Source: a virus
Lineage: Duplodnaviria > Caudoviricetes
IMG/VR virus record: IMGVR_UViG_3300031509_000001
Location: 2,136-66,135 of that record
Length of the DNA stretch: 64,000 nucleotides
Strand: one strand, 5' to 3'
Both the position numbers and the translations under genes were made by a program. The stretch's first letter is position 1; every line of letters starts with the position of its first letter. Positions 1 through 64,000 of this stretch are shown here, piece by piece. The notes beneath the pieces were generated by a model. That model worked only from the letters and a program-made list of their open reading frames with translations. It did no database searches and was not told the origin of the DNA.

Positions 1-3000
1 GCCAGGAGTGAACGCGGTCCTTGGAATCGCTTGTTAGCGCTGACGGCACTGGGGATTGGGTCAGAACCGCTGCTAAATGGCAGGCTTAATGTACCGCGCG
101 AAATTTACCATCTAACGAGCGACACGGAGTTCTTCGTATGGATGCTGGAGCACAGGCTGGAATCGGCCCTTCTGGATCTTGCCCGCAGCCAGACAGAACG
201 AAGCTTGTTGCAGCGACTGTGGGATCGCGTGTTGAGCGCAATCAGGCGTGTCGTCGATTGGGCCAAGGGACTGATGGCCAGATTGCGCCCGGATTGGGAC
301 GATGAGCTGAAACGCAATATAAACCGTTTCTGGGATCGCCTGTTGGAGGCGATTGAGAATCCTGGCGTTGCTGCGATGCCTGAGCGTGCCATGGCTGTTC
401 CGAGTGGCGAGCCCGTGATTCACTTCGCCTTGGACCCTGACGGATGGGCTGCTCCATACGTCGCTGCAACAAGCACAGAGATGTCTGCCAACGTTGAAGC
501 GGCTCGGCGGTTCGCCACGGCTTACATCAGGGGCGCCTTGGAGAACATGGCTGGTAGCCTGGACAAGCTCCGCAAACAGGACGAGTTTGCTATCGCAGAG
601 CAACGCGAAATGGAGCGCCAAAAAAACACAAACCGCGATTTTGGCGCTGTGCTTGCGGCTATCGATGCGGTAATCGATCTTGAGCGCTTTGCAGCCGAGA
701 CTGGTCTTGATCCCTACGAGCCCGAAGGCTTTGCAAGGCTGGTGCAGGCTGTTCAGGACCGCCAGAATGCCGTCAGTGGAGATGCTTACCGCCAGGCTAT
801 TCAGGCGTTGCAGAGATTCCGTCATGCTTTCTATACGTGGTCTGCCTACTTGTACGCCAAGGATCTTGCAGACAACATCGTCATGCGCGATGCGGCAGTG
901 CGCCAGCTAACCTATTTGCGGGTGCTACGTGACAACGAGGAGCTCATGGAGCCAGGCGCTGCTGAGCTTATTGCTGGCGACGTGCCAACTTATGACATCG
1001 CTCTTCCTGGCATTAAAGAGCGCATTGCAGAGCTGGAAGAGGAGGTGGCGAAATGGGAGAAGGAGGTGCAGGATTCCGAGAAAGAACTGGAGAATTTCAT
1101 CAGTCGCCACGCTGCCGGTCTGACGCAGCCCATGCTTTCTGGTGAAGTCTGGCCGCTTGAGTCTTTGTATCAGCCCTTGATTGAGCAGCAACGCATTAAA
1201 GAGATTCCAGACAACGATTGGTGGGCCCCGGACACATTCCGCACCGTGTTCACTGAGCGCGTCAACCAGTTGGTCGAGCTGGCGATCACGAGCGACAGCA
1301 ACCGATACCAGCAGATGGTGCTGTACAAGACCGCTGCCGATCAACACCTTAAAGCCTTCGCGCGAGGGGATTATCGAATTTCGGAAATTGGCTTCTCAGA
1401 TTTGGTCTCGATCACCGAGCGTGCCCTTGCTGCGCTGTATGAGAACAGAGGGGACTATTCAGAGGAAGAGCGGCGAGCGATTGCGGCCTCATTTGTGCAC
1501 GCCGTCTTGAAATTCAATTATGCCAGAGACCGCGCTTTCAATGAATACATGACCAAGATCAACATTTTGGCCAACAAAGTAGACTGGATTGCCTACAGCC
1601 TGCTTGCGAAAGAGCGACTTCAGGTGGTAGCGCAGAAGCTGGCTGAAGCGCTTCAGGCCGCGAAGTGGCCCGAGACCAAGCCATACTCCAATGCAGAGGT
1701 CGCCTATGGCATTGTTCGAATGGCGACCATGTTGGCCAAGTTGCTGAAGGGCGCGATCAAGAAACTTTCGCCTTCACAAGCTATTTCACTCGTCAAGGGG
1801 CTAGTGGACGCAGCTCAGGCAGTTGCAACACGGGCCACAGGGGTTCCGACGATGCAGGCTAAAGCGGCGCTTTACCGTGAAGCCGCCGCTTCCGCGTTGA
1901 ATACATTCCTGACGGCGCAGAAGGCTGCCAAAAAATCTGCTGTCGTCCCCGAGAAAGTCTCCAAGGTTATTGGCCTGTCTGATGCAATGCTGGCTGTGAT
2001 CATGGAGTTGATGGCGACCAATCCCACCATCAGCCGAGGCATGATTGGGCTTGTAGCCACGATGGTCCGTGGCGATGAGCGCATCAAGCCCTTGATGGAA
2101 GCCATCACAAAACGGTTGGAAGACATCAGCCGATATTTGAGGCAGCGCCGCGCCATTCGAAAGCGTAAAGCGCAGGCTGCTGGCAAGAAGGCAGGCACAG
2201 CGGGTGCGCAAGCCAAACCGGCTCCTCAGGCGGATGAGCAGCAACCCATCAAGGAGCTCGACAGAAATGAAATCCGATTGCTTAAGCAGCATATCGAGAC
2301 CATTCTGACGTGGATTGACTACGATCTGGATCCGCAAATAGCCGAGCTGAAGAGAAATCTCATCGAGGCCAAGTCTGATCTGGATGCGCTTTTGAACGCT
2401 GTTGCGATCTGGAATGGCGTCACCAATCGCTCCTTCCCGAGGGCAGACGGGACCGGCGATACTCCCTTCTGGGAGGTGTGGAACGATGCCATGCGCATCT
2501 CGGGCTTGTCCCGCGTGATGGTAACGGTGGGGCCAGAGGACGATAGGACAGGTTCCGGCACCATCGTATTCCAGAGCTTCCCGGGCGCTCGTGAAGTCAT
2601 AATCAGCCCGTGGAACATGTACCCACAACAGACTATCCTGCTCGAGTTGAGTCGTTGGTCGAAGAAGGCTATTGAATATATCGCCACGACGCGGGCGCTA
2701 GAGCGGAAATACCGTGAGTTTATTAATGCTACCCGCGGAAAGACTGAGCAAGAGATTGCTGAGATGATCAAGACGGGGCAGATTGAAGAAGCCCAGACGC
2801 CGGAGAGTCTGGGCTATGATCCGTTGATTGCCAACGGCCTGGAAAATGCACTCATTACACACGCCGCGTATTTCGCCGGCGAAGTCCCGTTTGATATCGA
2901 GTCACCCGAGCACGAAAGCTCGCTGCTTCGCTTCATCAGTTCCACCAAGTTTACACACACGCTGGAGCAACTCATCTCGTGGATCCCACAGCCGTTCAGA

Positions 3001-6000
3001 ACGCCGCTGAAGATTTGGCTGGCCCGCTGGGCCAATCAACGGTTGGAGCTTGGGAAGATCTACACCGAATACCTGCCACGGATCAATCAGGCCAGGCTTA
3101 AAGCCATGCAGGCGTTTGGCACCATGAGTGAGCCCGAGTATCGCACTCTGGTGTGGGCGCCTCTGACAGAGTATGCCCGTCAGCATGGCGTTCGTGTAGA
3201 GCCGGGCATTAAGCTTCGGACGGGTCACGTTATCACAAAAGAAGATCTTGAGCTCCTGAGGCTGGTCCATTCGTTCGAGCGCGATCTGCTTCGCTTATCT
3301 CAGAAGATTCACGGCCATGATCCCAACCTGGGCATTGTGGACGCTGTGGTTGGAACGATGTTCAGTGTTGGCGGAGTCACCTATGCGCGCTATGCGGGGT
3401 CTGTTGGTACTTATGGATTGCCGCGGAGGTTGAACGATGCTGGTTATGCGCTGCTGGAACGCCTTGCTGTTGCGTATTCAAGAATTCGAGGTGACGAAAA
3501 GCTGAACACTCAGTACCGCTCTCTGATGAAGGGTGGATGGAAGGCTCTTTATGAGACTGGCGCGCGATTTGAAGGGGGCTTGCAGCCTATCCCAGTATTC
3601 CAAATGTTAATTGAGCCATGGTTGTCAGCAGAGTATACAGGCATTGCGGAGGCGTATTTGACGGACGCGTTGCGCCATCGGTCTGATGTTGCAATGGAAA
3701 GGTCGGATTGGTGGCTCCAAGTACTGCGCAAAGCTGCAGAGCTTTATTTGGCAGAAGCAACACTACAGAACAAGAGGCTTGAACCGAACTCCGTGCTTCC
3801 ACCGATGCCGACCCAGTGGAAGCAGATCATACCCTATGTGGCCGAGGCGCTGGAGCAAATTGGCGACCTGCCGGAGGAGATACAGGATGACGAGGATGCG
3901 CTTTACTATTATGCAGCCTTCAAGGTATTTGAAGACTTGGATCGAATGGCGCGGTTTGCCGTGTCGGCCACGAATGCGGAACGGTTCCAGAACATGGCCA
4001 CGCGGGCCGCTCAGGCGGGGGGCCGATCTTTCCTGAATGAGTTTACCAAACCTGCCGGGACGCTGGTGTTGCCATCGGCAGTGTACACCCATGGCGTTCT
4101 TACGGATGGCGAGATGCAGATGGCGACGCTTCGAGCGCAAGCGTATACATTTGTAGAATTTGCGCTGGCGATCAAGCGTGCGCGAGCCCATGTGGAAGAA
4201 ACGGAACGCGTGCTTTCTGCGGGCGGCTGGAACATCTCTGGCCTCAAAAGCATCCGGCAGCTTGTGCCCCTAATCAGAGCCTTGGAAGAATCTGTCATCT
4301 CTCTGGCGACTCTGGCTTGGACAGGCAGGTCTGCTCGCGATCCGATTTTCCTCTCGATGATCAAATCCGTTCTGCTCTCAAACATTGTGGTCACGTTGCG
4401 CAACCTGACTCTGGGGCCGATTTTGGCGTGGATTCACAATGCGCAGTTGCTCAATGTGTCCAGGGCGCTGGCGACATGGGTTACGATTAAACAGGCAGCA
4501 GCCGCAACATACCACTTCGTGCGTGACCTGTCGGTATCAAGCGCCAGAAGCGCCAGGGTGCTCATGGGTCTGCCGGCCTCCGTATTCAGGGCGCTTTGGC
4601 GGCGCAAAGGTGTCCGCGAGGCCGTTGAATCCTTCCTTCAGAACCTGTCGGATGCTGTTGTAACAGATCTGGTCCGGAACGTCAGCGCTACAGGATTCTC
4701 GCTAAGCCGGCGCACGGCGCACATGACCTACTTAACCTGGATCATGCGCAAAGTTCACAAAACATTGGCTGATGAGGCAATGTGGCGTTCGCCCGGGATC
4801 AGCGGTCTTGCCCATCGCATTGGCCGCGGCCTTCGCGCCGGGGCGTCTGCAGCAACACAGATCCTGCGTTCTATCGGCACAGAGATCGCTGACGTCTATT
4901 TGAACTCTATGGCTGTTGACAGCGCGGCTGCCATTGAACGGCACCTCGAGGAGATAGCAGAGAAGGTTTACAACCGGCTTACCAACAACCGCGATGTAGA
5001 TGAAGTTCAAACCCTGGCCAGAGGACTACTGCCGATTATCCCTGCCAGAGGATCACGCTTCAGAATCACGGATGAAGATATCAGCGATCGCAGTCTTCCG
5101 GCTGATCGGGCTGAACATGCGGCTGAGTTGCGTGATTTGATGGAAGAGGCCGGCATCAATCTGGACACGCTCATTCTTGGGACAGTCAAGCGCATGGCTA
5201 TAGAGGAGGCACGTCGCTTCCAAGAATCGGGCGGGCGGATTATGCCGGGTTCGCAGAAGCTGGAGCTGAGTGTTCTGGACGAGCAGCAACGCATTGATTT
5301 GATGCGGGCACTGATGCGCAGGTTCAATCAGGGCGACATTGTCAACCGTCCCATTGTCGCCATTCTTGATACCACCAAGCGCACCATCCTAACCTTCATG
5401 GGGTATTCGATTAATTTCTTGCATCAGTTGATTGCGTTTATTGCTGGTAAGCCTGCTACAAGGCTTCCAGACAAACTGCTGCTGGCCCTGTGGAAAATTC
5501 TGTGGCTGGCCATGGTGGTACTGTTCTTTGGCCAGGTTTCGATCAAGACGACCAACGAGGTCAAGCAGTTCGTGTTTGGCGATCCGCCGACTGTGCCAAC
5601 CGTGTTTGATCTCGACTTCTGGAAGAACTGGACGCTGGCCAAGCGATCTCTGTTCTTCTCAGTACTCCTGGGCCTTCCTTTGGTTGGCGACCTATTGGCT
5701 CGAGCCGCTGGCGTAGTGTTTGGCAACCGTGGTTGGACGCTGACTGACCGCGTCTTGGCCGTTCGGCTTGTCGACGATTTCTTCAGCACAATTTTCAACA
5801 CGGGCAAAAACCTGGTCAGCCTGGTAACATCCGAGAGGCCATTTGAGAACCGTATTCGCGACGTTTTTGAACCCTCCTATCAGGCGTTGACGCGTTATGT
5901 GTGGTTTGCAACGCCGTTTGTTCGTGCGGTCTCTGAGACTCGTGACGCAGCCATTGAGTTGCGCCAGGCGCGCAGCATGGCCCGGTACTATGCCACGCTG

Positions 6001-6807
6001 TCGGGTGTTGCGACGGAGCAAAAGGCCAAGACCGCTGTTCGGATTTCAGAGCAGCCAGATGTTGTTCGGCAGAGAATTTTGACAGACATTGCGGCGGCTG
6101 CTGCGCAGCGAGATCCACAAGCACTTAAGGCTGCGATTGACGAGCTTGTAATCTACTTCCGTGAGCGTGGATCTGTGGATCCGGAACGCAGCGCCCAGAC
6201 TGCGCTACAGGGCATCAATCCGTTCCATCAGGTCGCTGATGGCCGAACGCCGGATGATGCTGAGATCAGCAGGATACTGGCAACGGCGACACCAGAAGCC
6301 AAGACCGCCATTGCCAAGGCCTATGACAATTATCTTTGGGCGAAGAATGTGGCTTCCAGCCTGCTTGGCACTAGGCGCGATGTTGGCCTTGGCGGGCGAG
6401 GCGGCGGGGCGATCATTCCGGGGCGCGCAGTATCGATCCGCGGCGCGTTGCCCGGGGCCGTTACGCGCAGGCTGAAGATTCCGAGGCCAAGGTCGACTGT
6501 TGCTGCTGCTGAAGAAGCCGCAGAACCACTGACCGTGCTACGTCGGCCAGAACCGCCCTTGCGCATTCCGGGCCGCAGGGGGCTCATTACCGGGCGGAGA
6601 TTGGCTGGTCGAGCGCCATCTATCCCGAGGGCGCCCTTGGTCGGCAGACTGCTGCGAGTCCGTATTGGCACTGGCGCGGGCGCCGCCAGGGCTGGAATGG
6701 CCGAACATCGACCAATCCCGCGCTTGGGCCGCATCGTAGAGCGCCGGCTGGTCGCAGGCCGCAAGGAACCCGCAAGAGCATTACGCATGCCAATTGGCAA
6801 AGCCTAG
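1..6807 (+). CDS. C-terminal part of a giant virion/DNA-ejection (large polyvalent) protein; 5' end outside the window
   Basis: Frame 1 is open from base 1 (GCC AGG AGT... ARSERGPWNRLL) to TAG at 6805-6807, over 2260 codons. It is mostly helical, with hydrophobic stretches near the C-terminus (LLLALWKILWLAMVVLFFG, SLFFSVLLGLPLVG) and an Arg/Pro-rich tail, like large podovirus ejection proteins. Confidence 0.6.
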   Translation, partial: ARSERGPWNRLLALTALGIGSEPLLNGRLNVPREIYHLTSDTEFFVWMLEHRLESALLDLARSQTERSLLQRLWDRVLSAIRRVVDWAKGLMARLRPDWDDELKRNINRFWDRLLEAIENPGVAAMPERAMAVPSGEPVIHFALDPDGWAAPYVAATSTEMSANVEAARRFATAYIRGALENMAGSLDKLRKQDEFAIAEQREMERQKNTNRDFGAVLAAIDAVIDLERFAAETGLDPYEPEGFARLVQAVQDRQNAVSGDAYRQAIQALQRFRHAFYTWSAYLYAKDLADNIVMRDAAVRQLTYLRVLRDNEELMEPGAAELIAGDVPTYDIALPGIKERIAELEEEVAKWEKEVQDSEKELENFISRHAAGLTQPMLSGEVWPLESLYQPLIEQQRIKEIPDNDWWAPDTFRTVFTERVNQLVELAITSDSNRYQQMVLYKTAADQHLKAFARGDYRISEIGFSDLVSITERALAALYENRGDYSEEERRAIAASFVHAVLKFNYARDRAFNEYMTKINILANKVDWIAYSLLAKERLQVVAQKLAEALQAAKWPETKPYSNAEVAYGIVRMATMLAKLLKGAIKKLSPSQAISLVKGLVDAAQAVATRATGVPTMQAKAALYREAAASALNTFLTAQKAAKKSAVVPEKVSKVIGLSDAMLAVIMELMATNPTISRGMIGLVATMVRGDERIKPLMEAITKRLEDISRYLRQRRAIRKRKAQAAGKKAGTAGAQAKPAPQADEQQPIKELDRNEIRLLKQHIETILTWIDYDLDPQIAELKRNLIEAKSDLDALLNAVAIWNGVTNRSFPRADGTGDTPFWEVWNDAMRISGLSRVMVTVGPEDDRTGSGTIVFQSFPGAREVIISPWNMYPQQTILLELSRWSKKAIEYIATTRALERKYREFINATRGKTEQEIAEMIKTGQIEEAQTPESLGYDPLIANGLENALITHAAYFAGEVPFDIESPEHESSLLRFISSTKFTHTLEQLISWIPQPFRTPLKIWLARWANQRLELGKIYTEYLPRINQARLKAMQAFGTMSEPEYRTLVWAPLTEYARQHGVRVEPGIKLRTGHVITKEDLELLRLVHSFERDLLRLSQKIHGHDPNLGIVDAVVGTMFSVGGVTYARYAGSVGTYGLPRRLNDAGYALLERLAVAYSRIRGDEKLNTQYRSLMKGGWKALYETGARFEGGLQPIPVFQMLIEPWLSAEYTGIAEAYLTDALRHRSDVAMERSDWWLQVLRKAAELYLAEATLQNKRLEPNSVLPPMPTQWKQIIPYVAEALEQIGDLPEEIQDDEDALYYYAAFKVFEDLDRMARFAVSATNAERFQNMATRAAQAGGRSFLNEFTKPAGTLVLPSAVYTHGVLTDGEMQMATLRAQAYTFVEFALAIKRARAHVEETERVLSAGGWNISGLKSIRQLVPLIRALEESVISLATLAWTGRSARDPIFLSMIKSVLLSNIVVTLRNLTLGPILAWIHNAQLLNVSRALATWVTIKQAAAATYHFVRDLSVSSARSARVLMGLPASVFRALWRRKGVREAVESFLQNLSDAVVTDLVRNVSATGFSLSRRTAHMTYLTWIMRKVHKTLADEAMWRSPGISGLAHRIGRGLRAGASAATQILRSIGTEIADVYLNSMAVDSAAAIERHLEEIAEKVYNRLTNNRDVDEVQTLARGLLPIIPARGSRFRITDEDISDRSLPADRAEHAAELRDLMEEAGINLDTLILGTVKRMAIEEARRFQESGGRIMPGSQKLELSVLDEQQRIDLMRALMRRFNQGDIVNRPIVAILDTTKRTILTFMGYSINFLHQLIAFIAGKPATRLPDKLLLALWKILWLAMVVLFFGQVSIKTTNEVKQFVFGDPPTVPTVFDLDFWKNWTLAKRSLFFSVLLGLPLVGDLLARAAGVVFGNRGWTLTDRVLAVRLVDDFFSTIFNTGKNLVSLVTSERPFENRIRDVFEPSYQALTRYVWFATPFVRAVSETRDAAIELRQARSMARYYATLSGVATEQKAKTAVRISEQPDVVRQRILTDIAAAAAQRDPQALKAAIDELVIYFRERGSVDPERSAQTALQGINPFHQVADGRTPDDAEISRILATATPEAKTAIAKAYDNYLWAKNVASSLLGTRRDVGLGGRGGGAIIPGRAVSIRGALPGAVTRRLKIPRPRSTVAAAEEAAEPLTVLRRPEPPLRIPGRRGLITGRRLAGRAPSIPRAPLVGRLLRVRIGTGAGAARAGMAEHRPIPRLGRIVERRLVAGRKEPARALRMPIGKA

Positions 6808-6855
6808 TGGCGACTCCTTGCTAGTAGGCCGCCGCAAACCTGCATCATCGGTCAA

Positions 6856-6884
6856 TTGACACGGAAGGCATGTTCGTGTAGGAT
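6856..6884 (+). promoter_or_regulatory. sigma70-type promoter of the replication operon
   Basis: TTGACA-N17-TAGGAT in the intergenic gap; ATG at 6891 follows 6 nt after the -10 box. Confidence 0.7.
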
Positions 6885-6890
6885 GGCGGC

Positions 6891-7436
6891 ATGATGAACC
6901 GCGACACTACCGCTTCTACGACTCAACAACCAACAGTCGAGGAACCGCGGCCTGTAGAGGATGTGGCCCAGCAGCAGCAGCAGCAGCAGGCTGTGGCTGC
7001 AGTGCAAGGAGGGGACTATGGGAAGACACTTCTTCAGATGTTGGACATGTTCCCTCCGTGGCTTGTGATTACGCTGGCTAGGGACCTCAAGACGGGCCGC
7101 GCGCTTGCCTACAAGGAAATCAGCCACCGCAGTGGCGTCTGCATGCGGACCATTTGTCGCATGGCCCATGAGCGAACTTGGGCAGACCACTCGATTCAGG
7201 TTGTTTCTGCGGTTTTGAATGCCGCCGGCTTCAATCCCTCTACGTGGCCCGCGTGGAAGTCCTACATCCTAAACTCTGTGCGCCGCGAAAAGCCGTTCCG
7301 CTATTTGTCGCGGAAGAAGCGACGATTGAAGAAGTTGCTGGTTATGGTGGCAGCATCGCGCACTGCTGGTGGCGGTGCTGTACATGGCGGAGAGCAGGAA
7401 CGGGAAGGGCAGGTTGCAGAATCAGACGTTGATTGA
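6891..7436 (+). CDS. putative HTH DNA-binding protein
   Basis: 181 aa; LAYKEISHRSGVCMRTICRMA resembles an XRE-type helix-turn-helix; first gene after the promoter. Confidence 0.5.
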   Translation: MMNRDTTASTTQQPTVEEPRPVEDVAQQQQQQQAVAAVQGGDYGKTLLQMLDMFPPWLVITLARDLKTGRALAYKEISHRSGVCMRTICRMAHERTWADHSIQVVSAVLNAAGFNPSTWPAWKSYILNSVRREKPFRYLSRKKRRLKKLLVMVAASRTAGGGAVHGGEQEREGQVAESDVD

Positions 7437-7460
7437 TTGGGCATAAAGGGGGGGGCGCAT

Positions 7461-8297
7461 ATGAACACGACTCCTGATGCTATTGCCGCCGACACTGGCG
7501 ATAGCGCAAATAGCAAGGCTGCTGCCAAGCCAGGGGCAAAGATTCTGCGGGCCATCGGCTATCAAGAGGGGCTCAGCCTGATTGAGGCCGGGCTGCTCCT
7601 GAAGCTGGTTGAGTCCTATTGGAAGGATGGTCCGTCTGCTTTCCGCGTTGAACACTACGCGGATTTGTTTCTCAGCCACCAGCAGATACTGAGTGCGTTT
7701 CAGAATTTGGTAAGCCGCGGGATTGTGCAGATCAGCCCTGAAGGGTATTGCATTCCTGTGGAATTCGCCAAATCTGTGCGTTCAGATGCGCGCAGGCTGC
7801 AAGCGCTGCAGGAGTACAATGAGCACAGGTTGAGCTTCAAGCTGGCCGATGTTGGTGATGTCATAAGCGAGGAGACGCTCCAGAAATTCAATCAGTTTTG
7901 GTCAGCGTACCCGAAGGTCAAGGGGCGGACATGGCACAAGACCATTGCCCTTCGGGCGTTCGTACGGGCGCTGCGCGTGGCTCCGCTGGAGCGCATTCTG
8001 ATGGGGCTGGAGATCGCCAAGCAATCCCCGCAGTGGCGGAGAGATGGCGGACAATACATTCCCATGCCCAGCACGTTCCTGAACCAGCGGCGCTGGGAAG
8101 ACTACATCGCCGACAAACAGAATGCTTTGGCGTCGCCAAATGCCAAGGAGAACGCCCGTTACGTCGGGAAGGGCATCATCATTGGCCAGCGCATGTATAC
8201 AGCTCAAACTCCGCCACAACGTGAGGATTTCAACACTGAGCGAGAGTACATTGAGGCACGAGCAAAATGGGCCGTTTGGCTTGCCCAGATGGGCTGA
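7461..8297 (+). CDS. phage replication initiator / replisome organizer
   Basis: FNQFWSAYPK...KQSPQWRRDGGQYIPMPSTFLNQRRWED is the typical C-terminal motif of phage initiators; N-terminal wHTH-like part; directly upstream of DnaB; G-rich RBS before ATG 7461. Confidence 0.75.
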   Translation: MNTTPDAIAADTGDSANSKAAAKPGAKILRAIGYQEGLSLIEAGLLLKLVESYWKDGPSAFRVEHYADLFLSHQQILSAFQNLVSRGIVQISPEGYCIPVEFAKSVRSDARRLQALQEYNEHRLSFKLADVGDVISEETLQKFNQFWSAYPKVKGRTWHKTIALRAFVRALRVAPLERILMGLEIAKQSPQWRRDGGQYIPMPSTFLNQRRWEDYIADKQNALASPNAKENARYVGKGIIIGQRMYTAQTPPQREDFNTEREYIEARAKWAVWLAQMG

Positions 8298-8341
8298 GCC
8301 CAGTACACTGATGTCCAGCAGTCATCTACAATATCCTGCCT

Positions 8342-9766
8342 ATGTCCACCGCCACAGGCATAGTCGGCTCGGCGGCCAAGCGCTCCACGGTGCAATCATC
8401 TGCGGCCAACAAGGAGGCAGTGCAACAACAACTGCCGCCACACGACACAGAGACAGAACGCGCGCTGCTTTCTGCCTGCCTTGCTGATCCAGATGTGGTA
8501 CCGCGCGTCTACTCCCTAATCCGCGACCGGTATAAGATTTTCTGGGAACCGGCCCATCGGCTTGTGTACAAGGCCATCATCGAACTTTGGCAACAGGGCG
8601 TTCAGCCTGACATCATCTCAGTTTACAACAGGATTAAAACCTACCGAGATTCCTATGGTCGTTCTGGCGCAGATCTGGTGAGTGCGCAGGCCTTGGCCGA
8701 AATAGCCAACGCGCCGGCTTCATCGGCCAACGTTGAATATTACCATGACATCCTTCGCGCTCGTTATCTGTGTCGGCAATTGATTGCCTATGGCAAGAGG
8801 CTTGAAGAACTCGCCATGGCATGGACGGATGACACACCGCCAGATGAACTTTACAGCCGCGCCGTATCCGAGCTTTCCACGATTCGAGATGAATCTAACA
8901 CAGTCGATTACGTGCCCATCACGCAGACATTACGAGAGATTGATGAGGATTTGGGGCGTGTGATGAATGGCGATGTCATCATGGGGGCCACCACGGGCTA
9001 TTCTGATCTAGATCGCATTATCGGTGGCCTTCGTGCGCCTGACATGATCATTGTGGCCGCCCGCCCCAGCGTGGGCAAGACTGCCATGGCGCTCAACGTC
9101 GCCATGAATGCCATGGAGCGAAATGGCAATGACTTCTCTGTTGGCATTTTCTCACTGGAGATGAGCCGCAAGGACATCGTGACTCGCATGTTGTGTTCCA
9201 TGGCGCGCGTTGACACACGTTTTACCCGCGGCGGCACCATTACCAAGGATGAAGTCAATCGTCTTGCTTCCTGCGCCATGCGCATGGCCATGTATCGCGA
9301 TAGGATTGTGATTGACGATCGTTCTGGAATTTCGATAGGAGAGCTCTGCGCATCTGCGCGCATCATGGCCATGCGATTCAACATCAAGCTTTTGGTCATC
9401 GACTATCTGCAGTTGTTGCACAGTTCCCGAAGGCATGCCAATCGAAACGAAGAAGTGGCGCACATCAGTCACCAGATCAAAGCCCTGGCTAAAGAGCTGA
9501 ACATTCCCATCATCCTGATCAGCCAGCTCAACCGAAATGCCGCGCGCAGCGATTATCCGTCCATTGCAGACCTTCGAGACAGCGGAGTGGTGGAAGAAGA
9601 CGCGGACATCATCGCGTTGCTCCGCAAGGAAGACAGCCAGGAGCCAATTGTGGGGCTGGAAATGATCATAGCCAAAAACCGAAACGGCCCAACAGACACG
9701 GTGCCGTTTGTCTTCTTTAGGACGTGCCAACGAATTGAATTGCAAACCAAGACCGCCAATGTCTGA
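8342..9766 (+). CDS. dnaB: replicative DNA helicase DnaB
   Basis: Motifs AARPSVGKT, FSLEMS, IDYLQL, SQLNR, DLRDSGVVEEDAD, IAKNRNGP; N-terminal PPHDTETERALL domain. Confidence 0.97.
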   Translation: MSTATGIVGSAAKRSTVQSSAANKEAVQQQLPPHDTETERALLSACLADPDVVPRVYSLIRDRYKIFWEPAHRLVYKAIIELWQQGVQPDIISVYNRIKTYRDSYGRSGADLVSAQALAEIANAPASSANVEYYHDILRARYLCRQLIAYGKRLEELAMAWTDDTPPDELYSRAVSELSTIRDESNTVDYVPITQTLREIDEDLGRVMNGDVIMGATTGYSDLDRIIGGLRAPDMIIVAARPSVGKTAMALNVAMNAMERNGNDFSVGIFSLEMSRKDIVTRMLCSMARVDTRFTRGGTITKDEVNRLASCAMRMAMYRDRIVIDDRSGISIGELCASARIMAMRFNIKLLVIDYLQLLHSSRRHANRNEEVAHISHQIKALAKELNIPIILISQLNRNAARSDYPSIADLRDSGVVEEDADIIALLRKEDSQEPIVGLEMIIAKNRNGPTDTVPFVFFRTCQRIELQTKTANV

Positions 9767-10232
9767 CGCCAGGCTGATGCTGTCATCGCTGGAAGGCTTG
9801 CTGTCGCCGTGCTGTTTGTCTGAATGCGTTGGCGAACGCGTCATGGCTGCATCGATCTGGATGCCAGATGGGACATTTGCCAAGACAGACCAGTGGACCC
9901 GGTGTTTGCACTGCGGCATGTATCCGGCTCAGTTGATTGAGCCAGAATTTTGCAATGACGGGCTTTGTCGTTCTGTGATTCTAAAGGCACCGCGATTGTT
10001 TATGAACGATCCAGCGGTTATCCTTGCACGCAATGAGCCCGTGTTTACCAATGACACGCTCGAACGAGAAGAACAGGTGCGTCGGTACGGCTGGATTGTA
10101 CTGCCTGTCCCACTGGACCTGCTCTGCCTGGTGTGCCGCGCACTTCAAGCAGGGGATGTCCGGCACAAACGTTATCTGGTCTGCATTCCTAGCCGCCCTG
10201 GATTTTTTGGTGTTGTAGTGGAGCGTCTATGA
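9759..10232 (+). CDS. hypothetical Cys-rich protein
   Basis: ATG overlaps the dnaB end; CxxC pairs. Confidence 0.55.
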   Translation: MSDARLMLSSLEGLLSPCCLSECVGERVMAASIWMPDGTFAKTDQWTRCLHCGMYPAQLIEPEFCNDGLCRSVILKAPRLFMNDPAVILARNEPVFTNDTLEREEQVRRYGWIVLPVPLDLLCLVCRALQAGDVRHKRYLVCIPSRPGFFGVVVERL

Positions 10233-10627
10233 AAACCAAGCATCCAAAACCAACAGACCGATCCGTCACCTGCTTTGCCACCATGTGCTGCTGGCAAAGG
10301 GTTAACAACGACGAACTGGACCACGCTGCCGTCAAATGCGCGGTGTGTAATCGGCCAGCGGTTGTGATCGCGTTCCAAGCCACCCCACAGTTTGCTGACG
10401 CAATCTACGATGCGATTCGAGTCAACACACCCAAGGCAGCCCTGCGCATGCTCGGGCCTGGCTGGCGACAGATAACGCCCTGGCAATCCCTGGATCGTCA
10501 TCTGAACAGCATGGAGCGTCTGTGGTACGAGTACGGCGCTGATGCGTCTGCAGTTGTGCTTGCGCGCTACCTGACGAGCTTTGCTCTATTTGCAAGGCAG
10601 GTGGATTCGCAAGAGGAGGACGCTTGA
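10229..10627 (+). CDS. hypothetical protein
   Basis: ATGA overlap with the previous gene; CxxC motif. Confidence 0.6.
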   Translation: MKTKHPKPTDRSVTCFATMCCWQRVNNDELDHAAVKCAVCNRPAVVIAFQATPQFADAIYDAIRVNTPKAALRMLGPGWRQITPWQSLDRHLNSMERLWYEYGADASAVVLARYLTSFALFARQVDSQEEDA

Positions 10628-10704
10628 CGGGCAAGCGCCCATATGCTATGTATTGATTGGGTAGCGTCTAGGTACCCTCGGGAGACCCCTAAAGGCAGCC
10701 CACA

Positions 10705-10761
10705 AGGCGTGCCGCGCGATGGCGTGATGGCTCTCGGCGCGCGGCACGCCTCTCTCTTTTT
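10705..10761 (+). terminator. intrinsic terminator-like hairpin
   Basis: Perfect 14-bp stem AGGCGTGCCGCGCG / CGCGCGGCACGCCT followed by CTCTCTTTTT. Confidence 0.55.
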
Positions 10762-10875
10762 GCATCCACGACGCAAACATGACGTATCGTGCAATTTCGT
10801 GTTCGCAGCCGGGCCTTGTCCACGCAACTCGTTGCTATTCTTGGACTTCCAACCAAGCGGGGTGTACTTTTGTGC

Positions 10876-11706
10876 ATGAAGACACACGCGCGCGCATCGC
10901 AACGCGCAACGTCAACAACTAAAACGATTGTATGCGTAAGCGATCTGCATGTCGGGTCGAGGCTGGCTCTGTGCCCCAAGAAGCTGAGCCTGAAACAGGG
11001 GGGCGAGTAAAGCCCCTCAAGGGCTCAGCTTGCGCTGTATGAGGTTTGGGCCAAGCTGGCCGAACAATGGCGGAGGCCTGACATCTTGGTTTGTTGCGGC
11101 GATGCGATCGACGGACAAGGGACCAAAACGCGCGGGACAGAACAGTGGTCCACTGACCTGGAAGACCAGTTGTTCGCTGCTGCAGACCTGCTGCGGATGT
11201 TCAAGGCTGACAAGGTACTGCTGATCAACGGCACCGGCTATCACGTAGACGCAGGCGGTCGTCCCTTGGAATCTATCCTTGGCGAGCTTATCAGCGCTGA
11301 AGTTGTGGGGCCTTACGGCTCACGCAGCGCTGAGGAGATTTTCCTGCGCATCGGAGGCAAAACATTCCATTTTGCCCACCACATTGAGATTGGGAGCGGT
11401 TGGTACAAAACCACTCCTTTAGCCAGAGAGCTGGTCTTCGCATTATTGAATGAGACCAGCAAGCACCGCGTGGACGTCGTCCTACGAGGTCACGTCCACT
11501 ACTTTGTGGGCGTGGAGTTCAGTCGTCAGCGGGGTTACATCGTGCCCTGCTGGCAGATGCAGACCAGGTACATGATTCGGAGGGGCCCGTTCAGGATGGT
11601 GCCTGAATTTGGTGCTCTGCGTTTTGGCGTTAAGGATGGATCGATCAATGTCCAAAAGTTCATCTTCAAACTCGAAGAAACCAAGCCTCAAGTCATACAG
11701 CTCTGA
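10876..11706 (+). pseudogene. calcineurin-like metallophosphoesterase interrupted by an in-frame TAA (11008-11010)
   Basis: SDLHVG lies before the stop; CGDAIDG, GTGYH, FAHH and RGHVH follow in the same frame. Confidence 0.8.
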
Positions 11707-11995
11707 CATCACGCTGGAACGCGTGATTCGGCTGCTACGGCCTGATAAGCCTGTCTTGCCTCAGCGTAAATGCGCCCAGTGTCTTACGGGCCCGGAGTGG
11801 GCGGAGCTGTGGGGCATTGGGATCAACACCGCCAGGAAGATCATCCGACGTTTACTGGGCTTGCACTACTTGAAGCGCGGGATTAAGCGCGTGCATGCAA
11901 TCAATGGTATGCTTCTGACCGTGACGTGCTACGAGCCCACTAATCTTTTGCGGCGCTCGGCAAGTATCACCCAGAAGCAAAATGCCAAAGACTAG
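11648..11995 (+). CDS. winged-HTH-like protein
   Basis: LTGPEWAELWGIGINTARKIIRRLL...LKRG pattern; overlaps the end of the phosphoesterase gene. Confidence 0.6.
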   Translation: MSKSSSSNSKKPSLKSYSSDITLERVIRLLRPDKPVLPQRKCAQCLTGPEWAELWGIGINTARKIIRRLLGLHYLKRGIKRVHAINGMLLTVTCYEPTNLLRRSASITQKQNAKD

Positions 11996-12300
11996 GGCTT
12001 GGTCTTCTCTTTCTCTTCTGGGCGCTGGGTGGGGCCACCAGAGGACAGCATGCGGCGCGCGATGGCGTCCAGCGCGTCGTCTTCTGCCAGCGCGGCGATC
12101 GCTTTCACAAATTCCCACGTTTCCCTGGTCGGCTTGTAGTTTTGGCTCAAGTCCATGTGATAACGCATGACCAGTTTGGTTCTAACCTGCTCCCACGCCT
12201 CATCGGCTTCGGTAACAGCGCTGATCTTCCGCAGTACTCGCTGCACTTCGTCCGGGCTTTTGAAGCCTGCTGCTCGCAATGCGTTAGGGACTTTCGTCAT
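11992..12300 (-). CDS. hypothetical protein
   Basis: Last gene of the leftward operon; GGAGG upstream of the ATG. Confidence 0.6.
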   Translation of the reverse strand: MTKVPNALRAAGFKSPDEVQRVLRKISAVTEADEAWEQVRTKLVMRYHMDLSQNYKPTRETWEFVKAIAALAEDDALDAIARRMLSSGGPTQRPEEKEKTKP

Positions 12301-12517
12301 CCTGAATCACCTCCACCGTGATGTACGGGGCATCTCCGCCCCAGTGTTTGGTCAGTTCTCCAACCGATTCATACACCGGTAGAAAACCGACCGAACCATT
12401 CCGTCTTAGGTCATACTTGAGAGCTGTGATACCCGCCGGCCAGTCGACAATGACCGAGGACCATTTCATTATGAGCATGGGGATGTAGACTTTTTTGCCA
12501 GAAGTTTTCTTAGCCAT
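12284..12517 (-). CDS. hypothetical protein
   Basis: MAKKTSGKK start with GGAG RBS. Confidence 0.55.
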   Translation of the reverse strand: MAKKTSGKKVYIPMLIMKWSSVIVDWPAGITALKYDLRRNGSVGFLPVYESVGELTKHWGGDAPYITVEVIQDDESP

Positions 12518-12546
12518 AGAAAGCACTCCGGGTCTATCGCGCCCAC

Positions 12547-12735
12547 TCACGCCCCTGCTTCCGTTTGTCCGCCGCGGGGCTGGGGTGCCCCAGCAGCAGA
12601 AAGTCTTGCCCGGCAGGCCCGCTTCACTCGGACGCGGATGGCGGCACAGAACCGGCAAATGCAGCCAGCCGGATGCCCGACAACCTTATGAGCCCGCCTC
12701 CGAGCCCAGCGATCTACTTGGCCTGTAGTGATCAT
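12547..12735 (-). CDS. small hypothetical protein with possible Zn site
   Basis: HPAGCICRFC motif; fits operon packing. Confidence 0.45.
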   Translation of the reverse strand: MITTGQVDRWARRRAHKVVGHPAGCICRFCAAIRVRVKRACRARLSAAGAPQPRGGQTEAGA

Positions 12736-12738
12736 GGC

Positions 12739-13128
12739 TTATAAATCCATCGGGAGTTGCAGAGAATCTGTTGGTTCATTCCTTGCATTCTTCTGGGGCC
12801 TTCGGCGTTCTTTCTGCGCTTTAACGTGGGTTGCCCAGCGCTTGTTGATGACCTCCAGCGCCTTGGCTGCCGGAGGTACCTGCGCCCAGAATTGCCCAAA
12901 CAGCATGAAATTTACCATTACGCAAGCCGTTACGGGGTCTTCATGGCCGGGGGTGAAGCCACCGCGGATGCCCGACGGGCCAGTCAACGTAACCTGGTAG
13001 CCATCATCCTCCCATGACCCTCCGCCTGCTTCGACAACCTTGCGAAAGACCTCCAAGGTGCTTCTGTCGTTAGCTGCGATGGCCCAGGCGTAATCAGCCA
13101 GACGTTCTGCAAGATCACTGTGGTTCAT
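12739..13128 (-). CDS. hypothetical protein
   Basis: 129 aa, operon packing; C-terminal QLPMDL resembles a beta-clamp-binding motif. Confidence 0.6.
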   Translation of the reverse strand: MNHSDLAERLADYAWAIAANDRSTLEVFRKVVEAGGGSWEDDGYQVTLTGPSGIRGGFTPGHEDPVTACVMVNFMLFGQFWAQVPPAAKALEVINKRWATHVKAQKERRRPQKNARNEPTDSLQLPMDL

Positions 13129-13157
13129 AGAAATTTAAGTGCCTGGAACCCCAGATT

Positions 13158-13613
13158 TCAGTCTGGGGTGGTTGACAAGAATTTAATGACAACAGATGTC
13201 ATGTTGACATCGGCATACTCTTTGACGACTGCCTGATAGATGATCTGGCTATCATCACGCCAGACCACACCGGTTAGCGCGTCCTCAACGGCCCTCAAGA
13301 GCTTGGTTAGGTCTGGCTTGACGGTCGGATACGCTGGAGCAGAGGACTTCACCGCCCCCCTGGTTGTGTAGTGTGCCTTTGGTCTTCGGAACCTGAAGAC
13401 GATGAAAAGCCTAATCGGCTCAGAACGCGGGACCCAGCCTGACGGCAATGCACTCCGGGCCGCCTCTTGTACCATGGCCATCCACAGTCGCCCCCTCTCT
13501 CCTGTGTTGTCTGATACAGCAACGCCCAAGGAGCCATCCTTGCGACGAATGGGGAAGGCTCGTTTACTACCGCGCGGTACCGGTTTGCCTGCCACGTCGA
13601 ACTTGATGATCAT
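13158..13613 (-). CDS. rusA: RusA-family Holliday junction resolvase
   Basis: GKPVPRGSKR, FRRPKAH, KPDLTKLLRAVEDALTGVVWRDDSQI. Confidence 0.93.
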   Translation of the reverse strand: MIIKFDVAGKPVPRGSKRAFPIRRKDGSLGVAVSDNTGERGRLWMAMVQEAARSALPSGWVPRSEPIRLFIVFRFRRPKAHYTTRGAVKSSAPAYPTVKPDLTKLLRAVEDALTGVVWRDDSQIIYQAVVKEYADVNMTSVVIKFLSTTPD

Positions 13614-13644
13614 ATGCCACAAGTGTCAAGGTAGTGGGTTAAAG

Positions 13645-14469
13645 TTAAAGAAACAGCAACGCCTGTGTGTTGATCTGTTCTAGAGCCAGCCGGGCGTATC
13701 CCGACGAAAGGACGTGCATGTCTACAGCATACTCAGGTTCTAGGCAGCGAATGGCTCGCTCGAAACACTTGGCTCGAACTGCGGTTTGAATGTTGAAGGC
13801 AGTGCTTAACCCTACCATCGCTGATGGACTCCAGCGGTTACTGCAGTCTATGGATATGTCCGCCCTACATTTGGCACTCATCGACGGAGGGTAGAATTGG
13901 ATAATGCAAATACCGCGACGCACAGCCTTGCTCCACGACTTCCAGCTATTATAGAGTAGCTGCAACATGTTCTTATCAGTGGCAATCGTTAGCACTGGCT
14001 CGTCATCATAGCAATACCGTATTTGGCACTCATTGCAAATGGGGCGCGTTAAGATAGCTTGAATGGGTTCTGTATTACTTTTGCAGGGCCTACCATCTGC
14101 TAGTGGGGCAAGCCGAACTCGCGCATCCCTATCCTGAGAATTCAACCTAAATATGGTGATTTTAATGTTGTTTCCGCATCCCATCAATGCGTCCAGCGTT
14201 CTGAACAGATGGATGGGGCGCATTCTGACAGCTTTCGGCCTGTTCTTTGCTGGCGGGGCTGCGTTTATGGCAGGACTATCAAGGGCCACCATTAGCCCGG
14301 GCTCTAGATATAGAACACAACGCAACGTGCGCTCGTATTCATCACCACGCGCATACAGCCATAGCTCATCATATTCGCCAGGATCGTAGCCTGTCAAAAT
14401 GTCTGACAGGCGCGCGTGCAGGCGCTGTGCTTGCGTGGCGTCAATTGTGATGGATGCTATTGGTTTCAT
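13645..14469 (-). CDS. hypothetical protein with possible two-domain sliding-clamp fold
   Basis: Start MKPIASITID with GGAG RBS, 274 aa; repeated beta-alpha-beta-beta-beta pattern (see findings). Confidence 0.45.
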   Translation of the reverse strand: MKPIASITIDATQAQRLHARLSDILTGYDPGEYDELWLYARGDEYERTLRCVLYLEPGLMVALDSPAINAAPPAKNRPKAVRMRPIHLFRTLDALMGCGNNIKITIFRLNSQDRDARVRLAPLADGRPCKSNTEPIQAILTRPICNECQIRYCYDDEPVLTIATDKNMLQLLYNSWKSWSKAVRRGICIIQFYPPSMSAKCRADISIDCSNRWSPSAMVGLSTAFNIQTAVRAKCFERAIRCLEPEYAVDMHVLSSGYARLALEQINTQALLFL

Positions 14470-14650
14470 GCCGGCACTCCTGATCTTTGTCTGGCCGCTT
14501 GTAGGGACATGGATCGTTAATGTGCCACGCGCCACAAGTCTTGCATCGCGTCAAGCTCAGCAGGATGATCATGGACGCCATGACTATGACCCAGGCCAGG
14601 AATATGGCTAATGCCACGAACTCCAGGATGTCGAGTAGTGTTGCGATCAT
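14441..14650 (-). CDS. small membrane protein with C-terminal CxxC
   Basis: Long hydrophobic N-terminus followed by CKTCGAWH; GGAG RBS. Confidence 0.55.
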   Translation of the reverse strand: MIATLLDILEFVALAIFLAWVIVMASMIILLSLTRCKTCGAWHINDPCPYKRPDKDQECRHETNSIHHN

Positions 14651-14653
14651 AAC

Positions 14654-15079
14654 TCATTCTCCGGTTTGGATTTCACGGATCAAACGTATACGACTGCATA
14701 GCCGTAGTCCCCACATCACATCCCGCACCATAGGGGACAGGAGATCGCTCAAGTGCAGATAGTCACCATCACGTGTCCAGCCAAATACGGGTTCAAGGTT
14801 GTAGCAGAGAGTCCTTGCTCTGCGCAGCTTTTCACGCCATGGCTCATATTCACACACATACATGCTGAGTTTCTGGCAATTCACTCCGATATAACGACTC
14901 ATGAGATCCGCAAATTTGGCCGCCTGATCAGCCGTAGCATAGCAGAACAGTGGCCCGCAGCCAGGCTGTGGCTCGATCCATTGGCCCACGGGGTACGTCA
15001 GGGCTGAAGATTCCGGCGCAAACGGACTGTAGAGCAGGCCGCGCATTCCTTCCATGACGATTTTATAGCCGAGCCTCAT
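14654..15079 (-). CDS. hypothetical phage protein
   Basis: Start MRLGYKIV with GGAG RBS; YPVGQWIEP...GPLFCY motif seen in small phage proteins. Confidence 0.6.
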   Translation of the reverse strand: MRLGYKIVMEGMRGLLYSPFAPESSALTYPVGQWIEPQPGCGPLFCYATADQAAKFADLMSRYIGVNCQKLSMYVCEYEPWREKLRRARTLCYNLEPVFGWTRDGDYLHLSDLLSPMVRDVMWGLRLCSRIRLIREIQTGE

Positions 15080-15116
15080 GTCGATTGCTCCGGATGGCGA
15101 TTGCCCTGGCCAATGT

Positions 15117-15455
15117 TTACGCAGGCTGCCATAGCGTCGAGCCATCAAAACAAACCATCATCTTCCCATGAGCGTCTGGCGGAATAGGCATCGTGTCGTA
15201 GTGACGTCGAGCCTCATCCTTCTTGTCCCAGACACCTCTGCACTCGAACGTGTATCCTGTAGGGATTTTGTAAACCACGCCAACAACGCAGGGGGTCGTT
15301 TGTGGAATCATCTTGCGAATCAGCGTGGCCACAAGATGCAGGTATGCCGTCTCAATCGGCCCTGAGGCCCGCAGCAAGGCAATATCCTGCGTTCCTGGTT
15401 CAGATCCTGTTCTGACCAGGGCTGCGTGATCGTCACGTGTTACTACGCGAAACAT
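15117..15455 (-). CDS. hypothetical protein
   Basis: 112 aa, operon packing. Confidence 0.5.
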   Translation of the reverse strand: MFRVVTRDDHAALVRTGSEPGTQDIALLRASGPIETAYLHLVATLIRKMIPQTTPCVVGVVYKIPTGYTFECRGVWDKKDEARRHYDTMPIPPDAHGKMMVCFDGSTLWQPA

Positions 15456-15464
15456 ATGTATTGC

Positions 15465-16034
15465 CTACTGCTGGCTTTGCGTGACGGGAACACCGTGAAC
15501 GTAATTCAGCGCCTCTGCAATTTCGCTTGCAATCTTGAGCGCGGTCGGATCATTGGGATCGGACGACGGGCGATACACGGTGCACACATATTCACGTTCA
15601 GCGGATGAACGACTTTCCTTCCATACTACAGCGTACCATTCTCCATCTGATTCCACGCGCTCAGCGACGAAACAATACTCCGGCGCAAGTTCTTTGGCCT
15701 GTATTTCAGCTTCCACAAGCACGCGTGCCCAGCCGCGCAATCCCCAGCCAGGTTGTTTCATGTAGATTCTTTGGAGCTGGAACCCTCTAAGCGCCGAACA
15801 CTTCGGGCTGGCCAGCTCACGCACAATCCTTTGTCGCAATACCGGCTGTAGCACGGGTTGACCCGTCTGTTCATCAATCTCAATAGGATCGTAGAAACGG
15901 CGGCGGACAGGAGTTAGCGACGCCTGTGCCTGTGGCTGCAGCAGCGGCACCTGCAGGCCGCGCTCGAACATTTTGGCAATATCACGGTCGGCAGGCGTGT
16001 TGGGCCCTTGCTCTGGGATCGCGGGTTCACTCAT
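15465..16034 (-). CDS. hypothetical protein
   Basis: 189 aa, immediately downstream of dnaN. Confidence 0.6.
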   Translation of the reverse strand: MSEPAIPEQGPNTPADRDIAKMFERGLQVPLLQPQAQASLTPVRRRFYDPIEIDEQTGQPVLQPVLRQRIVRELASPKCSALRGFQLQRIYMKQPGWGLRGWARVLVEAEIQAKELAPEYCFVAERVESDGEWYAVVWKESRSSAEREYVCTVYRPSSDPNDPTALKIASEIAEALNYVHGVPVTQSQQ

Positions 16035-16058
16035 AGTACACGCAATGATGAGATAACA

Positions 16059-17273
16059 TCACACATTCTTCATCAAAGGCATAATGTAGCAGCACTGCTG
16101 GTTCTGGCTGTCGACAAAAAAGACGGGCCAGGTGTCCCCATATACCTCAATGCGAATGGTCTCATCGCCCGTCACATCCAGGTAATCCAGCACATACTGG
16201 GGGTTGATGCGGACTTCTATCTTTTCCCCCTCATATGAGAGTGTTTTCACTCGCTCTGAAGCTCGGCCATACATGTGGCCAACGGATCGAATTCCGATGG
16301 TCTGGCCGAATGTCATGAAGATGCCGAAGGCCAACGGATCACGCGCCATTAAAGACGCACGCTGAACCGCCTTCAGCAAATCGGATCGATTCACGGTAAG
16401 CTGTGCTTTCACTGTCATGTCCTTGAGAAGCTTGCTGTAGTCAGGGTACTCATAATCAATCAGCTTGGCCTTTAGGCTGAGGCTTCCCACGCCGCGACAT
16501 TCAGAGCACTCCATGACAATGTGATCGTTATCCAGCGTCAGGTGCACCATACTGTCTTTCCGCGTCGCCAGCGTTAGAGAGTGAATCAGCAGGTCAGCGG
16601 CAAGTTCTGGCACTACATAGCACAGCACGCCCTTAGTAGTGCGGTCAATCTTCTTGTTGACCAGCGCAAGTCGTTTGCCGTCTGTCGATACCAGGCGCAA
16701 TGTCTCATCCTGGAACTCAAACAGTATGGACTGCAGCACATATCGACTCTCTTTGTTTGTAGCTACGGCATAACGTGTTCCCCGCAACATGCGAATCCAT
16801 TCTTCCGCGGCAAAACTCACAGTTATGTATGGCTTAGTCGGCAGAGGAGCATTCGTGTTGTACCAACTTCCGTCTACACTGGCCATGTCAGCCGGAAAAT
16901 CTTCTGGATTCGGCGTATCCAGGCAGTATTCCAGGTCTTCAGCTACCAGCATGACCTGGTTATCAGCCACCCAGGATATGTGTGTCTTCTCCTGATGCAT
17001 CAGCCTTACTAAAGGCATAGCGGTAATCATCGGCAGCAGCACATCCCGCGCTTTGTCCTCGTTGACCTTGCACGGGATTTCCACTGCCATGCGCGCGTCC
17101 AGCCCGGTGCAACAAATTTCTAGAATCCCAGGATAACCTGGGTTTCCGCTAGGTTTTTGCAACACCCGCGCGCGCGCGCATAACAGCGCCGGCGTGATTG
17201 CTCCCTTGGGCACCGCCGGAGCTACAATTGACAACGCCTCTCGCAATGCCTTGGTTTCAACGGTAACGTTCAT
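16059..17273 (-). CDS. dnaN: DNA polymerase III beta sliding clamp
   Basis: Start MNVTVETKALREAL; motifs ESRYVLQSILFE, LVSTDGKRLAL, KLIDYEYPDY, INPQYVLDYL, YIMPL; 404 aa. Confidence 0.93.
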   Translation of the reverse strand: MNVTVETKALREALSIVAPAVPKGAITPALLCARARVLQKPSGNPGYPGILEICCTGLDARMAVEIPCKVNEDKARDVLLPMITAMPLVRLMHQEKTHISWVADNQVMLVAEDLEYCLDTPNPEDFPADMASVDGSWYNTNAPLPTKPYITVSFAAEEWIRMLRGTRYAVATNKESRYVLQSILFEFQDETLRLVSTDGKRLALVNKKIDRTTKGVLCYVVPELAADLLIHSLTLATRKDSMVHLTLDNDHIVMECSECRGVGSLSLKAKLIDYEYPDYSKLLKDMTVKAQLTVNRSDLLKAVQRASLMARDPLAFGIFMTFGQTIGIRSVGHMYGRASERVKTLSYEGEKIEVRINPQYVLDYLDVTGDETIRIEVYGDTWPVFFVDSQNQQCCYIMPLMKNV

Positions 17274-17284
17274 AGCTACGCCCC

Positions 17285-17497
17285 CTATGCAAACAGTTCG
17301 TACATGATTCTTTGCCAATACAGCCGCGGTATTCCATTCACAACCTGTGTTGTGACTTCCCACAACCGCGGCTGTAAACCGGTGTGTGATGCAGCCGCCA
17401 TGCAAGCCACATCGAGATTGGTAAAGTAGTACTTGAACAGGACCCGCGGGCAATCTGAGGGCACCTCCAAGATGTAGTAGGAATGTGTGGGGTTCAT
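17285..17497 (-). CDS. small hypothetical protein
   Basis: 70 aa filling the gap between lysozyme and dnaN. Confidence 0.45.
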   Translation of the reverse strand: MNPTHSYYILEVPSDCPRVLFKYYFTNLDVACMAAASHTGLQPRLWEVTTQVVNGIPRLYWQRIMYELFA

Positions 17498-17510
17498 AGA
17501 GCACTACGGG

Positions 17511-17888
17511 TTATTTCAGTGCATTCAGCGCACTCTTGACCTTCTTCCAATAGACCAGCGTTGCCGGTTTTAGGTGCCCTTGTGGCCCCCCGTTATGCAC
17601 ACGGGCCACCATTTCCGCATTGGTCAGCGGCACCTTGTGCCTAATCATGTAGGCGCGCATGATGCGCTTGCTGCCTTCCAGTGTCCAACGCATGTCGGGC
17701 GTGATTCCCGGATCTACATCTTGCGCATCCCTGACATAGGCCATGTGGATTTGCGCAGGGCCGATAGCCTTGCCATTATCACCTACAGCCTTCAGATTGC
17801 CGCCAGATTCCACCTGCACAATGGCCCTAAAGATGCGGTCAAACGCGGCTTCTTCTTTTGGGTTCAATTGAATGGTCTTATCACTCAT
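17511..17888 (-). CDS. lysozyme-like muramidase (invertebrate/destabilase-type motifs)
   Basis: AIVQVESGG, GPAQIHMAYVRDA, ARVHNGGPQG, TLVYWKKV. Confidence 0.8.
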   Translation of the reverse strand: MSDKTIQLNPKEEAAFDRIFRAIVQVESGGNLKAVGDNGKAIGPAQIHMAYVRDAQDVDPGITPDMRWTLEGSKRIMRAYMIRHKVPLTNAEMVARVHNGGPQGHLKPATLVYWKKVKSALNALK

Positions 17889-19179
17889 TGCTGAGTTCTC
17901 CTATTGGCAAGTCATTTGATTCTTCCGTAGTATAGAGATTGAGAGACGGCTTGCGCGCGCCTTTGAGTTTCAGCAACCGCGGTGTGCCATCCCCGCTCTC
18001 TCTCAGACAATGGCCAATGGCACTGGCAATGTAATCGCGCGCTTCGCCTTCAGACATTTCAAATGCCATGGCGATCTCTTTCACCAGAGAGCTTACAGAC
18101 ATGTTGCAGCAGCGGAGCAACACCTCTTCTCCAAGCCCGCGATCGCGCAACACATTGAACGCGGTTACGGTGTCAGTAATCTGTTCGCGTTTTGCGGGCG
18201 GCGCTTTTCTCCAACCGAGTTCTTCCAGCTCGTCATCTGAGAGAGACAGCAACACGGATTTCGCCCCCTCAATCATGGCCTCAAGATCACTGCGGTAATG
18301 CATAATGATGCTGGCCAAACGCGGGTTTGACTGCAGCATGGCCCGGCTCGATTCCTGTCCTGCACCCAAAAGGAACCCTTGCAGCCTGGCTACACAAACG
18401 TGCTTGGCCTGGCACCACTTGCAATGCCAGCCAGCGATGAGGGTGGTGTCATCATCCATGGCGGCCATGAACAGCGCCTTCACCGTCATGGTCTTGCTCA
18501 CAACCGTTTCATGCCCAATCCAGTCTGAGTCTTCACACTCAATTGGGCCTTCTAGGTTGTACAGCGGGATTTTAATGTAGACCAGCCGGGCGCGTCGAAC
18601 CTGCGATACATCTCCGGATAAATACTGGTCAATGTAACCAGTTACTGCGGCCCACATCTGCCATGATTTGTCCGCAGTTTCCCCGATATCCTCCAGCATG
18701 GATCGATGTGGCTGTTGGATTGTCTTGTAATCGATCACCAGCAGATCTTTGGTAGACGGGTTGTACCACAGGCAGTCAGCCTTGGCGCTACCGATTTTAC
18801 TACCATTCCAATTGATGAACATGCGATGCTCAACGTACTGCTGAGCATGTTCTTCTGACATTCCGGCTGCATGCGCAACACACAGCATCGCGTTGTAGGC
18901 GTTGATTGCCATGTTGCCCCAGTTAAGCTCGCGTTTGATTCGCTCCACATCGCTCAACCCTTTGGGCATGGGCGGCTCAGGAATCGTTTCTCCGCGGGCA
19001 ATGCATTCAATGGCGGCATGCATGGCCGTTCCATCACGCATCGCATCGGTTTCAGCGCGTGGTACGGTTTCCTGGATCTTCCACGACCCCGGACATTTGG
19101 CAATCAGCCAAAGTCGAGATGCGGATGGAAGGCCGGCTCTCTCATCGACTATAGTGGATTGGAAAGTAGGCGTTTCCAT
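17881..19179 (-). CDS. DUF2800/Cas4-like PD-(D/E)xK exonuclease
   Basis: SASRLW...CPGS, GTAMH, ADC...LVIDYK, WQM, HCKWC...C. Confidence 0.85.
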   Translation of the reverse strand: METPTFQSTIVDERAGLPSASRLWLIAKCPGSWKIQETVPRAETDAMRDGTAMHAAIECIARGETIPEPPMPKGLSDVERIKRELNWGNMAINAYNAMLCVAHAAGMSEEHAQQYVEHRMFINWNGSKIGSAKADCLWYNPSTKDLLVIDYKTIQQPHRSMLEDIGETADKSWQMWAAVTGYIDQYLSGDVSQVRRARLVYIKIPLYNLEGPIECEDSDWIGHETVVSKTMTVKALFMAAMDDDTTLIAGWHCKWCQAKHVCVARLQGFLLGAGQESSRAMLQSNPRLASIIMHYRSDLEAMIEGAKSVLLSLSDDELEELGWRKAPPAKREQITDTVTAFNVLRDRGLGEEVLLRCCNMSVSSLVKEIAMAFEMSEGEARDYIASAIGHCLRESGDGTPRLLKLKGARKPSLNLYTTEESNDLPIGELSNE

Positions 19180-19207
19180 GTCGCTGGCCTCGTAGCTGGC
19201 CGGTTGT

Positions 19208-20509
19208 TCACACTAGCAAATCGTCAATAAAGGTTCCCTGCTCTTCGTTCTTCGGAGCACGCTGTGTCTGCGGTTGTTGAACCGAAACCTTCGGTGCCTG
19301 CGAAGATGTGCTAGCTGCTAGGTTTTTCAGGCCTTCGATCGTAGACGCAGGATCACTTAACAGTGAGTCGAGCCTCGATTCTGGCCACTGCGAAAAATCA
19401 GCGCCCCAGCCGACCTTCTTGGCCGCTTCTGCTAAACCAGTACGGTCAAGCCCCATGGACTGTGCCACAGCCAAAAGCTTCTCAATTTTCTCCGATTTGC
19501 TTAACGGGCGGTCCATATTGGTCTGTTGAACCTGCTTCTGCTGCTGCGACACAGATTGATCAGCAGTGGCTGCAACATTGGCCTTGGCGGCGGCGCCCCT
19601 GGATCGACCACCGGTGGCCCGCGGCTGGCTTTGCTGTTGAGCGACCTTGGGTTCCGGGCCAGCAGGGGATTCCTGTGGCTCTTGCTTTGGCTGAGTGTGC
19701 GTCTCTTGCGACTCAGTTGCGTCAGCCTCCTCGGATACCTCAGTGGCAAACGCTTCCTCAACCGTCATCTCACCATCGCGAATAGCTGCATAAATCCCAC
19801 GCAGCGTGGACAATTGTGCAGGAGTTAGGTTGTCCAGCGATTGCGCCCCGACCACACGGCATGCCACAATCTCTGATACGCCAACACGCCGCAGCCAATC
19901 GCGGATGCCCGCAATGGCCTTTGGCGTTACAGGTTGCTGGCGCTCGATTGCTTGCATTACAGTGTTAACCACAGAACGAGGAATAACGCGAAGAATCGCG
20001 TTCCTCAGCGCCTTGGAAATGGCCACCTGCTGGTAAATGATGCGCAGACGATCGTGGAGCGGTTTTCCATGGCGATCAAGCGTGGGCACGATCACTTCCT
20101 CATTCCCCCACGCATTCGTCTGAACGTCCCAGGCAGAGCCTCGAGCGCGGATGTATTCCGGACGACTCTCAATGACCGTTGCCCACACACGCAGGTTGCC
20201 CCAGTTTTGCATGATAATTTCGGCAAGCCTAATAGAGGGCCCCTTGACCACCTTGGTTTCTCCGCTTTCGCGGTCCCGGTAGCGCAGAGTGTAAACCATG
20301 GACTCCGAATCCATCAGGGCCTCGGCCACAATGGCCTGCATGGCCTTCTGCCGATCGCGCGGATAGGCCTTGGCGGTGGCCACCTGCACGTCAACGGCAG
20401 CCTTCTCAAGGTAGGTCACGATTTCAGGCTGCTGCGCAACTGCGGCAGGCTGGGCCGACATGATTTCGACAGGGTCATCGACGGGTTGAATTTGGTACTG
20501 CTTGGTCAT
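19208..20509 (-). CDS. putative single-strand annealing / recombination protein
   Basis: VQVATAKAYPRD...GPSIRLAEIIMQNWGN motif of a phage family often annotated RecT-like; next to the exonuclease; low-complexity Q/P/A C-terminal half. Confidence 0.65.
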   Translation of the reverse strand: MTKQYQIQPVDDPVEIMSAQPAAVAQQPEIVTYLEKAAVDVQVATAKAYPRDRQKAMQAIVAEALMDSESMVYTLRYRDRESGETKVVKGPSIRLAEIIMQNWGNLRVWATVIESRPEYIRARGSAWDVQTNAWGNEEVIVPTLDRHGKPLHDRLRIIYQQVAISKALRNAILRVIPRSVVNTVMQAIERQQPVTPKAIAGIRDWLRRVGVSEIVACRVVGAQSLDNLTPAQLSTLRGIYAAIRDGEMTVEEAFATEVSEEADATESQETHTQPKQEPQESPAGPEPKVAQQQSQPRATGGRSRGAAAKANVAATADQSVSQQQKQVQQTNMDRPLSKSEKIEKLLAVAQSMGLDRTGLAEAAKKVGWGADFSQWPESRLDSLLSDPASTIEGLKNLAASTSSQAPKVSVQQPQTQRAPKNEEQGTFIDDLLV

Positions 20510-20578
20510 GGCTTTGTTTGTGTTTGTGGTTCCGTCTCTCAATCAGTCTTGCGCACCATCTTTCGCAAGACTGCCGCC

Positions 20579-20607
20579 TTTATACACGTGCGCGCACTTC
20601 TTGTCAA
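20579..20607 (-). promoter_or_regulatory. sigma70-type promoter of the leftward operon
   Basis: Minus strand TTGACA-N17-TATAAA; leader hairpin CAGTCTTGCG/CGCAAGACTG at 20544-20573. Confidence 0.75.
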
Positions 20608-21064
20608 CACCTGTTTTTGCGCTGTCAAGTGCCGAACGTTGCTAGTCAGCAACACGGGTCAAAAGTTGTTTTTATCGCCAAATTGGCACAAAACATGCTT
20701 GCAGTGGCTTGAAACCTCTGAGCGGTTGACAGCAAGCCGCAATTTGCGTGAGTATGCATCAGCGGCTGGCCAGGAGAAAAGATGCTGGCGGTTCGATCAG
20801 AGGCGTTACCGCAGACCGCGTGCGGGTGAACCCATGCGCAAGGCCGCCAGAAGCCGCGGAATCGCCCTGCCAGCCGCCTTAGTCCTCAAGGGGACACACC
20901 ATAGCCGACGCCAAAGAAAATCGATCCTAGGCCGTTTTAAAGCGATTGCAGGGGCATTCTGAATCTTGAGCCCGCCGCAACCACCAACAGCAGTGCGCCG
21001 TCGTACATGCCAAAGCCCAACCTTGCTAGTAAGCCCAACTTCGCAAAGCCTCGCACAAGACCCC

Positions 21065-21092
21065 TTGACAAGACAGAAGCAATGCCTATACT
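21065..21092 (+). promoter_or_regulatory. sigma70-type promoter of ncRNA copy A
   Basis: TTGACA-N16-TATACT with no credible ORF in the next ~900 nt. Confidence 0.75.
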
Positions 21093-21097
21093 GCCCC

Positions 21098-21625
21098 TCA
21101 GTCAGGCAGCAGACTGTGCCTGGTCAGATGACTCCGCGTCCGAGAGTTGATATCGGCGTTCTCAAGCACCAGCACAGTCGATCCGGTGTCCAACACCGGC
21201 CAGAGCGGTGAGTGCGGGGATAGCCCAACGCCGCTAGCCACTCTGCGGTTGCCAGACCAAGCCCGGAAGCGGGATGGCCATGCCGGGCAGCGTGGGCCGA
21301 AAGGTCAGAGCGCGGCTGGGAGAGGGTGGCGGCCCTCTGAGAGTCTGACCAACCGTGGACCCCGCCAGGACCCACGGGCTGCACGGTCCCCACGACCGTA
21401 GGGCGAGGCGAGGGGCCAGACGCGATCTGGGTATCCAAAGCCTGCCCTTGAGCAGCATACAGGCGAACCTTAGAGCCTAGTTCATAAAACCGCAGGCCCT
21501 AGGGGATGGGCCTATGCTGCCCAAGGGCGGGCTCAGGTACCTCCGCGATCTGGGCATCCTTAGTTTCAGAGTAGCCTACCTTGTAGATTAAGGAGCACGT
21601 AATTTAAGGAGTACGTAATTCAAGG
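21098..21625 (+). ncRNA. large structured ncRNA candidate, copy A (family not recognised)
   Basis: About ten hairpins plus sequence blocks and compensatory changes shared with copy B at 28415-29063; boundaries approximate. Confidence 0.7.
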
Positions 21626-22001
21626 AAGTCCTTGGAAATCCTCAAAGCTGAAGATCCATTCTTCTCAGTTGATCTCAACCCTGCTCAAAACTTTAGCATC
21701 AAGTCTAAGGGAATAAAACACAGGCGCCGGCTTAATCGCTGACTCACACGAACAAGCCGCAAGCGCACACAAAACAAGCTCTCTAGACTCAACGCATCGC
21801 AAGTGCAGAGAAAACACACGCTAGGCCGCAATCTTTTGATACCGCAATGCACAAGTCCAAGGGAAACACAAATTTTCACTCTACCCCGCAGGCTTGAACG
21901 TGGCTGGCGCGCGCTTAAACGCACGCAGTCATAATCCGACTGAAGGTTTTAGCCATCGCTGGCATAAACATTTGGCGCTATAGGGGCAAAAAGAAAGGCG
22001 C

Positions 22002-22030
22002 TTGACATTGCGCAACGCATTGCGTAAACT
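22002..22030 (+). promoter_or_regulatory. sigma70-type early promoter
   Basis: TTGACA-N17-TAAACT just upstream of ATG 22040. Confidence 0.7.
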
Positions 22031-22039
22031 TTATGCCGT

Positions 22040-23503
22040 ATGATGAATGCGCAAGAATTGATCAAGGCAGCATGGACAGCCAGGGCTCCATTAATCTGGC
22101 TTCAGGCACCAGACACATTAGAGGCGTTAGACTACACTGTTGCCGCCGTAACCAACGGCGCCAAACCACCAAAGACTTGGACGTGGTCGCCTGTCACAGG
22201 ATGGGACAAAGGCAGGAAGGAACCACCTTCTCTCAATCCAACTGATGCGATACTTGAGATTGCTGAAGCGCCACAGGAAAGGACACTCTACGTGGCCAAC
22301 CGCCTTGGTGAAGGCCTTCAAAATGATGTTCCCTTTGCCGCTGCGTGTCAGCTTGCCAGAAGGAAACTGGCCGCCGTAGGTTCAACGCTGGTGTTTGTGG
22401 TGCCAAGCGGCACCTTGCCGCCGCCTTCTATTGCCGCCGATTTCATCCAAGTTTCCCTGCCATTGCCTGACGACAATACATCTACACAATTGGCGCAAGC
22501 CGTTGTAAATGATTACTTTGCATCGTCTCAAATAGCCAAAGAGTCTGGGCTCCAACCCGACAAGATTGTTCAAAATCTAACGCCCTACCTGCGTGGATTA
22601 ACACGCTTTGGCGTTGAACAAGTTGCCGCCGTTGCCGCGGTTGCATCAGCAAGGTCAAAGCAAATCGATATGGCCGCGGCACAAATCGCCAGGGCTCAAA
22701 TGTTGGCTACCGCAGGGCTCCGTGTGATCCAGCCAGAGCCAGTTGAACTTCCTGGCTTGGAAGGATTGACCGACTGGATCAGCCGCTTTCCGGTTCAAGC
22801 GGTTGTATGGATGGACGAAATCGAGAAGGCCATTGCCGGCTATGGGCTTGCTGGAAGGGGCGACAGCTCCGGCGTTACGCAGGATCAGCTTTCCGTGATC
22901 CTAACGACAATGCAAGAGTACAGGATGTTCGGTCTAATCCTAGTCGGCCCACCAGGCACAGGCAAAAGTGAATCGGCGAAACAAGCCGGCCTACGCCTTG
23001 GCGTGCCAGTCGTGCAACTCGACCTTGGAAGTCTGAAGGGTTCATACGTAGGTGAATCCGAACAACGTGTCCGCAGAGCCATGGCCGCAATTGCTGGGCT
23101 TGGACGCGTGATGGTGATTGCAACGTCCAACGGGATTGATTCAGTCCCACCAGAATTAAGACGTAGGTTCGCTCTTGGAACCTGGTTTTGCGACTTGCCA
23201 GACACAATGGACCGCGCTAAAATCTGGGCTGTGTGGGGCTGGAAGTGCAAAATCGACGACAATTGGACCGACTTGGCCGCGGCTAGTGAAGGATACGCAG
23301 GTAGTGACATTGCAATGGCTTGCACCATCGCATCAGCCACAGGCCGCCCCATCCGTGAAGTGATGGAAAGAATCACGCCAGTCGGCGTTGTGGCCGCCGA
23401 ACTGCGTGCAAGACTTCAACAGGCCGCCGCAGGCCGTTGGCTTTCCGCTAAAACGGGCAAAGTTTGCCCGTTAACACCGCAAACAAGGAAATTCACCGAC
23501 TGA
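22040..23503 (+). CDS. Ycf46-like AAA+ ATPase with rearranged motif order
   Basis: VWMDEIEK, GDSSGV, GPPGTGKS, LDLGSLKGSYVGESE, IATSN, PPELRRRF, FCDLP, GYAGSDI. Confidence 0.9.
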   Translation: MMNAQELIKAAWTARAPLIWLQAPDTLEALDYTVAAVTNGAKPPKTWTWSPVTGWDKGRKEPPSLNPTDAILEIAEAPQERTLYVANRLGEGLQNDVPFAAACQLARRKLAAVGSTLVFVVPSGTLPPPSIAADFIQVSLPLPDDNTSTQLAQAVVNDYFASSQIAKESGLQPDKIVQNLTPYLRGLTRFGVEQVAAVAAVASARSKQIDMAAAQIARAQMLATAGLRVIQPEPVELPGLEGLTDWISRFPVQAVVWMDEIEKAIAGYGLAGRGDSSGVTQDQLSVILTTMQEYRMFGLILVGPPGTGKSESAKQAGLRLGVPVVQLDLGSLKGSYVGESEQRVRRAMAAIAGLGRVMVIATSNGIDSVPPELRRRFALGTWFCDLPDTMDRAKIWAVWGWKCKIDDNWTDLAAASEGYAGSDIAMACTIASATGRPIREVMERITPVGVVAAELRARLQQAAAGRWLSAKTGKVCPLTPQTRKFTD

Positions 23504-23522
23504 TCAATGGGGGAACGGAACC

Positions 23523-23804
23523 ATGCCTTGCTGGACAAGAATCGAGATTAAGCTTGCCCTTAAGTGGCCAGCTAAACACGTCACCGCCGCAGTTGCCCGC
23601 CTCAAGGGCTGGCAGAACAAAGGCGGAAAGTGGGTACATCAGGATGGGACTACGCTGAACGTTGACGGCGAAACCGCCACACTAGTCGGCGCCAATCCAA
23701 AGGCCCATGTCCGGTCAATCGCCACAGAAATTGTTCGGCAACAGGCCCTTAGGTACGGATGGAAGGTCCAGTCAACACCACAGGGATTGAGGATAACGAA
23801 ATGA
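23523..23804 (+). CDS. small protein, possibly DUF1257 (Ycf35)-like
   Basis: Follows the Ycf46-like ATPase; C-terminal IVRQQALRYGWKV fits the family pattern. Confidence 0.5.
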   Translation: MPCWTRIEIKLALKWPAKHVTAAVARLKGWQNKGGKWVHQDGTTLNVDGETATLVGANPKAHVRSIATEIVRQQALRYGWKVQSTPQGLRITK

Positions 23805-23983
23805 ATGCTACTAGGAAAAACCACCGTTGGACTTGGCTCCGCGTTGACAGCATTGGCACACACGTATGGCGTTGCCAGAAGTGCGGATTGGTCAAATACG
23901 TGGCCATTATCAAGAACCGCAGTGTCACGTGGTACAACGTTAACAACACCATTAGCCAGCAAAGGCCAAATTGCGTCTTATGA
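23801..23983 (+). CDS. small Zn-ribbon protein
   Basis: HRW...CQKCG...PNC; ATGA overlaps at both ends. Confidence 0.55.
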   Translation: MNATRKNHRWTWLRVDSIGTHVWRCQKCGLVKYVAIIKNRSVTWYNVNNTISQQRPNCVL

Positions 23984-24198
23984 AGAATACCATTGATATC
24001 ACAATCACCGAGGACGGGCGCGTCATCATCAGAACGTCGAGCATTGCATCGGCCGACCACCTTGCGGCCGAACGTATGCTAGCTGAACTACCAGCTTTGC
24101 TTGGTTCAGAGTCGGTACAACGGAGCCGATTGCCTAGCCAGGCACAACACCAACACCATCATCACCAACACCATGACCATGAGCACCACGAACACTGA
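23980..24198 (+). CDS. DUF2997-like small protein with His-rich tail
   Basis: IDITITEDGRVII...LPALLG; C-terminus HQHHHHQHHDHEHHEH. Confidence 0.55.
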   Translation: MKNTIDITITEDGRVIIRTSSIASADHLAAERMLAELPALLGSESVQRSRLPSQAQHQHHHHQHHDHEHHEH

Positions 24199-24202
24199 AA
24201 CC

Positions 24203-25069
24203 ATGACAAACACCATGACCACAACAAAAGCCCCTACGATCACGGTTCGGCCAGATACCGTCTGTGTCTCTGTGTCCGCAAGCGCTTGGTCCAGAATCCG
24301 CACCATTAACCATACCGCACTTGCGGATGCGCTTGCGGCTCAACGCGATACAGAGTTAATCCAAGGCCGTGTCTGTATCGCTAGATCAGCGACAATCGAC
24401 AAGATCGAAAGCTTGCTCCGCAACACGCGTGCTAACGCGTTGATGTACGCGGTTCGTGCCCCAACGCTAAGGCTCTACCTGGCCAAGGAAGGCGTTATCC
24501 CGCGTATCCAAGACATTGTCCAGCAAGGACTTGCGGAGTTGCGTGTCCTTCTTCAGGAACTTGCTGAAGAATGGCCTGCTATCGTCGATTCTGCACGCGC
24601 ACCAATCTCTGATGGCGGCCTTGGCGAACTGTTCCGGCCAGAATGGTACCCTACCAAAGATGAAATTGTCACTTCCTACGGCCTACGTATGGACGTCATC
24701 AAGGTCACCATGACCACAGACGTTCTCGAGAAGGTTGCCAAAGAGGCCAGAGATGAATTGCGCTCCGCTTTCGTTGCCCTAGTCCAAGGGCTGATCGAAC
24801 GGCTCGAAACCGGCCAACGTCTACGTTCAGACACGTTCGACGCGCTACGCCAGTTTGTGGCCACGTTCAACGCACGTGACGTAGTTGGGGATTCAGAGCT
24901 AGCGACTCTGGTTAACCAAGCCAAGGCCGCACTTCAAATTGTGCCTGCCAAAGTCTCTGGCAAGGACGTTGACATGCGCACTACCGTTGCCGGCTTGCTG
25001 AAAGCCGTTGAACAACAGGCCGTTAGCTTGGTCACGCCAGAACGTTCGTTCGGTAGCGATGACGAATAG
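24203..25069 (+). CDS. DUF3150-like early protein
   Basis: VSVSASAWS...LGELFRPEWYPTKDEI...F..FNARDVVGDSEL pattern. Confidence 0.55.
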   Translation: MTNTMTTTKAPTITVRPDTVCVSVSASAWSRIRTINHTALADALAAQRDTELIQGRVCIARSATIDKIESLLRNTRANALMYAVRAPTLRLYLAKEGVIPRIQDIVQQGLAELRVLLQELAEEWPAIVDSARAPISDGGLGELFRPEWYPTKDEIVTSYGLRMDVIKVTMTTDVLEKVAKEARDELRSAFVALVQGLIERLETGQRLRSDTFDALRQFVATFNARDVVGDSELATLVNQAKAALQIVPAKVSGKDVDMRTTVAGLLKAVEQQAVSLVTPERSFGSDDE

Positions 25070-25286
25070 CACCTTCAAATTCTTCTTGCGCGAAAAGAAC
25101 CGCGCCATTGCCGCTGGTCCAATAGCTACCTTGGACGTGTATGGCCACAACGGCAATCAACCGAAATACACCATTGTCGTACGCACCTACGGCGAAACCA
25201 TGTCCGTAGAGCTATGGCGTGGATTACACCGGCTGGCAATTGATAGTTCAAGCCTAGCTCCGTCACAGCCACAGCCAGCACACTAA
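25059..25286 (+). CDS. hypothetical early protein
   Basis: Overlaps the end of the previous gene. Confidence 0.5.
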   Translation: MTNSTFKFFLREKNRAIAAGPIATLDVYGHNGNQPKYTIVVRTYGETMSVELWRGLHRLAIDSSSLAPSQPQPAH

Positions 25287-25362
25287 ACCCTAACCAGCTC
25301 TGCGTTGAGCGTCCAATCCGTTAACGCAGAGCAACGCAGAGCGACATACACCACCAACACCT

Positions 25363-25611
25363 ATGAAAGCTTTTGTCTATTGCAAGATTATCGGTCCAGG
25401 CAATCAGGATGCGCGTTTAGTGTTAGCACGCGCCAAAGGCGGTTCCTGGGACTGGGTGGATATTGGCCAAAACCCAGAGAAATGGCTTGGTGTAAATGCT
25501 TCAACGCCAGGTGAAGCCGTAGACGCATTGATGGAAGCACTTTCAGCCGTAGCAGCGTCTATTGCGAACTTCCAGGCCAAATGCAAGAGCCAGGAAGCGC
25601 GCAACAATTGA
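25363..25611 (+). CDS. hypothetical early protein
   Basis: 82 aa ATG ORF with protein-like composition. Confidence 0.55.
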   Translation: MKAFVYCKIIGPGNQDARLVLARAKGGSWDWVDIGQNPEKWLGVNASTPGEAVDALMEALSAVAASIANFQAKCKSQEARNN

Positions 25612-25724
25612 CGCCTTCCATAGGCGCACCAAAGGAAAGTCTAGAGAATCTACACAACACCCGTCACGTCAACGCCAACATCAGCAGCCACAAGGCAAAC
25701 ACCTTGTGGCTGTTCGCTTTCCGC

Positions 25725-25752
25725 TTGCATTTTGTGCGCTGCGGTGCATAAT
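25725..25752 (+). promoter_or_regulatory. possible sigma70 promoter
   Basis: TTGCAT-N16-CATAAT; ATG at 25760. Confidence 0.45.
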
Positions 25753-25759
25753 GAGCGGC

Positions 25760-25984
25760 ATGAAAAGGACATACTACATCGAGGCATGGACCGATTGTGG
25801 AGATTCTGAAATCTTCCAGTGTGAAGAGAAAGCTGTGCGCTGGCTGGTCAAAATGACCAGACATGGCGGCAGTGGCTGGTGCCTAGTACATGAACACCCC
25901 TACATGGAAGACGATTGCGCTTGCGCGCAATACGTAGATGACTACAACCCGCAAGTGGTCAACGGAAAGATCAACCGCTATTGA
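25760..25984 (+). CDS. hypothetical early protein
   Basis: MKRTYYIEAW...HEH...CACAQY. Confidence 0.6.
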   Translation: MKRTYYIEAWTDCGDSEIFQCEEKAVRWLVKMTRHGGSGWCLVHEHPYMEDDCACAQYVDDYNPQVVNGKINRY

Positions 25985-26000
25985 AAGAGAAAGAAAGCAT

Positions 26001-26231
26001 ATGGCACGGCTCATCGCAGGCATCCAGGCGTGGAAAGGCGCCGGCAAGTCTGAAGTGACGCGCCTTGCTTCTCAAGAAGCCTCAGTCTGGCTCCGTGGCT
26101 GGCGTGGCGGCGTCACAGTGTGCGCTTTCTACGAGCCCCTAGGGAACATTAGGTTCAAGGTTTTCCGTGACCTTGGATCAACTTCACCAGGAAGTCGTTC
26201 CCTCATAGCGGAATTTGTCGTTCCGGAATAA
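26001..26231 (+). CDS. small conserved-looking phage protein
   Basis: MARLIAGIQ...VTRL...GWRGGVTV...FKVF..GS; purine-rich leader. Confidence 0.6.
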   Translation: MARLIAGIQAWKGAGKSEVTRLASQEASVWLRGWRGGVTVCAFYEPLGNIRFKVFRDLGSTSPGSRSLIAEFVVPE

Positions 26232-26306
26232 CTCCAACCCTTGCTGGCATTCTTCCCAGCCAGCCAGCAAGGGAAACCAACGGCTGGGAAAGAAAGGAAA
26301 GAAACC

Positions 26307-26693
26307 ATGAGTATGATGACTACTAGCATTGTTGGACGCTGGGCGGGCATCAAGTCTGCCGTTAAATCAGAAGCAACCCGCGTCTTGGAAGAATATTCCA
26401 GGGCAAAACGGCGGGCCCAAGCCATTTGTGGTCAAGACATTGCCACACTGGCTAGGCTATGTCTTGGCAGCAAGTGCAATGTTGCTGTGTTCATAGTCAA
26501 CGATGACCAACACAAGGCCGACATCGAGATTGAATTTCAGGAGCCATTTTACGGTGTCCGCGCCTTTCGGCCAGCCAGTGCCATCACACAGGAGCATTGG
26601 CCTGGGGAAATCGAGAGCTGGCAACAAGCCGTAGAGATCCTTAGGTCCACGGGTGAAGAGGAAATTCTTTCAGCCTGGGAACGCGAAACTTGA
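26307..26693 (+). CDS. hypothetical protein, paralog 1
   Basis: AAGGA RBS; aligns with 26982-27347. Confidence 0.75.
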   Translation: MSMMTTSIVGRWAGIKSAVKSEATRVLEEYSRAKRRAQAICGQDIATLARLCLGSKCNVAVFIVNDDQHKADIEIEFQEPFYGVRAFRPASAITQEHWPGEIESWQQAVEILRSTGEEEILSAWERET

Positions 26694-26720
26694 CGTTCCC
26701 AAACGCTAGCCTGTGTCCCG

Positions 26721-26754
26721 CCCCTAGGCCAAAAGCCTAGGGGATTTTGTTTTC
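26721..26754 (+). terminator. intrinsic terminator
   Basis: CCCCTAGGC-CAAAA-GCCTAGGGG followed by ATTTTGTTTT. Confidence 0.8.
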
Positions 26755-26868
26755 CGGAAAGCCAAGGGAAAAGAAAGGCCAGAGGAAAGCCAGAAAGCCA
26801 GTCCGCCAACCCGCCAACGCACCAGCCAACACCAACAGCGCGTTGTGCCTTCCACTTCATAAATCCGC

Positions 26869-26896
26869 TTGCGCGAAAACGCGGATTGTGTAGAAT
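26869..26896 (+). promoter_or_regulatory. possible sigma70 promoter of paralog 2
   Basis: TTGCGC-N16-TAGAAT. Confidence 0.5.
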
Positions 26897-26981
26897 AGGC
26901 ATCGCTGGCCTATGGTTGGCCAGTGGCTGCTACCTTCCGGTCGGGTGGCAGTGGGACAAAATGGCCGGGTTTGGAGGACAA

Positions 26982-27347
26982 ATGGGCGCATCTGTCCGCT
27001 GGGCGGCGCTTAAACGCGCCGTCCAGCAAGAGAGCGCCCGGGTCCTCTCAGAGTATGAGAGGGCCTGGGCGCGCGTCCTGGCCGAATGCGGCCAGGACAT
27101 CAGTCACAGGGTACCCCTGCCCCTGGGCAGGGGTGTCGCCCTATGGTATGAGCACGACGACGGCGGGTACAAACCCGCCGTCAAGGCCATTGTTGGGGGC
27201 GAGCCGCCCCTAACAATAGTCAAGTTGTCCCTGGCCGAACATTGGCCAGGGAGGCTTGCTGACTGGGAAGCCGTATTGGCTTCCCTTGTCTCCGTCACCG
27301 CCGAGACGATTGTCTCGGCGTGGGAACGGAAGGAGGAGGAGGCCTAG
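26982..27347 (+). CDS. hypothetical protein, paralog 2
   Basis: GGAGG RBS; shares RWA..K.AV..E..RVL.EY.RA, CGQDI, EHWPG and SAWER with paralog 1. Confidence 0.75.
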   Translation: MGASVRWAALKRAVQQESARVLSEYERAWARVLAECGQDISHRVPLPLGRGVALWYEHDDGGYKPAVKAIVGGEPPLTIVKLSLAEHWPGRLADWEAVLASLVSVTAETIVSAWERKEEEA

Positions 27348-27366
27348 GCCTCCTCCCCTCCATCAC

Positions 27367-27399
27367 ACCCCCAGGCGTTTGCCTGGGGGTTTTTGTTTT
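27367..27399 (+). terminator. intrinsic terminator
   Basis: ACCCCCAGGC-GTTT-GCCTGGGGGT followed by TTTTGTTTT. Confidence 0.85.
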
Positions 27400-27769
27400 C
27401 CCGGCGCCGCTTCCCTGGTCCGCCGATCTGCCTTTCCCTTATCTTGCCGGTCCGCGTCTGGTCCGCTGGTCCGGTCCGATCTTCTCGACCGTTTCGTTGC
27501 CGATCTTGGCGCCGATCTTGGCCTTTGGCCATGCTTTGGCCTTTGGCTTTGGCCAAGCTTCAAGCCATTTGCTGTTGCTGGACCTTGGACCTTTGGCCTT
27601 TTGGCCTTTTTGGTTTTGGTTTTTGGCTTTCGTTTTGTCGGTCGGCCGGCTCGACGGCTTGGCTGGCTGGACGCGCGCAGCGTGCGGGGGGGCGGGGTTT
27701 TGGCCGCGGGCAGGCGGCGGAGTGAGGGTAGTATACATCCCTTCTCGATCCGACGCCTTTCTGAGCTCT

Positions 27770-27872
27770 CGCGTTTAAGCTCGTTGTTGTCTTATGTTCT
27801 TCCCAATCTCTTGCGTTTCAACGTCTCTGACTGTCCGCGTTTAAGCCTTTCCCTCTGACATCGCGTTTAAGC
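27770..27872. repeat. three direct copies of CGCGTTTAAGC
   Basis: At 27770-27780, 27836-27846 and 27862-27872; inverted copies at 21913-21922 and 27008-27018. Confidence 0.8.
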
Positions 27873-28414
27873 AGGGCTGTTTGTTTAAGATGTTGCCTTT
27901 TGTGATGTTTGTGATGTGGCGAGGTTTTGTGTGAGCTCTGTGTTTTTCTATGCCTTACGTGTCGTTTTCGCGTTTATTTGACTTATAGGCGTGTTTGTTG
28001 AGGGAGGGCGCATGGAGGGTAGCGGGGCAGGTGAGAAAATCGATTGTAGGCGATTTTAGAGCGATTGTGAGGGTGTTTACGGTTAAGAGGTGAGAGGTGA
28101 GGTATGAGGTATGATGAGGTGTGAGTTCTGGTTGCTGTGTTGCTTCTTTCTTTCGTTGTGTGATGTTGTGTGATTGCGTTTTTGTGTGTGCGTTTTAGTT
28201 TTCGTTCTTTGTTCTGCGCGCGACTTTTTGAGGATTAAGCGACAACGAAGCGAAGTCTTCTCAAGCAATTGAGGCGTTTCTTGTACATTGTACGCCTCTC
28301 TTTCTTTTAACTACGAGCGTTGTTGTTTTCCTCTTTCAACGTTGTGTTGAACAAGGAGAGCCTCTTAGGTGTTGTAGTAAACGTAGCGTTTCTTTCAGTA
28401 GATGAGGTTCTATA

Positions 28415-29063
28415 TATACCTTTGAATTACGTACGTTCTTCCTCTTCCTCCTGCTTGCCGGGGCTACCTGAGCGATCCGAGGCTTTCCCCTTTAAGGCAG
28501 CATAGACCCAACCCCCAAGGGGCTTTGGAGAAGGTTTTGGTTCTTTTTTCTTCTCCTGCCCTTTAGGGTTGCGTCGTATGCTGCCTTGGAGGGGGGGTGG
28601 AGGGGGTTGTTTTGTTCTCCTCCTCCTCTTGCCGTACGCTCCGTCGCGTCCGGGTTTCCCCTTTGTTCCTGATTCCTTGGTTTTGGTTTTGGTTTCAGGA
28701 ACAAGAGCAGCCCGAGGGTGGGGAAGGTCCTCCTCGGTTGGCCAGACTATTGACGGTACACATTCCACCGTCCCTGACTGATGCCTTCTAGCCTTTCGAC
28801 CCTGGCCGTGTGATGTTGTGTCAGGTCCCCCTGCTATCACACATCGATGGATTGTAGCCGTGTCTGGTTAGCAGCGGTCGTGTCTTCGTTCTCGCATTCA
28901 CCAGACATGAGGGGCTGTTTGACCCTTTGGGGGGGAAGGCAAAACGCCTGCGCTTGGGCTCGGCGCTTGTCAAAGAACGCTGAACGCCGATATAACTCTC
29001 GGACGCGAAGTCAATCTCCGAGCCTCGCGCAACACGCACGTTGAGTGCGTGCTACAACCATCT
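28415..29063 (-). ncRNA. large structured ncRNA candidate, copy B (family not recognised)
   Basis: Homologous to copy A in the opposite orientation, with longer loops; boundaries approximate. Confidence 0.7.
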
Positions 29064-29070
29064 GAGGCGC

Positions 29071-29099
29071 ATTCTACGCACGTGTGGTGTTGGTGTCAA
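29071..29099 (-). promoter_or_regulatory. sigma70-type promoter of ncRNA copy B
   Basis: Minus strand TTGACA-N17-TAGAAT followed by GCGCCTCAG (copy A: GCCCCTCAG). Confidence 0.8.
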
Positions 29100-29397
29100 G
29101 AGGTGAATTTGCAGTTTTCTGCGATAACGTTAACGAGTGCGTTCTGTATTGATGTTTTTGTGATGTGATGTGATGTATCGCGTAGTGTATTTTCATCTTT
29201 CTGCTCTCACTCTGCTCTCAGTCACTCACGCAATTGACTCAACTCTTCACAGAAGGCCCTGAAACAAGGCGTTTTGATGGCAGGGGTGTGAATGCGGGTC
29301 AGTGATCAAACGCGCCTATAAGTCAAAATGTAACGTTAAAGTGGGGGTGTATAGAGAGGCCTCTGGTTCTTGGTTCTGGTTCTGCTTGTGATTTCCT

Positions 29398-30246
29398 TCA
29401 AGCCCTACGCTGCTGTACTGCGTTCCATGAACCGAGCCCTTGCAGTGCGTAGTAGCAGTTAGGGCAGACGTTGATGAGGGTTTGGTTTTGCCAGGGCAGA
29501 AGAGTAAGCTCTGTGATCCCTGTCCATCCGCAGAAGTAGCAGGAGGAGAAGATGTGAGTTCTGCCTTCGGCTGAGTACAGGGCTTTCGTATGCTCGTGAC
29601 AGAAGGGGCTGTGGTAGGTGATGCCCTTTTGCGGTTTGTACGAGGCAACAGGGGCGTGACAATCTGGCACAGCGCAGATTGTGCGCGTGAGCTTGATCCA
29701 GTTCCTGTGTCGTATTCTGCGTACGCTTTTGGAGACTGTAAAGGGTGTGGCGCTGATTTGCATGAAGGCAGCGTGAGGTAAATCCATCTCCTTATCCCAG
29801 GGGATGTCAAACGGTTTATGAATCGCTGGTGGGGGGCCAGCCTTGTTTTTGTGCTGCTGTGTGCGTTGAATTGCCTTGCGTCGCAGGAGGCTGTGATTGA
29901 TTCGTGCCAGAATTGAGAGGGACAGAATCAGGTGTGTGCCGGAATTTTCCGGAGAGGATAGAGCGACCAGAGCAGAATGCATGCACCAGCGTTTGGGGTT
30001 CGGTGCTTTTCGAAAGGCTCTGACTGCCTTGGCTGCGTATTGGCCTTTTCTTTGCAACGTATCGAACAAGATGTGAATCTTGTCTGCTGTAGCTGAGGCC
30101 ATTACGGACATGGCCATTCTCCAGCCTTCAGTGCTCTTGGGCGTGGTTTCCTGGGGGTTTTCCAGTCTTTGTTCAAGGCTGGAGTAGTAGGCGTCCAGCG
30201 TACTGGCAAGTGCATACTGGCGTCTTGATCGCATGTGTGCCACCAT
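29398..30246 (-). CDS. basic protein with C-terminal Zn finger and degenerate HNH-like module
   Basis: CAVPDC...FCHEH and CYFCG...VCPNCY. Confidence 0.55.
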   Translation of the reverse strand: MVAHMRSRRQYALASTLDAYYSSLEQRLENPQETTPKSTEGWRMAMSVMASATADKIHILFDTLQRKGQYAAKAVRAFRKAPNPKRWCMHSALVALSSPENSGTHLILSLSILARINHSLLRRKAIQRTQQHKNKAGPPPAIHKPFDIPWDKEMDLPHAAFMQISATPFTVSKSVRRIRHRNWIKLTRTICAVPDCHAPVASYKPQKGITYHSPFCHEHTKALYSAEGRTHIFSSCYFCGWTGITELTLLPWQNQTLINVCPNCYYALQGLGSWNAVQQRRA

Positions 30247-30309
30247 TAACTTGTGTGTGGACGATGAGATTTAACAAAGTTGATGCGTATCGCCTCGTAG
30301 AGAGATGTT

Positions 30310-32157
30310 ATGGCAGCAAGTAGAATTGCGCAACCGCGGAGGCGGTCACTCTTTTCGTCGCCTGGATCCTCGTGGTCGGCAGTGAGTCTCGGAGGTGCGC
30401 TGTTGGACACGCTCAGCGATCCGCCGAGGCCTGATGCGATTCGGTTTCGTTTGAACATGGAGCTTACCAGAGGGGGTGGAGAAGGGGCAGGTGGCCCTAT
30501 GGAGGTTCGCCCAAGGCAAGGTTTTATCCCCCTTTGGTTCAACGGGATTGGGGTTCCTGCGTACTGGGGTAAGGATGTAGACCTGCGGATTCAACAGCCT
30601 TCGGAGACGTTGCCACGGCTTGAATTGCGGTTGGTCAATGAATTTACGCGGAGTGATGGAGTTGGCCGGTTGTGGGCCTTTGGTGTGAAGCGAGTGGGGT
30701 ACGAATGGGGCGGGACTGGAGCGTGGGTGTTGAATGAGCCCGGATTAGACTGGAGGGCCCTGACGATGCCGTCCTCATGGCAGGGGCAGGGGTTTGACTG
30801 GGCTTACGGGTATGAGGTCCCACAAATTGCACAGATGCATGACAAGCTGATTTACGTAGCTTCGGGGACCAAGCCCTTTGCGATCGACATGCACACGTAT
30901 GCCCTGGAGAAAATACCGAGCCTTACCGAAGGTCAAGGAGGGCTCGATCCTGTCACCGAGGCCAAGGTTTGTCTGGCGCACAAGGGGATGATCCTGTTGA
31001 TGAACCTGCGCATGGGTGGGGTGGATTGCCCTACTCGCGTGGTCTGGTCGGACATTAACCGGTTATACTTTGGCTTGCAGGATTTGGATGGAGTGGCTCC
31101 TGTGACCGGCTGGCAGGACCTTGAATACGGGGATGAGATCGTGGCTGCAGGGGAGTTGCACGACCAGATTGTGATTTACACAAGACGCGCGATCTGGACG
31201 ATGCGTTTCCTGCCGACCACGAACAGTCTTTGGGCGTGGCGCAAGGTTTACGATGACAAGTCGGGCCGCTCAGGTTTGCCCGCGTATCGGTTTTCGCTGG
31301 TGTCAGATGGGCGCTTTCACTACTACGTGGGATATGACGGCATCTACAGGTTCAACCCGCTGATGACGCAGCCGGAACGAGAGGCATGGATCGATGCCGC
31401 ATCAGGCCTGATGTTCAAGCCTGACTCGAGACTGCGAATCAACCCGCTTGCACGGAATTCCGTTATCGGGGCTAAGGTGCCCACTACAGACGAGATCTGG
31501 TTCAGTTGGCTGAGCGCTGATGCAGGTGGGTGGACACTGTGTCTGAACATCCCCAAACAGTACGCTGATTACATGGACGTTGGCTGGCAAGCGCTGGGTG
31601 GGTTCCGTGCGTTCGGTAGAAATGAACCGATTCCGATCGGTGTTTTGTACGATGACAACACGATCAAGCATATTCAGGCCGGGTTTAGTCGTTATGTGTA
31701 TGAGATAACGCCGGAAGAGCGTCTGAGGCCGTTGTTGGGTAAACAGGTTGGCCCAAGTGGCTACCTTGTGTTGGCGTATGGGTTTGTTCCGGGGGCTGGT
31801 GGTGTGTCAAGGACACGTTTGACTGCTGTCCGTGCCGAGATGGGCCGGTTGAGCGGCGATGCTATTGGTCTGGGCCTCAGGACGACCTCGGCGGCCAGGT
31901 TGATCGATCCTAACCGACAACTGATGCGTCTGGCGGCTCCGGCGCCGCTACAGTTTCGAGACTGGGGCGTGGCGAGGGTTTATGCGACCAGCAACGACCA
32001 GGAGATTTTAACCTGGGCAACGCAGGAGGAGGGTGTTTACATCATCTGGGAACTTACCGTGGGTCACCCAAACGACACCAGTGCGCTTTCAGGGGGAAGC
32101 ATTTCACTGGGGCACCTGTTGTTTGAGATCGCGCCGGTTGGCGTTACTCCCTACTAG
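30310..32157 (+). CDS. tail tubular / head-closure beta-propeller protein (P22 gp10 / T7 gp12-like)
   Basis: 615 aa, beta-rich; RVVWSD, GDEIVAAGELHDQIVIYTRRAIW, YYVGYDGIYRF, DEIWFS. Confidence 0.65.
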   Translation: MAASRIAQPRRRSLFSSPGSSWSAVSLGGALLDTLSDPPRPDAIRFRLNMELTRGGGEGAGGPMEVRPRQGFIPLWFNGIGVPAYWGKDVDLRIQQPSETLPRLELRLVNEFTRSDGVGRLWAFGVKRVGYEWGGTGAWVLNEPGLDWRALTMPSSWQGQGFDWAYGYEVPQIAQMHDKLIYVASGTKPFAIDMHTYALEKIPSLTEGQGGLDPVTEAKVCLAHKGMILLMNLRMGGVDCPTRVVWSDINRLYFGLQDLDGVAPVTGWQDLEYGDEIVAAGELHDQIVIYTRRAIWTMRFLPTTNSLWAWRKVYDDKSGRSGLPAYRFSLVSDGRFHYYVGYDGIYRFNPLMTQPEREAWIDAASGLMFKPDSRLRINPLARNSVIGAKVPTTDEIWFSWLSADAGGWTLCLNIPKQYADYMDVGWQALGGFRAFGRNEPIPIGVLYDDNTIKHIQAGFSRYVYEITPEERLRPLLGKQVGPSGYLVLAYGFVPGAGGVSRTRLTAVRAEMGRLSGDAIGLGLRTTSAARLIDPNRQLMRLAAPAPLQFRDWGVARVYATSNDQEILTWATQEEGVYIIWELTVGHPNDTSALSGGSISLGHLLFEIAPVGVTPY

Positions 32158-32828
32158 CACATCCAGTTCAATTCGCTCAGGTAGGCTCGCATGTGTTCAC
32201 GAAGGGAAACCAACGTTTCCGGCCGACTCCGTGTTGCGACGCGATAGACGACGCTCTGCGTGGAAGAATCTGCGCAGGTCCATGTAATGGTGTTATCTTC
32301 CAATGACACGTAGGCGCTATCGAAGTAAACACGCTGTTGTAACGTGTTCAGTGCTTGCTGCCTGGCCGTCTCTCTGGCCTTTTCGTACGCATCTGCGAGA
32401 CTGATTTGACTGGTGGCGGTTGCCTCTGCGCAAGCGCGTCCTTCGTCGACTCTGTAGAGGTCGAATTTGATGGTGTCGTCCAGGAATCCGCCCGGCCCGG
32501 TGGCATCCACGCGAATCTGAATCTCCTTGAGCTTGTCGTTGGTGGTGATGCAATGGCCAATCGGGACGTAAATCTCCCAGCGTCTGCCAGAAAGGTCCTG
32601 CACCCATTGGTAGGGGGTACCCAGGTTGTGCCCTGTAACGTTGTTATGCCAGGCGTAGAGCGGGACAGGCAGGTCATACGAAGTAGTGCCCAGCACAATG
32701 AATTTGGTGGGCGCGTATGTACCGTGCGTGAGATCCTCCTCAGTGGTTCCCGACATCACAAGGAGGCCAACGCGCTCTGGCGGGTTGAGCGTAATTTTGT
32801 AGCAGGCAGGCACAGGATTTGCGGGCAT
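32154..32828 (-). CDS. putative virion protein
   Basis: End of the structural operon; ATATSQISLADAYEKARETARQQA resembles DUF5977-type repeats. Confidence 0.5.
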   Translation of the reverse strand: MPANPVPACYKITLNPPERVGLLVMSGTTEEDLTHGTYAPTKFIVLGTTSYDLPVPLYAWHNNVTGHNLGTPYQWVQDLSGRRWEIYVPIGHCITTNDKLKEIQIRVDATGPGGFLDDTIKFDLYRVDEGRACAEATATSQISLADAYEKARETARQQALNTLQQRVYFDSAYVSLEDNTITWTCADSSTQSVVYRVATRSRPETLVSLREHMRAYLSELNWMC

Positions 32829-32833
32829 AGGTC

Positions 32834-35800
32834 TTACAACTCCTCTACATCAATACTGACAACATGTACGCCTTGCATGTAGTAGGCCCAAACATCGGCG
32901 CCTTCCCCCGGAAAGTATCCGTGGCCCTCATAGCAGTATTGCGCACCGCCGCCGGGGCCTCGCCAGGTGGCACAGTCCACACACCGGAAGTATTTTTCTT
33001 CCTCGGGATAATGGCCAGCGGCTGTCTGCTGCTCAATGGCCACGCTTTGGAGTTGGGGCCAGATAAAGGTTTCAAACCAGCCCGCATTGGTGGTGCAATG
33101 CGGCCAGAACCAATCTGACGGACGTCCGGGGGCCTTGAGATACTGGATGAAAGGCTGGGTCTGCCAATTCGGTTGGTTCTTGAGCGTATGCCAACGGATC
33201 ATGTGTGGCAGCATTTGCGAGCGTGCATAGGGCCAGACGATTGCCGTGCTGTTATCCGAAGTAGACAGGTACAACCCCAGGGCCAGGTCTGGGTTGTTTC
33301 CGGCAGTTACTTGGAACTCAAAGGTGCTATCCAACAGGGCAATGGGGAATGGACTCAGCAACAGAGACATCACCGTGCTGTTCTGTGGCAGGCCGTAATC
33401 GGTAATCACAAGGTTGTCTCGCCATAGCGAAGCATTGCGAAGCGATGGCCACTGAGGCAGGACAAGGGCCGGATGTCCACCCGGGTCTTCGGAAGCTGTG
33501 GCTACAGGCATGGCTGTGGTATTCAATGTCCAGACTTCAAGTGGTTGGTCGGTAGATCGATTGTACAGACTCAGCATGTAAAGGTTGAACCCAACGGCTG
33601 CCCCGGCAAACCTAAGGATGTCCGGATGTGCCCCCGGCCTGGCCCAAAGTGATGGATCCAGTTTGGCATGAACGATGGGCGCCCAGGAGCGGACGGCTGC
33701 ACAGCCGCCCAGGTTGGCATAACTTCCGGATCCGGACAGATACTGTGTTTCCAGCTTGTTCAACAGCCCAGCGTGGAAGTTGGGGTGTCCGTGATGGAGC
33801 GAGGTATGATGAAAAATGAAGTCTGGGGACCAGTCCCACATTTCCCACGCACCCGACGGCCCTGTCCACGTAACCCATTGCCATTGCCAGATTCGTTCCT
33901 GCGCCGTAAGGCCCCAGTACCTCTGCCAGCCAGCCGACCATTCCAACCCTAGTGGAGTCATCCGGTTCTCTGTCACAACATCCCATCCGGCTGGCCGGTA
34001 CGGGTCGTACAACAGAGGGCTCACATAACACGGCTTGAAATCCAGAATGCCCTCGCCTGTGTTGCGCCTGGTTAGTTGGCGCAGCTCCACACAACCCCAA
34101 AGCCGCACACGGACTCGGAATGTCCCCGCGCGATCAACGCCGTGCTCGGACAGCGGTACCCAACTGATGGTGCGCAACTCAGTTGGGTGAAGATTGTTTT
34201 CGCCAAATACAACGTTGGGCATGTGCGAGCAGTGATATTTCTCGCAGTAGGGCTGTCCCGTATACTCGTTCGGGTCACCACTTGGGTTGATGCCCACGCC
34301 GCTGTACCAGCGTGCCTTTCGGGAGCCGACAGCAACACCAGCCATGCTGCGTTCGCTGCCTTCAGGTGGCTCGGGCGGTGGTTCTGGGGCGCCTGACGGG
34401 CAGTCTAACCGTTGAACAGTCTGAGGTGTAATCTTTTGTCTTTGCAGTGCAATGGGGACGCTCAGTATTGGTGTGTCATTCGGCCCTGGCGGCATTTGCC
34501 ACGGAGGAACGTCCAGGCCGGCGGCGGCTTCATCTGACGTGACACATTCGTATGCTGAGGCTCTGTAATTGCCTGTTGGCACGGCCCCCAGTTCAATGTC
34601 CTGTGGGACATTGGTCGGCATGGGCATTGGGGTTGGGACAAGGCCGCGTGCATAGGGCGGGCACCCTTCCCCATCACAGAGAACATGGTTTGGATTTTGT
34701 GCGCAAGGGTTGGGCAGCTCAATAAAGTTCTCCTGCGAGAAGTCATCCTCCAGAACCGGCACACGATCCGTGTCGTTGTGGAATCGAACTGAGTCAATCA
34801 ACAGCCCTGCTGTGCCGGTAACATCCACTGCAAGCTGCGCAATTTCGATAATGACATCCGTTTGATTTTGCGTCGGCGTGTATTCCAGACGCAATTCTGT
34901 CCAGGCAGCTTGATGCGTATTGAAGTCAAGCACACGCGAAGCAAGCTCAACCCTTGTACCTGCCGTCACGTAATAAGGCGGGCGCATGGCCGGATGCGCG
35001 CCGGCCAACATGTCTGCATCACGTGTGCGGTCGTGATGCTCTGTTGGATAGTTGCTGTCGTTCTTGTTGTACGCGGCCAGCTTGTACCACTGGCCGGTAG
35101 TAGCCGAGTGTTTCCAGACGATGACCCGGTCAAAGCCCGTGGGGAAACTGGTGGTGTTGGGCAGGGCGATGCGGACCACCGCCTTGCGCCTGGTCACGCT
35201 GGCGCTGGTGGGGTTGGCGGAAGGCATGGATTGCCCGCCGTTGTCATCCTGCCATGTAAATGCGTACTGATAGGTTTCCTCTGGGATGGTGACGTTCTCC
35301 GGATCGTTCGGGTCGCCATCCTCTACGAGTGGAGCGGCCGGGTCCGGCGCTGCGCCCACGGAAGGAACGTCATCCAGCCGAATTAAGCTGATTTTTACCT
35401 TGTCTGTTCTGCCTAAAGGCAGTGCAACCCGGTTATTGGGCGCACAGACCACGCTGAGCCTGTACTTCTTGTTGGCAGTCAGCGGATAGCGGTTGATGGA
35501 CCACAAGACCGGCTGTTGACCGTCCACGGACAGCAAATCCATGTACTGGCCGCTGCCCGGCATGACATCCCAAAGGCCGTTGCCCAGCAAACGACTGGTG
35601 CCTCTGTCCACCCACCAGTACTGCCAGCTTGCGTAGGACAGGTCCGGCCTAAGTATACTGTGCCCGCCGTGGTAGCAGTTCATGCCACACAGTCCGGCCA
35701 GCTCTCCGACCAACTGCAGATACGCAGGATGTTCATCGAGCGATCGAAAACTGACGTTGTGCACAGCTCGGATGTTGTAGCCGGGGCGGGCAAAGATGGC

Positions 35801-36703
35801 CGAGGTCAACGCTCCGTCTACACTGGGCGCAACGGCATAGCTGACGATCGTGACACCGAGAGACTGAATGAGCTGGAGCTTGTGGCGTATTGCGTCACTG
35901 TTCTGATTCGCTGTGATCTGGAAGTCGGACAGAATGCAAAGGATGGGGATGGTTTGTTCTCTGGCTTCCGGGTGTGCGGGGTCGTTCAGCAGGGCGTCAA
36001 AGTAGCTGTAGGCATAGTCCAGCAGCATAGTAAACGATGTCTTGTGCTGCGTGGCGGACATGGAGGCAGCGCGTTGGCGCAGGATCGCCCTTTCTGCACT
36101 GGCCGGTGTGCTGATGGGGATGACCTGTTCATGAGTAAATCCGATGATGGCGGCCTTGTTCTTGCGCAGGTTAAGTTTCTGCAGCAGATCGTTCAGCCAG
36201 TACTTGGTGGCATCCAGGCGGCGTCCAATCCGACCGATCGACATGGTCATGGACTCGGTTAGGTCGACGGCAAACAGGATGTGAGCACTCAAAGCCGCGC
36301 AGCAGGAATACGGGTCGTCGGAATCCAGGACTCGCACCGTCATGACTGCGGCGTACTCGGTATTGCGGTAGCGCATGCTGGCGCGCACCTGAGCAAGGCC
36401 AGGCTTCACGCCGATCAGCAGGCCATAGGATCCCCACTGCAATACGGACGGGTTGGAGCTGGTGACCGTGACATGTTCGGTCACGTCCTCCTCGATGTAC
36501 CGAGAGGCCAGCCTGCCTGATTCGATTGTGGTTCGGGCCATGACAACCCGCGTTGCCACGGCCAAACCCTTGCAGAGAGTGTCGCGCTGTGGCCAGAAGA
36601 GAAGCTCGCGCGTTTCCGTACTGATCGGTGCCCCTGGGATTTCACCCGGCCAGGTAAGACACTCGCGTACGCGATAGATGACGTTGCCAATCGTGCTATT
36701 CAT
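32834..36703 (-). CDS. large virion protein with Ig-like (Big_2) and vWA domains
   Basis: VTSSNPSVL...GVKPGLAQVRAS (Ig-like); ILFAVDLTESM, AAIIGF, TSF and CILSDFQ (vWA/MIDAS-like). Confidence 0.7.
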   Translation of the reverse strand: MNSTIGNVIYRVRECLTWPGEIPGAPISTETRELLFWPQRDTLCKGLAVATRVVMARTTIESGRLASRYIEEDVTEHVTVTSSNPSVLQWGSYGLLIGVKPGLAQVRASMRYRNTEYAAVMTVRVLDSDDPYSCCAALSAHILFAVDLTESMTMSIGRIGRRLDATKYWLNDLLQKLNLRKNKAAIIGFTHEQVIPISTPASAERAILRQRAASMSATQHKTSFTMLLDYAYSYFDALLNDPAHPEAREQTIPILCILSDFQITANQNSDAIRHKLQLIQSLGVTIVSYAVAPSVDGALTSAIFARPGYNIRAVHNVSFRSLDEHPAYLQLVGELAGLCGMNCYHGGHSILRPDLSYASWQYWWVDRGTSRLLGNGLWDVMPGSGQYMDLLSVDGQQPVLWSINRYPLTANKKYRLSVVCAPNNRVALPLGRTDKVKISLIRLDDVPSVGAAPDPAAPLVEDGDPNDPENVTIPEETYQYAFTWQDDNGGQSMPSANPTSASVTRRKAVVRIALPNTTSFPTGFDRVIVWKHSATTGQWYKLAAYNKNDSNYPTEHHDRTRDADMLAGAHPAMRPPYYVTAGTRVELASRVLDFNTHQAAWTELRLEYTPTQNQTDVIIEIAQLAVDVTGTAGLLIDSVRFHNDTDRVPVLEDDFSQENFIELPNPCAQNPNHVLCDGEGCPPYARGLVPTPMPMPTNVPQDIELGAVPTGNYRASAYECVTSDEAAAGLDVPPWQMPPGPNDTPILSVPIALQRQKITPQTVQRLDCPSGAPEPPPEPPEGSERSMAGVAVGSRKARWYSGVGINPSGDPNEYTGQPYCEKYHCSHMPNVVFGENNLHPTELRTISWVPLSEHGVDRAGTFRVRVRLWGCVELRQLTRRNTGEGILDFKPCYVSPLLYDPYRPAGWDVVTENRMTPLGLEWSAGWQRYWGLTAQERIWQWQWVTWTGPSGAWEMWDWSPDFIFHHTSLHHGHPNFHAGLLNKLETQYLSGSGSYANLGGCAAVRSWAPIVHAKLDPSLWARPGAHPDILRFAGAAVGFNLYMLSLYNRSTDQPLEVWTLNTTAMPVATASEDPGGHPALVLPQWPSLRNASLWRDNLVITDYGLPQNSTVMSLLLSPFPIALLDSTFEFQVTAGNNPDLALGLYLSTSDNSTAIVWPYARSQMLPHMIRWHTLKNQPNWQTQPFIQYLKAPGRPSDWFWPHCTTNAGWFETFIWPQLQSVAIEQQTAAGHYPEEEKYFRCVDCATWRGPGGGAQYCYEGHGYFPGEGADVWAYYMQGVHVVSIDVEEL

Positions 36704-36705
36704 GG

Positions 36706-39255
36706 TCAATCGTAACACTGGAGGCCGATACCGTATGAGACCCTAATCACATACTCAGAACCACACAATGTCGTTAGCTCGTCTTTAAACTCAGACACCT
36801 TCTGCGCCAGTTCGTCGCCAGCCTTGCGATTTGCCTCGTTTTTAGCGTCACTTGCCGATTGCTCTGTAATCTCTCCTGCTTCATTGGGCTTGGCTTGCAC
36901 ACAGTACTTGCCGGCATCAACGACGTGGCGTCGTTGCAGCCCTGGATTGTCGCTGCAATACACTGTCACGCACATGGCGTCATTGCAATACACACATCCG
37001 CGGTTGCGCAATTGCTCTTTGGCCTTCTGGCATGCTTGTTCCCATGCGGCGCGATCTGCATCCTCCTGTGTTTCCCTCTTCGTCTGTCCTGCTTCAACGA
37101 TCGCCTTGGCGCAGGTCCTGTGCGCCGGGCTCTGATAGTCACCCTCCTCGATTTTCGGGCAGCAAATCTCACATTCCTGCGTCGTATTCGATATGCCGCA
37201 CTCGCACACATTCATCAGTGTCGACATGAGATAGTACCTGCCATACCCCTCAGCCAAGCGATTCGCCTCTTCCTTGCTGCGTGCACGGACGTAGTTTTCG
37301 GGGACCTTCAATTGGAGGCATTGCGGCCCTTGATCCCGTGCTCGACATCCGATGTCTTCACAGCACATGACCATTTCGATGGGGTCGTTGCCTACCCATG
37401 ATCCTGCGTCGCCGCCACCAGAGCCTCCGTCCCCGGTCGCAGTTCCTCCGCCACCGGCGCCGCCGCCTCCGCCTCCGCCACCGCCACCGGTTCCTCCTCC
37501 GCCGGTCCCGGTTCCGCCAGTGCCACCACCGCCAGAGCCGCCGGTTCCACCTCCTCCGGTTCCTCCTCCGCCGGCTCCTCCGCCGCCTGTCCCTGTGCCA
37601 CCGCCAGGGCCCCCGAGGCCAGAGCCAACATCTGACGAATCGCGTGACCCAACGTCAACCAAAATGCCACCACCCCCACCCCGTGGGACTACTGCAGGAG
37701 GCGTCGACGGAACCACTATCGGGGCTTCTTCTTCGTCCCGTGGAGTCGGCGGTGGGGGTGGCGGTAAAGGCGGTACTCCTGGATCGCCGGGTTGGCCAGG
37801 TTGCCTGGGATCCACTACACCGGTGTCAGTGGGAACAATTCTGGGCAGCCTCTCATCAACTGTAGTACGGCTATTGGTCGGAATGATTTGCAGTTCTTTG
37901 CGGACATCCAATTCAGGCCTGGCAACGCCATAGACAGAAGCCACCGTGCTGGCCACGTCAAAGTCATTGGCGGGTAGAGCGCGGTCAAGGCATTCATACA
38001 TCAGACGCGCGCGCACTTCATTGTATTCGCGCAGGGCCACCGCTGCGGCATCAGCATCTCGCCGCTGCACCAGGTTCCACCGATAGGCAGCCCACATCGC
38101 ACATGCTCGTACCAGTGTCGGGTCATCAGGAATCCAATCCTGCTCCTGCCAGTAGTTTTTGTTGCCTGTCCAGTGGACAATCACGCTTTCATAGCTCTGA
38201 ATCCACGGCGCCAGCAGGATCAGATTGTTGTGTACTGTCCACACGCCAGACAGGCTGCGCCCTGCAGACGAATCAGGTATGCGCGTTGGACGCAAGAATC
38301 CCATCGGCAGTGCGTCGCCTGATGCTGCAATGTCCAGTGCAAGATCAGAGCGCGGCACGGCTTCAAACGCCTTTGGACCGGATATGGACATGTCCAAACG
38401 GAAAAAGTCGCCAATACAAATGCCACGTTCAATAATCTGTCGGCTTACCACGTCGTACCATCGCTGGAACAGGCCGGATGGCACGTACTGGTACGGCACA
38501 TAACCGCACCACTCGGTTTGCGTGGTTAGCATGGCCGGATTGGCTGAGTAGGGCGGACCGTAGACGTACACATCTGCGCCGTAAAGGACCTCGGGCTCGT
38601 AAATTGGGCCGGTGATTTCCTCGATTTCCAGCCAGACAATGGTGTTGCTGTTGGACGGGATGAGGACGTCAAATGTCTCTTCCTTGTTTGCTGCTACCCG
38701 GACGTCGAAGGATTGCTTGGCAACGTTGCGGCGGAGTGTCGGATGCCAGTGGCTGTTGTCGCTGGGGATGGCTGATGCGTAGTACACTGCGCCCCTGTAT
38801 CGGATTTCAGGCCAGGTTGGCGGCACAGCAGGCACGGTAACCGAGTGTTTGAACACAATACGCACACCGATCTGAAACTCCAGCCTGGCCCGGAAAATCA
38901 CATGCACATCAGTCCGGTTAAGCCGCAGCATGTCATGAAACAGGTATGTCCAGTGCCGCAGTTGGAGCCCGGTTTCAAAGGGCGTGCTTGGCTGGATATC
39001 GGGAGTTCGTGTAGCGACCGTGCCCACTGCCAGAACCTGTCCATCGGGCTTGGGAACGGCCGATGTGCCGCACTTGTACATGGTCGAGCAGTGCGGCACC
39101 ATGTCGATCAAATTCCGCTGCAAGCAAGGCACCCAGAGCTGCAGATCACGCAACGCCTCAACGGCGTACTGGTTCCAATGCACACCATAACCCCTCGCAT
39201 AGCCCGTAGGGGCTGCAATCTTCAGCATGGCATGCTTGAGTTCTGCAAAGGTCAT
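36706..39255 (-). CDS. neck/tail adaptor-like protein with Gly/Pro linker and Cys-rich DUF5977-like repeats (paralog 2)
   Basis: Start MTFAELK (ATGA overlap); aligns with 39252-41753. Confidence 0.65.
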   Translation of the reverse strand: MTFAELKHAMLKIAAPTGYARGYGVHWNQYAVEALRDLQLWVPCLQRNLIDMVPHCSTMYKCGTSAVPKPDGQVLAVGTVATRTPDIQPSTPFETGLQLRHWTYLFHDMLRLNRTDVHVIFRARLEFQIGVRIVFKHSVTVPAVPPTWPEIRYRGAVYYASAIPSDNSHWHPTLRRNVAKQSFDVRVAANKEETFDVLIPSNSNTIVWLEIEEITGPIYEPEVLYGADVYVYGPPYSANPAMLTTQTEWCGYVPYQYVPSGLFQRWYDVVSRQIIERGICIGDFFRLDMSISGPKAFEAVPRSDLALDIAASGDALPMGFLRPTRIPDSSAGRSLSGVWTVHNNLILLAPWIQSYESVIVHWTGNKNYWQEQDWIPDDPTLVRACAMWAAYRWNLVQRRDADAAAVALREYNEVRARLMYECLDRALPANDFDVASTVASVYGVARPELDVRKELQIIPTNSRTTVDERLPRIVPTDTGVVDPRQPGQPGDPGVPPLPPPPPPTPRDEEEAPIVVPSTPPAVVPRGGGGGILVDVGSRDSSDVGSGLGGPGGGTGTGGGGAGGGGTGGGGTGGSGGGGTGGTGTGGGGTGGGGGGGGGGAGGGGTATGDGGSGGGDAGSWVGNDPIEMVMCCEDIGCRARDQGPQCLQLKVPENYVRARSKEEANRLAEGYGRYYLMSTLMNVCECGISNTTQECEICCPKIEEGDYQSPAHRTCAKAIVEAGQTKRETQEDADRAAWEQACQKAKEQLRNRGCVYCNDAMCVTVYCSDNPGLQRRHVVDAGKYCVQAKPNEAGEITEQSASDAKNEANRKAGDELAQKVSEFKDELTTLCGSEYVIRVSYGIGLQCYD

Positions 39256-41753
39256 GGTACTTGCTGCAGCCGATCCAGATGCTTGCCGCGCAGTTTTAGT
39301 GTGTTCTGTCCAGTCCTGGTGACCGTAGTGCCGGAACCACACATCCCGCAACTGCTGACCCGGGTGGACTGAGGGCATTGTACAGCCGCCTCAGCCGAGG
39401 CATTGACTGCTGCGCCTTCTGCCAGATTCCGTGCCATTGCCTCATAGGTCGCTGCACGCGCGTTCAAGGCGTTCAAGGCGCTGGTTCTGTCATGGAATTG
39501 ATACTCCGAGCCCTGCCCAATCTCCAGACAAACCTCTACCACTCCGTAGCCATATCCGACAGCTGTGCACGGCAACACGGCGCACACTTGCGTGCCCCCA
39601 AGGCCGAACGTGTAGCAGAGGTATTGCCGTTGTTGGCTGGACACGGCTGCAGCGCCCCAAGTTCGGCAAACGACGGCGGTTTCAGGGCACTGAGCTTCTG
39701 TTAAAGCGCGTTCAAGGCGATTCTTGAGCTCGGCTTCGGCCTGAGCGTTTAACTGCTGCATTAGGCCGGATACCACGGAGGTGTCACGGGCCGATGCGCC
39801 GCGCAGTTCTTGCTGAAACTCTGCCCTATCAACACAAGCGTTAACCTTGATGTCTGGATCTGCAGGACACTCTTGTTCGCGGCACACTCTGCGATTGCCG
39901 TATACACAAACCAAGTGCTCCGTAGCCCTGTTGCAGGCAATCTGTTGCGCGATCTGGTTGGCGTCGTCTTCGCTGACCGGGCTGATTACCTCGCCGGGCT
40001 CCACAACACCACGAACCTGCTGGCCGGACACGAGTTCAACATTGGCCCCGGACAGACATTCGGCAACACACTCGGCTCGCACGGTGTTGCGGAACCCCTC
40101 TTCGGTCCTGCAACGGCCACTCAGCTGTTGGGCGGCCATTAACCGCGCGTAATCCTCGGCAAGCTGATTGGCCAGAGCCTTGGTTTGAGCACGGAATTGG
40201 TTGGCCTTGACCGTGATGGTGACCGATTCGTTGCCGTACTGGTTCAAGTCCGTGCAGGAATAGGTCCGCGTGAACGCATCGTTGCCGAACCATTCCTCTT
40301 GCTCTCCCCCGCCGCCTCCTCCGCCATCACCGCTATCACCCGGGGGCTGCACTGGGGGTTGTGTCGGAACCACCGGTACTGCTGTCACCTGTGCCAGTCC
40401 AAATATGGACTGCACGGTCGCGATCGCATCACCGCGCTGCTCCAGTGGTGTAGGCCGACTTTTCTGGATACAGTTGACGTACAGACCGGTGCGCGCGTCC
40501 TGATAATCTGCTTCCTGGATGGCTGCGTAGGCGTAATTCTTGTCGTAGAACTTGGCATGGTCACGTGCTGCTGCAGCAGCCACAGCGCGCAACACAAGGG
40601 GATCATTGGGGACCACGTCTGTGTCCTGCCACACCTTCTTGATCCCTGACCAATGCACAACCACGTGTTCGTACGATTGCACCCACGGCGCAATGTGAAT
40701 CATGCCGTTGATGATCGTCCAAACACCGGCCAATGCACGGCCAGAAGGGTTGTCCGTATCGGACGTTGCGCGGATGTAGCCCAGAGGATACTGCCGCGTG
40801 GCAGCCAGGGGATTGGGAAGCTCATTCAGCCGTTGCGATACCCAGCCGGGCAGAAGGAATCGCCGGCACATCACCTGACAAAGCCCAGGTTGAAGTCCTC
40901 TGCCAGCAGTGCGTGGATCCTTTGCGTTAACCGCTTCTGCAACCTCCTTGTACCAGGTCTCGAATACCTCCGGACGCACATAACGATACTTGATGTAGCC
41001 GCACCACTCGGTGTCCGCGGTCAGCAGGGAAGGATTTCGTGAGTAGGGCGGGCCATACATGTCAAACTGCAGCGCATACGACATCTGCGGCAGAGCATCA
41101 TCGGAGGTCATTACTTCCCTCACCTCCGAGTAAATGGCCGAACGAGGCGACACTTGCAGGTCAAGATCCAGCGTTGCGTGTTGGCCAACACTGGTCGTCA
41201 GAGTCCAATCTGTCCGATTCATCAGCCATCCTGTCGCTGGCTGAATGTAGACATTCTTGGTGCTGTCCGAATCCTTCCACCACGTGCGTCCCTTGATGGT
41301 GATCCTGCCGGGGGTAAATGGATAGGCCCCGTCGACCAAGCCGGAGAGCCTCACGCGAATCCCAATGCGGTATTCCCATGTGGTTGTGTGGATCAGGGAC
41401 AGGAACATCTTCATGCGCGGCTCGTTCGAAGGCGGACGAAACTCGCGCCTGCCAAGGAACAGGCCGGTGGCAAAAGGTGTAGAGCGTTCAGGAAGCGTTT
41501 TGGCGCGCTCCGAAACCACCCCAACCTCAAGTACCTTGCCAAGAGGGGCCTGAAAAGCAGTGGTCCCGCACTTGTACAGAGTCGCACAGTGCGGGACCAG
41601 CTCGACGTTTACCTGTCTCAGGCAGGGAACCCAGGTTTGTAGGTCTGAGAGGGCATCAGCAATGCTCTGGTTGTGAGCCTCAACGGTGTACGGCGATTCC
41701 CCCGCGGGAAACGCAAGCGCGCGAACCGCACGTCTGAACTCGGCAAAGGTCAT
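39252..41753 (-). CDS. neck/tail adaptor-like protein with Cys-rich DUF5977-like repeats (paralog 1)
   Basis: MTFAEFRRAV N-terminus typical of head-tail adaptors; repeats such as GNDAFTRTYSC...ANQLA and ISPVSEDDANQIA. Confidence 0.65.
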   Translation of the reverse strand: MTFAEFRRAVRALAFPAGESPYTVEAHNQSIADALSDLQTWVPCLRQVNVELVPHCATLYKCGTTAFQAPLGKVLEVGVVSERAKTLPERSTPFATGLFLGRREFRPPSNEPRMKMFLSLIHTTTWEYRIGIRVRLSGLVDGAYPFTPGRITIKGRTWWKDSDSTKNVYIQPATGWLMNRTDWTLTTSVGQHATLDLDLQVSPRSAIYSEVREVMTSDDALPQMSYALQFDMYGPPYSRNPSLLTADTEWCGYIKYRYVRPEVFETWYKEVAEAVNAKDPRTAGRGLQPGLCQVMCRRFLLPGWVSQRLNELPNPLAATRQYPLGYIRATSDTDNPSGRALAGVWTIINGMIHIAPWVQSYEHVVVHWSGIKKVWQDTDVVPNDPLVLRAVAAAAARDHAKFYDKNYAYAAIQEADYQDARTGLYVNCIQKSRPTPLEQRGDAIATVQSIFGLAQVTAVPVVPTQPPVQPPGDSGDGGGGGGGEQEEWFGNDAFTRTYSCTDLNQYGNESVTITVKANQFRAQTKALANQLAEDYARLMAAQQLSGRCRTEEGFRNTVRAECVAECLSGANVELVSGQQVRGVVEPGEVISPVSEDDANQIAQQIACNRATEHLVCVYGNRRVCREQECPADPDIKVNACVDRAEFQQELRGASARDTSVVSGLMQQLNAQAEAELKNRLERALTEAQCPETAVVCRTWGAAAVSSQQRQYLCYTFGLGGTQVCAVLPCTAVGYGYGVVEVCLEIGQGSEYQFHDRTSALNALNARAATYEAMARNLAEGAAVNASAEAAVQCPQSTRVSSCGMCGSGTTVTRTGQNTLKLRGKHLDRLQQVP

Positions 41754-41756
41754 TCA

Positions 41757-42233
41757 TCAGCCACGCACACGCTTGGTTTTCGGCACAAACCCGCCCACAC
41801 TCGTAACCACACGGGCGGCCTCATCAGACTCCGTAGCTGTGGGGGCTGATGTGGGCTCTTGCGCCACAGGGGATGCATCCGCCTCCTCCGCCGTAGGACC
41901 GGGCTGCTGGGGCAGCACCAGCGCCCGCGGGCGCGCGGTTTGCTGCACCGGGCCTGCGTCGAGCGGCGGATATGGTGTTGACAATGGACCGAATCTCAGA
42001 GATGGCGAATTTTTTTTTAGGTCCTCATACTGAGTTCGGTCAATCTCATGCACCCCAAGTACCTTGTTTACCGCCGCTGCCGTCAGCGCTTTCAACAGCG
42101 CTTGATTCTCGGGCGTCTCGTCTGTTTCATCCAGCTCGATGACCCCGAGATCATCAGCCAAAACCTCGAACGGAACAGGCTTGCCGGCCACGAACATCAC
42201 GTTCGAGGCCATGTACTTGAGGAAGTACTTCAT
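41757..42233 (-). CDS. hypothetical protein downstream of the capsid gene
   Basis: 158 aa; operon position. Confidence 0.65.
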   Translation of the reverse strand: MKYFLKYMASNVMFVAGKPVPFEVLADDLGVIELDETDETPENQALLKALTAAAVNKVLGVHEIDRTQYEDLKKNSPSLRFGPLSTPYPPLDAGPVQQTARPRALVLPQQPGPTAEEADASPVAQEPTSAPTATESDEAARVVTSVGGFVPKTKRVRG

Positions 42234-42256
42234 GGCTCGTCAGCTATTGCTGGTCA

Positions 42257-43939
42257 TTACTGAGGCAGATAGGTGGCACCCTCAACGGCGTGCTCAGGCA
42301 CCTCAGCGCTGAAGTTTTCAATGATGGCGTTACCCATCGGGCACTCCAGAATCGCCGTCCAGGTAACCGAATGGAGAACCCGCTCAACGCTCTCAACCTC
42401 CATGACGCACTGGTAGGCCGGATCGACAGCGGCCAGGGTCTTCAAGTCGCCAGACTTCAGCTCGACACGCTTGGACGCGATAATGCCGGGATAAATCCCT
42501 GCAAAATCAAGGATCCACAGCGATCGGGCGCTGGTCTCCATCGCAGTGCTGATCCGGGCCGCGGCACTTAGATAATCGTCGAAGAAGTTGTGCGTGACGA
42601 TATTCATCGTAACCGCCGGCCAGAACAGCTTGTACGACCGGTAGTTGAACCCAAACGGCGCGGTCTTGGGCGGCTCGGCGCCGTCCACCTGAATGTTCAG
42701 CCTGGCCATGTTGTCGCTCTTGGCGTTGTAGTAGCGCAACATGGCGGTGTTAATGCGCTCCGCAGTGGCGCTGTCGGTGAAGATGTCGATCTGATCGGCC
42801 TTCTCGCCCAGACCCTCACGCACACGCTTGATCTGATACAGCACCCTGAAGAGGGCCGGCAGATTCAATTTCTGGCCCTGGCAGTCGTGGATGCGTCCGC
42901 ACTGGGCCAGCTGTTCGTAAATTCCGACGGCATTCGCTCGCTTCCCAATGCATCGGCCGCCTTCGACGCCGAGGCCGGTCGTTGAGGCGAAGATGGTAAT
43001 GGACGGAAGCTGATCGTAATCGTGCAACGTTTGATTCGGCAGAGGCTTGCCCCAGAAGAACTGGTTGGTCCACCGCTTCTGCCAGTCGAGCATGATCTGC
43101 TTGTTCTTTGCAATCTCGTCCAGATCGCCGTATTCGCGATACAGCGGGTTGCCTTCCAGCAAGAGCTTGCGCCATTTGCGGTAGAGGCTGGAACTGCAAA
43201 GGGCATTCCGGCTCGTCTCGATCCAGAAGGGTACATCTTTCCAGTTCAGGTAGGCCGGGGCCTCAGCGCACCATTGCTCGTAGTCACTAACGTTGGGAAC
43301 GCCGCGACGCAGCAGCCCGTCCACTGGAGCCTGAGCCTTGGCGGTGGGCAGGAAGGTGTTCTCAGCGGCCAGCCAGATGCGAACCTTGTTACCCACGATG
43401 GCTGAATCCACAATAACCCAGCCGGTTTCGGTCGCAGACTGTGCCGTGCTATTGTACCCGTGAATCGATACGCGCAGGCCGGGCGGGAACGAATCCACGC
43501 TGATCGGGATGTTGGTGACCGACTCTGCGTCAACGCGCCAGCTTGACCTCAATCCGCGCCAGCTCTTCGTAGTATCAGCCTGCCCCGCGCTCACTCGCCA
43601 GTACTCGTTGTTAATGGCGCTGTATTGCCGGGCCAGAATAAAGGGCGCAATCTCAATCAATCCCGAGTTGACCCGCCGCGTAATCAGACGCCGCGATAGG
43701 TTCACGCGATTGGCCATGAGAAATTCGTAAAGCCCGTACTGCCTGGCTTCGCACACGCCGATCTCGATGTCATGAAACAAGAGACCGTGCATGACACGGT
43801 AGTAATCTCCATCTTTGAAAAGCTCTAGGTCATCAACAGTCAGCGGCTTGGCATCACAGAGCGTGACCGTGCCGCACTGCTTGATGTTCGTCCCCAGCAC
43901 TGGCGCGCAACGCTGAAAAGTTTCAGGATTCAGTGGCAT
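42257..43939 (-). CDS. major capsid protein (putative)
   Basis: 560 aa, follows the scaffold and portal genes; FFWGK...AVGIYEQL...MNIVTHNFF pattern compatible with an HK97 fold. Called mainly on synteny. Confidence 0.7.
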   Translation of the reverse strand: MPLNPETFQRCAPVLGTNIKQCGTVTLCDAKPLTVDDLELFKDGDYYRVMHGLLFHDIEIGVCEARQYGLYEFLMANRVNLSRRLITRRVNSGLIEIAPFILARQYSAINNEYWRVSAGQADTTKSWRGLRSSWRVDAESVTNIPISVDSFPPGLRVSIHGYNSTAQSATETGWVIVDSAIVGNKVRIWLAAENTFLPTAKAQAPVDGLLRRGVPNVSDYEQWCAEAPAYLNWKDVPFWIETSRNALCSSSLYRKWRKLLLEGNPLYREYGDLDEIAKNKQIMLDWQKRWTNQFFWGKPLPNQTLHDYDQLPSITIFASTTGLGVEGGRCIGKRANAVGIYEQLAQCGRIHDCQGQKLNLPALFRVLYQIKRVREGLGEKADQIDIFTDSATAERINTAMLRYYNAKSDNMARLNIQVDGAEPPKTAPFGFNYRSYKLFWPAVTMNIVTHNFFDDYLSAAARISTAMETSARSLWILDFAGIYPGIIASKRVELKSGDLKTLAAVDPAYQCVMEVESVERVLHSVTWTAILECPMGNAIIENFSAEVPEHAVEGATYLPQ

Positions 43940-43969
43940 ATCTCAACTATGTCACGTGCCTGCCACACT

Positions 43970-45520
43970 CTACTCTGCAAGAAGCTCACGGAGAAACTCT
44001 TCGGCTGGGTCCGCACCAGCATGGCCACCCCCAGCGCCCTTAGATGCACCACGTGGCACAGAGATACTGGACGGAGATGCCTGAAGTGGCTTGCTGCCAG
44101 CTGCGGGTTTTGAAGATTTCTGGTTTGACGGCGGTGTGCCCTTGGTTTGATCCTTAGCTAGCCCGCGCTTTTTGGCAGCCCATTTCTCAATAGCCTCAAT
44201 CTCTTTTTGGTAGGCTGTTTTGGCCGTCTCAGCGAAGTGATGCCGGAGCATCAACAGGGCGTCTTCCTCGCGTAACGTCCAGTACTTTTCTCGTTCTGCA
44301 GGACTCATTTTTGCGTATTTCTCCAATGGTGCAAAGTCTTTGCCGTTGTACACCCTTTTCTCCTTGGGCAAAGCTGCGATCTGCTGCTCTTTTTCGATGA
44401 TGAAATTGTCCAGCCACTGGTGCGTCGGATTGTTCGGATCGTAAGCCTTCAGGCCGCGCCAGATCTGCATGAGCTCAAAGGCTGCGGGCGCAAGGCCACC
44501 GGCGATCGTGCCTACAATCGTCCGATAGGCAACTGGGTCTTCCTCGGCAATCTTTGCCAGCTTCTCCTGGTTAAGCTTGCCGTTGTTGTCGTAAATATCG
44601 AGGTCGACATCGTCAGAGCCGAGCGTTTTCTTAATTTCCTCAACAGTCTCTCGGATTAGGCTGTCCGTGTCGGCGGCAATGGAGGCTGCAATTTGCTGTT
44701 TCTGCGCCTCGGTCTTTTGCTTTTCGACTAGTCGCTTCTCAACGTCTTCTGCAATACGGCTGAGTCGCTCTTCAGCCTTGAGCTCTACCAGTGCCTCATT
44801 GTAATCATCGTCTTCCCAGGCGATTTTGTGTTTCCTGGCGATTTCAGCGAGCTCATCCTCATGGTCCTCGTCGCGCCAGGTTTCGCCAGGATTTTCGGCC
44901 TCCCACTTGGCTGCGTATTCCTCAGCCTCTTTCAGGGATGCCAGATAACGATCTCGGATGCCCTTGTACTTGTCTGGATAAATGGCTTCCATCCGGGCCA
45001 GAACTTCCAGCCGGCGCTTTTCGGCTGCATCAAGCTGCTGTATGAATGCTTCTTCTGGGCTGGTTGTGTCTTTGGGTGGTGGTTCTGGCTTGATGGGTGG
45101 CTCGTTTGTTTGTTCCAGCGCTTCGGGCTTCTGACGCAACAAGTCGGCTGCTTTGGCTGCAGCTCTTTCTGCAATCTTGCTGATGCTTTCCTCTTCCTCT
45201 TCCTCTTCAGCCTTCTCTTTGGGCTCAGGCTCTTCAGCGACTTTCTCCTTCTTTTCTCCAGCCTTTTGTTCCCGCTTCCGTTCCTGTGCCTTATCAAGCC
45301 CAAACTGGAGGCGGAAGAACCCCTCTAGATCCGGCGCCTCCTCATCCTCGCTTTCGCGCGGTGGCGGTGGTTCAGGCTGGACTGCTGCTTCTGAAGTATC
45401 GCCAAATTCATCATCGTCGCCCTGCTTCAGCAGAGCCGCCTCGGTTTCATGCCCAGGCGGCATGGGCTCTTCCTTCTCGAAGTTCTTCTCACCCTTCTGT
45501 TCTTTGGCTTGCTTGCTCAT
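43970..45520 (-). CDS. capsid scaffolding protein (putative)
   Basis: Acidic Glu/Lys coiled coil ending in a short helix (PAEEFLRELL), between portal and capsid. Confidence 0.7.
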   Translation of the reverse strand: MSKQAKEQKGEKNFEKEEPMPPGHETEAALLKQGDDDEFGDTSEAAVQPEPPPPRESEDEEAPDLEGFFRLQFGLDKAQERKREQKAGEKKEKVAEEPEPKEKAEEEEEEESISKIAERAAAKAADLLRQKPEALEQTNEPPIKPEPPPKDTTSPEEAFIQQLDAAEKRRLEVLARMEAIYPDKYKGIRDRYLASLKEAEEYAAKWEAENPGETWRDEDHEDELAEIARKHKIAWEDDDYNEALVELKAEERLSRIAEDVEKRLVEKQKTEAQKQQIAASIAADTDSLIRETVEEIKKTLGSDDVDLDIYDNNGKLNQEKLAKIAEEDPVAYRTIVGTIAGGLAPAAFELMQIWRGLKAYDPNNPTHQWLDNFIIEKEQQIAALPKEKRVYNGKDFAPLEKYAKMSPAEREKYWTLREEDALLMLRHHFAETAKTAYQKEIEAIEKWAAKKRGLAKDQTKGTPPSNQKSSKPAAGSKPLQASPSSISVPRGASKGAGGGHAGADPAEEFLRELLAE

Positions 45521-45846
45521 GGCTGTACTGCAATCGTGGTTCTCGTCGGCTTGATTTGACCTTGTCGTATGGCTTCCAACATCCTAATTGCATTCAAAAT
45601 CCACTTCACCTCTAGCCATGACTTGTCACGCCTGTCAAGTGCCTCAGCTAGATAAGAGCTACACGGGCTACCGTTTTGGTCGGCGAGTTTGATGGAGTCT
45701 TCTATCGCCTGTGAGGCAACCTTGCGCGCCTCAGACAGCAGCGTTTCCAGCAGCATGTCATAACATTCAGAAGCCAGCCATGCATCCCATCGCTGGAGTG
45801 CATCCGGAGTGATGGGCCGTTCCTGGATTGGGAAAAGCTGGTTCAT
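45517..45846 (-). CDS. small protein between portal and scaffold
   Basis: ATGA overlaps; position typical of podovirus head operons. Confidence 0.65.
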   Translation of the reverse strand: MNQLFPIQERPITPDALQRWDAWLASECYDMLLETLLSEARKVASQAIEDSIKLADQNGSPCSSYLAEALDRRDKSWLEVKWILNAIRMLEAIRQGQIKPTRTTIAVQP

Positions 45847-48356
45847 GGAAGCTCGCCAGCCTGTTCAGCTTCTGTCATTGTCGTATTGGGCTCGGTTTCT
45901 TCCGGTCGCCCACCGCCCCTAGTGCGACCTTCCTGTGCGGCCTCCGCCACAGCCATTGCTGCTTCGCGCTTGGCCAACTCTGCTGATGTCTTGGCAAGCT
46001 TCAATGCCATCTCTGCGCGATGCTTATCCTGCATCTGGCGCATTTGCTGTTCTGTGCGCTGACGCATGAGCTCGGTCTCAGCCTGCGCTTTCATAGCCTT
46101 GATCTGAATGTCGGCCAGGGCTTTCTGCACCTTGATTGCCGTCTCGGCATCCATCTGCTTCTGTTCTTGAATCGCCTGATGGAGGGCGCCAATGGCTTGG
46201 GCCATTTCCCCAATGGCCTGTTCGTGCTGTTGCATCTTTTGAGCGATGGGGGCGACCACCGATTCGCCGATTTGCTGGGTCAGGACCTGCATCCCCTCCG
46301 CAACCGTACGAAGTATCATTTCGCGGACGGTTTCAGGGTTCTCTTGTTCATCGCTCAAAAGCCTGAAGCTCTGCGGCGCGCCGGCCAGTCTGGCAGCCTC
46401 CTCGATAATCCTGATGATGGGCTCAGCGCCAATGGCCTGGAAAATATCCGGCTTCGACGCCACAACTTGCACCACCTGGAACATGGCCGTGGCGAGTTGA
46501 TTGTTGCGCTGCTGATCAATCTCGCTCTTCGCCTCAGCGAAGGCTGCCATCTGAAGGGCTTCCTTGGATGTCCGTACAATCCAGCGCCGGCTTCCTCGCT
46601 CCAGAATCTTGAAGCCGATCTCTTCAATGAGCTGCTCGGCCTGTTCCCCGTAATTGGAAATCTCAGCGATAATCTCGCCGGGCTCGAAATGTTCCATGAG
46701 CGCCTCGTACAACTGGCGCTTCCAGGCCTCCACTCCTGCGTCGATGTGTGCGCCGATGTATTGCAGTCTCGTATTGGAATACATGGACAGCGTGCGGATT
46801 TCTTCGGCGCTCTGGTAGTGATGGGCCGCTGCCCCGAGCTCCGCTGCGCTGATCTGCAGGACGCGCTCCATGATGTTCAACACGGAGCCCATCGTCTGCA
46901 CCAGCTCCGCCACGCTTTGTTTTGGCAGCTCAACAACTTGGAAGGCCTTCGTAATATCCGTGCCCATGCGCGGCAGCATGGCGCCGTCAAAACTCAGAAA
47001 GTTCAGCGACCGGTACTTGCGGTCTCCGGATTGCTCCAGCTGCTTGATCGCGCTCTCGGATACCGCGTTCCTGTCGTAGTAGATGATTGTCAACAGGTTT
47101 TGTTTGCAGACCAGGATGATGTTGCTCAACAGGTTGGCAATCTGGTCCTGGAACGGCAATGTCTCCAAAGCAATGGAACCCTGCAGGTTTGCGTGTGGGT
47201 CGTAGTCGTAGCCAACAAACCAAGCCGGCGTATAACCGCACGGTTCAGCCCACAACACAGTGTCATCGCCTGCGATGATGAACCTGTGCCAGACAGGGTG
47301 ACGGTAGTTGCCGATGCCGTATTCAGCCGGCACCAGCTTCATGTAGAGCGTCGTCAGAATGATGCTGGCATCGCGCGTGGTGGTGGGGCTGTAAACCAGC
47401 ACGGACTCTTCGCGCGTAAGCGGCGCAAAAGTACTGGCGGGCGGGCGAATCGCGCATTGGTAGACTTCGGCGAAGTAGTTGCGTGCCGCTACGGTCTCGA
47501 ACCAGTTGTGTGACGTTACGATTGCATCGCGATTCCAGAACAGACGGTTGCTCAAAATGTCGCCCCACCGGTACACCTCCCAGCAGCCCACCCATTCAGT
47601 CCCCGAGTCTGTGTTGAGCGTGCTCAACGGATGCCGCTGATCCCAGAACACCCGCGTGGGGTGCGGGATCATGTAGCGCAGTCCCTGCCGGACCACCTCT
47701 GCTTTGCCGGTTTCGCCGTTGATTTTGCGCTCCTTGAACCACTCCTCACGCGGAAACACGATTGCTATACCGTACTTCGCAGCCTGCCCAATGGCTTCAC
47801 GTAGCGTTGTTTCATAGCCCCACCATGTACTAAGCAGCTTGACCACTTCCTGCACCACTTCTGTGCGCACACGGTCCTCCAGGCGCCTGCGCATCGGCAC
47901 ATAGGTGAGCAGTGGGTCCCTTCTTCGGTCGGCAAAAAGTTTGGCAGCCCGCAGCGTAGTATAGGCCTTAACGATAGGCACAAAGACTTCGAAAAAGAGC
48001 GGTGGATTCAGAGCGTACGCCTTCTTCCCGTTTCGATCGATCTCAGTAAAGACCGACAGCGGGTTGACCCCGTACGCCTCAAGGGCGCGCCGAGTGCTTT
48101 CCTCGTCCATCCGCTTGGACAGCACATGCTGAATGATCGGGATGTAAATCTGTGAGGCGGGGAGCTCGTAGGAATAGTCAATTGCGGCATACGTCTTGTA
48201 ATCGGCCAGTCGCTCGGCAATTCCTGTTCGAACGCGCTCCCGGATGACCTCATAAAGGGCCCTGAGCCGCTTGGGTCTGTCCTGTGGCGGGATTGTGAAA
48301 ACGGCCTTGTACGTCGCCGGGCTAACGCTCAGTTGTGCGAGCTGCTTCAGTCTCAT
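45843..48356 (-). CDS. portal protein
   Basis: 837 aa; AAKYGIAIV, HPTRVFWD, PFQDQIANLLS, QSAEEI; long Gln/Glu coiled-coil C-terminus as in P22-type portals. Confidence 0.8.
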   Translation of the reverse strand: MRLKQLAQLSVSPATYKAVFTIPPQDRPKRLRALYEVIRERVRTGIAERLADYKTYAAIDYSYELPASQIYIPIIQHVLSKRMDEESTRRALEAYGVNPLSVFTEIDRNGKKAYALNPPLFFEVFVPIVKAYTTLRAAKLFADRRRDPLLTYVPMRRRLEDRVRTEVVQEVVKLLSTWWGYETTLREAIGQAAKYGIAIVFPREEWFKERKINGETGKAEVVRQGLRYMIPHPTRVFWDQRHPLSTLNTDSGTEWVGCWEVYRWGDILSNRLFWNRDAIVTSHNWFETVAARNYFAEVYQCAIRPPASTFAPLTREESVLVYSPTTTRDASIILTTLYMKLVPAEYGIGNYRHPVWHRFIIAGDDTVLWAEPCGYTPAWFVGYDYDPHANLQGSIALETLPFQDQIANLLSNIILVCKQNLLTIIYYDRNAVSESAIKQLEQSGDRKYRSLNFLSFDGAMLPRMGTDITKAFQVVELPKQSVAELVQTMGSVLNIMERVLQISAAELGAAAHHYQSAEEIRTLSMYSNTRLQYIGAHIDAGVEAWKRQLYEALMEHFEPGEIIAEISNYGEQAEQLIEEIGFKILERGSRRWIVRTSKEALQMAAFAEAKSEIDQQRNNQLATAMFQVVQVVASKPDIFQAIGAEPIIRIIEEAARLAGAPQSFRLLSDEQENPETVREMILRTVAEGMQVLTQQIGESVVAPIAQKMQQHEQAIGEMAQAIGALHQAIQEQKQMDAETAIKVQKALADIQIKAMKAQAETELMRQRTEQQMRQMQDKHRAEMALKLAKTSAELAKREAAMAVAEAAQEGRTRGGGRPEETEPNTTMTEAEQAGELP

Positions 48357-48418
48357 GACCGCTCGGCCTCGTTAAAACGAAATGTCGGCACATGGAATGC
48401 CGACACCCGGTTGATGGA

Positions 48419-48751
48419 CTACTGTCCCTTGCCAATGACCGCCAGAATAGCAGGAATCGGCTGCCCCTTTCCGCCGGGCTTCCTTACCGACTTTTCTTCC
48501 CTTGGCTTTTGCACTTTCTTGACTTCGCCATACTCCTCCTCGGTTTCGGTTCCGCCAACCTCTTCTGCGCCAAGCACCTCAAATTCTCCGGGTGAAATTT
48601 GACGGACCCGAATGCTCAAGGTGTATTCCTCTCCGTCCTCCCATTGCAATACAAATGGCCAGCGCTCATCATGTGGATCCAATGAGAGTCGGTTGTCGTA
48701 TGCGCCGGGTTCATCTTCCCGCATGCCGAGAACAGTGGGATCATTCGCCAT
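48419..48751 (-). CDS. hypothetical acidic protein, first gene of the head operon
   Basis: Start MANDPTV with AAGGGA RBS. Confidence 0.6.
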   Translation of the reverse strand: MANDPTVLGMREDEPGAYDNRLSLDPHDERWPFVLQWEDGEEYTLSIRVRQISPGEFEVLGAEEVGGTETEEEYGEVKKVQKPREEKSVRKPGGKGQPIPAILAVIGKGQ

Positions 48752-48834
48752 AGTGCATTCCCTTTCAGTTGTTGACAGTCCAGACTGCCGGAGCAACCAT
48801 ACCTACAAGACGCAGCGCAAGTCAAGGCCTCCAT

Positions 48835-50397
48835 ATGCCGATTTTGCCCGATGGTAGTTGGGTCCCGCTGATGACCCAGCGGCAGATCGAATTGTTTAAT
48901 CTCTGCCGAAGCCGGCAGAAGACCTTCGTCCTTGCTTCAGGCCCAAGACTGTCCGGGAAAACGTTGGCTTGCTTACATGCGCTTTGTGACCACGCATGGA
49001 ATACGCCGAATGCCAACATCTGCATCGTTACCGTTACACAAAGCGCCGGCATGGACTCCGGAATTTGGACCGACCTGACCGAAATGATCCTGCCACAATG
49101 GATTGAGGAGGGCAATTTTGGCATGCGCTGGATACGCCGCCCAAGTGTATCCGGTGTCACAAAAAAGCCTTACTGCATCGTCAACAACCGATACGGGCAC
49201 AACGTCAAGATCCAGCTCGAAAGCCTAAAAAACGAGACAGAAGCGGAAGCGCGATTCAAGGGGAAGCGCTATTCGATGCTGCTTGTAAACGAGCTCTCCA
49301 ACTTCCGGAATCCAGCAAGCTTCAGGACCTGGGCAGAGTGCCTGCGTATCGTCGGCCTAAAGCCACAGATGCACTTGTTCCTGGCCGACACAAACCCCTC
49401 TGACGAAGGCACAAATAGCTGGATCTACAAAATCTGGTACGACCTTCCCGTAGTCGACTTTAACAGGCAGCAGCATGACCAAGAATCCGAAGAACTCAAG
49501 GCCTACAGGTACCTGCAACCCCTCGTCGGCAAGGTGGAGTTCACGTTGGAAGACAACATCCTCATCGAGCCGGAACGGATCCAGCGACTCAAGGCCGCCT
49601 ACGCAGGCGACCCAGACCAATATGCACGATATGTCCTGGGCAAATGGGTCACGGCCACCACAGATTCACTTTTCTACAGCGTATTCAAGGAATCGATTCA
49701 CGTGGTTCCGCCAATCCCTACTGGTGCTGGCGACGACCGCGAAATCATGGTCCCAGAGCCTGAGTGCAGCGAGCTCATTACCGGCTGGGATCCTGGCGTC
49801 AGCAATTGCGCAACCGTAATCGTCGAAAAGGTCATCGCCAATCTAAATGGCGAGCCCACAAGCTACTTCAAGGTGCTGGACGAACTGGTGGTCATCGGCC
49901 AGACGGTAGATATATCTGGGTTTGTGTATCAGATTGCGCAAAAGCTCAAGTATTGGCAGTCTGTTATCGGCAAATCGATCTCATGCAAGCACTACTCTGA
50001 CAGATACGCGTTTGACGTTAAAGAGCCAATGGGCAACCGCTATTTGCATCAGATTATTTTTGACGAGTCGCCCATTGACACTCCGGGGGGGCCGATTACG
50101 CTCATCGCCGCCGAACGTGGGAAGGGCAGCGTAGCACAAAAGGTTGAGCTGCTTAGACAGCTCTTGTTCCAGCGCAGAATCTTCTTCAGTCGGTACAAGG
50201 CCCCAATGTGCATACAAATGCTAAAAAGCATCAAGCGAGGAAGAACCGCCCTGTCCGTAATAGACACAGCCAGCCAGTACAAGCACGTGTTTGACGCGCT
50301 CATGTACGCCGTAGCATCCGAATGCTACGACGAGATCGCCAGGATGGTGGCGACCAAACGATTCAAGGAAGACAGCTATGTGCCGGTGCTGATATGA
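48835..50397 (+). CDS. terL: terminase large subunit
   Basis: Walker A LASGPRLSGKT, Walker B-like LLVNELSNF, ADTNP, ARYVLGKW, nuclease GWDPG...KHVFDALMY. Confidence 0.9.
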   Translation: MPILPDGSWVPLMTQRQIELFNLCRSRQKTFVLASGPRLSGKTLACLHALCDHAWNTPNANICIVTVTQSAGMDSGIWTDLTEMILPQWIEEGNFGMRWIRRPSVSGVTKKPYCIVNNRYGHNVKIQLESLKNETEAEARFKGKRYSMLLVNELSNFRNPASFRTWAECLRIVGLKPQMHLFLADTNPSDEGTNSWIYKIWYDLPVVDFNRQQHDQESEELKAYRYLQPLVGKVEFTLEDNILIEPERIQRLKAAYAGDPDQYARYVLGKWVTATTDSLFYSVFKESIHVVPPIPTGAGDDREIMVPEPECSELITGWDPGVSNCATVIVEKVIANLNGEPTSYFKVLDELVVIGQTVDISGFVYQIAQKLKYWQSVIGKSISCKHYSDRYAFDVKEPMGNRYLHQIIFDESPIDTPGGPITLIAAERGKGSVAQKVELLRQLLFQRRIFFSRYKAPMCIQMLKSIKRGRTALSVIDTASQYKHVFDALMYAVASECYDEIARMVATKRFKEDSYVPVLI

Positions 50398-50765
50398 GCA
50401 TTAGCATTGCCAGGTTCAGACGAAAGTTGGCAAGGTGTTTGCGCCTTGCGTGTGCGCTCTTGGTGGCTGCGGTGGTTTCATGGCGAGAACCCAAGGTCGC
50501 ATTCTGGAAGATTTTGGCCGCGTTTCAATCTTGGAGGCTTCTGCGTTCGAATGCGCCCAGGGAGGCTGTCATGCGACGCTACAGAAGTTGCCTTTCCTGT
50601 CCTATTTTTTACAAGCCCCTGCGTACATGTGGTACGCCGTTAAAGAGTGAACTGCGTGGCCTGGGGTGTTATTGTAACATGGAAGCGAAGGTTGCATACC
50701 AGGAAGCGACCTGTTGGCTGAATGACAATGTCGGTGGACGTTTTACAAGACGAGGTTGGCTTTGA
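50394..50765 (+). CDS. hypothetical Cys-rich protein
   Basis: RRYRSCLSCP...TCG...GCYCNMEAK...ATCW. Confidence 0.65.
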   Translation: MSISIARFRRKLARCLRLACALLVAAVVSWREPKVAFWKILAAFQSWRLLRSNAPREAVMRRYRSCLSCPIFYKPLRTCGTPLKSELRGLGCYCNMEAKVAYQEATCWLNDNVGGRFTRRGWL

Positions 50766-51237
50766 TATTGCTGTGGGGCCTGCGGTTTTAGATCCACTGC
50801 TGCCAACACAGCAACAAAACCTAGCTGCTACAAGCCCGGTAGATGACCCCGGGGATCCTTCAGTATGGGGCGCCCCGGACGTGCTGCGGAGCGATGTTGT
50901 GTCGGCAATGGCCAACTACGCGCAGTGGCTGGAGCCCAGGCTGCGGGATGGTGTGGCCAAGGTGGCCGTTTTTGAAACTGTGTCCCTTCTCGTCGATCAA
51001 CTCCGCCAACTCAAGGAAATGACCGGTGATAAGGATTTGCGGCCAAACGAGAGAATCGCAGCCGCCAAAGCCGCCAGCGAGGTCGCCAGATCGGTCGCAG
51101 AACTGGCCAGTCAGCTGGAATCTCTGGCCAAGCAGTCATCCCTCCAAGCTTTAGGCGCTTCAAATAAGCCTCCTCCATCAGGTGCCATCATGATCAACAA
51201 CCAGGTGGTGCTGGACAAACCAACTCAATCCTCATGA
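50722..51237 (+). CDS. hypothetical helical protein (terminase small subunit candidate)
   Basis: NERIAAAKAA motif and C-terminal IMINNQVV; near terL. Confidence 0.4.
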   Translation: MTMSVDVLQDEVGFDIAVGPAVLDPLLPTQQQNLAATSPVDDPGDPSVWGAPDVLRSDVVSAMANYAQWLEPRLRDGVAKVAVFETVSLLVDQLRQLKEMTGDKDLRPNERIAAAKAASEVARSVAELASQLESLAKQSSLQALGASNKPPPSGAIMINNQVVLDKPTQSS

Positions 51238-51626
51238 GCTATCGTGGATACATCCCCAATTTTACCCCACCGTTTCAGTTGGTTCTACCAAGCCGGCCCA
51301 CCGAACAGCCCATTGTATTCGGCACACAGGACCCAGAGGGGGTGGTGCCAGGAGCGCCAGGGCAGTACTACGTCAACACCAACACGATGCGAATGTGGCT
51401 CAAACTCGGTGGTGTCCAGGAACTCGGATGGAAAGAGGTGGGCATCTACGTCCCCGGCGGCGATGGAGGCGGCGGTGGCGGCACCGTCCTGGCCGGAAGC
51501 TACGACAACCCGAACGGCCTCATCTTGGCCGCAGCGCCAGCTCTCTACTACAGCTTTAATGGAACCGTATGGGCCAAAGGCACGACACAACTTTCAACTG
51601 AAGGATGGTACCAACTCATAGGCTGA
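51234..51626 (+). CDS. fibre-associated virion protein
   Basis: Two repeats of G..P.G...G..G..Y......W.K......GW. Confidence 0.6.
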   Translation: MSYRGYIPNFTPPFQLVLPSRPTEQPIVFGTQDPEGVVPGAPGQYYVNTNTMRMWLKLGGVQELGWKEVGIYVPGGDGGGGGGTVLAGSYDNPNGLILAAAPALYYSFNGTVWAKGTTQLSTEGWYQLIG

Positions 51627-54031
51627 TTTGGGTTGTCATTGCGATCACGGCGGCAACGGCATGGGGTCAAATGCCGCCGCCACTGATCCGCAACCCCTAC
51701 ACGACCAACACGCCGCCTAACGGATGGCAGGCGCTACAGTTCTACCTGGAGGCAGGCCAGTGGATTTCGATGTCTCAGAGCGGGCAGAAGTGGCGAATCA
51801 GTTCCACGCTTACAGATCCCCTGACCAACGGCTACACTGGCAACGTGCGCTTCCTCGGCTCCTCCAACTACTTCAGCGGCAACGTGCGGATTGACGGGAG
51901 CCTGAGGCTGGGAGGAGACCTGATCGGCACCAACGTAGTGCCACTGGTCGCACTGCAGGCCTCTGGAACAAGGGATGGGACCACCTACCTTCGCGGGGAT
52001 GGCCAATGGGCTGTGCCCGGCCCTAACGACGTGTTCATCGTTGCTCCTCGGGCCACCGGGAACGGAGCCCAGGACTGGCCGAACTTGCAAGCCGCGCTCG
52101 ATCAGACCACAAACGCCACACATCTGTATGGAGCACGGACTTACGTAATCATTCCGCCCGGAATATACGTCATAACACAGGCGCTAACGCTGCGGGCCCA
52201 TGGCATTACAGTGTGGGGAAGCGGCATTGACCGGACCTTAATCATCCAGCAATCCTCCACTGCGCCAGTCTTTGTCGTTCATGGAGTGACGGGTAACTAC
52301 GGCGGCACGAACCAGCTTTGGTGGGCTGAAATCGGCAATATGCGGATCACGAAGACGCATGAACCGATCAGTGTTTCCACCAGCAGAGCATTTGACTTCG
52401 CGTCAGGTGTTTCTGGTTCACAGAAAGCCTCCAGGCTCATTTTGCGCAGGATCAAGGTCGATAATTTCTATATCGGCGTCTACATCGGGCATGGCGTCGG
52501 CCTGCTAGCTGAGCAATGTGAAATGTATGGGAACAACTACGGGTTTTACCTTGCACACGCCGATAATGCCGAGTTAAATCACGTGTACCTTGGCGACGCC
52601 GAGCATTCTACATACCGAACCAATCTGTTTGAAGCGCCACACAGCGCTGGCATTGTCTGGCGGCCGCTAGATGGTATCGCCGGCAAGGTTCTGACTCTTC
52701 GCTCGTTTGAAGGCCGCCGAGTAAACAACATCCTGGCGGCCACCAACGGAACTGTGCGAGTCTCTGCCGGAAACCTTGAGCTTATGGCAACCGGCCCAGC
52801 GTTTGTCTTTCATAGGCCATTTGCCGTGGATATTAACGGGGTCCGCGTGACGAGGGTGAACACCAATTATAACCCGGTAATTCTCTGCAACGGCGCTTGC
52901 GAATATTTGCGTGTCCATGGTCTTAACCTTCTCGATGACCTATCGCCATCCCCGCCGATTTGGGTGAATCCGCACACGGCAGCACTGCCACATTATTCGG
53001 GAATGCCCGTCACAATCTCCAATGTAGCCAATGGCCAGACATACACCGCACCCTTCTTCGAACCGCGCCTATCGGGCCCTTTTCTACGCGCCGGCGGATC
53101 GAGTTCTGTAAGGCTGCTGGGTCTTGATGGCAACAGCACGGCACAGGGCGTTCATGTTACGAACGGGCTAATGCTTGTCGGGACCAATCTTGTTACAACA
53201 AATATCCCCGTGAGCTCTATTGCGGCCACGGGCACGCGCGACAGCACAACGTTCCTGCGGGGGGATGGTACTTGGGCGCAGCCCTCGAGTGGGGGGCTCA
53301 GCAACCCGCCGATGCCCGGCCTTACTGTGGCCAGCCATGACACCAATCAATGGGCCTGGTATCGGACCGCCGTCGCCCCCGGATCCGAAATCATCAGCAT
53401 GTGGGCGCAGGCGCCTAATAGCGGAACATCGCCAGCGGCCTCGCCAGGAGCAAACTTCTCTCAGGATGGAGCCGTGGCGTTCACGACGACAAACAGCTCT
53501 GGGCAACAGGTTGCTGGCAACCTACTATTGAGGACGAACGCAAGCGGTGTGACTACGCGAATTCGATACAGCGGCAATATTGTGCCTGCAGTAAGAGCGA
53601 TGGCGCTCGTTTATCACGTCTTGGCTGTTGATCACCCTGCAGACCTTAACGTATATGCCGGGTGGATCAGCGGTAATGCAGGCGGTCAGACTGATTGGCC
53701 GCAGACAGCCCAAACTTACGCGATCTTCTACTCTACGAACGGCGTGTGGCATGCGTTCGTGCGCAAGTCAAGCAGTGAGGCCGTGAACGTTCCGATCGGG
53801 CTGAACGTTGAGGCTGGTCGGGCCTACCGCCTGAGCATCAATCGGAATGCAGACGGAAGCTTAGACTTCTTTATCAACAATAGGCTCGTAGCAACGGTGG
53901 ATGCGTCAAATGCGCCCCCCGATGACCACGCTGCTGCCCCGGTAATCTGGGTGCGCACGAAATCGGCTACCACCTTGGATTGGCGGTGGTACAAATCGCA
54001 GGTGGATTACATGCCTGATCCTTGGCCATGA
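51605..54031 (+). CDS. tail fibre/spike with beta-helix and lectin-like C-terminus, carrying an N-terminal signal peptide
   Basis: DWPNLQAALD...IPPGIYVI (pectin-lyase-like cap); two copies of (A/T)GTRD.TT(Y/F)LRGDG.WA; YRLSI...FFINN.LV. Confidence 0.75.
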   Translation: MVPTHRLIWVVIAITAATAWGQMPPPLIRNPYTTNTPPNGWQALQFYLEAGQWISMSQSGQKWRISSTLTDPLTNGYTGNVRFLGSSNYFSGNVRIDGSLRLGGDLIGTNVVPLVALQASGTRDGTTYLRGDGQWAVPGPNDVFIVAPRATGNGAQDWPNLQAALDQTTNATHLYGARTYVIIPPGIYVITQALTLRAHGITVWGSGIDRTLIIQQSSTAPVFVVHGVTGNYGGTNQLWWAEIGNMRITKTHEPISVSTSRAFDFASGVSGSQKASRLILRRIKVDNFYIGVYIGHGVGLLAEQCEMYGNNYGFYLAHADNAELNHVYLGDAEHSTYRTNLFEAPHSAGIVWRPLDGIAGKVLTLRSFEGRRVNNILAATNGTVRVSAGNLELMATGPAFVFHRPFAVDINGVRVTRVNTNYNPVILCNGACEYLRVHGLNLLDDLSPSPPIWVNPHTAALPHYSGMPVTISNVANGQTYTAPFFEPRLSGPFLRAGGSSSVRLLGLDGNSTAQGVHVTNGLMLVGTNLVTTNIPVSSIAATGTRDSTTFLRGDGTWAQPSSGGLSNPPMPGLTVASHDTNQWAWYRTAVAPGSEIISMWAQAPNSGTSPAASPGANFSQDGAVAFTTTNSSGQQVAGNLLLRTNASGVTTRIRYSGNIVPAVRAMALVYHVLAVDHPADLNVYAGWISGNAGGQTDWPQTAQTYAIFYSTNGVWHAFVRKSSSEAVNVPIGLNVEAGRAYRLSINRNADGSLDFFINNRLVATVDASNAPPDDHAAAPVIWVRTKSATTLDWRWYKSQVDYMPDPWP

Positions 54032-54327
54032 CACAATTGCTTCGCGGCATGCGTCTTCAGATTGTACTGTTGGCGTTACTGGCCAATGCAGCTTGGCTTT
54101 TCTGCGGAGGCTGCAAGTGGGCGGCGGCTGAACGTGAGCGTCGTATTCTGCATATACAGCAAGAGGCCGATCGAATCGAGTGCGATCACCAAGCATTACC
54201 GGAGTCAAGGAAGATTGAGCCGCCGGTTTTGCTGTGGGTAACGACAAATGGGGCCTCCAGCCATTTGAGGTGGCCTTGGAATCTACCGCCAGCGGCAAGC
54301 ATTTTGCCTAAACGACTAGACGACTAA
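54028..54327 (+). CDS. small secreted or lipoprotein-like protein
   Basis: MRLQIVLLALLANAAWLFCGGC hydrophobic leader. Confidence 0.45.
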   Translation: MTQLLRGMRLQIVLLALLANAAWLFCGGCKWAAAERERRILHIQQEADRIECDHQALPESRKIEPPVLLWVTTNGASSHLRWPWNLPPAASILPKRLDD

Positions 54328-54329
54328 TT

Positions 54330-54758
54330 ATGAAACTGGAGCAAAAGCTTATGGGTAGGGTTATGACTCTCTGGACGTTGTTTACAGCGACAGGCGTCTT
54401 GTTGGGCGCGATGTTTCATTTGGCGTGGGACCATCCGTGGCATGGGATGCCGGGGCTTGAGTATGTGCTGGTGGGTGACAGGAACCCGTCCGTCATTACC
54501 AACGAGCCCCGCAATGCGCACACTGTGATTTTCACGGCCAGCACGAATCTGATGATCTCGGGGCCCCTGAGCACTGGCACGTGGTATTACGTGTGCTACG
54601 CCGTTTTGAGCAACGTCTGGTCTGAGCCGAGTAATGTGTTGGAGGTGCGGATTCCCGGCCCTCCAACGAACATGGTGCGCGTGGCGGTTGATGTGTCGCC
54701 GGACATGCGTTTGTGGACCAACGCAGGCTTTATCAGGCTGAGGATTGGACAGCCATAG
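54330..54758 (+). CDS. secreted FN3-like protein
   Basis: Signal-like leader; LAWD...L..GTWYYVCYAV...SEPSN is an FN3 signature. Confidence 0.6.
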   Translation: MKLEQKLMGRVMTLWTLFTATGVLLGAMFHLAWDHPWHGMPGLEYVLVGDRNPSVITNEPRNAHTVIFTASTNLMISGPLSTGTWYYVCYAVLSNVWSEPSNVLEVRIPGPPTNMVRVAVDVSPDMRLWTNAGFIRLRIGQP

Positions 54759-54776
54759 ACGTGCGCGGAGGGATCT

Positions 54777-55055
54777 ATGTCTGGGTTGCGATTTGATCGT
54801 TCCATCAATTTGGGGCATCTGGTGGTCCTTTTCGGACTCCTGATGAACGTAGGCGCCATGGTGGTCACATCGGCCAAGCAATCACAACGTGTTGAAGTGA
54901 TCCTGGCTGAGCACGAGCGACGCATTGTGGCGCTTGAATCAGCGGTGGCCGAGTTGACCAAGTTGTCGTGGTTTATGAAGGAAAATCTTGCCGTGTTGAC
55001 GAGCATAGTCAACCGGCAATCCCGTATGGACAGTAGAATGTTGGACAAACAATAA
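54777..55055 (+). CDS. membrane-anchored coiled-coil protein of the lysis cassette
   Basis: RFDRSINLGHL, one TM helix, then coiled coil; GGAGG RBS. Confidence 0.6.
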   Translation: MSGLRFDRSINLGHLVVLFGLLMNVGAMVVTSAKQSQRVEVILAEHERRIVALESAVAELTKLSWFMKENLAVLTSIVNRQSRMDSRMLDKQ

Positions 55056-55067
55056 AGCGAGTAGCCT

Positions 55068-55334
55068 ATGGAAAAGACCGCACTGATTACGTTGGTTGTG
55101 CCGATCGTTATTGAGGTGCTGAAGGTGCTGGCGCCGCGCTTCCCGAAGCGTTGGTTGCCGATCCTGGCTCCTATCGTGGGTGCGTTGGCAGACATTCTCG
55201 CTCATTTCAGCGGCCTATTGTCGGAGAGCAATCCGGCAATGGCTGCCCTGTACGGCATGGCCGGATCCGGCCTGTACGATATCTACCATCACGTCTATCG
55301 TAAGCCGTCGTCCTCTGTCAAAGCGCAGGAATGA
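55068..55334 (+). CDS. holin
   Basis: 88 aa with 2-3 TM helices; IIEVLK...PKRWLPILAPIVG...GMAGSGLYD. Confidence 0.75.
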   Translation: MEKTALITLVVPIVIEVLKVLAPRFPKRWLPILAPIVGALADILAHFSGLLSESNPAMAALYGMAGSGLYDIYHHVYRKPSSSVKAQE

Positions 55335-55729
55335 GTGAGCTTTGGGCCAAGCTGTTGTCCATCCTTGGGGCCGCGCTTGTGCGATACGGCGTGTTACTGC
55401 TTGTGCGAGCGAGTCGGCGCAGGATGGAGGATGCCGGCACGCAAGCGAAGCTGACCCGACAGTGGAAGGCTTATGTGGCGCGCAACATTAAAAAGCAATT
55501 GGATCGGCAGCAAAACCGCCTTGACGTCTGGCTTTTGTTGCCGATCATCCTGCTGCTGGCCGGGTGCACCACACGCGTTGTGGTGATTGACCGGTCTTCG
55601 GATGTGGTGCGCCTTGGCAAGGGTGTGAAGGGCGAAATCTACGTCTTGCGCGATGGGGAATGGGTTTCCATCGGCAAGGCGGCACTACCGGAGGGGTGGT
55701 ATGCCGGCCCGGGCCCTGAAAGCGAATGA
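55331..55729 (+). CDS. spanin-like protein with internal lipobox
   Basis: N-terminal TM, then LLLPIILLLAGC lipobox; follows the holin. Confidence 0.5.
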   Translation: MSELWAKLLSILGAALVRYGVLLLVRASRRRMEDAGTQAKLTRQWKAYVARNIKKQLDRQQNRLDVWLLLPIILLLAGCTTRVVVIDRSSDVVRLGKGVKGEIYVLRDGEWVSIGKAALPEGWYAGPGPESE

Positions 55730-55915
55730 GTTTGACGGAGTGTGGGCCGATCTGTTGGGCACTTGCGGCCATACGGGTGTATGGTGCGCACTAGTCACGT
55801 CCATACGGTCAGACACTACTGTCGGAGTTGATAACGTGCCTCTCCGGCAGAATTGTGTTCCGATGTTCCCCAGCGGCCCCACTCCGTCTTTAGCTAGAAA
55901 GTGGGAGGTCAAGGG

Positions 55916-56191
55916 ATGGCAAAATGGAAAGTTCTGGCCTGTCCATCGTGTAATGGTCGAGGCGTTGTAGCCTTGTACACTCTTGGTGGTACGGACTTCA
56001 TTGGGCCGACTGAGTGTCCGGACTGCAGTGGCGGGGTGGTGTTTGTCTCAGATAAGGACCGTGTTGCGGATTATCCAGGCGGCCCGCTTCGTGGACAGTG
56101 GCCTGGGGCATTTGCACGGGCGGCTCAGGTCTTTTGGACCACACCGCCTGTGCTTGTTGATGAGGGCCAGAAGCCATGCAAGGGCCACTGA
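55916..56191 (+). CDS. Zn-finger protein (CxxCxGxG)
   Basis: CPSCNGRG...CPDCSGG; GGAGG RBS. Confidence 0.65.
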   Translation: MAKWKVLACPSCNGRGVVALYTLGGTDFIGPTECPDCSGGVVFVSDKDRVADYPGGPLRGQWPGAFARAAQVFWTTPPVLVDEGQKPCKGH

Positions 56192-56604
56192 TACCATCAT
56201 TACACGTTGATGTTCCTGAGACTCCTCGGACGCCAATGCCGTCGGATGCTCCGGCGGCGTTGGCGCTCTGGAACGAGGACCAACAGAACAAGTGGGCCCT
56301 CTGGCGCGAGCGGTTGATCATCTCTTTGGATCAGCTAGCGCAGGCAGTATCCAGGTTGTATGGTGATCTGTCAGGCACGGCGCTGCTAATCCAGCAGTTG
56401 CAGAATGGGATTGGCTCGCTGCAGTCGGCGCTGAACAATCTGCAGGGTAATGACCTTGCGCAACTGCTGCAGCGTATGGATGCAATTGAGACGCAAATCT
56501 CAGAACTTGTGAGTCGCATTGAAGACCTAGAAGGGCGCATGGATGACGCCGAGGACAGGCTGGACGATCACGAGGCCAGAATTTCCGCGCTGGAGGGAGG
56601 ATGA
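56176..56604 (+). CDS. coiled-coil virion protein
   Basis: Heptad repeat ending DHEARISALE, reminiscent of P22 gp26 tail-needle coils. Confidence 0.55.
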   Translation: MQGPLIPSLHVDVPETPRTPMPSDAPAALALWNEDQQNKWALWRERLIISLDQLAQAVSRLYGDLSGTALLIQQLQNGIGSLQSALNNLQGNDLAQLLQRMDAIETQISELVSRIEDLEGRMDDAEDRLDDHEARISALEGG

Positions 56605-56607
56605 TAT

Positions 56608-57771
56608 ATGCCCAGTTTGATGGTAAGACAACCTGTGTCGTATATGCCGTGGCAGGATCCGCTGTCCACAACGCGCTCGCCTGCTGAACGCGACTGGCTT
56701 CGTCGATCTGCTGCGCATCAACAATCTGACTGGCAAGCCTTAATGAATGCGCTTGGGCCACAGTTGCGACAGCAGGCCTGGTGGCAGACGCGGACTCCAG
56801 CCGACCTGTTTGCCACACAGGAGTTTGTCCGTTCTCCTGCGCTTGCCGGCTATGCGCAACAGATGCAGCAGGGGCTCAACACGCTGTTGGGGCAGGATGC
56901 GCGCACGGCTGCGAGGGCTGGCGGGTTACTTGAACAGCAGATTCAGTCTGTTGCTGCCCAGCGGCCTCAGATTATGGCCGCCTATGACCAATTGGCAGGG
57001 GCAATTCGCGGGGCAATGGCTGGAACACAACAATGGGCTTCACCGGAGTCGTTCCAGCAACGCATCGCCCCATTTTATCAGGCCTATACACAGGGGCTTC
57101 TCAGGCAGGTTCAGCCGCGCAGAGAGGCAGCCATTGCCGACCTGATTCAGCAACTAAACCAAGCGCAACAGGCCAGAGAGTCTTTTGCGTCCAATCAAAT
57201 GCGACAGATTGCCGACCAAGCTGCTCAGATTGCAACGGCCAATGCTCTGCGCAACGTGAACATCTGGGGTGCTGCGCAGGGGGCACGCGGGGCGGGGACA
57301 TCCCTGGCGACCCTGGCGGCAAGGGCTGCGACAGAGGCTGCCCTGCCCTTCCAGTCGCAATGGGCGCAGACGATGCTGAACGTGCTGGGTGGTCGTGGTA
57401 ATGTCGCTGGAGCCACATTTGACGCGCGCCGCTATGGGACAGAAGCTTTGGCTGGCACACTGGCTGACCTGTACAGTCGTGGGGCCGGCATCGTCGATTA
57501 CACAACCCGCATGGCACCGGGCTTCTATCAGAGCATGCTGGGATATGGAGCCCAACTGGCTGACCTGCCCAGGCAGCGGCTTCTCATGGATCTTGGCCTT
57601 ACGGAGCAACAACTGCAGGCTGTAGGGCAGCAGCGTGATATTCAACAGGATGCTTATCAGCGCGCGCTACAGAACATCGCCGCCTGGGCGCAATTGCGCG
57701 GGCTTGGTGTGGAGGACGTGGTCTATCCTCGGTTCCCCAATTACATCGGCATTCCAACCTACTTCGTGTAA
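56608..57771 (+). CDS. putative ejection/DNA-pilot protein
   Basis: Ala/Gln/Gly-rich helical protein in the gene block before the giant ORF; GGAGG RBS. Confidence 0.55.
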   Translation: MPSLMVRQPVSYMPWQDPLSTTRSPAERDWLRRSAAHQQSDWQALMNALGPQLRQQAWWQTRTPADLFATQEFVRSPALAGYAQQMQQGLNTLLGQDARTAARAGGLLEQQIQSVAAQRPQIMAAYDQLAGAIRGAMAGTQQWASPESFQQRIAPFYQAYTQGLLRQVQPRREAAIADLIQQLNQAQQARESFASNQMRQIADQAAQIATANALRNVNIWGAAQGARGAGTSLATLAARAATEAALPFQSQWAQTMLNVLGGRGNVAGATFDARRYGTEALAGTLADLYSRGAGIVDYTTRMAPGFYQSMLGYGAQLADLPRQRLLMDLGLTEQQLQAVGQQRDIQQDAYQRALQNIAAWAQLRGLGVEDVVYPRFPNYIGIPTYFV

Positions 57772-57774
57772 CAT

Positions 57775-59025
57775 ATGGCGACGGTTCTTGACCTGATCTA
57801 CAATCCGACCAGCCAACTGCCTTATCAGGACAGAATGCTGGTCCCTGTAGCAGCCCCGAGCATTTTCGGGGCGATTCAGCAGGTGCAGCAACTGGCCGCG
57901 CAGCGAGCCGAGGCAGACGCGATTGGGCGGCAGTCGTTGGCAGCGGCACTGAGGCAACAGCAGCTTCTTGCCGCACAACGCGCCGCGCAGCAGCAGCAGC
58001 TTGCGGCACTTAATGCCTTGGCCGCAATGGAAGCAGCGGAACGCCAGCGCCAATTTGAGGCAGAACAGCAATACCGAAAGCAGGCATTGGACTACGGCCT
58101 CAAGCGAGACCTTTTATCCGAACTCGACAAGCGCCAACGCGAAATCAAACAACAGGCGCTGACGGCAGAAAAAGAAGCCGCAGATCTTGCTGTTGGCGTC
58201 CTCGAAGAAGCGGAGAATCAGGCCAAACAAGCAGCGGCATCGCGACTTTCTGCTCTGCAAAGCATTGTTAACCAGAAAAATCCGCTGCCCTACCTGGACA
58301 CAATCCCACAGCTTTTTGAAGAAATTGCCGCAACAACCGAGGACCGATCGCCACTCAAGTCCTATGCAGCTCATTTAAAGGCACAGCTTGATGAATTCAA
58401 TCGTCTCTACGACTCTGTGTCCAATTCAGCCAACGAGGCCAATCTGATTCTGGCCCAGGAACTTCAACGCCAGATCGAACCGATTGGCCCAAAGGCGATT
58501 GCTGAACAGATCTGGCTGAACATGTCGCCTGAACAGCGAGCGACGGTGGGCGCGAACAAATCACAGGCAATCCAGAAACTCAGGAATGATCTGCAGCGCG
58601 CCATGGAGACAAGGCATATTCCTGATCTTGTGAGGTTCTTGGAGCTTGCAGGGCTTGGAGTTTCTGTGACTGCTGCCAAACAGGAAGCACTACGGCGCGT
58701 GAAGGCAACATTGGACGATCAGGCAAGACGATTCTTGCAGCTGGGACCGGCAGGGTTCGAGCCAGGACTGGCCAAACCGCCATCGCCTTCAATCGTGGAT
58801 GAATGGGTTGAGTCTGCGTTGCAAATTAAGCCTCTTGTGCCCAGCAAGCCATTGTCAGAAAAATACAAGATTGCCAAGGAAGCATCAGAGAAGGCTTCGT
58901 CTCCATTCTTGAAGGAGCTTGAAAAGCTGCAGAACATGCGGCGAATGATAATGGCCGAAGAAACGAGGCCCAGAGAGTCGATGAGACAGCCCAGCGCCTT
59001 GCAGTCTCTGTCACCAACTCGGTAG
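57775..59025 (+). CDS. putative ejection protein
   Basis: Ala/Gln/Glu coiled coil, second gene of the block. Confidence 0.55.
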   Translation: MATVLDLIYNPTSQLPYQDRMLVPVAAPSIFGAIQQVQQLAAQRAEADAIGRQSLAAALRQQQLLAAQRAAQQQQLAALNALAAMEAAERQRQFEAEQQYRKQALDYGLKRDLLSELDKRQREIKQQALTAEKEAADLAVGVLEEAENQAKQAAASRLSALQSIVNQKNPLPYLDTIPQLFEEIAATTEDRSPLKSYAAHLKAQLDEFNRLYDSVSNSANEANLILAQELQRQIEPIGPKAIAEQIWLNMSPEQRATVGANKSQAIQKLRNDLQRAMETRHIPDLVRFLELAGLGVSVTAAKQEALRRVKATLDDQARRFLQLGPAGFEPGLAKPPSPSIVDEWVESALQIKPLVPSKPLSEKYKIAKEASEKASSPFLKELEKLQNMRRMIMAEETRPRESMRQPSALQSLSPTR

Positions 59026-59041
59026 TGGATTCACATTGCCT

Positions 59042-62000
59042 ATGGCTCTCGACGTTTTGGAACGGAATCGCATTCTGGAAGGCGGGGTCATAAGGTCTCC
59101 ACTCATGGGGCTGGGGGCTGAGGATCCATTGGAGAATGAGCTTGGCGCAGAAGAACGACTCAATCTGGGACGCAATCCTCTTCTGCAGGGAGGGGTTGTT
59201 CGGTCTCCATTGATGGAGGCTCAAGCGCCGCCGCCTCCTCAAGATGAGGATTTGCAGCAAGAGGGTATTCAGTGGCAGCCAGAGGTTAGGCGCGGGCGCG
59301 CTTTACAATCCTTACGCGATCTTCTCCTGGGTGTGCCAGAGGGGGCTCTGCAAACCTACCGCGGAGCAGGGCAGATGCTGGGCGCCCTAGTCGGCGCGCC
59401 ACCGCGTATTGAGGACGTTGAGCCTACCAGTATTTACGGTCAATACGGGCGCGGCTTGGGCTCTGCGTTGGCACCTCTTGCCGTGATTGCAGGCGGGGCA
59501 TTGTTTGGTGTCAGCGCCCCTGTATCGGCTGGCATTGGCCTTGGCGTCATGGGTTTAGCAGAAGCCTGGGACGCCTACCAACGTGAACTCCAGAGGCAGA
59601 AAGAAGAAGAAGGCGGTTTTAACAAGGACAAGGCGCTTGCCAAGGCGGCTCTGTACGGCACTGGCTCTACTGCTTTGGAATTATTTATTGGCAAGGGCCT
59701 GCACGTTGCCGGGGTGAGCCCATCGGATGCTCTTTATCGCCTTTCAAGGCGGTTTTCTGGTTCTGCGGCCACAGCTAGGATGGCCACAGAACTAAGCGCT
59801 TCTGTGGTGGAAAACCTTGCGGAAGAGGCGTCTCAACGCGCGCTTCAGGACATCATTGTCGAAGGCAAACTGACGCCCGGCGTTGTGGAGGAAGGCGTCA
59901 TGGGTGGCCTGATCGGCCCGCCTGCGGTCTTGCTGGGCAAGCACGGAATTCGAGGTGCACTACGGCTGCGAGCGGCCATTACAGGTCGACAACCTGAAAC
60001 CACAGTCGAGCAGCTCCTTCGTTCTGCCGGTGTTGAGGCAGCCCATGCCTCGTCCGCTGCGGAATTGTTTTCGCAGGCCGCCGATGTTGTAGCAGACGCC
60101 GAGAAAATCCTGCCAGCGATCACACGACGAGAAGACCTGCAGCCCTACCTTACAGATGCAAATCGCACTGCTATTGCGCAAGGGCGTGCGCCCGATCCGT
60201 TTGCCAATCCTCAGCGGCCAGACGGAGCGGCCCTGCTGTGGAATGCATACAATGCGTTGATAGATGCCGGCGTACTCGCTCCACAGACGCGATTGACGGA
60301 CGATGGGAGAACAATCCTAGAAAGGTTTTCTCGCAGCCTCGCCCAATTGCAGGCAGCCGACCGGCTGGCTGGGCGACACGGCTCAGATGTAGCCAAACAG
60401 GTATTAGAAACGATCGAGAGGATCTATGAAGGAAAAGACATTGAAACAGGTAAGGTTCCTTCTGTCGCGGGCGAGTCCGTTGACCAACGCGCAGAAGGAA
60501 AGGCTAAAGAGGGAGTTGCGCAGCGGAGAGGTGCGCATCGTGAAGCGACCGAAAGGCCGACAGGGCGGCGCGGGGCAGAAGCGCCGCGTGCCCAAAGTAA
60601 GGAAGTATTCGCCGCGATAGGGCCTGAGGATTTACGCAAGCGCGTCTCTGCGTTATTGGAAAAGGCCCGCAAGCAGGTGCAGCAAGCCAAGCCGCAACAG
60701 CAGACTGCTGCTACAGCCCATCAGCCTGAACAGCAGCCTGCCACAGTGGCTCCGGCCCAACCAGCGCCTCAGCCTTCCACACAAGCGGTACCTGCTGCGC
60801 AGCCGGTCCAAGAGATGCCACCGCCTCAGCCTGCAGCAGTCCAGCCGGTCGCGGAAGGTGCGGAAACGAAACTTGAGGCCGCGCAACAGGAAGCAGCGGC
60901 CCCCAGGCAAGAGCAGCCCGAGGCTCCTCGCCCTGCAGAACAGCCGACTGCCCAGCCACAGCCACAAGAGGCAACTGCAGAAGCAGTGGCTCCGCCCCTG
61001 CAGCAAGAGGTGCAACCCGAAGTGCAGGATAAATTCAAGGAGCACCTGGACAGCATCTGGTGGCCTCTGCAGAGCGACCTTGCCGATTACGCTGAAGCGT
61101 CCAAAACGCAGCCGACCAAGGCCGCGGCCACGATGCGCAAAACCTTGGCGCAGGAGATTCGCAATCACATCGAGCAGATTCTCAATCAATATGGCCCTGG
61201 CGCTGCGCGGCAATTCTTGCTTTTGATCGGGCGCGCGCAAAAGAAACTAGGTGTAACCATTATCCCCAAATCCAGCAAACTTTGGGAAAAGTTCCTCAAC
61301 AAAAAGGAATACAAGGCTTTTGTACTGCGAGGCGTCTTGCCTGAGCCCGTCTACGAACACGTTGCATTCACGAAGCAAGAGCGGCGCCAAATGATTCGTT
61401 TGGGGCAGCAGCCTCCACCGTCACAGCCTGCTCCTGCCAAACAGCCTGCCGCGCCAGCAGCGACACCTGAAGAACCACGGCGCGAAGAAGCCCGAGTTGA
61501 GGAGCCCATTGCGCCCACGCCGCAAGCAACAGAGGCGGCAGAACAGCAGCCGCAGCCTGAGGCAGAAGCTGCCAGCACTGAAGCACAGCGCCGAGAAGAA
61601 GAAGTGCCACCACCGCAAGCTGTTCAGCCTCCTGCACAGCAGCCCGCGCCACCGCAGCCTCAACTGCCCGCAAGAGTTGAGACGCCAGCAGCAGTAGCAG
61701 AACTACCTGATTACAACATCCAGGCCAGAGACGCCGATAGCCATGAGACTTTCGAGCGTTACATCGCTTTCGGGAAAAATGTTAGTGTTGTAATAAGTTC
61801 GACGCATATACCGTTTATCGCTGAATCTGAGAAAAAGCATTGGTCTAAGGAAGACGAGAAGGCGCTTCGCCTTTTGTCACAATTGTTACCTTTCCAAGAA
61901 GATACATCTGACCCGCTTAACGCATGGCCGGATCTGCCTGTTGGTCAGCCCGGATCCGATGCACAATTTGTAGTTCTTGGATCTCGTTTGGAGCGGCTCG

Positions 62001-64000
62001 TTAGATCACAGGCATGGTTGTATTCTGAGGCCCTACTTGATTTAGAAGGATTGCGAGCGATCCAGGACCAGGACTTGCTGGTTGATGAATCAACAGGTAC
62101 GGCGTACTTCGATCCGCCATTGGTGAAAGCGATTAGGAATGCAATCTCCAAGGCCGATCCAAAGTTTGACCTTTACGCTCCAGATTTGCCGGCAACTCAA
62201 GAGAAAATACAGCATTTCAAAATACGTCTTTTGGAGGCACTGGCTTCCGCCACTTTGTCTGATGTAAAATGCATTGGACACATCGCCAACAACTCTCTTT
62301 CGCGGACGCAGGTTGTATTTTCAACGGGCACAACCCTGTTCCCGATTCACCTATTTCATCTTCGCGCCGTACTGAGCCTTTATCCTGACGCAACGCTGAA
62401 AGCTACCACCATACGTTTTTACAACCCTAAGCTTGAGTACGATGCGCTTGTCGTACACAGCCGCAAGGGTGAACTGTTGGCTGTTCTTGGAGCACATGCT
62501 CCAGGTGTACTACGATTACAGACTCATGTGGGGCTCGAAATAAAATACCCATATGACATCTTGCTCCGAGTCCCTCCCAGCATTCAACTCGTTAGGGTAT
62601 ACGATATACAATCTGGTAAATATTATCGGTTGCCCGATTGGCACAATGTGCCGATTGAAGAACACGCAAGGCTTCAGACATGGGTTAGGTATCCTGACGC
62701 TGCGCTTGCTGTTGTTACGTCACCTGATTTTGGGCGTCTTGAGCGGAAGTTGCAAGAGAAGGCAGAACGCCACGCTGCAGAGGCGCTTGAACGGGGCGCG
62801 CTAGTGGTATATGACAATCGGCACGTTGCCGTCAAAAAGCGCAGTCAACCTCAAATTATATCAAGGCTTGTCAGTAAGACGGCCATCGCCCTCAACAATC
62901 TTAAAAAAGCCTTGCATGACAAAAATGTTCTCGGGGATACCAAGCTTGTTATCAATCCAAACTACTATCTGGCAAAGCTACTGTCCTCCACGTTTCTCCG
63001 CGCTCGCGCTGATGAAAAAACCAAGATACTGAAGGGTGTCTTTGTAAATGCCCGTTACATAGGCGTTGCTACTAAAGAGCTGTTAAATGCAATTCCTACG
63101 CCATCTTATTTGTCCACGGCCACGGATCAATATAAAGACCTGAAGCCCTTTACATACGCTGCTGCTTTGTTTGAAGACGCAGCCGTAACGCAACTATTTG
63201 TCGTCATTGATAAGAATGTTGCATCTGTTATTGTAAAAGAAATCGAGGTCAGACGTAAGAATGATCCGAAATTCAAAGAGATCAAGGAGCAGCGCATCAC
63301 AAAGGGCATACCGAACTACAAGAATCTTCTCGACAGCTATTTTCGGATAACAGACACGCGCCTTATTGCCAGACCGATTGGGATTGCCGTTGATGAGAGC
63401 GAGGGGAAAGGCGTATGGCAAAAACGTGTTCCCATTTGTGTTGTGTTGACAGATGGGCAACACACAGTAGCCATCCCAGCTGGTCTTTACAAAGTCCTAA
63501 ATGACATCAGTGTACCCTATAATCTTCACGTGACGGATTTTGGCCGTGGAAGTCGCTACTTGCTTATAACAAACAAGCGCTCTGGAAAACCGATTGGCGT
63601 TATTGCCGGAAAGTCTGTAGGCAACAGAATTGCTCCGGTTGTTAACGCAGAAATTGTCAAAGATCGGCTGCCAGACGGCAATGTTATTTATAGGCCTTCT
63701 TACATCAGAGTATATGATGATGAACTAGTGCTTGCTGCACAGAATGGCGACACATTTGCGCTGATTGAAGCATTCAATCGTGGCATCATTAATGACAGCA
63801 TGCTGTATACTGTCGGCAGTCTGGTCCGCGGCTTTAAGTTGTTCATTCCATCTCCAGCAGGCGAGAAAATCCGTCGACAAACGGTTGATCCCCGGGCATT
63901 CTCTGGCAAAACACAGGAATTACAGTCGCAACTGGCCGCAGAAGCTGCGCTCCCTAAGGAAGAACGGCCAGCTGAAGCGGCGCCACCGCAACCTGCTCAA
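59042..64000 (+). CDS. N-terminal part of a giant virion/ejection protein (missing from the ORF track; runs off the window)
   Basis: ATG GCT CTC GAC at 59042; I read frame 2 without a stop to base 64000 (1653 codons, MALDVLERNRILEGG...AAPPQPAQ). Gly/Ala hydrophobic region, then Pro/Gln/Ala linkers and globular inserts. Confidence 0.8.
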   Translation, partial: MALDVLERNRILEGGVIRSPLMGLGAEDPLENELGAEERLNLGRNPLLQGGVVRSPLMEAQAPPPPQDEDLQQEGIQWQPEVRRGRALQSLRDLLLGVPEGALQTYRGAGQMLGALVGAPPRIEDVEPTSIYGQYGRGLGSALAPLAVIAGGALFGVSAPVSAGIGLGVMGLAEAWDAYQRELQRQKEEEGGFNKDKALAKAALYGTGSTALELFIGKGLHVAGVSPSDALYRLSRRFSGSAATARMATELSASVVENLAEEASQRALQDIIVEGKLTPGVVEEGVMGGLIGPPAVLLGKHGIRGALRLRAAITGRQPETTVEQLLRSAGVEAAHASSAAELFSQAADVVADAEKILPAITRREDLQPYLTDANRTAIAQGRAPDPFANPQRPDGAALLWNAYNALIDAGVLAPQTRLTDDGRTILERFSRSLAQLQAADRLAGRHGSDVAKQVLETIERIYEGKDIETGKVPSVAGESVDQRAEGKAKEGVAQRRGAHREATERPTGRRGAEAPRAQSKEVFAAIGPEDLRKRVSALLEKARKQVQQAKPQQQTAATAHQPEQQPATVAPAQPAPQPSTQAVPAAQPVQEMPPPQPAAVQPVAEGAETKLEAAQQEAAAPRQEQPEAPRPAEQPTAQPQPQEATAEAVAPPLQQEVQPEVQDKFKEHLDSIWWPLQSDLADYAEASKTQPTKAAATMRKTLAQEIRNHIEQILNQYGPGAARQFLLLIGRAQKKLGVTIIPKSSKLWEKFLNKKEYKAFVLRGVLPEPVYEHVAFTKQERRQMIRLGQQPPPSQPAPAKQPAAPAATPEEPRREEARVEEPIAPTPQATEAAEQQPQPEAEAASTEAQRREEEVPPPQAVQPPAQQPAPPQPQLPARVETPAAVAELPDYNIQARDADSHETFERYIAFGKNVSVVISSTHIPFIAESEKKHWSKEDEKALRLLSQLLPFQEDTSDPLNAWPDLPVGQPGSDAQFVVLGSRLERLVRSQAWLYSEALLDLEGLRAIQDQDLLVDESTGTAYFDPPLVKAIRNAISKADPKFDLYAPDLPATQEKIQHFKIRLLEALASATLSDVKCIGHIANNSLSRTQVVFSTGTTLFPIHLFHLRAVLSLYPDATLKATTIRFYNPKLEYDALVVHSRKGELLAVLGAHAPGVLRLQTHVGLEIKYPYDILLRVPPSIQLVRVYDIQSGKYYRLPDWHNVPIEEHARLQTWVRYPDAALAVVTSPDFGRLERKLQEKAERHAAEALERGALVVYDNRHVAVKKRSQPQIISRLVSKTAIALNNLKKALHDKNVLGDTKLVINPNYYLAKLLSSTFLRARADEKTKILKGVFVNARYIGVATKELLNAIPTPSYLSTATDQYKDLKPFTYAAALFEDAAVTQLFVVIDKNVASVIVKEIEVRRKNDPKFKEIKEQRITKGIPNYKNLLDSYFRITDTRLIARPIGIAVDESEGKGVWQKRVPICVVLTDGQHTVAIPAGLYKVLNDISVPYNLHVTDFGRGSRYLLITNKRSGKPIGVIAGKSVGNRIAPVVNAEIVKDRLPDGNVIYRPSYIRVYDDELVLAAQNGDTFALIEAFNRGIINDSMLYTVGSLVRGFKLFIPSPAGEKIRRQTVDPRAFSGKTQELQSQLAAEAALPKEERPAEAAPPQPAQ

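Follow-up and report, generated by a model that had tools for sequence, protein, structure and literature searches.

Several described RNAs resemble those reported here in one respect or another. In the lambdoid phage HK022, putL and putR are diverged paralogous cis-acting RNAs of processive antitermination, one behind each early promoter; they fold on the nascent transcript and are about 70 nt long, with two stem-loops. ColE1-type RNA II is a primer precursor RNA that is promoter-driven, folded, non-coding, and ~550 nt long. GOLLD, ROOL, OLE, HEARO, and raiA (cf. PMC12286853) are long many-helix orphan RNAs of bacteria and phages, of unknown function and with conserved junctions, often found in phages or prophages.

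The RNAs of this locus, copy A and copy B, are real, heavily folded, and, to judge by consensus matches, promoter-driven non-coding RNAs of an uncultured phage, contained in a 64,000-nt stretch of DNA (the window). Copy A (~530 nt; 21098–21625, plus strand) was delimited by its alignment with B and its core-model match, the 5′ end being inferred from the −10 hexamer and the 3′ end set at the last block common to B. Copy B (~650 nt; 28415–29066, minus strand) has the same order of elements. The near-consensus sigma70 promoters proposed by the first-pass annotation hold: that of A (21065–21092, +) reads TTGACA-16 nt-TATACT and is followed by GCCCCTCAG, that of B (29071–29099, −) reads TTGACA-17 nt-TAGAAT and is followed by GCGCCTCAG, and with 11/12 consensus matches each they are the joint best two of nine sigma70-like sites in a promoter scan of 20500–30500. 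The R1 core match scored 147.5 bits in A (21230–21383) and 146.6 bits in B (28875–28706), and the MFE z-scores were −4.30 (0/100 shuffles fold equally well) and −6.96 (0/20), respectively. A third copy was not found in the window, even with filters off, nor were further copies in the whole 66,135-bp record; the double copy is unique to this phage among seven records searched whole. A and B share only 55% identity in the structure-aligned core and both retain the fold, and each is 47–65% identical to foreign members, i.e., comparable to the A–B distance. They are best explained as a single structured RNA module present twice, the copies being old and diverged.

The pair resembles HK022 put in layout, with diverged paralogous RNAs behind promoters and termination-prone untranslated RNA behind them. 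Unlike put, A and B are 530–650 nt long, pseudoknotted, and convergent, whereas put is divergent; the compact members of the same family lie deep inside operons, two of them just behind terminators. With RNA II they share a promoter-driven folded non-coding transcript, and the family often occurs near replication genes and RNase H; but no RNA I-like antisense promoter-like site lies inside them, the two copies converge, and this phage carries initiator and helicase genes at another place in its genome. Like the large orphan RNAs, they are long, phage-borne, and rich in helices with conserved junctions, but A, B, and the relatives scanned match none of the Rfam models of those RNAs, the architecture differs, and the position just upstream of a gene is consistent.

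The 5′ domain of A is enclosed by P1 (21105–21110/21248–21253, +; GGCAGC/GTTGCC) and contains, all on the plus strand, P2 (21112–21119/21172–21179), a near-identical 35-nt block (21126–21160; 29017–28983, −, in B) with 33/35 positions shared between the otherwise diverged copies, a hairpin (21183–21199), a further block (21207–21220), and a segment (21229–21240) whose CCGCU pairs with the P3 loop. In B (minus strand throughout), P1 (29057–29051/28858–28852; TTGTAGC/GCTACAA) is accompanied by an extra hairpin (29050–29034) and P2 (29024–29018/28963–28957). This additional domain, with its P2, 35-nt block, and hairpin, occurs only in the long forms A and B. Compact members contain a covarying equivalent of P1 of A, and in a strain variant T21249 to C converts a P1 G-U into G-C.

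P3 (21261–21266/21283–21288, +, in A; 28842–28836/28814–28808, −, in B) is changed on both sides at 6/6 pairs. Its loop AGCGG (21268–21272, + in A) takes part in a loop–loop pairing that covaries: CCGCU/AGCGG in A, CUGCU/AGCAG in B, CGGUU/AGCCG in the relative L059, CGGUG/CACCG in L102, and CGGUU/AACCG in compact members. A conserved junction (21290–21302, +) precedes Px (21303–21309/21344–21350, +; 28793–28787/28746–28740, −), which is 100% paired in 27 sequences and has one pair of three Watson–Crick types (C-G in 24, U-A in 2, A-U in 1). Compensatory change affects 6/6 pairs both in P5, inside Px (21321–21326/21333–21338, +; 28772–28767/28757–28752, −), and in P6 (21353–21358/21372–21377, +; 28737–28732/28717–28712, −). 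GCUGC (21378–21382, +) separates P6 from P7, which reads ACGGUC/GACCGU in A (21383–21388/21394–21399, +) and UCUUGUUCCUGA/UCAGGAACAAAG in B (28706–28695/28672–28661, −). The 3′ domain of A (21416–21623, +) comprises a small hairpin whose loop reads CGCGA (block 21416–21425, +), the long hairpin P8 (21452–21459/21513–21520, +; 28584–28577/28504–28497, −, in B) carrying the family-wide UAGGGG...CUAUGC motif (21499–21517, +), GCUCAGGUA (21531–21539, +), and GUACGUAAUUCAA (21611–21623, +; 28434–28422, −, in B). A coordinate check found every block and helix arm of the first-pass annotation in its place and on its strand.

Built as had been proposed, a covariance model for the central domain detects the RNA in 25 of 34 candidate IMG/VR contigs, as well as in genomes of Achromobacter and Methylomicrobium; the same RNA occurs in GenBank MW202713.1, where the annotation gives a protein. 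The members form 15 lineages at 85% identity. Their common fold consists of a P1 hairpin loop paired with the P3 loop, the conserved junction, Px with P5, P6, and a 3′ UAGGGG...CUCUGCC hairpin, the motif UAGGGG...CU(C/A)UGCC being present in 15/15 representatives read. Across the family, 95.2% of cells are paired vs 73.0 ± 1.0 in shuffles (0/500 reach the value) and 30–44% in slid controls, with 19/25 pairs changed on both sides; for the P1 helix and the loop–loop pairing, the figure is 85.1% vs 71.0%. In the three-sequence alignment of A, B, and L059, four helices are 96.0% paired vs 80.4 ± 3.1 shuffled (0/500 reach this), and 11/25 pairs are changed on both sides. A and B have collinear blocks in common, and helices that still pair although their sequences differ. 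The strong compensatory change in 15 lineages supports the central idea that selection acts on the fold of an RNA in which unpaired nucleotides are conserved. The specific roles suggested with it (ribozyme, RNP scaffold, or primer) and the label "early region" are so far unsupported. The proposed GGCC-GAAA-GGTC hairpin fared poorly, with no pair changed on both sides and 500/500 shuffles equally good, and the AGUCUGRCC block, taken to be unpaired, contains UCUGRCC, the 3′ strand of the covarying Px. The GAAA hairpin competes with Px: its 3′ arm pairs with UCUGRCC instead. The two are mutually exclusive, and both are formable in most members. G-U pairs are frequent (U-G in 24/27 sequences at one Px pair), which ties the fold to the transcribed strand.

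Rfam 15 (4,227 families) gave no gathering-score match in the window, both copies included, and in E-value mode merely junk well under threshold; the loci of 18 relatives returned nothing except one tRNA, and five loci nothing at E ≤ 1. This covers ROOL, GOLLD, OLE, and HEARO, which had been left open by eye, and a printed description of the family was not found in the literature. A and B belong to an uncatalogued phage RNA family occurring in many unrelated phages. The view that neither copy has a credible ORF also stands: in B, each of the six frames is interrupted by stops within the central domain, the A–B alignment gaps are 2, 7, 6, and 1 nt, and no conserved reading frame was found between the copies. 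ORFs of 84–137 aa overlap both; the 137-aa ORF (28427–28840, −) was rejected as a gene, being of low complexity and having no A counterpart (best tblastn E 0.066).

Copies A and B lie 414 and 676 nt from the next credible ORF. The ORF-poor spacer after A (21626–22039, +) is A/C-rich on the sense strand (C 27%, G 21%), shows one difference in 414 nt from the strain variant, and contains a second promoter-like site (22002–22030, +; 10/12) just before the ATG of an AAA+ ATPase gene at 22040; this gene and unnamed small ORFs lie in the block between the copies. The spacer after B (27739–28414, −), without a credible ORF, is C-rich, G-poor on the sense strand, and repeat-rich, with ~40% C and ~6% G over some 300 nt (C 25–36 vs G 3–10 per 80 nt at spacer positions 180–500) and three exact GCTTAAACGCG at 27770–27872. 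No intrinsic-terminator-like site was found on the strand of A or B between the copy and the ORFs that follow it.

Elsewhere, the RNA is co-oriented with the next gene in 15/15 representatives with flanks read, and in 13 compact representatives, read by eye, the conserved 3′ motif ends ~60–150 nt upstream of the start codon. The downstream genes vary by lineage, including truncated initiators, RNase H, AAA+ ATPase, and unnamed ORFs; those of compact members are a truncated replication-initiator or RNase H. In the compact prophage group, the next gene matches replication-initiator profiles only in their C-terminal part (phrog_270 positions 167–294 of 383; phrog_16167 positions 181–274 of 315) and aligns with residues 144–224 of the 286-aa initiator of the A/B phage (E 6e-6). 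In L099 and L104, this gene is an RNase H, with phrog_531 matching at E 2.6e-6 and 1.3e-4 and Pfam RNase_H at E 2e-4 and 3e-4, the two Pfam matches falling below the cut-off; an intrinsic terminator lies ~25 nt upstream of the RNA, and by eye no promoter was seen there. Nor was an own promoter or terminator seen by eye in compact members. A split initiator gene is not supported either, the ORF upstream of the RNA having no likeness to the initiator N-terminal half.

It is very improbable that the locus is no RNA at all but a DNA-level repeat (a protein-binding or recombination site), an ssDNA fold, a protein gene that has decayed or been overlooked, or a likeness due to chance. The 35-nt block, so similar amid divergence, might mark a DNA-binding site or result from gene conversion, and the overlapping ORFs would suit a gene; against this stand the compensatory changes in 15 lineages, the lack of a conserved frame, the agreement of the folded strand with that read by promoters and neighbouring genes, and the frequent G-U pairs, which would be A-C mismatches on the opposite strand. 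A replication-origin RNA appears unlikely. It would act as an R-loop or primer as in ColE1 RNA II, or as an origin mark for initiators without a DNA-binding half, A and B being twin origins. The C-terminal-only initiator behind the compact prophage RNA, the RNase H genes of L099 and L104, and L100, where none of nine tested ORFs from the repressor gene to the terminase genes is a helicase or primase, argue for it, as do the cumulative GC skew minimum at ~26 kb in the window, between the copies, and the iteron-like GCTTAAACGCG, found 5 times in the window vs 1.18 expected, with four copies sense-oriented downstream of A or B. But 2/100 shuffles reach that repeat count, phage GC skew also tracks transcription direction, and neither copy has an antisense promoter-like site inside. 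Moreover, the full-length initiator (7437–8297) and DnaB-type helicase (8342–9766) of this phage lie 13 kb from A, primers in the transcription direction would copy just the intervening 7 kb, and phrog_270 is absent from 5/5 other RNA-bearing records.

A stronger but still doubtful competitor is a stand-alone, trans-acting structured RNA (ribozyme, RNP scaffold, or host-factor decoy), whose synthesis would here start immediately from strong early promoters and which would be excised from operon transcripts in compact members. The near-consensus promoters, long ORF-free spacers, and separate promoter-like site before the next gene suit such an RNA, as do junction nucleotides highly conserved over 15 lineages despite differing neighbours and a size and pseudoknotted architecture resembling the large orphan RNAs. 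The family is scattered, and 0/50 whole records of phages with the same AAA+ ATPase carry the RNA, which suggests a portable, self-contained module. Compact members, always just upstream of a co-oriented gene and without a visible promoter or terminator, fit it poorly; no protein gene is common to all members, as the missing phrog_270 illustrates, and two copies of 55% identity in one genome are unexpected for a diffusible RNA.

A cis-acting leader gating downstream expression is the reading we favour, with a probability of roughly 40%. The co-orientation with the next gene, the start of A and B right behind the best promoter matches, and the lack of a terminator-like site after them favour it. 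The retention of two diverged copies with full compensation, one in each transcription unit, fits a position-tied job better than a diffusible RNA, and two mutually exclusive conserved pairings resemble switching leaders. With riboswitch-type or protein-binding mRNA leaders, the family shares the 5′ UTR position, the conserved junction, helices that compete, and a tail with apparent complementarity to the ribosome-binding region; it differs in the heterogeneous genes behind it, and A and B greatly exceed typical aptamers in size and lie hundreds of nucleotides from the next ORF. The putative pairings of the tail with the start region of the following gene are short (4–8 bp): by eye, GCUCCUC with GAGGAGC in L099, CUUCCUCC with GGAGGAAG in L104, and, among the compact prophage members, (C/U)CACC with sites of GGUG type. 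Rho loading sites are C-rich and G-poor, and the B spacer is of this composition, which counts for a role in termination. Against a leader, the 414- and 676-nt distances and the ATPase gene's own promoter-like site mean that A and B could be separate RNA genes, the differing downstream genes suggest no single regulated function or ligand, the terminator just upstream in L099 and L104 without a visible promoter is unfavourable, and 250–650 nt with many invariant junction nucleotides is more typical of ribozymes and RNP RNAs than of most leaders.

On this reading, host RNA polymerase would start each copy at a separate strong sigma70-type promoter, A and B forming the 5′ parts of two convergent transcription units. 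The RNA would fold during synthesis and, in response to a putative signal or factor, determine whether polymerase and ribosomes proceed into the genes behind. In compact members, the pyrimidine-rich 3′ tail may pair with the following gene's ribosome-binding region, and in A and B the RNA would permit or block termination, probably Rho-dependent, in the long untranslated, C-rich and G-poor spacers behind them.

The window covers bases 2136–66135 of a linear source record of 66,135 bp (CheckV 88%), which holds exactly two copies of the RNA: copy A on the + strand (21098–21625, approximately 530 nt) and copy B on the − strand (28415–29066, approximately 650 nt). They were described in a first-pass annotation as convergent paralogous structured RNAs behind near-consensus sigma70 promoters, and the promoters of A (TTGACA-16-TATACT, 21065–21092, +) and B (TTGACA-17-TAGAAT, 29099–29071, −) indeed match 11 of 12 consensus positions each and are the top two of nine sigma70-like sites in 20500–30500 in a consensus scan, the mean for shuffled sequence being 4.4. 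All the sequence blocks and helix arms listed in that annotation were located at their coordinates and are collinear in a MAFFT alignment. The predicted folds reach −245.1 kcal/mol for A (z −4.30 vs. shuffles) and −260.7 kcal/mol for B (z −6.96). The proposed lack of a credible ORF also holds, and a protein-coding reading is ruled out by the absence of a conserved frame, by stops in all six frames of the B core, and by A–B alignment gaps of 2, 7, 6, and 1 nt; a 137-aa ORF in B is of low complexity and has no counterpart in A.

None of the 4227 models of Rfam 15 matched the window at its gathering score. In E-value mode, the best matches were MIR9486 (26.6 bits, gathering score 100) and mir-28 (26.4 bits, gathering score 64), both microRNA-type and far under threshold, and the archaeal RNase P model reached 8.7 bits against a gathering score of 84. 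The loci of 18 relatives gave a single tRNA and otherwise no match, and five loci scanned at E ≤ 1 gave none. These scans rule out ROOL, GOLLD, OLE, HEARO, raiA, RNase P, tmRNA, SRP, and group I and II introns, so that the first-pass view of A and B as members of no known family stands, while its reservation about ROOL, GOLLD, OLE, and HEARO falls. No description of the RNA was found in the literature, although the supplement of PMC10690425, with more than 10,000 candidates, might list it; portions of that article mention no motif 5′ of replication initiators.

Cultured and deposited phages were found to contain no close DNA relatives of A, B, or the provirus locus L100, and only one 66-nt match to another member, L099, which led to the record MW202713.1. 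IMG/VR gave no match to patterns built on the most conserved A/B blocks (a 35-nt block and the AGUCUGRCC...CGGGCUGC pair), and in metagenomes these patterns recovered only two near-identical strain contigs. With the AAA+ ATPase encoded next to A as bait, 71 homologues were collected and 80 IMG/VR loci were obtained through alignment. In one of these, L059, a 94-nt match by permissive blastn led to a third copy, which is highly divergent and has a promoter-like site of its own; every central helix is altered in sequence there yet kept. A covariance model of the central domain (R1; 158 positions, 25 pairs), run over 83 sources (the window, the 80 ATPase loci, and two further loci), matched only A, B, and L059. 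A link between the RNA and the ATPase is thus ruled out, as R1 found the RNA in one of the 80 ATPase loci (L059) and in none of the 50 whole records of a subset of them (L007–L056), with all six RNA-bearing records recovered as a positive control.

A search pattern was then built from the positions common to A, B, and L059, leaving covarying positions as N and holding CGAAAGG, AGA, and AGUCUG fixed, so that the invariance of these three motifs is partly ascertained. It returned 34 loci from IMG/VR, 25 of which were confirmed by R1 at 35.7–141.8 bits (E ≤ 6.6e-7), and the best of the others scored 16.1 bits; the scores of A (147.5 bits, core) and B (146.6 bits) follow by construction, both being seeds of the model. 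The RNA is also carried by Achromobacter sp. and Methylomicrobium sp. genomes (two of four pattern matches in 185,579 species genomes; R1 scores of 62.3 and 42.9 bits), and by MW202713.1 (L126; 56.7 bits), at 2443–2596 of the locus and approximately 2664–2817 of the record, − strand. The MW202713.1 member sits within a CDS annotated as “hypothetical protein” (UOF80929.1) and is followed by a 71-aa ORF and then an “antitermination protein”. Two weak R1 matches were rejected, L019 as lying inside a coding region and L028 as part of an unrelated repeat array; the latter (6100–6400) is an intergenic array with AACAAGTAGCC and GAAACCCGAAG, 5′ of a small ORF. The 28 aligned cores form 15 clusters at 85% identity. 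One copy per genome was found in each of six other records searched whole, three of them at least 95% complete.

Helices P3, Px, P5, and P6 are collinear and kept in all members found by R1, and the junction of the family, ...GCGUGGG(U)(G)CGAAAGG... and ...AGUCUGRCC..., is present in both A and B. The MAFFT alignment of A, B, and L059 shows 96.0% pairing over four helices, compared with 80.4% in shuffles, none of 500 of which reach the observed level. In a model-made alignment of 27 distinct sequences, which favors the structure because it was fitted to R1, a bias that the three-sequence result is free of, 95.2% of cells are paired (73.0 ± 1.0 in shuffles), 19 of 25 pairs changed on both sides, and the covariation score is 0.595 vs. 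0.162; sliding the partners by 1–3 columns lowers pairing to 30%–44%. All six pairs of each of P3, P5, and P6 show compensatory change. All 27 sequences are paired at Px (GGYYAGA with UCUGRCC), where one pair that the search pattern did not constrain is C-G in 24, U-A in two, and A-U in one.

The GAAA hairpin of the first-pass annotation is formable in 92.6% of cells but has no both-sided changes and does no better than shuffles. Since this hairpin uses nucleotides of Px and lacks covariation, either Px would be the real helix or the two would alternate. A second GGUCAGA, identical to the Px 5′ arm of A, lies at 21122–21128 just 5′ of the 35-nt block; this stretch, which has no counterpart in B, might be a competitor for UCUGACC. 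Hairpin P1 covaries in the compact members, which lack the extra 5′ domain of A and B, and its loop pairs with that of P3. The two loops change together (CCGCU/AGCGG in A, CUGCU/AGCAG in B, CGGUU/AGCCG in L059, mostly CGGUU/AACCG in the other members, and CGGUG/CACCG in L102). Over P1, the loop–loop contact, and P3 combined, pairing reaches 85.1% in 24 distinct other members, the distant ones poorly aligned by MAFFT, against 71.0% when shuffled (0 of 500 reach it). By reading, all 15 representatives share a 3′ hairpin with UAGGGG...CU(C/A)UGCC (A, 21499–21517, +; B, 28519–28500, −, here UUGGGGG), a GCGAC-like sequence past P6, and a pyrimidine-rich tail. The frequency of G-U pairs assigns the fold to the strand read by the promoters and neighboring genes.

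Copies A and B share 55% identity in the structure-aligned core, compared with 47%–65% to foreign members. Their P1 loop is expanded by approximately 120–190 nt, an insert that includes helix P2 and the 35-nt block, of which 33 of 35 positions are identical between the copies. Being no closer to each other than to foreign members, and yet the only sharers of the 5′ domain and 3′ blocks, A and B are an old pair and not a recent duplication. Compared with A, the strain variant L006 has changes at seven of 530 positions, two of them in helices, where pairing is kept (P1 G-U to G-C; P3 C-G to U-G); over the first 760 nt of the ATPase gene (22040–22800), it differs from the window by approximately 6%. 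Seven of its eight differences in the 940-nt non-coding unit fall within 21242–21406, the middle 165 nt of A; both end domains of the RNA are unchanged, as is most of the spacer.

In this phage, A is flanked by a leftward replication/recombination operon (clamp, exonuclease, RusA) and by a rightward unit composed of a 414-nt ORF-poor, A/C-rich spacer, a promoter-like site (TTGACA-17-TAAACT, 10/12, 22002–22030, +), the AAA+ ATPase gene, and small unnamed ORFs, ending at terminators predicted by a scan at 26721–26743 and 27367–27390 (+). The promoter-like site ends 9 nt 5′ of the ATPase ATG, and an mRNA made from it would have no leader or almost none. Copy B is followed by a 676-nt repeat-rich spacer with 25–36 C vs. 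3–10 G per 80 nt, and then by a basic, low-complexity 99-aa ORF rich in lysine, alanine, and proline (27439–27738, −). Read in the − sense, 27400–28414 is approximately 1 kb of repeat-rich, C-rich, and G-poor sequence with three exact copies of GCTTAAACGCG, tandem GCCGATCTTGGC, two of GTTGTGTGAT, and AAGGCCAAAGG-type repeats; this region could serve for Rho loading, resemble an origin, or combine the two. A full-length initiator (phrog_270, 7437–8297, profile positions 17–267 of 383) and a DnaB-type helicase (phrog_19, 8342–9766, E 2.6e-97) are encoded far from both copies, and the presence of the initiator sets this phage apart from the compact RNA-bearing prophages.

Compact members have an RNA of approximately 250–300 nt that lies within an operon. 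Prophage-like contigs of approximately 35–42 kb have the order CI-like repressor, CII-like activator, two small ORFs, RNA, 157-aa protein, Q-like antiterminator, HNH endonuclease, and terminase. The 157-aa protein matches initiator profiles in their C-terminal part only and aligns with residues 144–224 of the initiator of the window phage, while L102 has a truncated initiator of another type (phrog_16167). In two other members (L099 and L104), the RNA is followed by an RNase H gene and closely preceded by an intrinsic terminator. A universal pairing of the RNA with phrog_270 is ruled out, as phrog_270 is absent from all five other RNA-bearing records, and its model also responds in 13 of 14 control genomes. 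In the repressor-to-terminase stretch of L100 (approximately 7000–12500, provirus G006; similar in L108 and L114), the sole replication-type gene among nine tested ORFs is the truncated initiator behind the RNA, with no helicase, loader, or primase among them. A split-gene (intron) origin of these “headless” initiators is not supported, as models of group I and II introns gave no match; in a weak protein test, the ORF 5′ of the RNA did not resemble the N-terminal half of the window phage's initiator.

The reading rated highest, with a probability of approximately 0.4, is that the RNA acts in cis as a leader. It is suggested by the constant orientation of the RNA with the next gene, which it usually abuts, by tails complementary to start regions (read by eye), by the competition of two conserved helices, and by the retention of a diverged copy in each of two transcription units. 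In addition, A and B precede untranslated RNA without an intrinsic terminator and of a composition on which Rho loads, that is, C-rich and G-poor. Riboswitches consist of a conserved aptamer and an expression platform 5′ of functionally related genes; the family has a conserved core with competing helices and, as read by eye, tails complementary to start regions, and the genes that follow it show only a loose relationship, being replication genes in several lineages and unrelated or unknown in others. The put sites of HK022 are cis-acting nascent RNAs located just past each early promoter that render polymerase resistant to terminators, and A and B likewise lie behind promoters. A stand-alone RNA is rather unlikely, though the separate promoters of A and B, the long spacers behind them, the promoter-like site of the ATPase gene itself, and a ribozyme-like conservation all point that way.

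An origin or primer RNA is considered improbable. Its neighbors are replication genes and RNase H, the GC-skew minimum lies between A and B, and iteron-like repeats number 5 against 1.18 expected, though two of 100 shuffles reach 5; against it, A and B are convergent, the complete initiator and helicase are far from both, and an antisense promoter is lacking. In ColE1-type replication, RNA II forms a persistent RNA–DNA hybrid at the origin, is cut by RNase H, and is extended by DNA polymerase I, and the promoter of its antisense regulator, RNA I, lies early in the primer transcript; no opposite-strand promoter site was seen by consensus scan within 21098–21625 or 28415–29066. Little credence is likewise given to an RNA-based replication-initiation module, in which the folded RNA would stay on or mark the template and replace the missing DNA-binding half of the headless initiators, with RNase H processing in some phages and A and B as twin RNA-defined origins around the ATPase and small-gene block. 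Among the seven records searched whole, that of the window is the only one with two (diverged) copies, neither adjoining an initiator gene, which separates the RNA from the headless-initiator idea and points to a position-tied job.

The family is uncatalogued, having no Rfam entry, and a family model would correct public records such as MW202713.1, where the RNA is annotated as a protein. The window contributes the long form with the extra 5′ domain, and copies whose own near-consensus promoters make them easy to express and probe, while the Achromobacter prophage member could be studied in a host that can be cultured. Pseudoknotted, 250–650 nt long, invariant at junction nucleotides, present in at least 15 phage lineages, and outside every Rfam family, the RNA makes a good candidate for novel RNA biochemistry or a new mode of phage gene control.

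Follow-up and report, generated by a model that had tools for sequence, protein, structure and literature searches.

Among the genes of a hot-spring phage is an AAA ATPase in which two adjacent pieces of the catalytic core have exchanged places, such that the Walker B strand and its helix lie in front of the P-loop unit. The gene is a single open frame of 487 amino acids (P0001) on the forward strand of the window, that is, the whole 64,000-nucleotide stretch of DNA that was analysed (positions 2,136 to 66,135 of IMG/VR record IMGVR_UViG_3300031509_000001, a record rated 88% complete). The order of Walker A followed by Walker B has been regarded as a constant of the P-loop ASCE ATPases, and profiles of the Pfam type presuppose it. 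The arrangement described here very probably goes back to an ancient single exchange within a real and selected family of classical-clade AAA proteins (SpoVK/Ycf46/Vps4-like) of phages and prophages, in which both the fold and the ATPase chemistry have been kept.

Order of the core segments within the gene

The layout of the protein is set out in Table 1. The Walker B motif VVWMDEIE starts at amino acid 255 (nt 22802) and the Walker A motif GPPGTGKS at amino acid 303 (nt 22946), in agreement with a preliminary description of this DNA that had placed Walker B first, and both sensor 1 (VMVIATSN, from amino acid 357) and the PPELRRRF motif (at about amino acid 370) follow Walker A. The strands and helices are found in the order β3-α3-β1-α1-β2-α2-β4, which is not the classical linear order of AAA proteins.

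Table 1 Segments of the swapped AAA ATPase and neighbouring genes of its module, in window coordinates
Feature	Position	Strand	Basis
AAA ATPase with swapped core segments, whole gene, 487 aa	22040..23503	+	
N-terminal domain, aa 1-225, common to canonical-order relatives	22040..22714	+	N-segment HMM
α0 / linker, aa 226-250, contains ..PGLEGLTDWISRF.., now predicted to feed β3, not β1	22715..22789	+	split HMMs and couplings
Segment B, aa 251-296: β3 with Walker B (D259, E260), loop, α3 (..LSVILTTMQE), moved forward	22790..22927	+	
Walker B core VVWMDE, aa 255-260	22802..22819	+	motif and conservation
Segment A, aa 297-355: β1, P-loop, α1, β2, pore-loop-1 position (KGSYVGESE), α2	22928..23104	+	
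Walker A GPPGTGKS, aa 303-310	22946..22969	+	motif; K309 conserved
Segment C, aa 356-487: β4 with sensor 1 (N364), Arg fingers (R374-R376 in PPELRRRF), β5, helical lid (..GYAGSDIA..)	23105..23500	+	
DUF1257 (Ycf35)-like gene, 93 aa	23523..23804	+	cluster c8 HMM E 6e-12
DUF2997-like gene, 75 aa, His-rich tail	23971..24198	+	c7 HMM E 3e-25; c5 HMM E 5e-5
DUF3150-like gene, about 300 aa	24101..25069	+	PF11348 in 11/31 members, best 1.3e-7

Profile comparisons divide the protein in the same manner. The Pfam AAA profile (PF00004) scores 54.9 bits (cut-off 21.2), in two stretches, with amino acids 299-350 falling on profile positions 1-52; the match is broken in two because such models presuppose a Walker A-first order. 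The Walker B part is covered by the AAA_2 profile, where amino acids 240-286 fall on positions 63-98 in a weak match (E 0.036). With respect to Cdc48, a profile of the segment preceding Walker A matches residues 582-620 of the D2 domain, which represent the Walker B strand and the next helix (E 6e-5), segment A aligns to residues 523-573 and segment C to about 601-699. Since the motifs and the Pfam, AAA_2 and Cdc48 segment matches all agree, Walker B precedes Walker A in frame and on one strand. Towards the C-terminus the AAA_lid_3 profile (PF17862) reaches 20 bits, under its cut-off of 27.2 (E 5e-4), and the GYAGSDIA / GWTGAEI motif aligns with the Cdc48 lid. The gene is also matched in three stretches by phrog_8638 of PHROGs, a family of unknown function (E 4e-33, 115.8 bits).

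The N-terminal domain is possibly a degenerate AAA-like domain: compared with a canonical AAA domain it gives a weak match in the local mode of hhalign (E 0.022, colinear over 186 columns) and no match in the global mode. A scheme in which the upstream DEIEK forms part of this domain, so that the second domain would simply be without a Walker B of its own, was considered and rejected: segment B follows an α0 region that lines up with that of the canonical relatives, and it couples with β4 and α2.

With a lone metagenomic record it is legitimate to ask whether the order might be an artefact, arising from a chimeric contig, a mis-join over 22750-23120 or an annotation error, though nothing was found in favour of this. 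The preliminary description had proposed a check for mis-assembly over that region, and contigs from independent runs are colinear across both junctions: a 10,516-base contig from run X4 covers the whole gene with 48 differences, zero gaps and zero joints, and a 2,177-base contig from run X5 covers 22523-23503. Of the 40 differences listed between contigs of other runs and the gene, 36 lie at codon position 3, a pattern of synonymous type that also fits selection on the protein, and no DNA repeats were found at the segment junctions of the gene. At 90% identity the protein belongs to a cluster of 6, drawn from several sources and with contigs as long as 71 kb. More widely, the order is common to 341 distinct homologues; these come from many different assemblies, one of them the genome of a cultured phage, and MAG contigs with the order reach 4.7 Mb. 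The chance that it is artefactual is negligible.

Spread and origin of the swapped order

A first homologue search found the swapped order in 36 of 71 matches (P0002-P0037). The search with split HMMs that had been suggested for other proteins with DEIEK before the P-loop was productive, typing 352 sequences (341 distinct) as B-A-C and 35 as canonical A-B-C, with no B-A-B or A-B-A intermediates among them. The layout is N-α0-B-A-C in the family of P0001, as against N-A-B-C in canonical relatives, where the coordinates of the segments abut. A representative search returned 6550 matches at E<=1e-3 (640 at E<=1e-30), the best 150 of which are all colinear with the query, and a motif regular expression applied to 147 new identifiers found Walker B first in 141 and the canonical order in none, with six giving no call. 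On contigs of prokaryote genomes the best 80 of 371 relatives are all B-A, and cultured phages provide an example in gp103 of Tunturiibacter phage Tunturi_3. Repeating the word-index homologue search with the family alignment (A1) yielded zero new sequences. Because hundreds of diverged relatives keep both the order and the catalytic residues, the swap looks natural and working.

The portions available of the literature searched for permuted AAA+ proteins, or for Walker B before Walker A, do not describe the arrangement, which does not in itself establish its absence from print. It is likewise undescribed in the available parts of the literature on Tunturi_3, the DUFs and phage Ycf46, and passages of 10.64898/2026.10.19.760177, PMC7824862, PMC4284462, PMC13060386 and PMC10954446 contain no account of it.

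The most informative comparison is with the canonical-order phage AAA ATPases that are found in the same type of gene module (e.g. P0041-P0051, loci L083-L091). The N-terminal domain is common to both, with the N-segment HMM scoring 47-102 bits in most canonical relatives that have an N match (20 in P0055 and 11 in P0057). The two groups share the same A, B and C segments with like motifs (GPPGTGKS, KGSLVGESE, VVWxDExEK, MQD and xATxN) and have like neighbours on the same strand (DUF3150-like, DUF2997, DUF1257 and cluster c6). They differ in that the canonical proteins run N-A-B-C and the swapped ones N-B-A-C, and in that the swapped ones group apart, in a clade of their own. Relatives carry the JGI label 'SpoVK/Ycf46/Vps4 family AAA+-type ATPase'.

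In a tree of 79 rows, rooted on Vps4-like rows, the swapped rows make up one clade (SH-aLRT 100) nested among the canonical rows, and 1 change of order is needed. The tree comes from a fast search under LG+G4, and the segments in it were cut out by HMMs that had been made from swapped sequences. All 34 canonical rows were taken in, together with 45 of the 206 typed swapped sequences (P0001, P0003, P0220, every second member of A1 and 25 at random), and the swapped clade sits on a long branch (0.65). The split HMMs, the family-wide order and the single origin agree with the initial proposal that the β3-α3 unit had moved ahead of β1-α1-β2-α2, a kind of swap that it regarded as rare in P-loop NTPases. 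That proposal had also held that the change was not a circular permutation, which is correct for the chain as a whole and incorrect for the internal block β1..α3, which is formally circularly permuted between fixed flanks.

The exchange would have taken place in one ancestor, where the unit of β3 (with Walker B) and α3 traded positions with the unit of β1 (with Walker A), α1, β2, the pore loop and α2. The flanks would have been left unchanged, with the N-terminal domain and α0 before the exchanged units and β4 with sensor 1, the Arg fingers, β5 and the lid after them. The most likely route is duplication followed by loss: the β1..α3 block would have been duplicated in tandem, after which copy 1 would have lost its first half and copy 2 its second. 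Reordered motifs have a precedent among P-loop NTPases in the circularly permuted GTPases YlqF/RbgA and YjeQ/RsgA, TRAFAC-class enzymes in which permutation of the whole domain gives a G4-G1-G3 motif order with retention of fold and activity. In contrast, the phage protein has an ASCE/AAA+ core that exchanges two adjacent internal segments, with the termini of the domain unchanged.

Catalytic residues, couplings and the predicted fold

The residues required of an AAA ATPase are near-invariant across the 341 distinct family members. Walker A K309 is present in 340, the Walker B acidic residue at position 259 (D or E) and E260 in all 341, sensor 1 N364 in 339, and the Arg fingers R376 and R375 in 339 and 331, respectively, with the roles of sensor 1 and the Arg fingers assigned by alignment to Cdc48. 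The early observation that the catalytic residues had come through the swap intact can thus be extended from one protein to the family.

Could the swap nevertheless have disabled the motor, leaving a catalytically dead or repurposed scaffold such as a nucleotide sensor that does not hydrolyse? The long branch to the swapped clade would be consistent with this, as would the pore-loop-1 position, where 260 of the 341 members have Leu and only 40 have an aromatic residue (Tyr, Phe), for which reason action as a threading unfoldase is uncertain. However, the hydrolysis residues are conserved to the extent given above down to 26% identity, the typed canonical-order relatives likewise have SLVG as their consensus at the pore-loop position, and some family members carry inteins at the P-loop and sensor-1 sites. 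Loss of catalysis is therefore considered very unlikely, and the protein is more readily understood as an active ATPase that would form a ring and hydrolyse ATP with its Arg fingers acting in trans.

The best matches in the PDB are the D2 domains of Cdc48/p97/VAT and other classical AAA domains of solved structure, which the family profile finds at E about 1e-37. The Walker A and B motifs, sensor 1, Arg fingers and GAD/GAE lid motif of Cdc48-type domains are also found in the phage protein, which differs in that pore loop 1 is mostly non-aromatic and in that any second AAA-like domain would be the degenerate N-terminal one. For the best 60 PDB chains the top-scoring stretch is confined to segment A, and so none of these chains appears swapped, whereas members of the family match across B-A-C in one stretch. 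Neither P0001 nor its DUF3150-like neighbour has a model in the ESM Atlas.

Residue couplings were derived by mean-field DCA from 337 distinct sequences (the 352 minus 1 for gaps and 14 duplicates), an alignment of modest depth (Meff 254) whose 29,890 pairs were not benchmarked against coordinates. The sheet of classical AAA proteins has the strand order 5-1-4-3-2, and the couplings favour β3-β4 (pairs 259-362, 258-359 and 256-359 at ranks 13, 31 and 56), β1-β5 (301-384 at rank 16) and β1-β4 (top pair at rank 84) over the never-adjacent combinations β1-β3 (top pair at rank 1748), β1-β2 (above 3000) and β2-β4. Helix α2 couples to α3 at ranks 9, 10 and 23 in an i+4 register (286-344, 290-348, 294-352), and α0 to α1 at ranks 4, 17 and 27, both being contacts of the canonical fold. 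The agreement is incomplete: β2-β3, a pairing expected in the canonical sheet, is weak (top rank 412), one unexpected pair between the non-adjacent β4 and β5 stands at rank 28, and the combinations β4-β5 and β2-β5, neither of them adjacent in that sheet, score as high as the expected pairings or higher.

Couplings and conservation together suggest that the fold has been retained despite the swap. The 5-1-4-3-2 order of the sheet would stay, with three loops rewired, α0 to β3, α3 to β1 and α2 to β4. Such rewiring is topologically allowed, since each new link lands one or two places from the original strand of the helix and all crossovers are right-handed.

Couplings are, though, blind to the difference between contacts within a chain and contacts between chains, and the β3-α3 unit might instead complete the sheet of a neighbouring protomer, as a three-dimensional domain swap in the ring, or that of the degenerate N-terminal domain, in which case the domain would have ceased to be a self-contained AAA fold. 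The link from α0 to β3 has to bridge two strand positions by means of a short linker (GxxxPxA), and the weak match of the N-terminal domain leaves room for it to be AAA-like. Against this, the consensus lines show the three new loops to be similar in length to the canonical ones they replace, there is no conserved extra linker length, and the 5-1-4-3-2 sheet, as reasoned above, would permit the rewiring within one chain. Completion of another sheet in this way is considered very unlikely, and the expectation is that β3-α3 packs within its own chain.

The gene module and the meaning of the swap

The ATPase gene is followed by three genes that recur with it. The assignment of the DUF1257-like gene is aided by the comparison of its cluster, c8, with the DUF1257-bearing cluster c4 (hhalign 95%, E 3e-8) and by Pfam DUF1257 matches in members of both, and that of the DUF2997-like gene by the comparison of c7 with c5 (hhalign 96%), one member of which matches PF11211 at 5e-13. 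The DUF3150-like gene probably starts in truth at the Met of codon 25 (nt 24173). Of 82 viral swapped loci, 75 have the DUF1257-like gene, 78 the DUF2997-like gene and 80 the DUF3150-like gene; among 9 canonical-order loci the counts are 6, 9 and 9, respectively. The one label that PHROGs and NCBIfam supplied for a neighbour was phrog_23133, of unknown function, on the DUF2997 gene, and the profile of the DUF3150-like neighbour found nothing in the PDB below E 0.35. Elsewhere in the window, seven large ORFs have no Pfam family at 1e-4.

A cellular counterpart of the module is found with Ycf46, an AAA protein of the same broad subfamily in cyanobacteria and plastids whose segments run in the canonical order (P0038 and P0040 types). 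Ycf46 is itself linked to DUF1257 and DUF2997 in cyanobacteria. There, according to passages of PMC4284462, DUF1257 and DUF2997 adjoin each other. The phage module resembles the Ycf46/Ycf35 set in that DUF1257 and DUF2997 occur together with the AAA gene, and departs from it in having the DUF3150-like gene in addition. Within this module the swapped protein would do the same job as its canonical-order orthologues, probably that of remodelling proteins or complexes during the early phase of infection or during replication.

A fuller reading is favoured with moderate confidence. The family would be the first recognised natural one among the AAA+ (ASCE P-loop) proteins with a non-circularly permuted core, in which the Walker B strand and helix come before the P-loop unit. 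It would comprise fully active ring ATPases in which the inter-subunit signalling loop after α3, and also α2, feed new strands. It would have arisen once from a canonical ancestor, have spread among the phages and prophages of Acidobacteriota, Planctomycetota, Armatimonadota and others, and act as the motor of the AAA/DUF1257/DUF2997/DUF3150 module.

The existence of a large and selected swapped family would show the AAA core to be tolerant of rewiring in three loops. In classical AAA proteins the loop after α3 bears the inter-subunit signalling motif, and this would be one of the three loops affected. The family represents a natural experiment for which canonical-order orthologues in the same module are ready controls, opening to study how connectivity relates to folding order, to nucleotide-state signalling and to pore-loop coupling, and it is of high interest both for protein evolution and for AAA+ mechanism. 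It also serves as a warning that annotation with colinear profiles under-calls swapped proteins. Finally, it draws attention to a widespread and uncharacterised phage module of AAA, DUF1257/Ycf35-like, DUF2997 and DUF3150 genes that is related to the enigmatic Ycf46 and Ycf35 of cyanobacteria and plastids.

Motif order and authenticity of the gene

The ATPase encoded in the window, P0001, scores above the cut-off with the Pfam AAA profile, but the match is split into two stretches only, with aa 299-350 corresponding to profile positions 1-52. Comparison with Cdc48 gives the same picture by segment: aa 298-348 match Cdc48 523-573, aa 334-426 match 601-699, and profile A4, made from aa 251-296 and their homologues, matches residues 582-620 of the D2 domain (the Walker B strand and the following helix) at E 6e-5. 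On the basis of the motif positions (Table), the split Pfam match and the Cdc48 matches, the preliminary description of a Walker B placed ahead of Walker A is exact, and the observation is confirmed. Measured against a classical AAA domain the protein has the defining chemistry but lacks the defining linear order.

The source record, an IMG/VR virus of 66,135 bases from hot-spring or microbial-mat metagenomes, is 88% complete. Metagenome runs from nine hot-spring and microbial-mat studies also contain the gene, and both segment junctions, where spanning sequence had been proposed as a check, are covered by contigs from other runs: one of 10,516 bases (X4) carries the full gene with neither gap nor joint and differs by 48 substitutions, and another (X5) spans 22523-23503. 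By our count 36 of the 40 listed differences fall at third codon positions, which is the signature of purifying selection. At 90% identity the protein belongs to a cluster of six members from several sources, whose contigs are as long as 71 kb. An artefactual order is ruled out by the two contigs together with this cluster.

Coordinates and loci of features in the window and in MAGs
Feature	Position	Strand	Remark
Swapped AAA ATPase gene (P0001)	22040-23503	+	single open frame, 487 aa
Walker B VVWMDEIE	from aa 255 of P0001	+	motif
Walker A GPPGTGKS	from aa 303 of P0001	+	motif
Sensor 1 VMVIATSN	from aa 357 of P0001	+	motif, then PPELRRRF
DUF1257 (Ycf35)-like	23523-23804	+	cluster assignment
DUF2997-like	23971-24198	+	cluster assignment; His-rich tail ..HQHHHHQHHDHEHHEH
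DUF3150-like	24101-25069	+	cluster assignment; probable start nt 24173
Flanking replication/structural ORFs	8342-9766; 16059-17504; 17881-19179; 19208-20542; 30310-32157		
Seven large ORFs without Pfam family	31-6807; 59036-64000; 32834-36718; 36706-39378; 39252-41753; 45843-48356; 51605-54031		
Four swapped copies, one MAG	L109, L113, L114, L126		
Four swapped copies, one MAG	L125, L150, L165, L169		
Four swapped copies, one MAG	L145, L151, L156, L167		

Extent and origin of the swapped family

Among 71 word-index matches, P0002-P0037 have the swapped order, and those from P0038 onward are either canonical in order or eukaryotic AAA proteins with several domains. An exhaustive search of representative proteins returned 6550 at E<=1e-3, of which 640 reach E<=1e-30. 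All of the 150 top-ranking ones align colinearly with the query, and a motif regex on 147 new representatives placed Walker B first in 141, with six undetermined and none canonical. Split HMMs cut from the swapped-family alignment (N, aa 1-225; α0, 226-250; B, 251-296; A, 297-355; C, 356-470) read N-α0-B-A-C in the family and N-A-B-C, with abutting coordinates, in the canonical relatives, most of which share the N-domain (47-102 bits). Typing with these split profiles, which had been suggested at the outset for finding further Walker B-first proteins, gave 352 B-A-C sequences (341 distinct) and 35 A-B-C, with no B-A-B or A-B-A intermediate among all those fetched.

The family includes gp103 of the cultured Tunturiibacter phage Tunturi_3, annotated only 'ATPase', and carries the PHROGs label 'unknown function'. 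It occurs in 234 IMG/VR stretches (best 80 retained) and in 371 stretches of species-representative prokaryote genomes, the best 80 of which are all B-A and come mostly from MAGs of Acidobacteriota (Bryobacteraceae, Terriglobia), Planctomycetota, Armatimonadota, Nitrospirota and Myxococcota. In several Acidobacteriota/Bryobacteraceae MAGs, four separate copies lie on distinct contigs, a few of which reach megabase length; this points to several prophages or to some other multi-copy element. Some members (P0194, P0115, P0198) reach 650-900 aa because of inteins inserted near sensor 1 or directly after the P-loop, which match Intein_splicing, LAGLIDADG_3 and Hom_end_hint.

In a tree made from per-segment alignments put in common order (79 rows, 437 columns; quick LG+G4 search, rooted on Vps4-like rows), the swapped rows, 45 in number, form one clade (SH-aLRT 100, stem length 0.65) inside a polytomy of canonical-order relatives, so that one state change is enough; P0001 and its relative P0003 are sister to the remaining 43. 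The swapped order has one origin, from a canonical ancestor. It probably arose when β1..α3 was duplicated in tandem inside the gene and two deletions followed; no DNA repeats are left at the junctions of the P0001 gene.

Catalytic residues and fold

The catalytic residues were described as intact, and this holds across the 341 distinct swapped sequences, some down to 26% identity: the Walker A Lys is present in 340, the Walker B Asp/Glu and the Walker B Glu in all 341, the sensor-1 Asn and Arg376 in 339 each and Arg375 in 331. The AAA+ sheet has the strand order 5-1-4-3-2. Within this topology the exchange would lead α0 into β3 rather than β1, α3 into β1 rather than the neighbouring β4, and α2 into β4 rather than the neighbouring β3, and all crossovers would stay right-handed with helices on their original faces. 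In the consensus lines the three junction loops have approximately canonical lengths.

As a third indirect test of the fold, besides catalytic residues and topology, mean-field direct-coupling analysis was limited to the swapped family (337 sequences, Meff 254, 250 columns); it places β3-β4 (D259-T362, rank 13; M258-V359, 31; V256-V359, 56) and β1-β5 (L301-C384, rank 16) as the top inter-element couplings, with β1-β4 at rank 84, α2-α3 pairs in i+4 register at ranks 9, 10 and 23, and α0-α1 pairs at 4, 17 and 27. Strands adjacent only in another fold couple weakly (β1-β3, rank 1748; β1-β2, ranks >3000). Contrary to a canonical core, the β2-β3 coupling is weak, at rank 412, a β4-β5 pair stands at 28, and β2-β5 exceeds β2-β3 (top-three sums 2.22 vs 1.93). 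Overall the couplings appear compatible with a canonical core, and the interpretation as a segment exchange with the catalytic residues intact is supported. No solved structure with the swapped order turned up; in all of the 60 best PDB matches to the family profile the best-scoring stretch is segment A only.

The N-terminal domain (22040-22714) can be aligned weakly but colinearly to an entire AAA domain, over 186 columns (hhalign local mode, E 0.022); RTLVLLGP..P.EL..DV...PLPDD, for instance, aligns with VATAN..LPPEL..F..DLP. Possibly this domain is itself an AAA domain of canonical order that has degenerated, in which case the swapped proteins would be two-tier and D1/D2-like.

Gene module and putative function

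Clustering of 82 viral loci gives as same-strand neighbours a ~310-aa gene, which is DUF3150-like (11 of its 31 members hit PF11348, with E 1.3e-7 at best), two alternative ~100-150-aa clusters, DUF1257/Ycf35-like, and two alternative ~65-75-aa clusters, DUF2997-like (PF11211, E 5e-13). The DUF1257-, DUF2997- and DUF3150-like genes occur, respectively, at 75, 78 and 80 of the 82 viral swapped loci, at 15, 71 and 67 of the best 80 of 371 genome loci, and at 6, 9 and 9 of nine canonical-order loci retrieved with alignment A2. The swapped ATPase thus holds the same module position as its canonical-order orthologues, which argues for the same function. Across the loci with the module (L002-L091, L095-L174), the small genes occur as two alternative sets (clusters c4/c5/c6 or c8/c7), and a further ~90-aa gene (c6) is often present; in the window the DUF2997-like frame overlaps the probable DUF3150-like start at nt 24173.

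Near the module lie genes for a DnaB-like helicase (phrog_19), an exonuclease (phrog_69) and a clamp-like protein (phrog_947), the flanking phage genes also including phrog_3657 and a virion protein (phrog_3287). For seven large window ORFs, of 808-2258 aa, Pfam offers no family at E 1e-4; those at the two window ends encode 2258 aa and >1654 aa.

The protein would act as an ATP-driven ring of classical AAA type, with Arg fingers working in trans, and presumably together with its three small module partners in the early/replication region of the phage. Substrate threading is uncertain, since Leu occupies the pore-loop-1 position in 260 of 341 members (Tyr in P0001) and canonical relatives also have SLVG there by consensus; remodelling of complexes would be just as likely as unfolding.

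The closest families are canonical-order relatives of SpoVK/Ycf46/Vps4 type and the closest structural kin is Cdc48/p97 D2. To our knowledge only the circularly permuted GTPases offer a precedent for permutation in a P-loop family, and they differ in class and in kind of permutation. No description of a Walker B-first or permuted AAA+ protein was found in the full-text literature, coverage of which was partial, so that a prior description is possible. The swapped family is of high interest for the evolution of protein folds and for the mechanism of AAA+ proteins.
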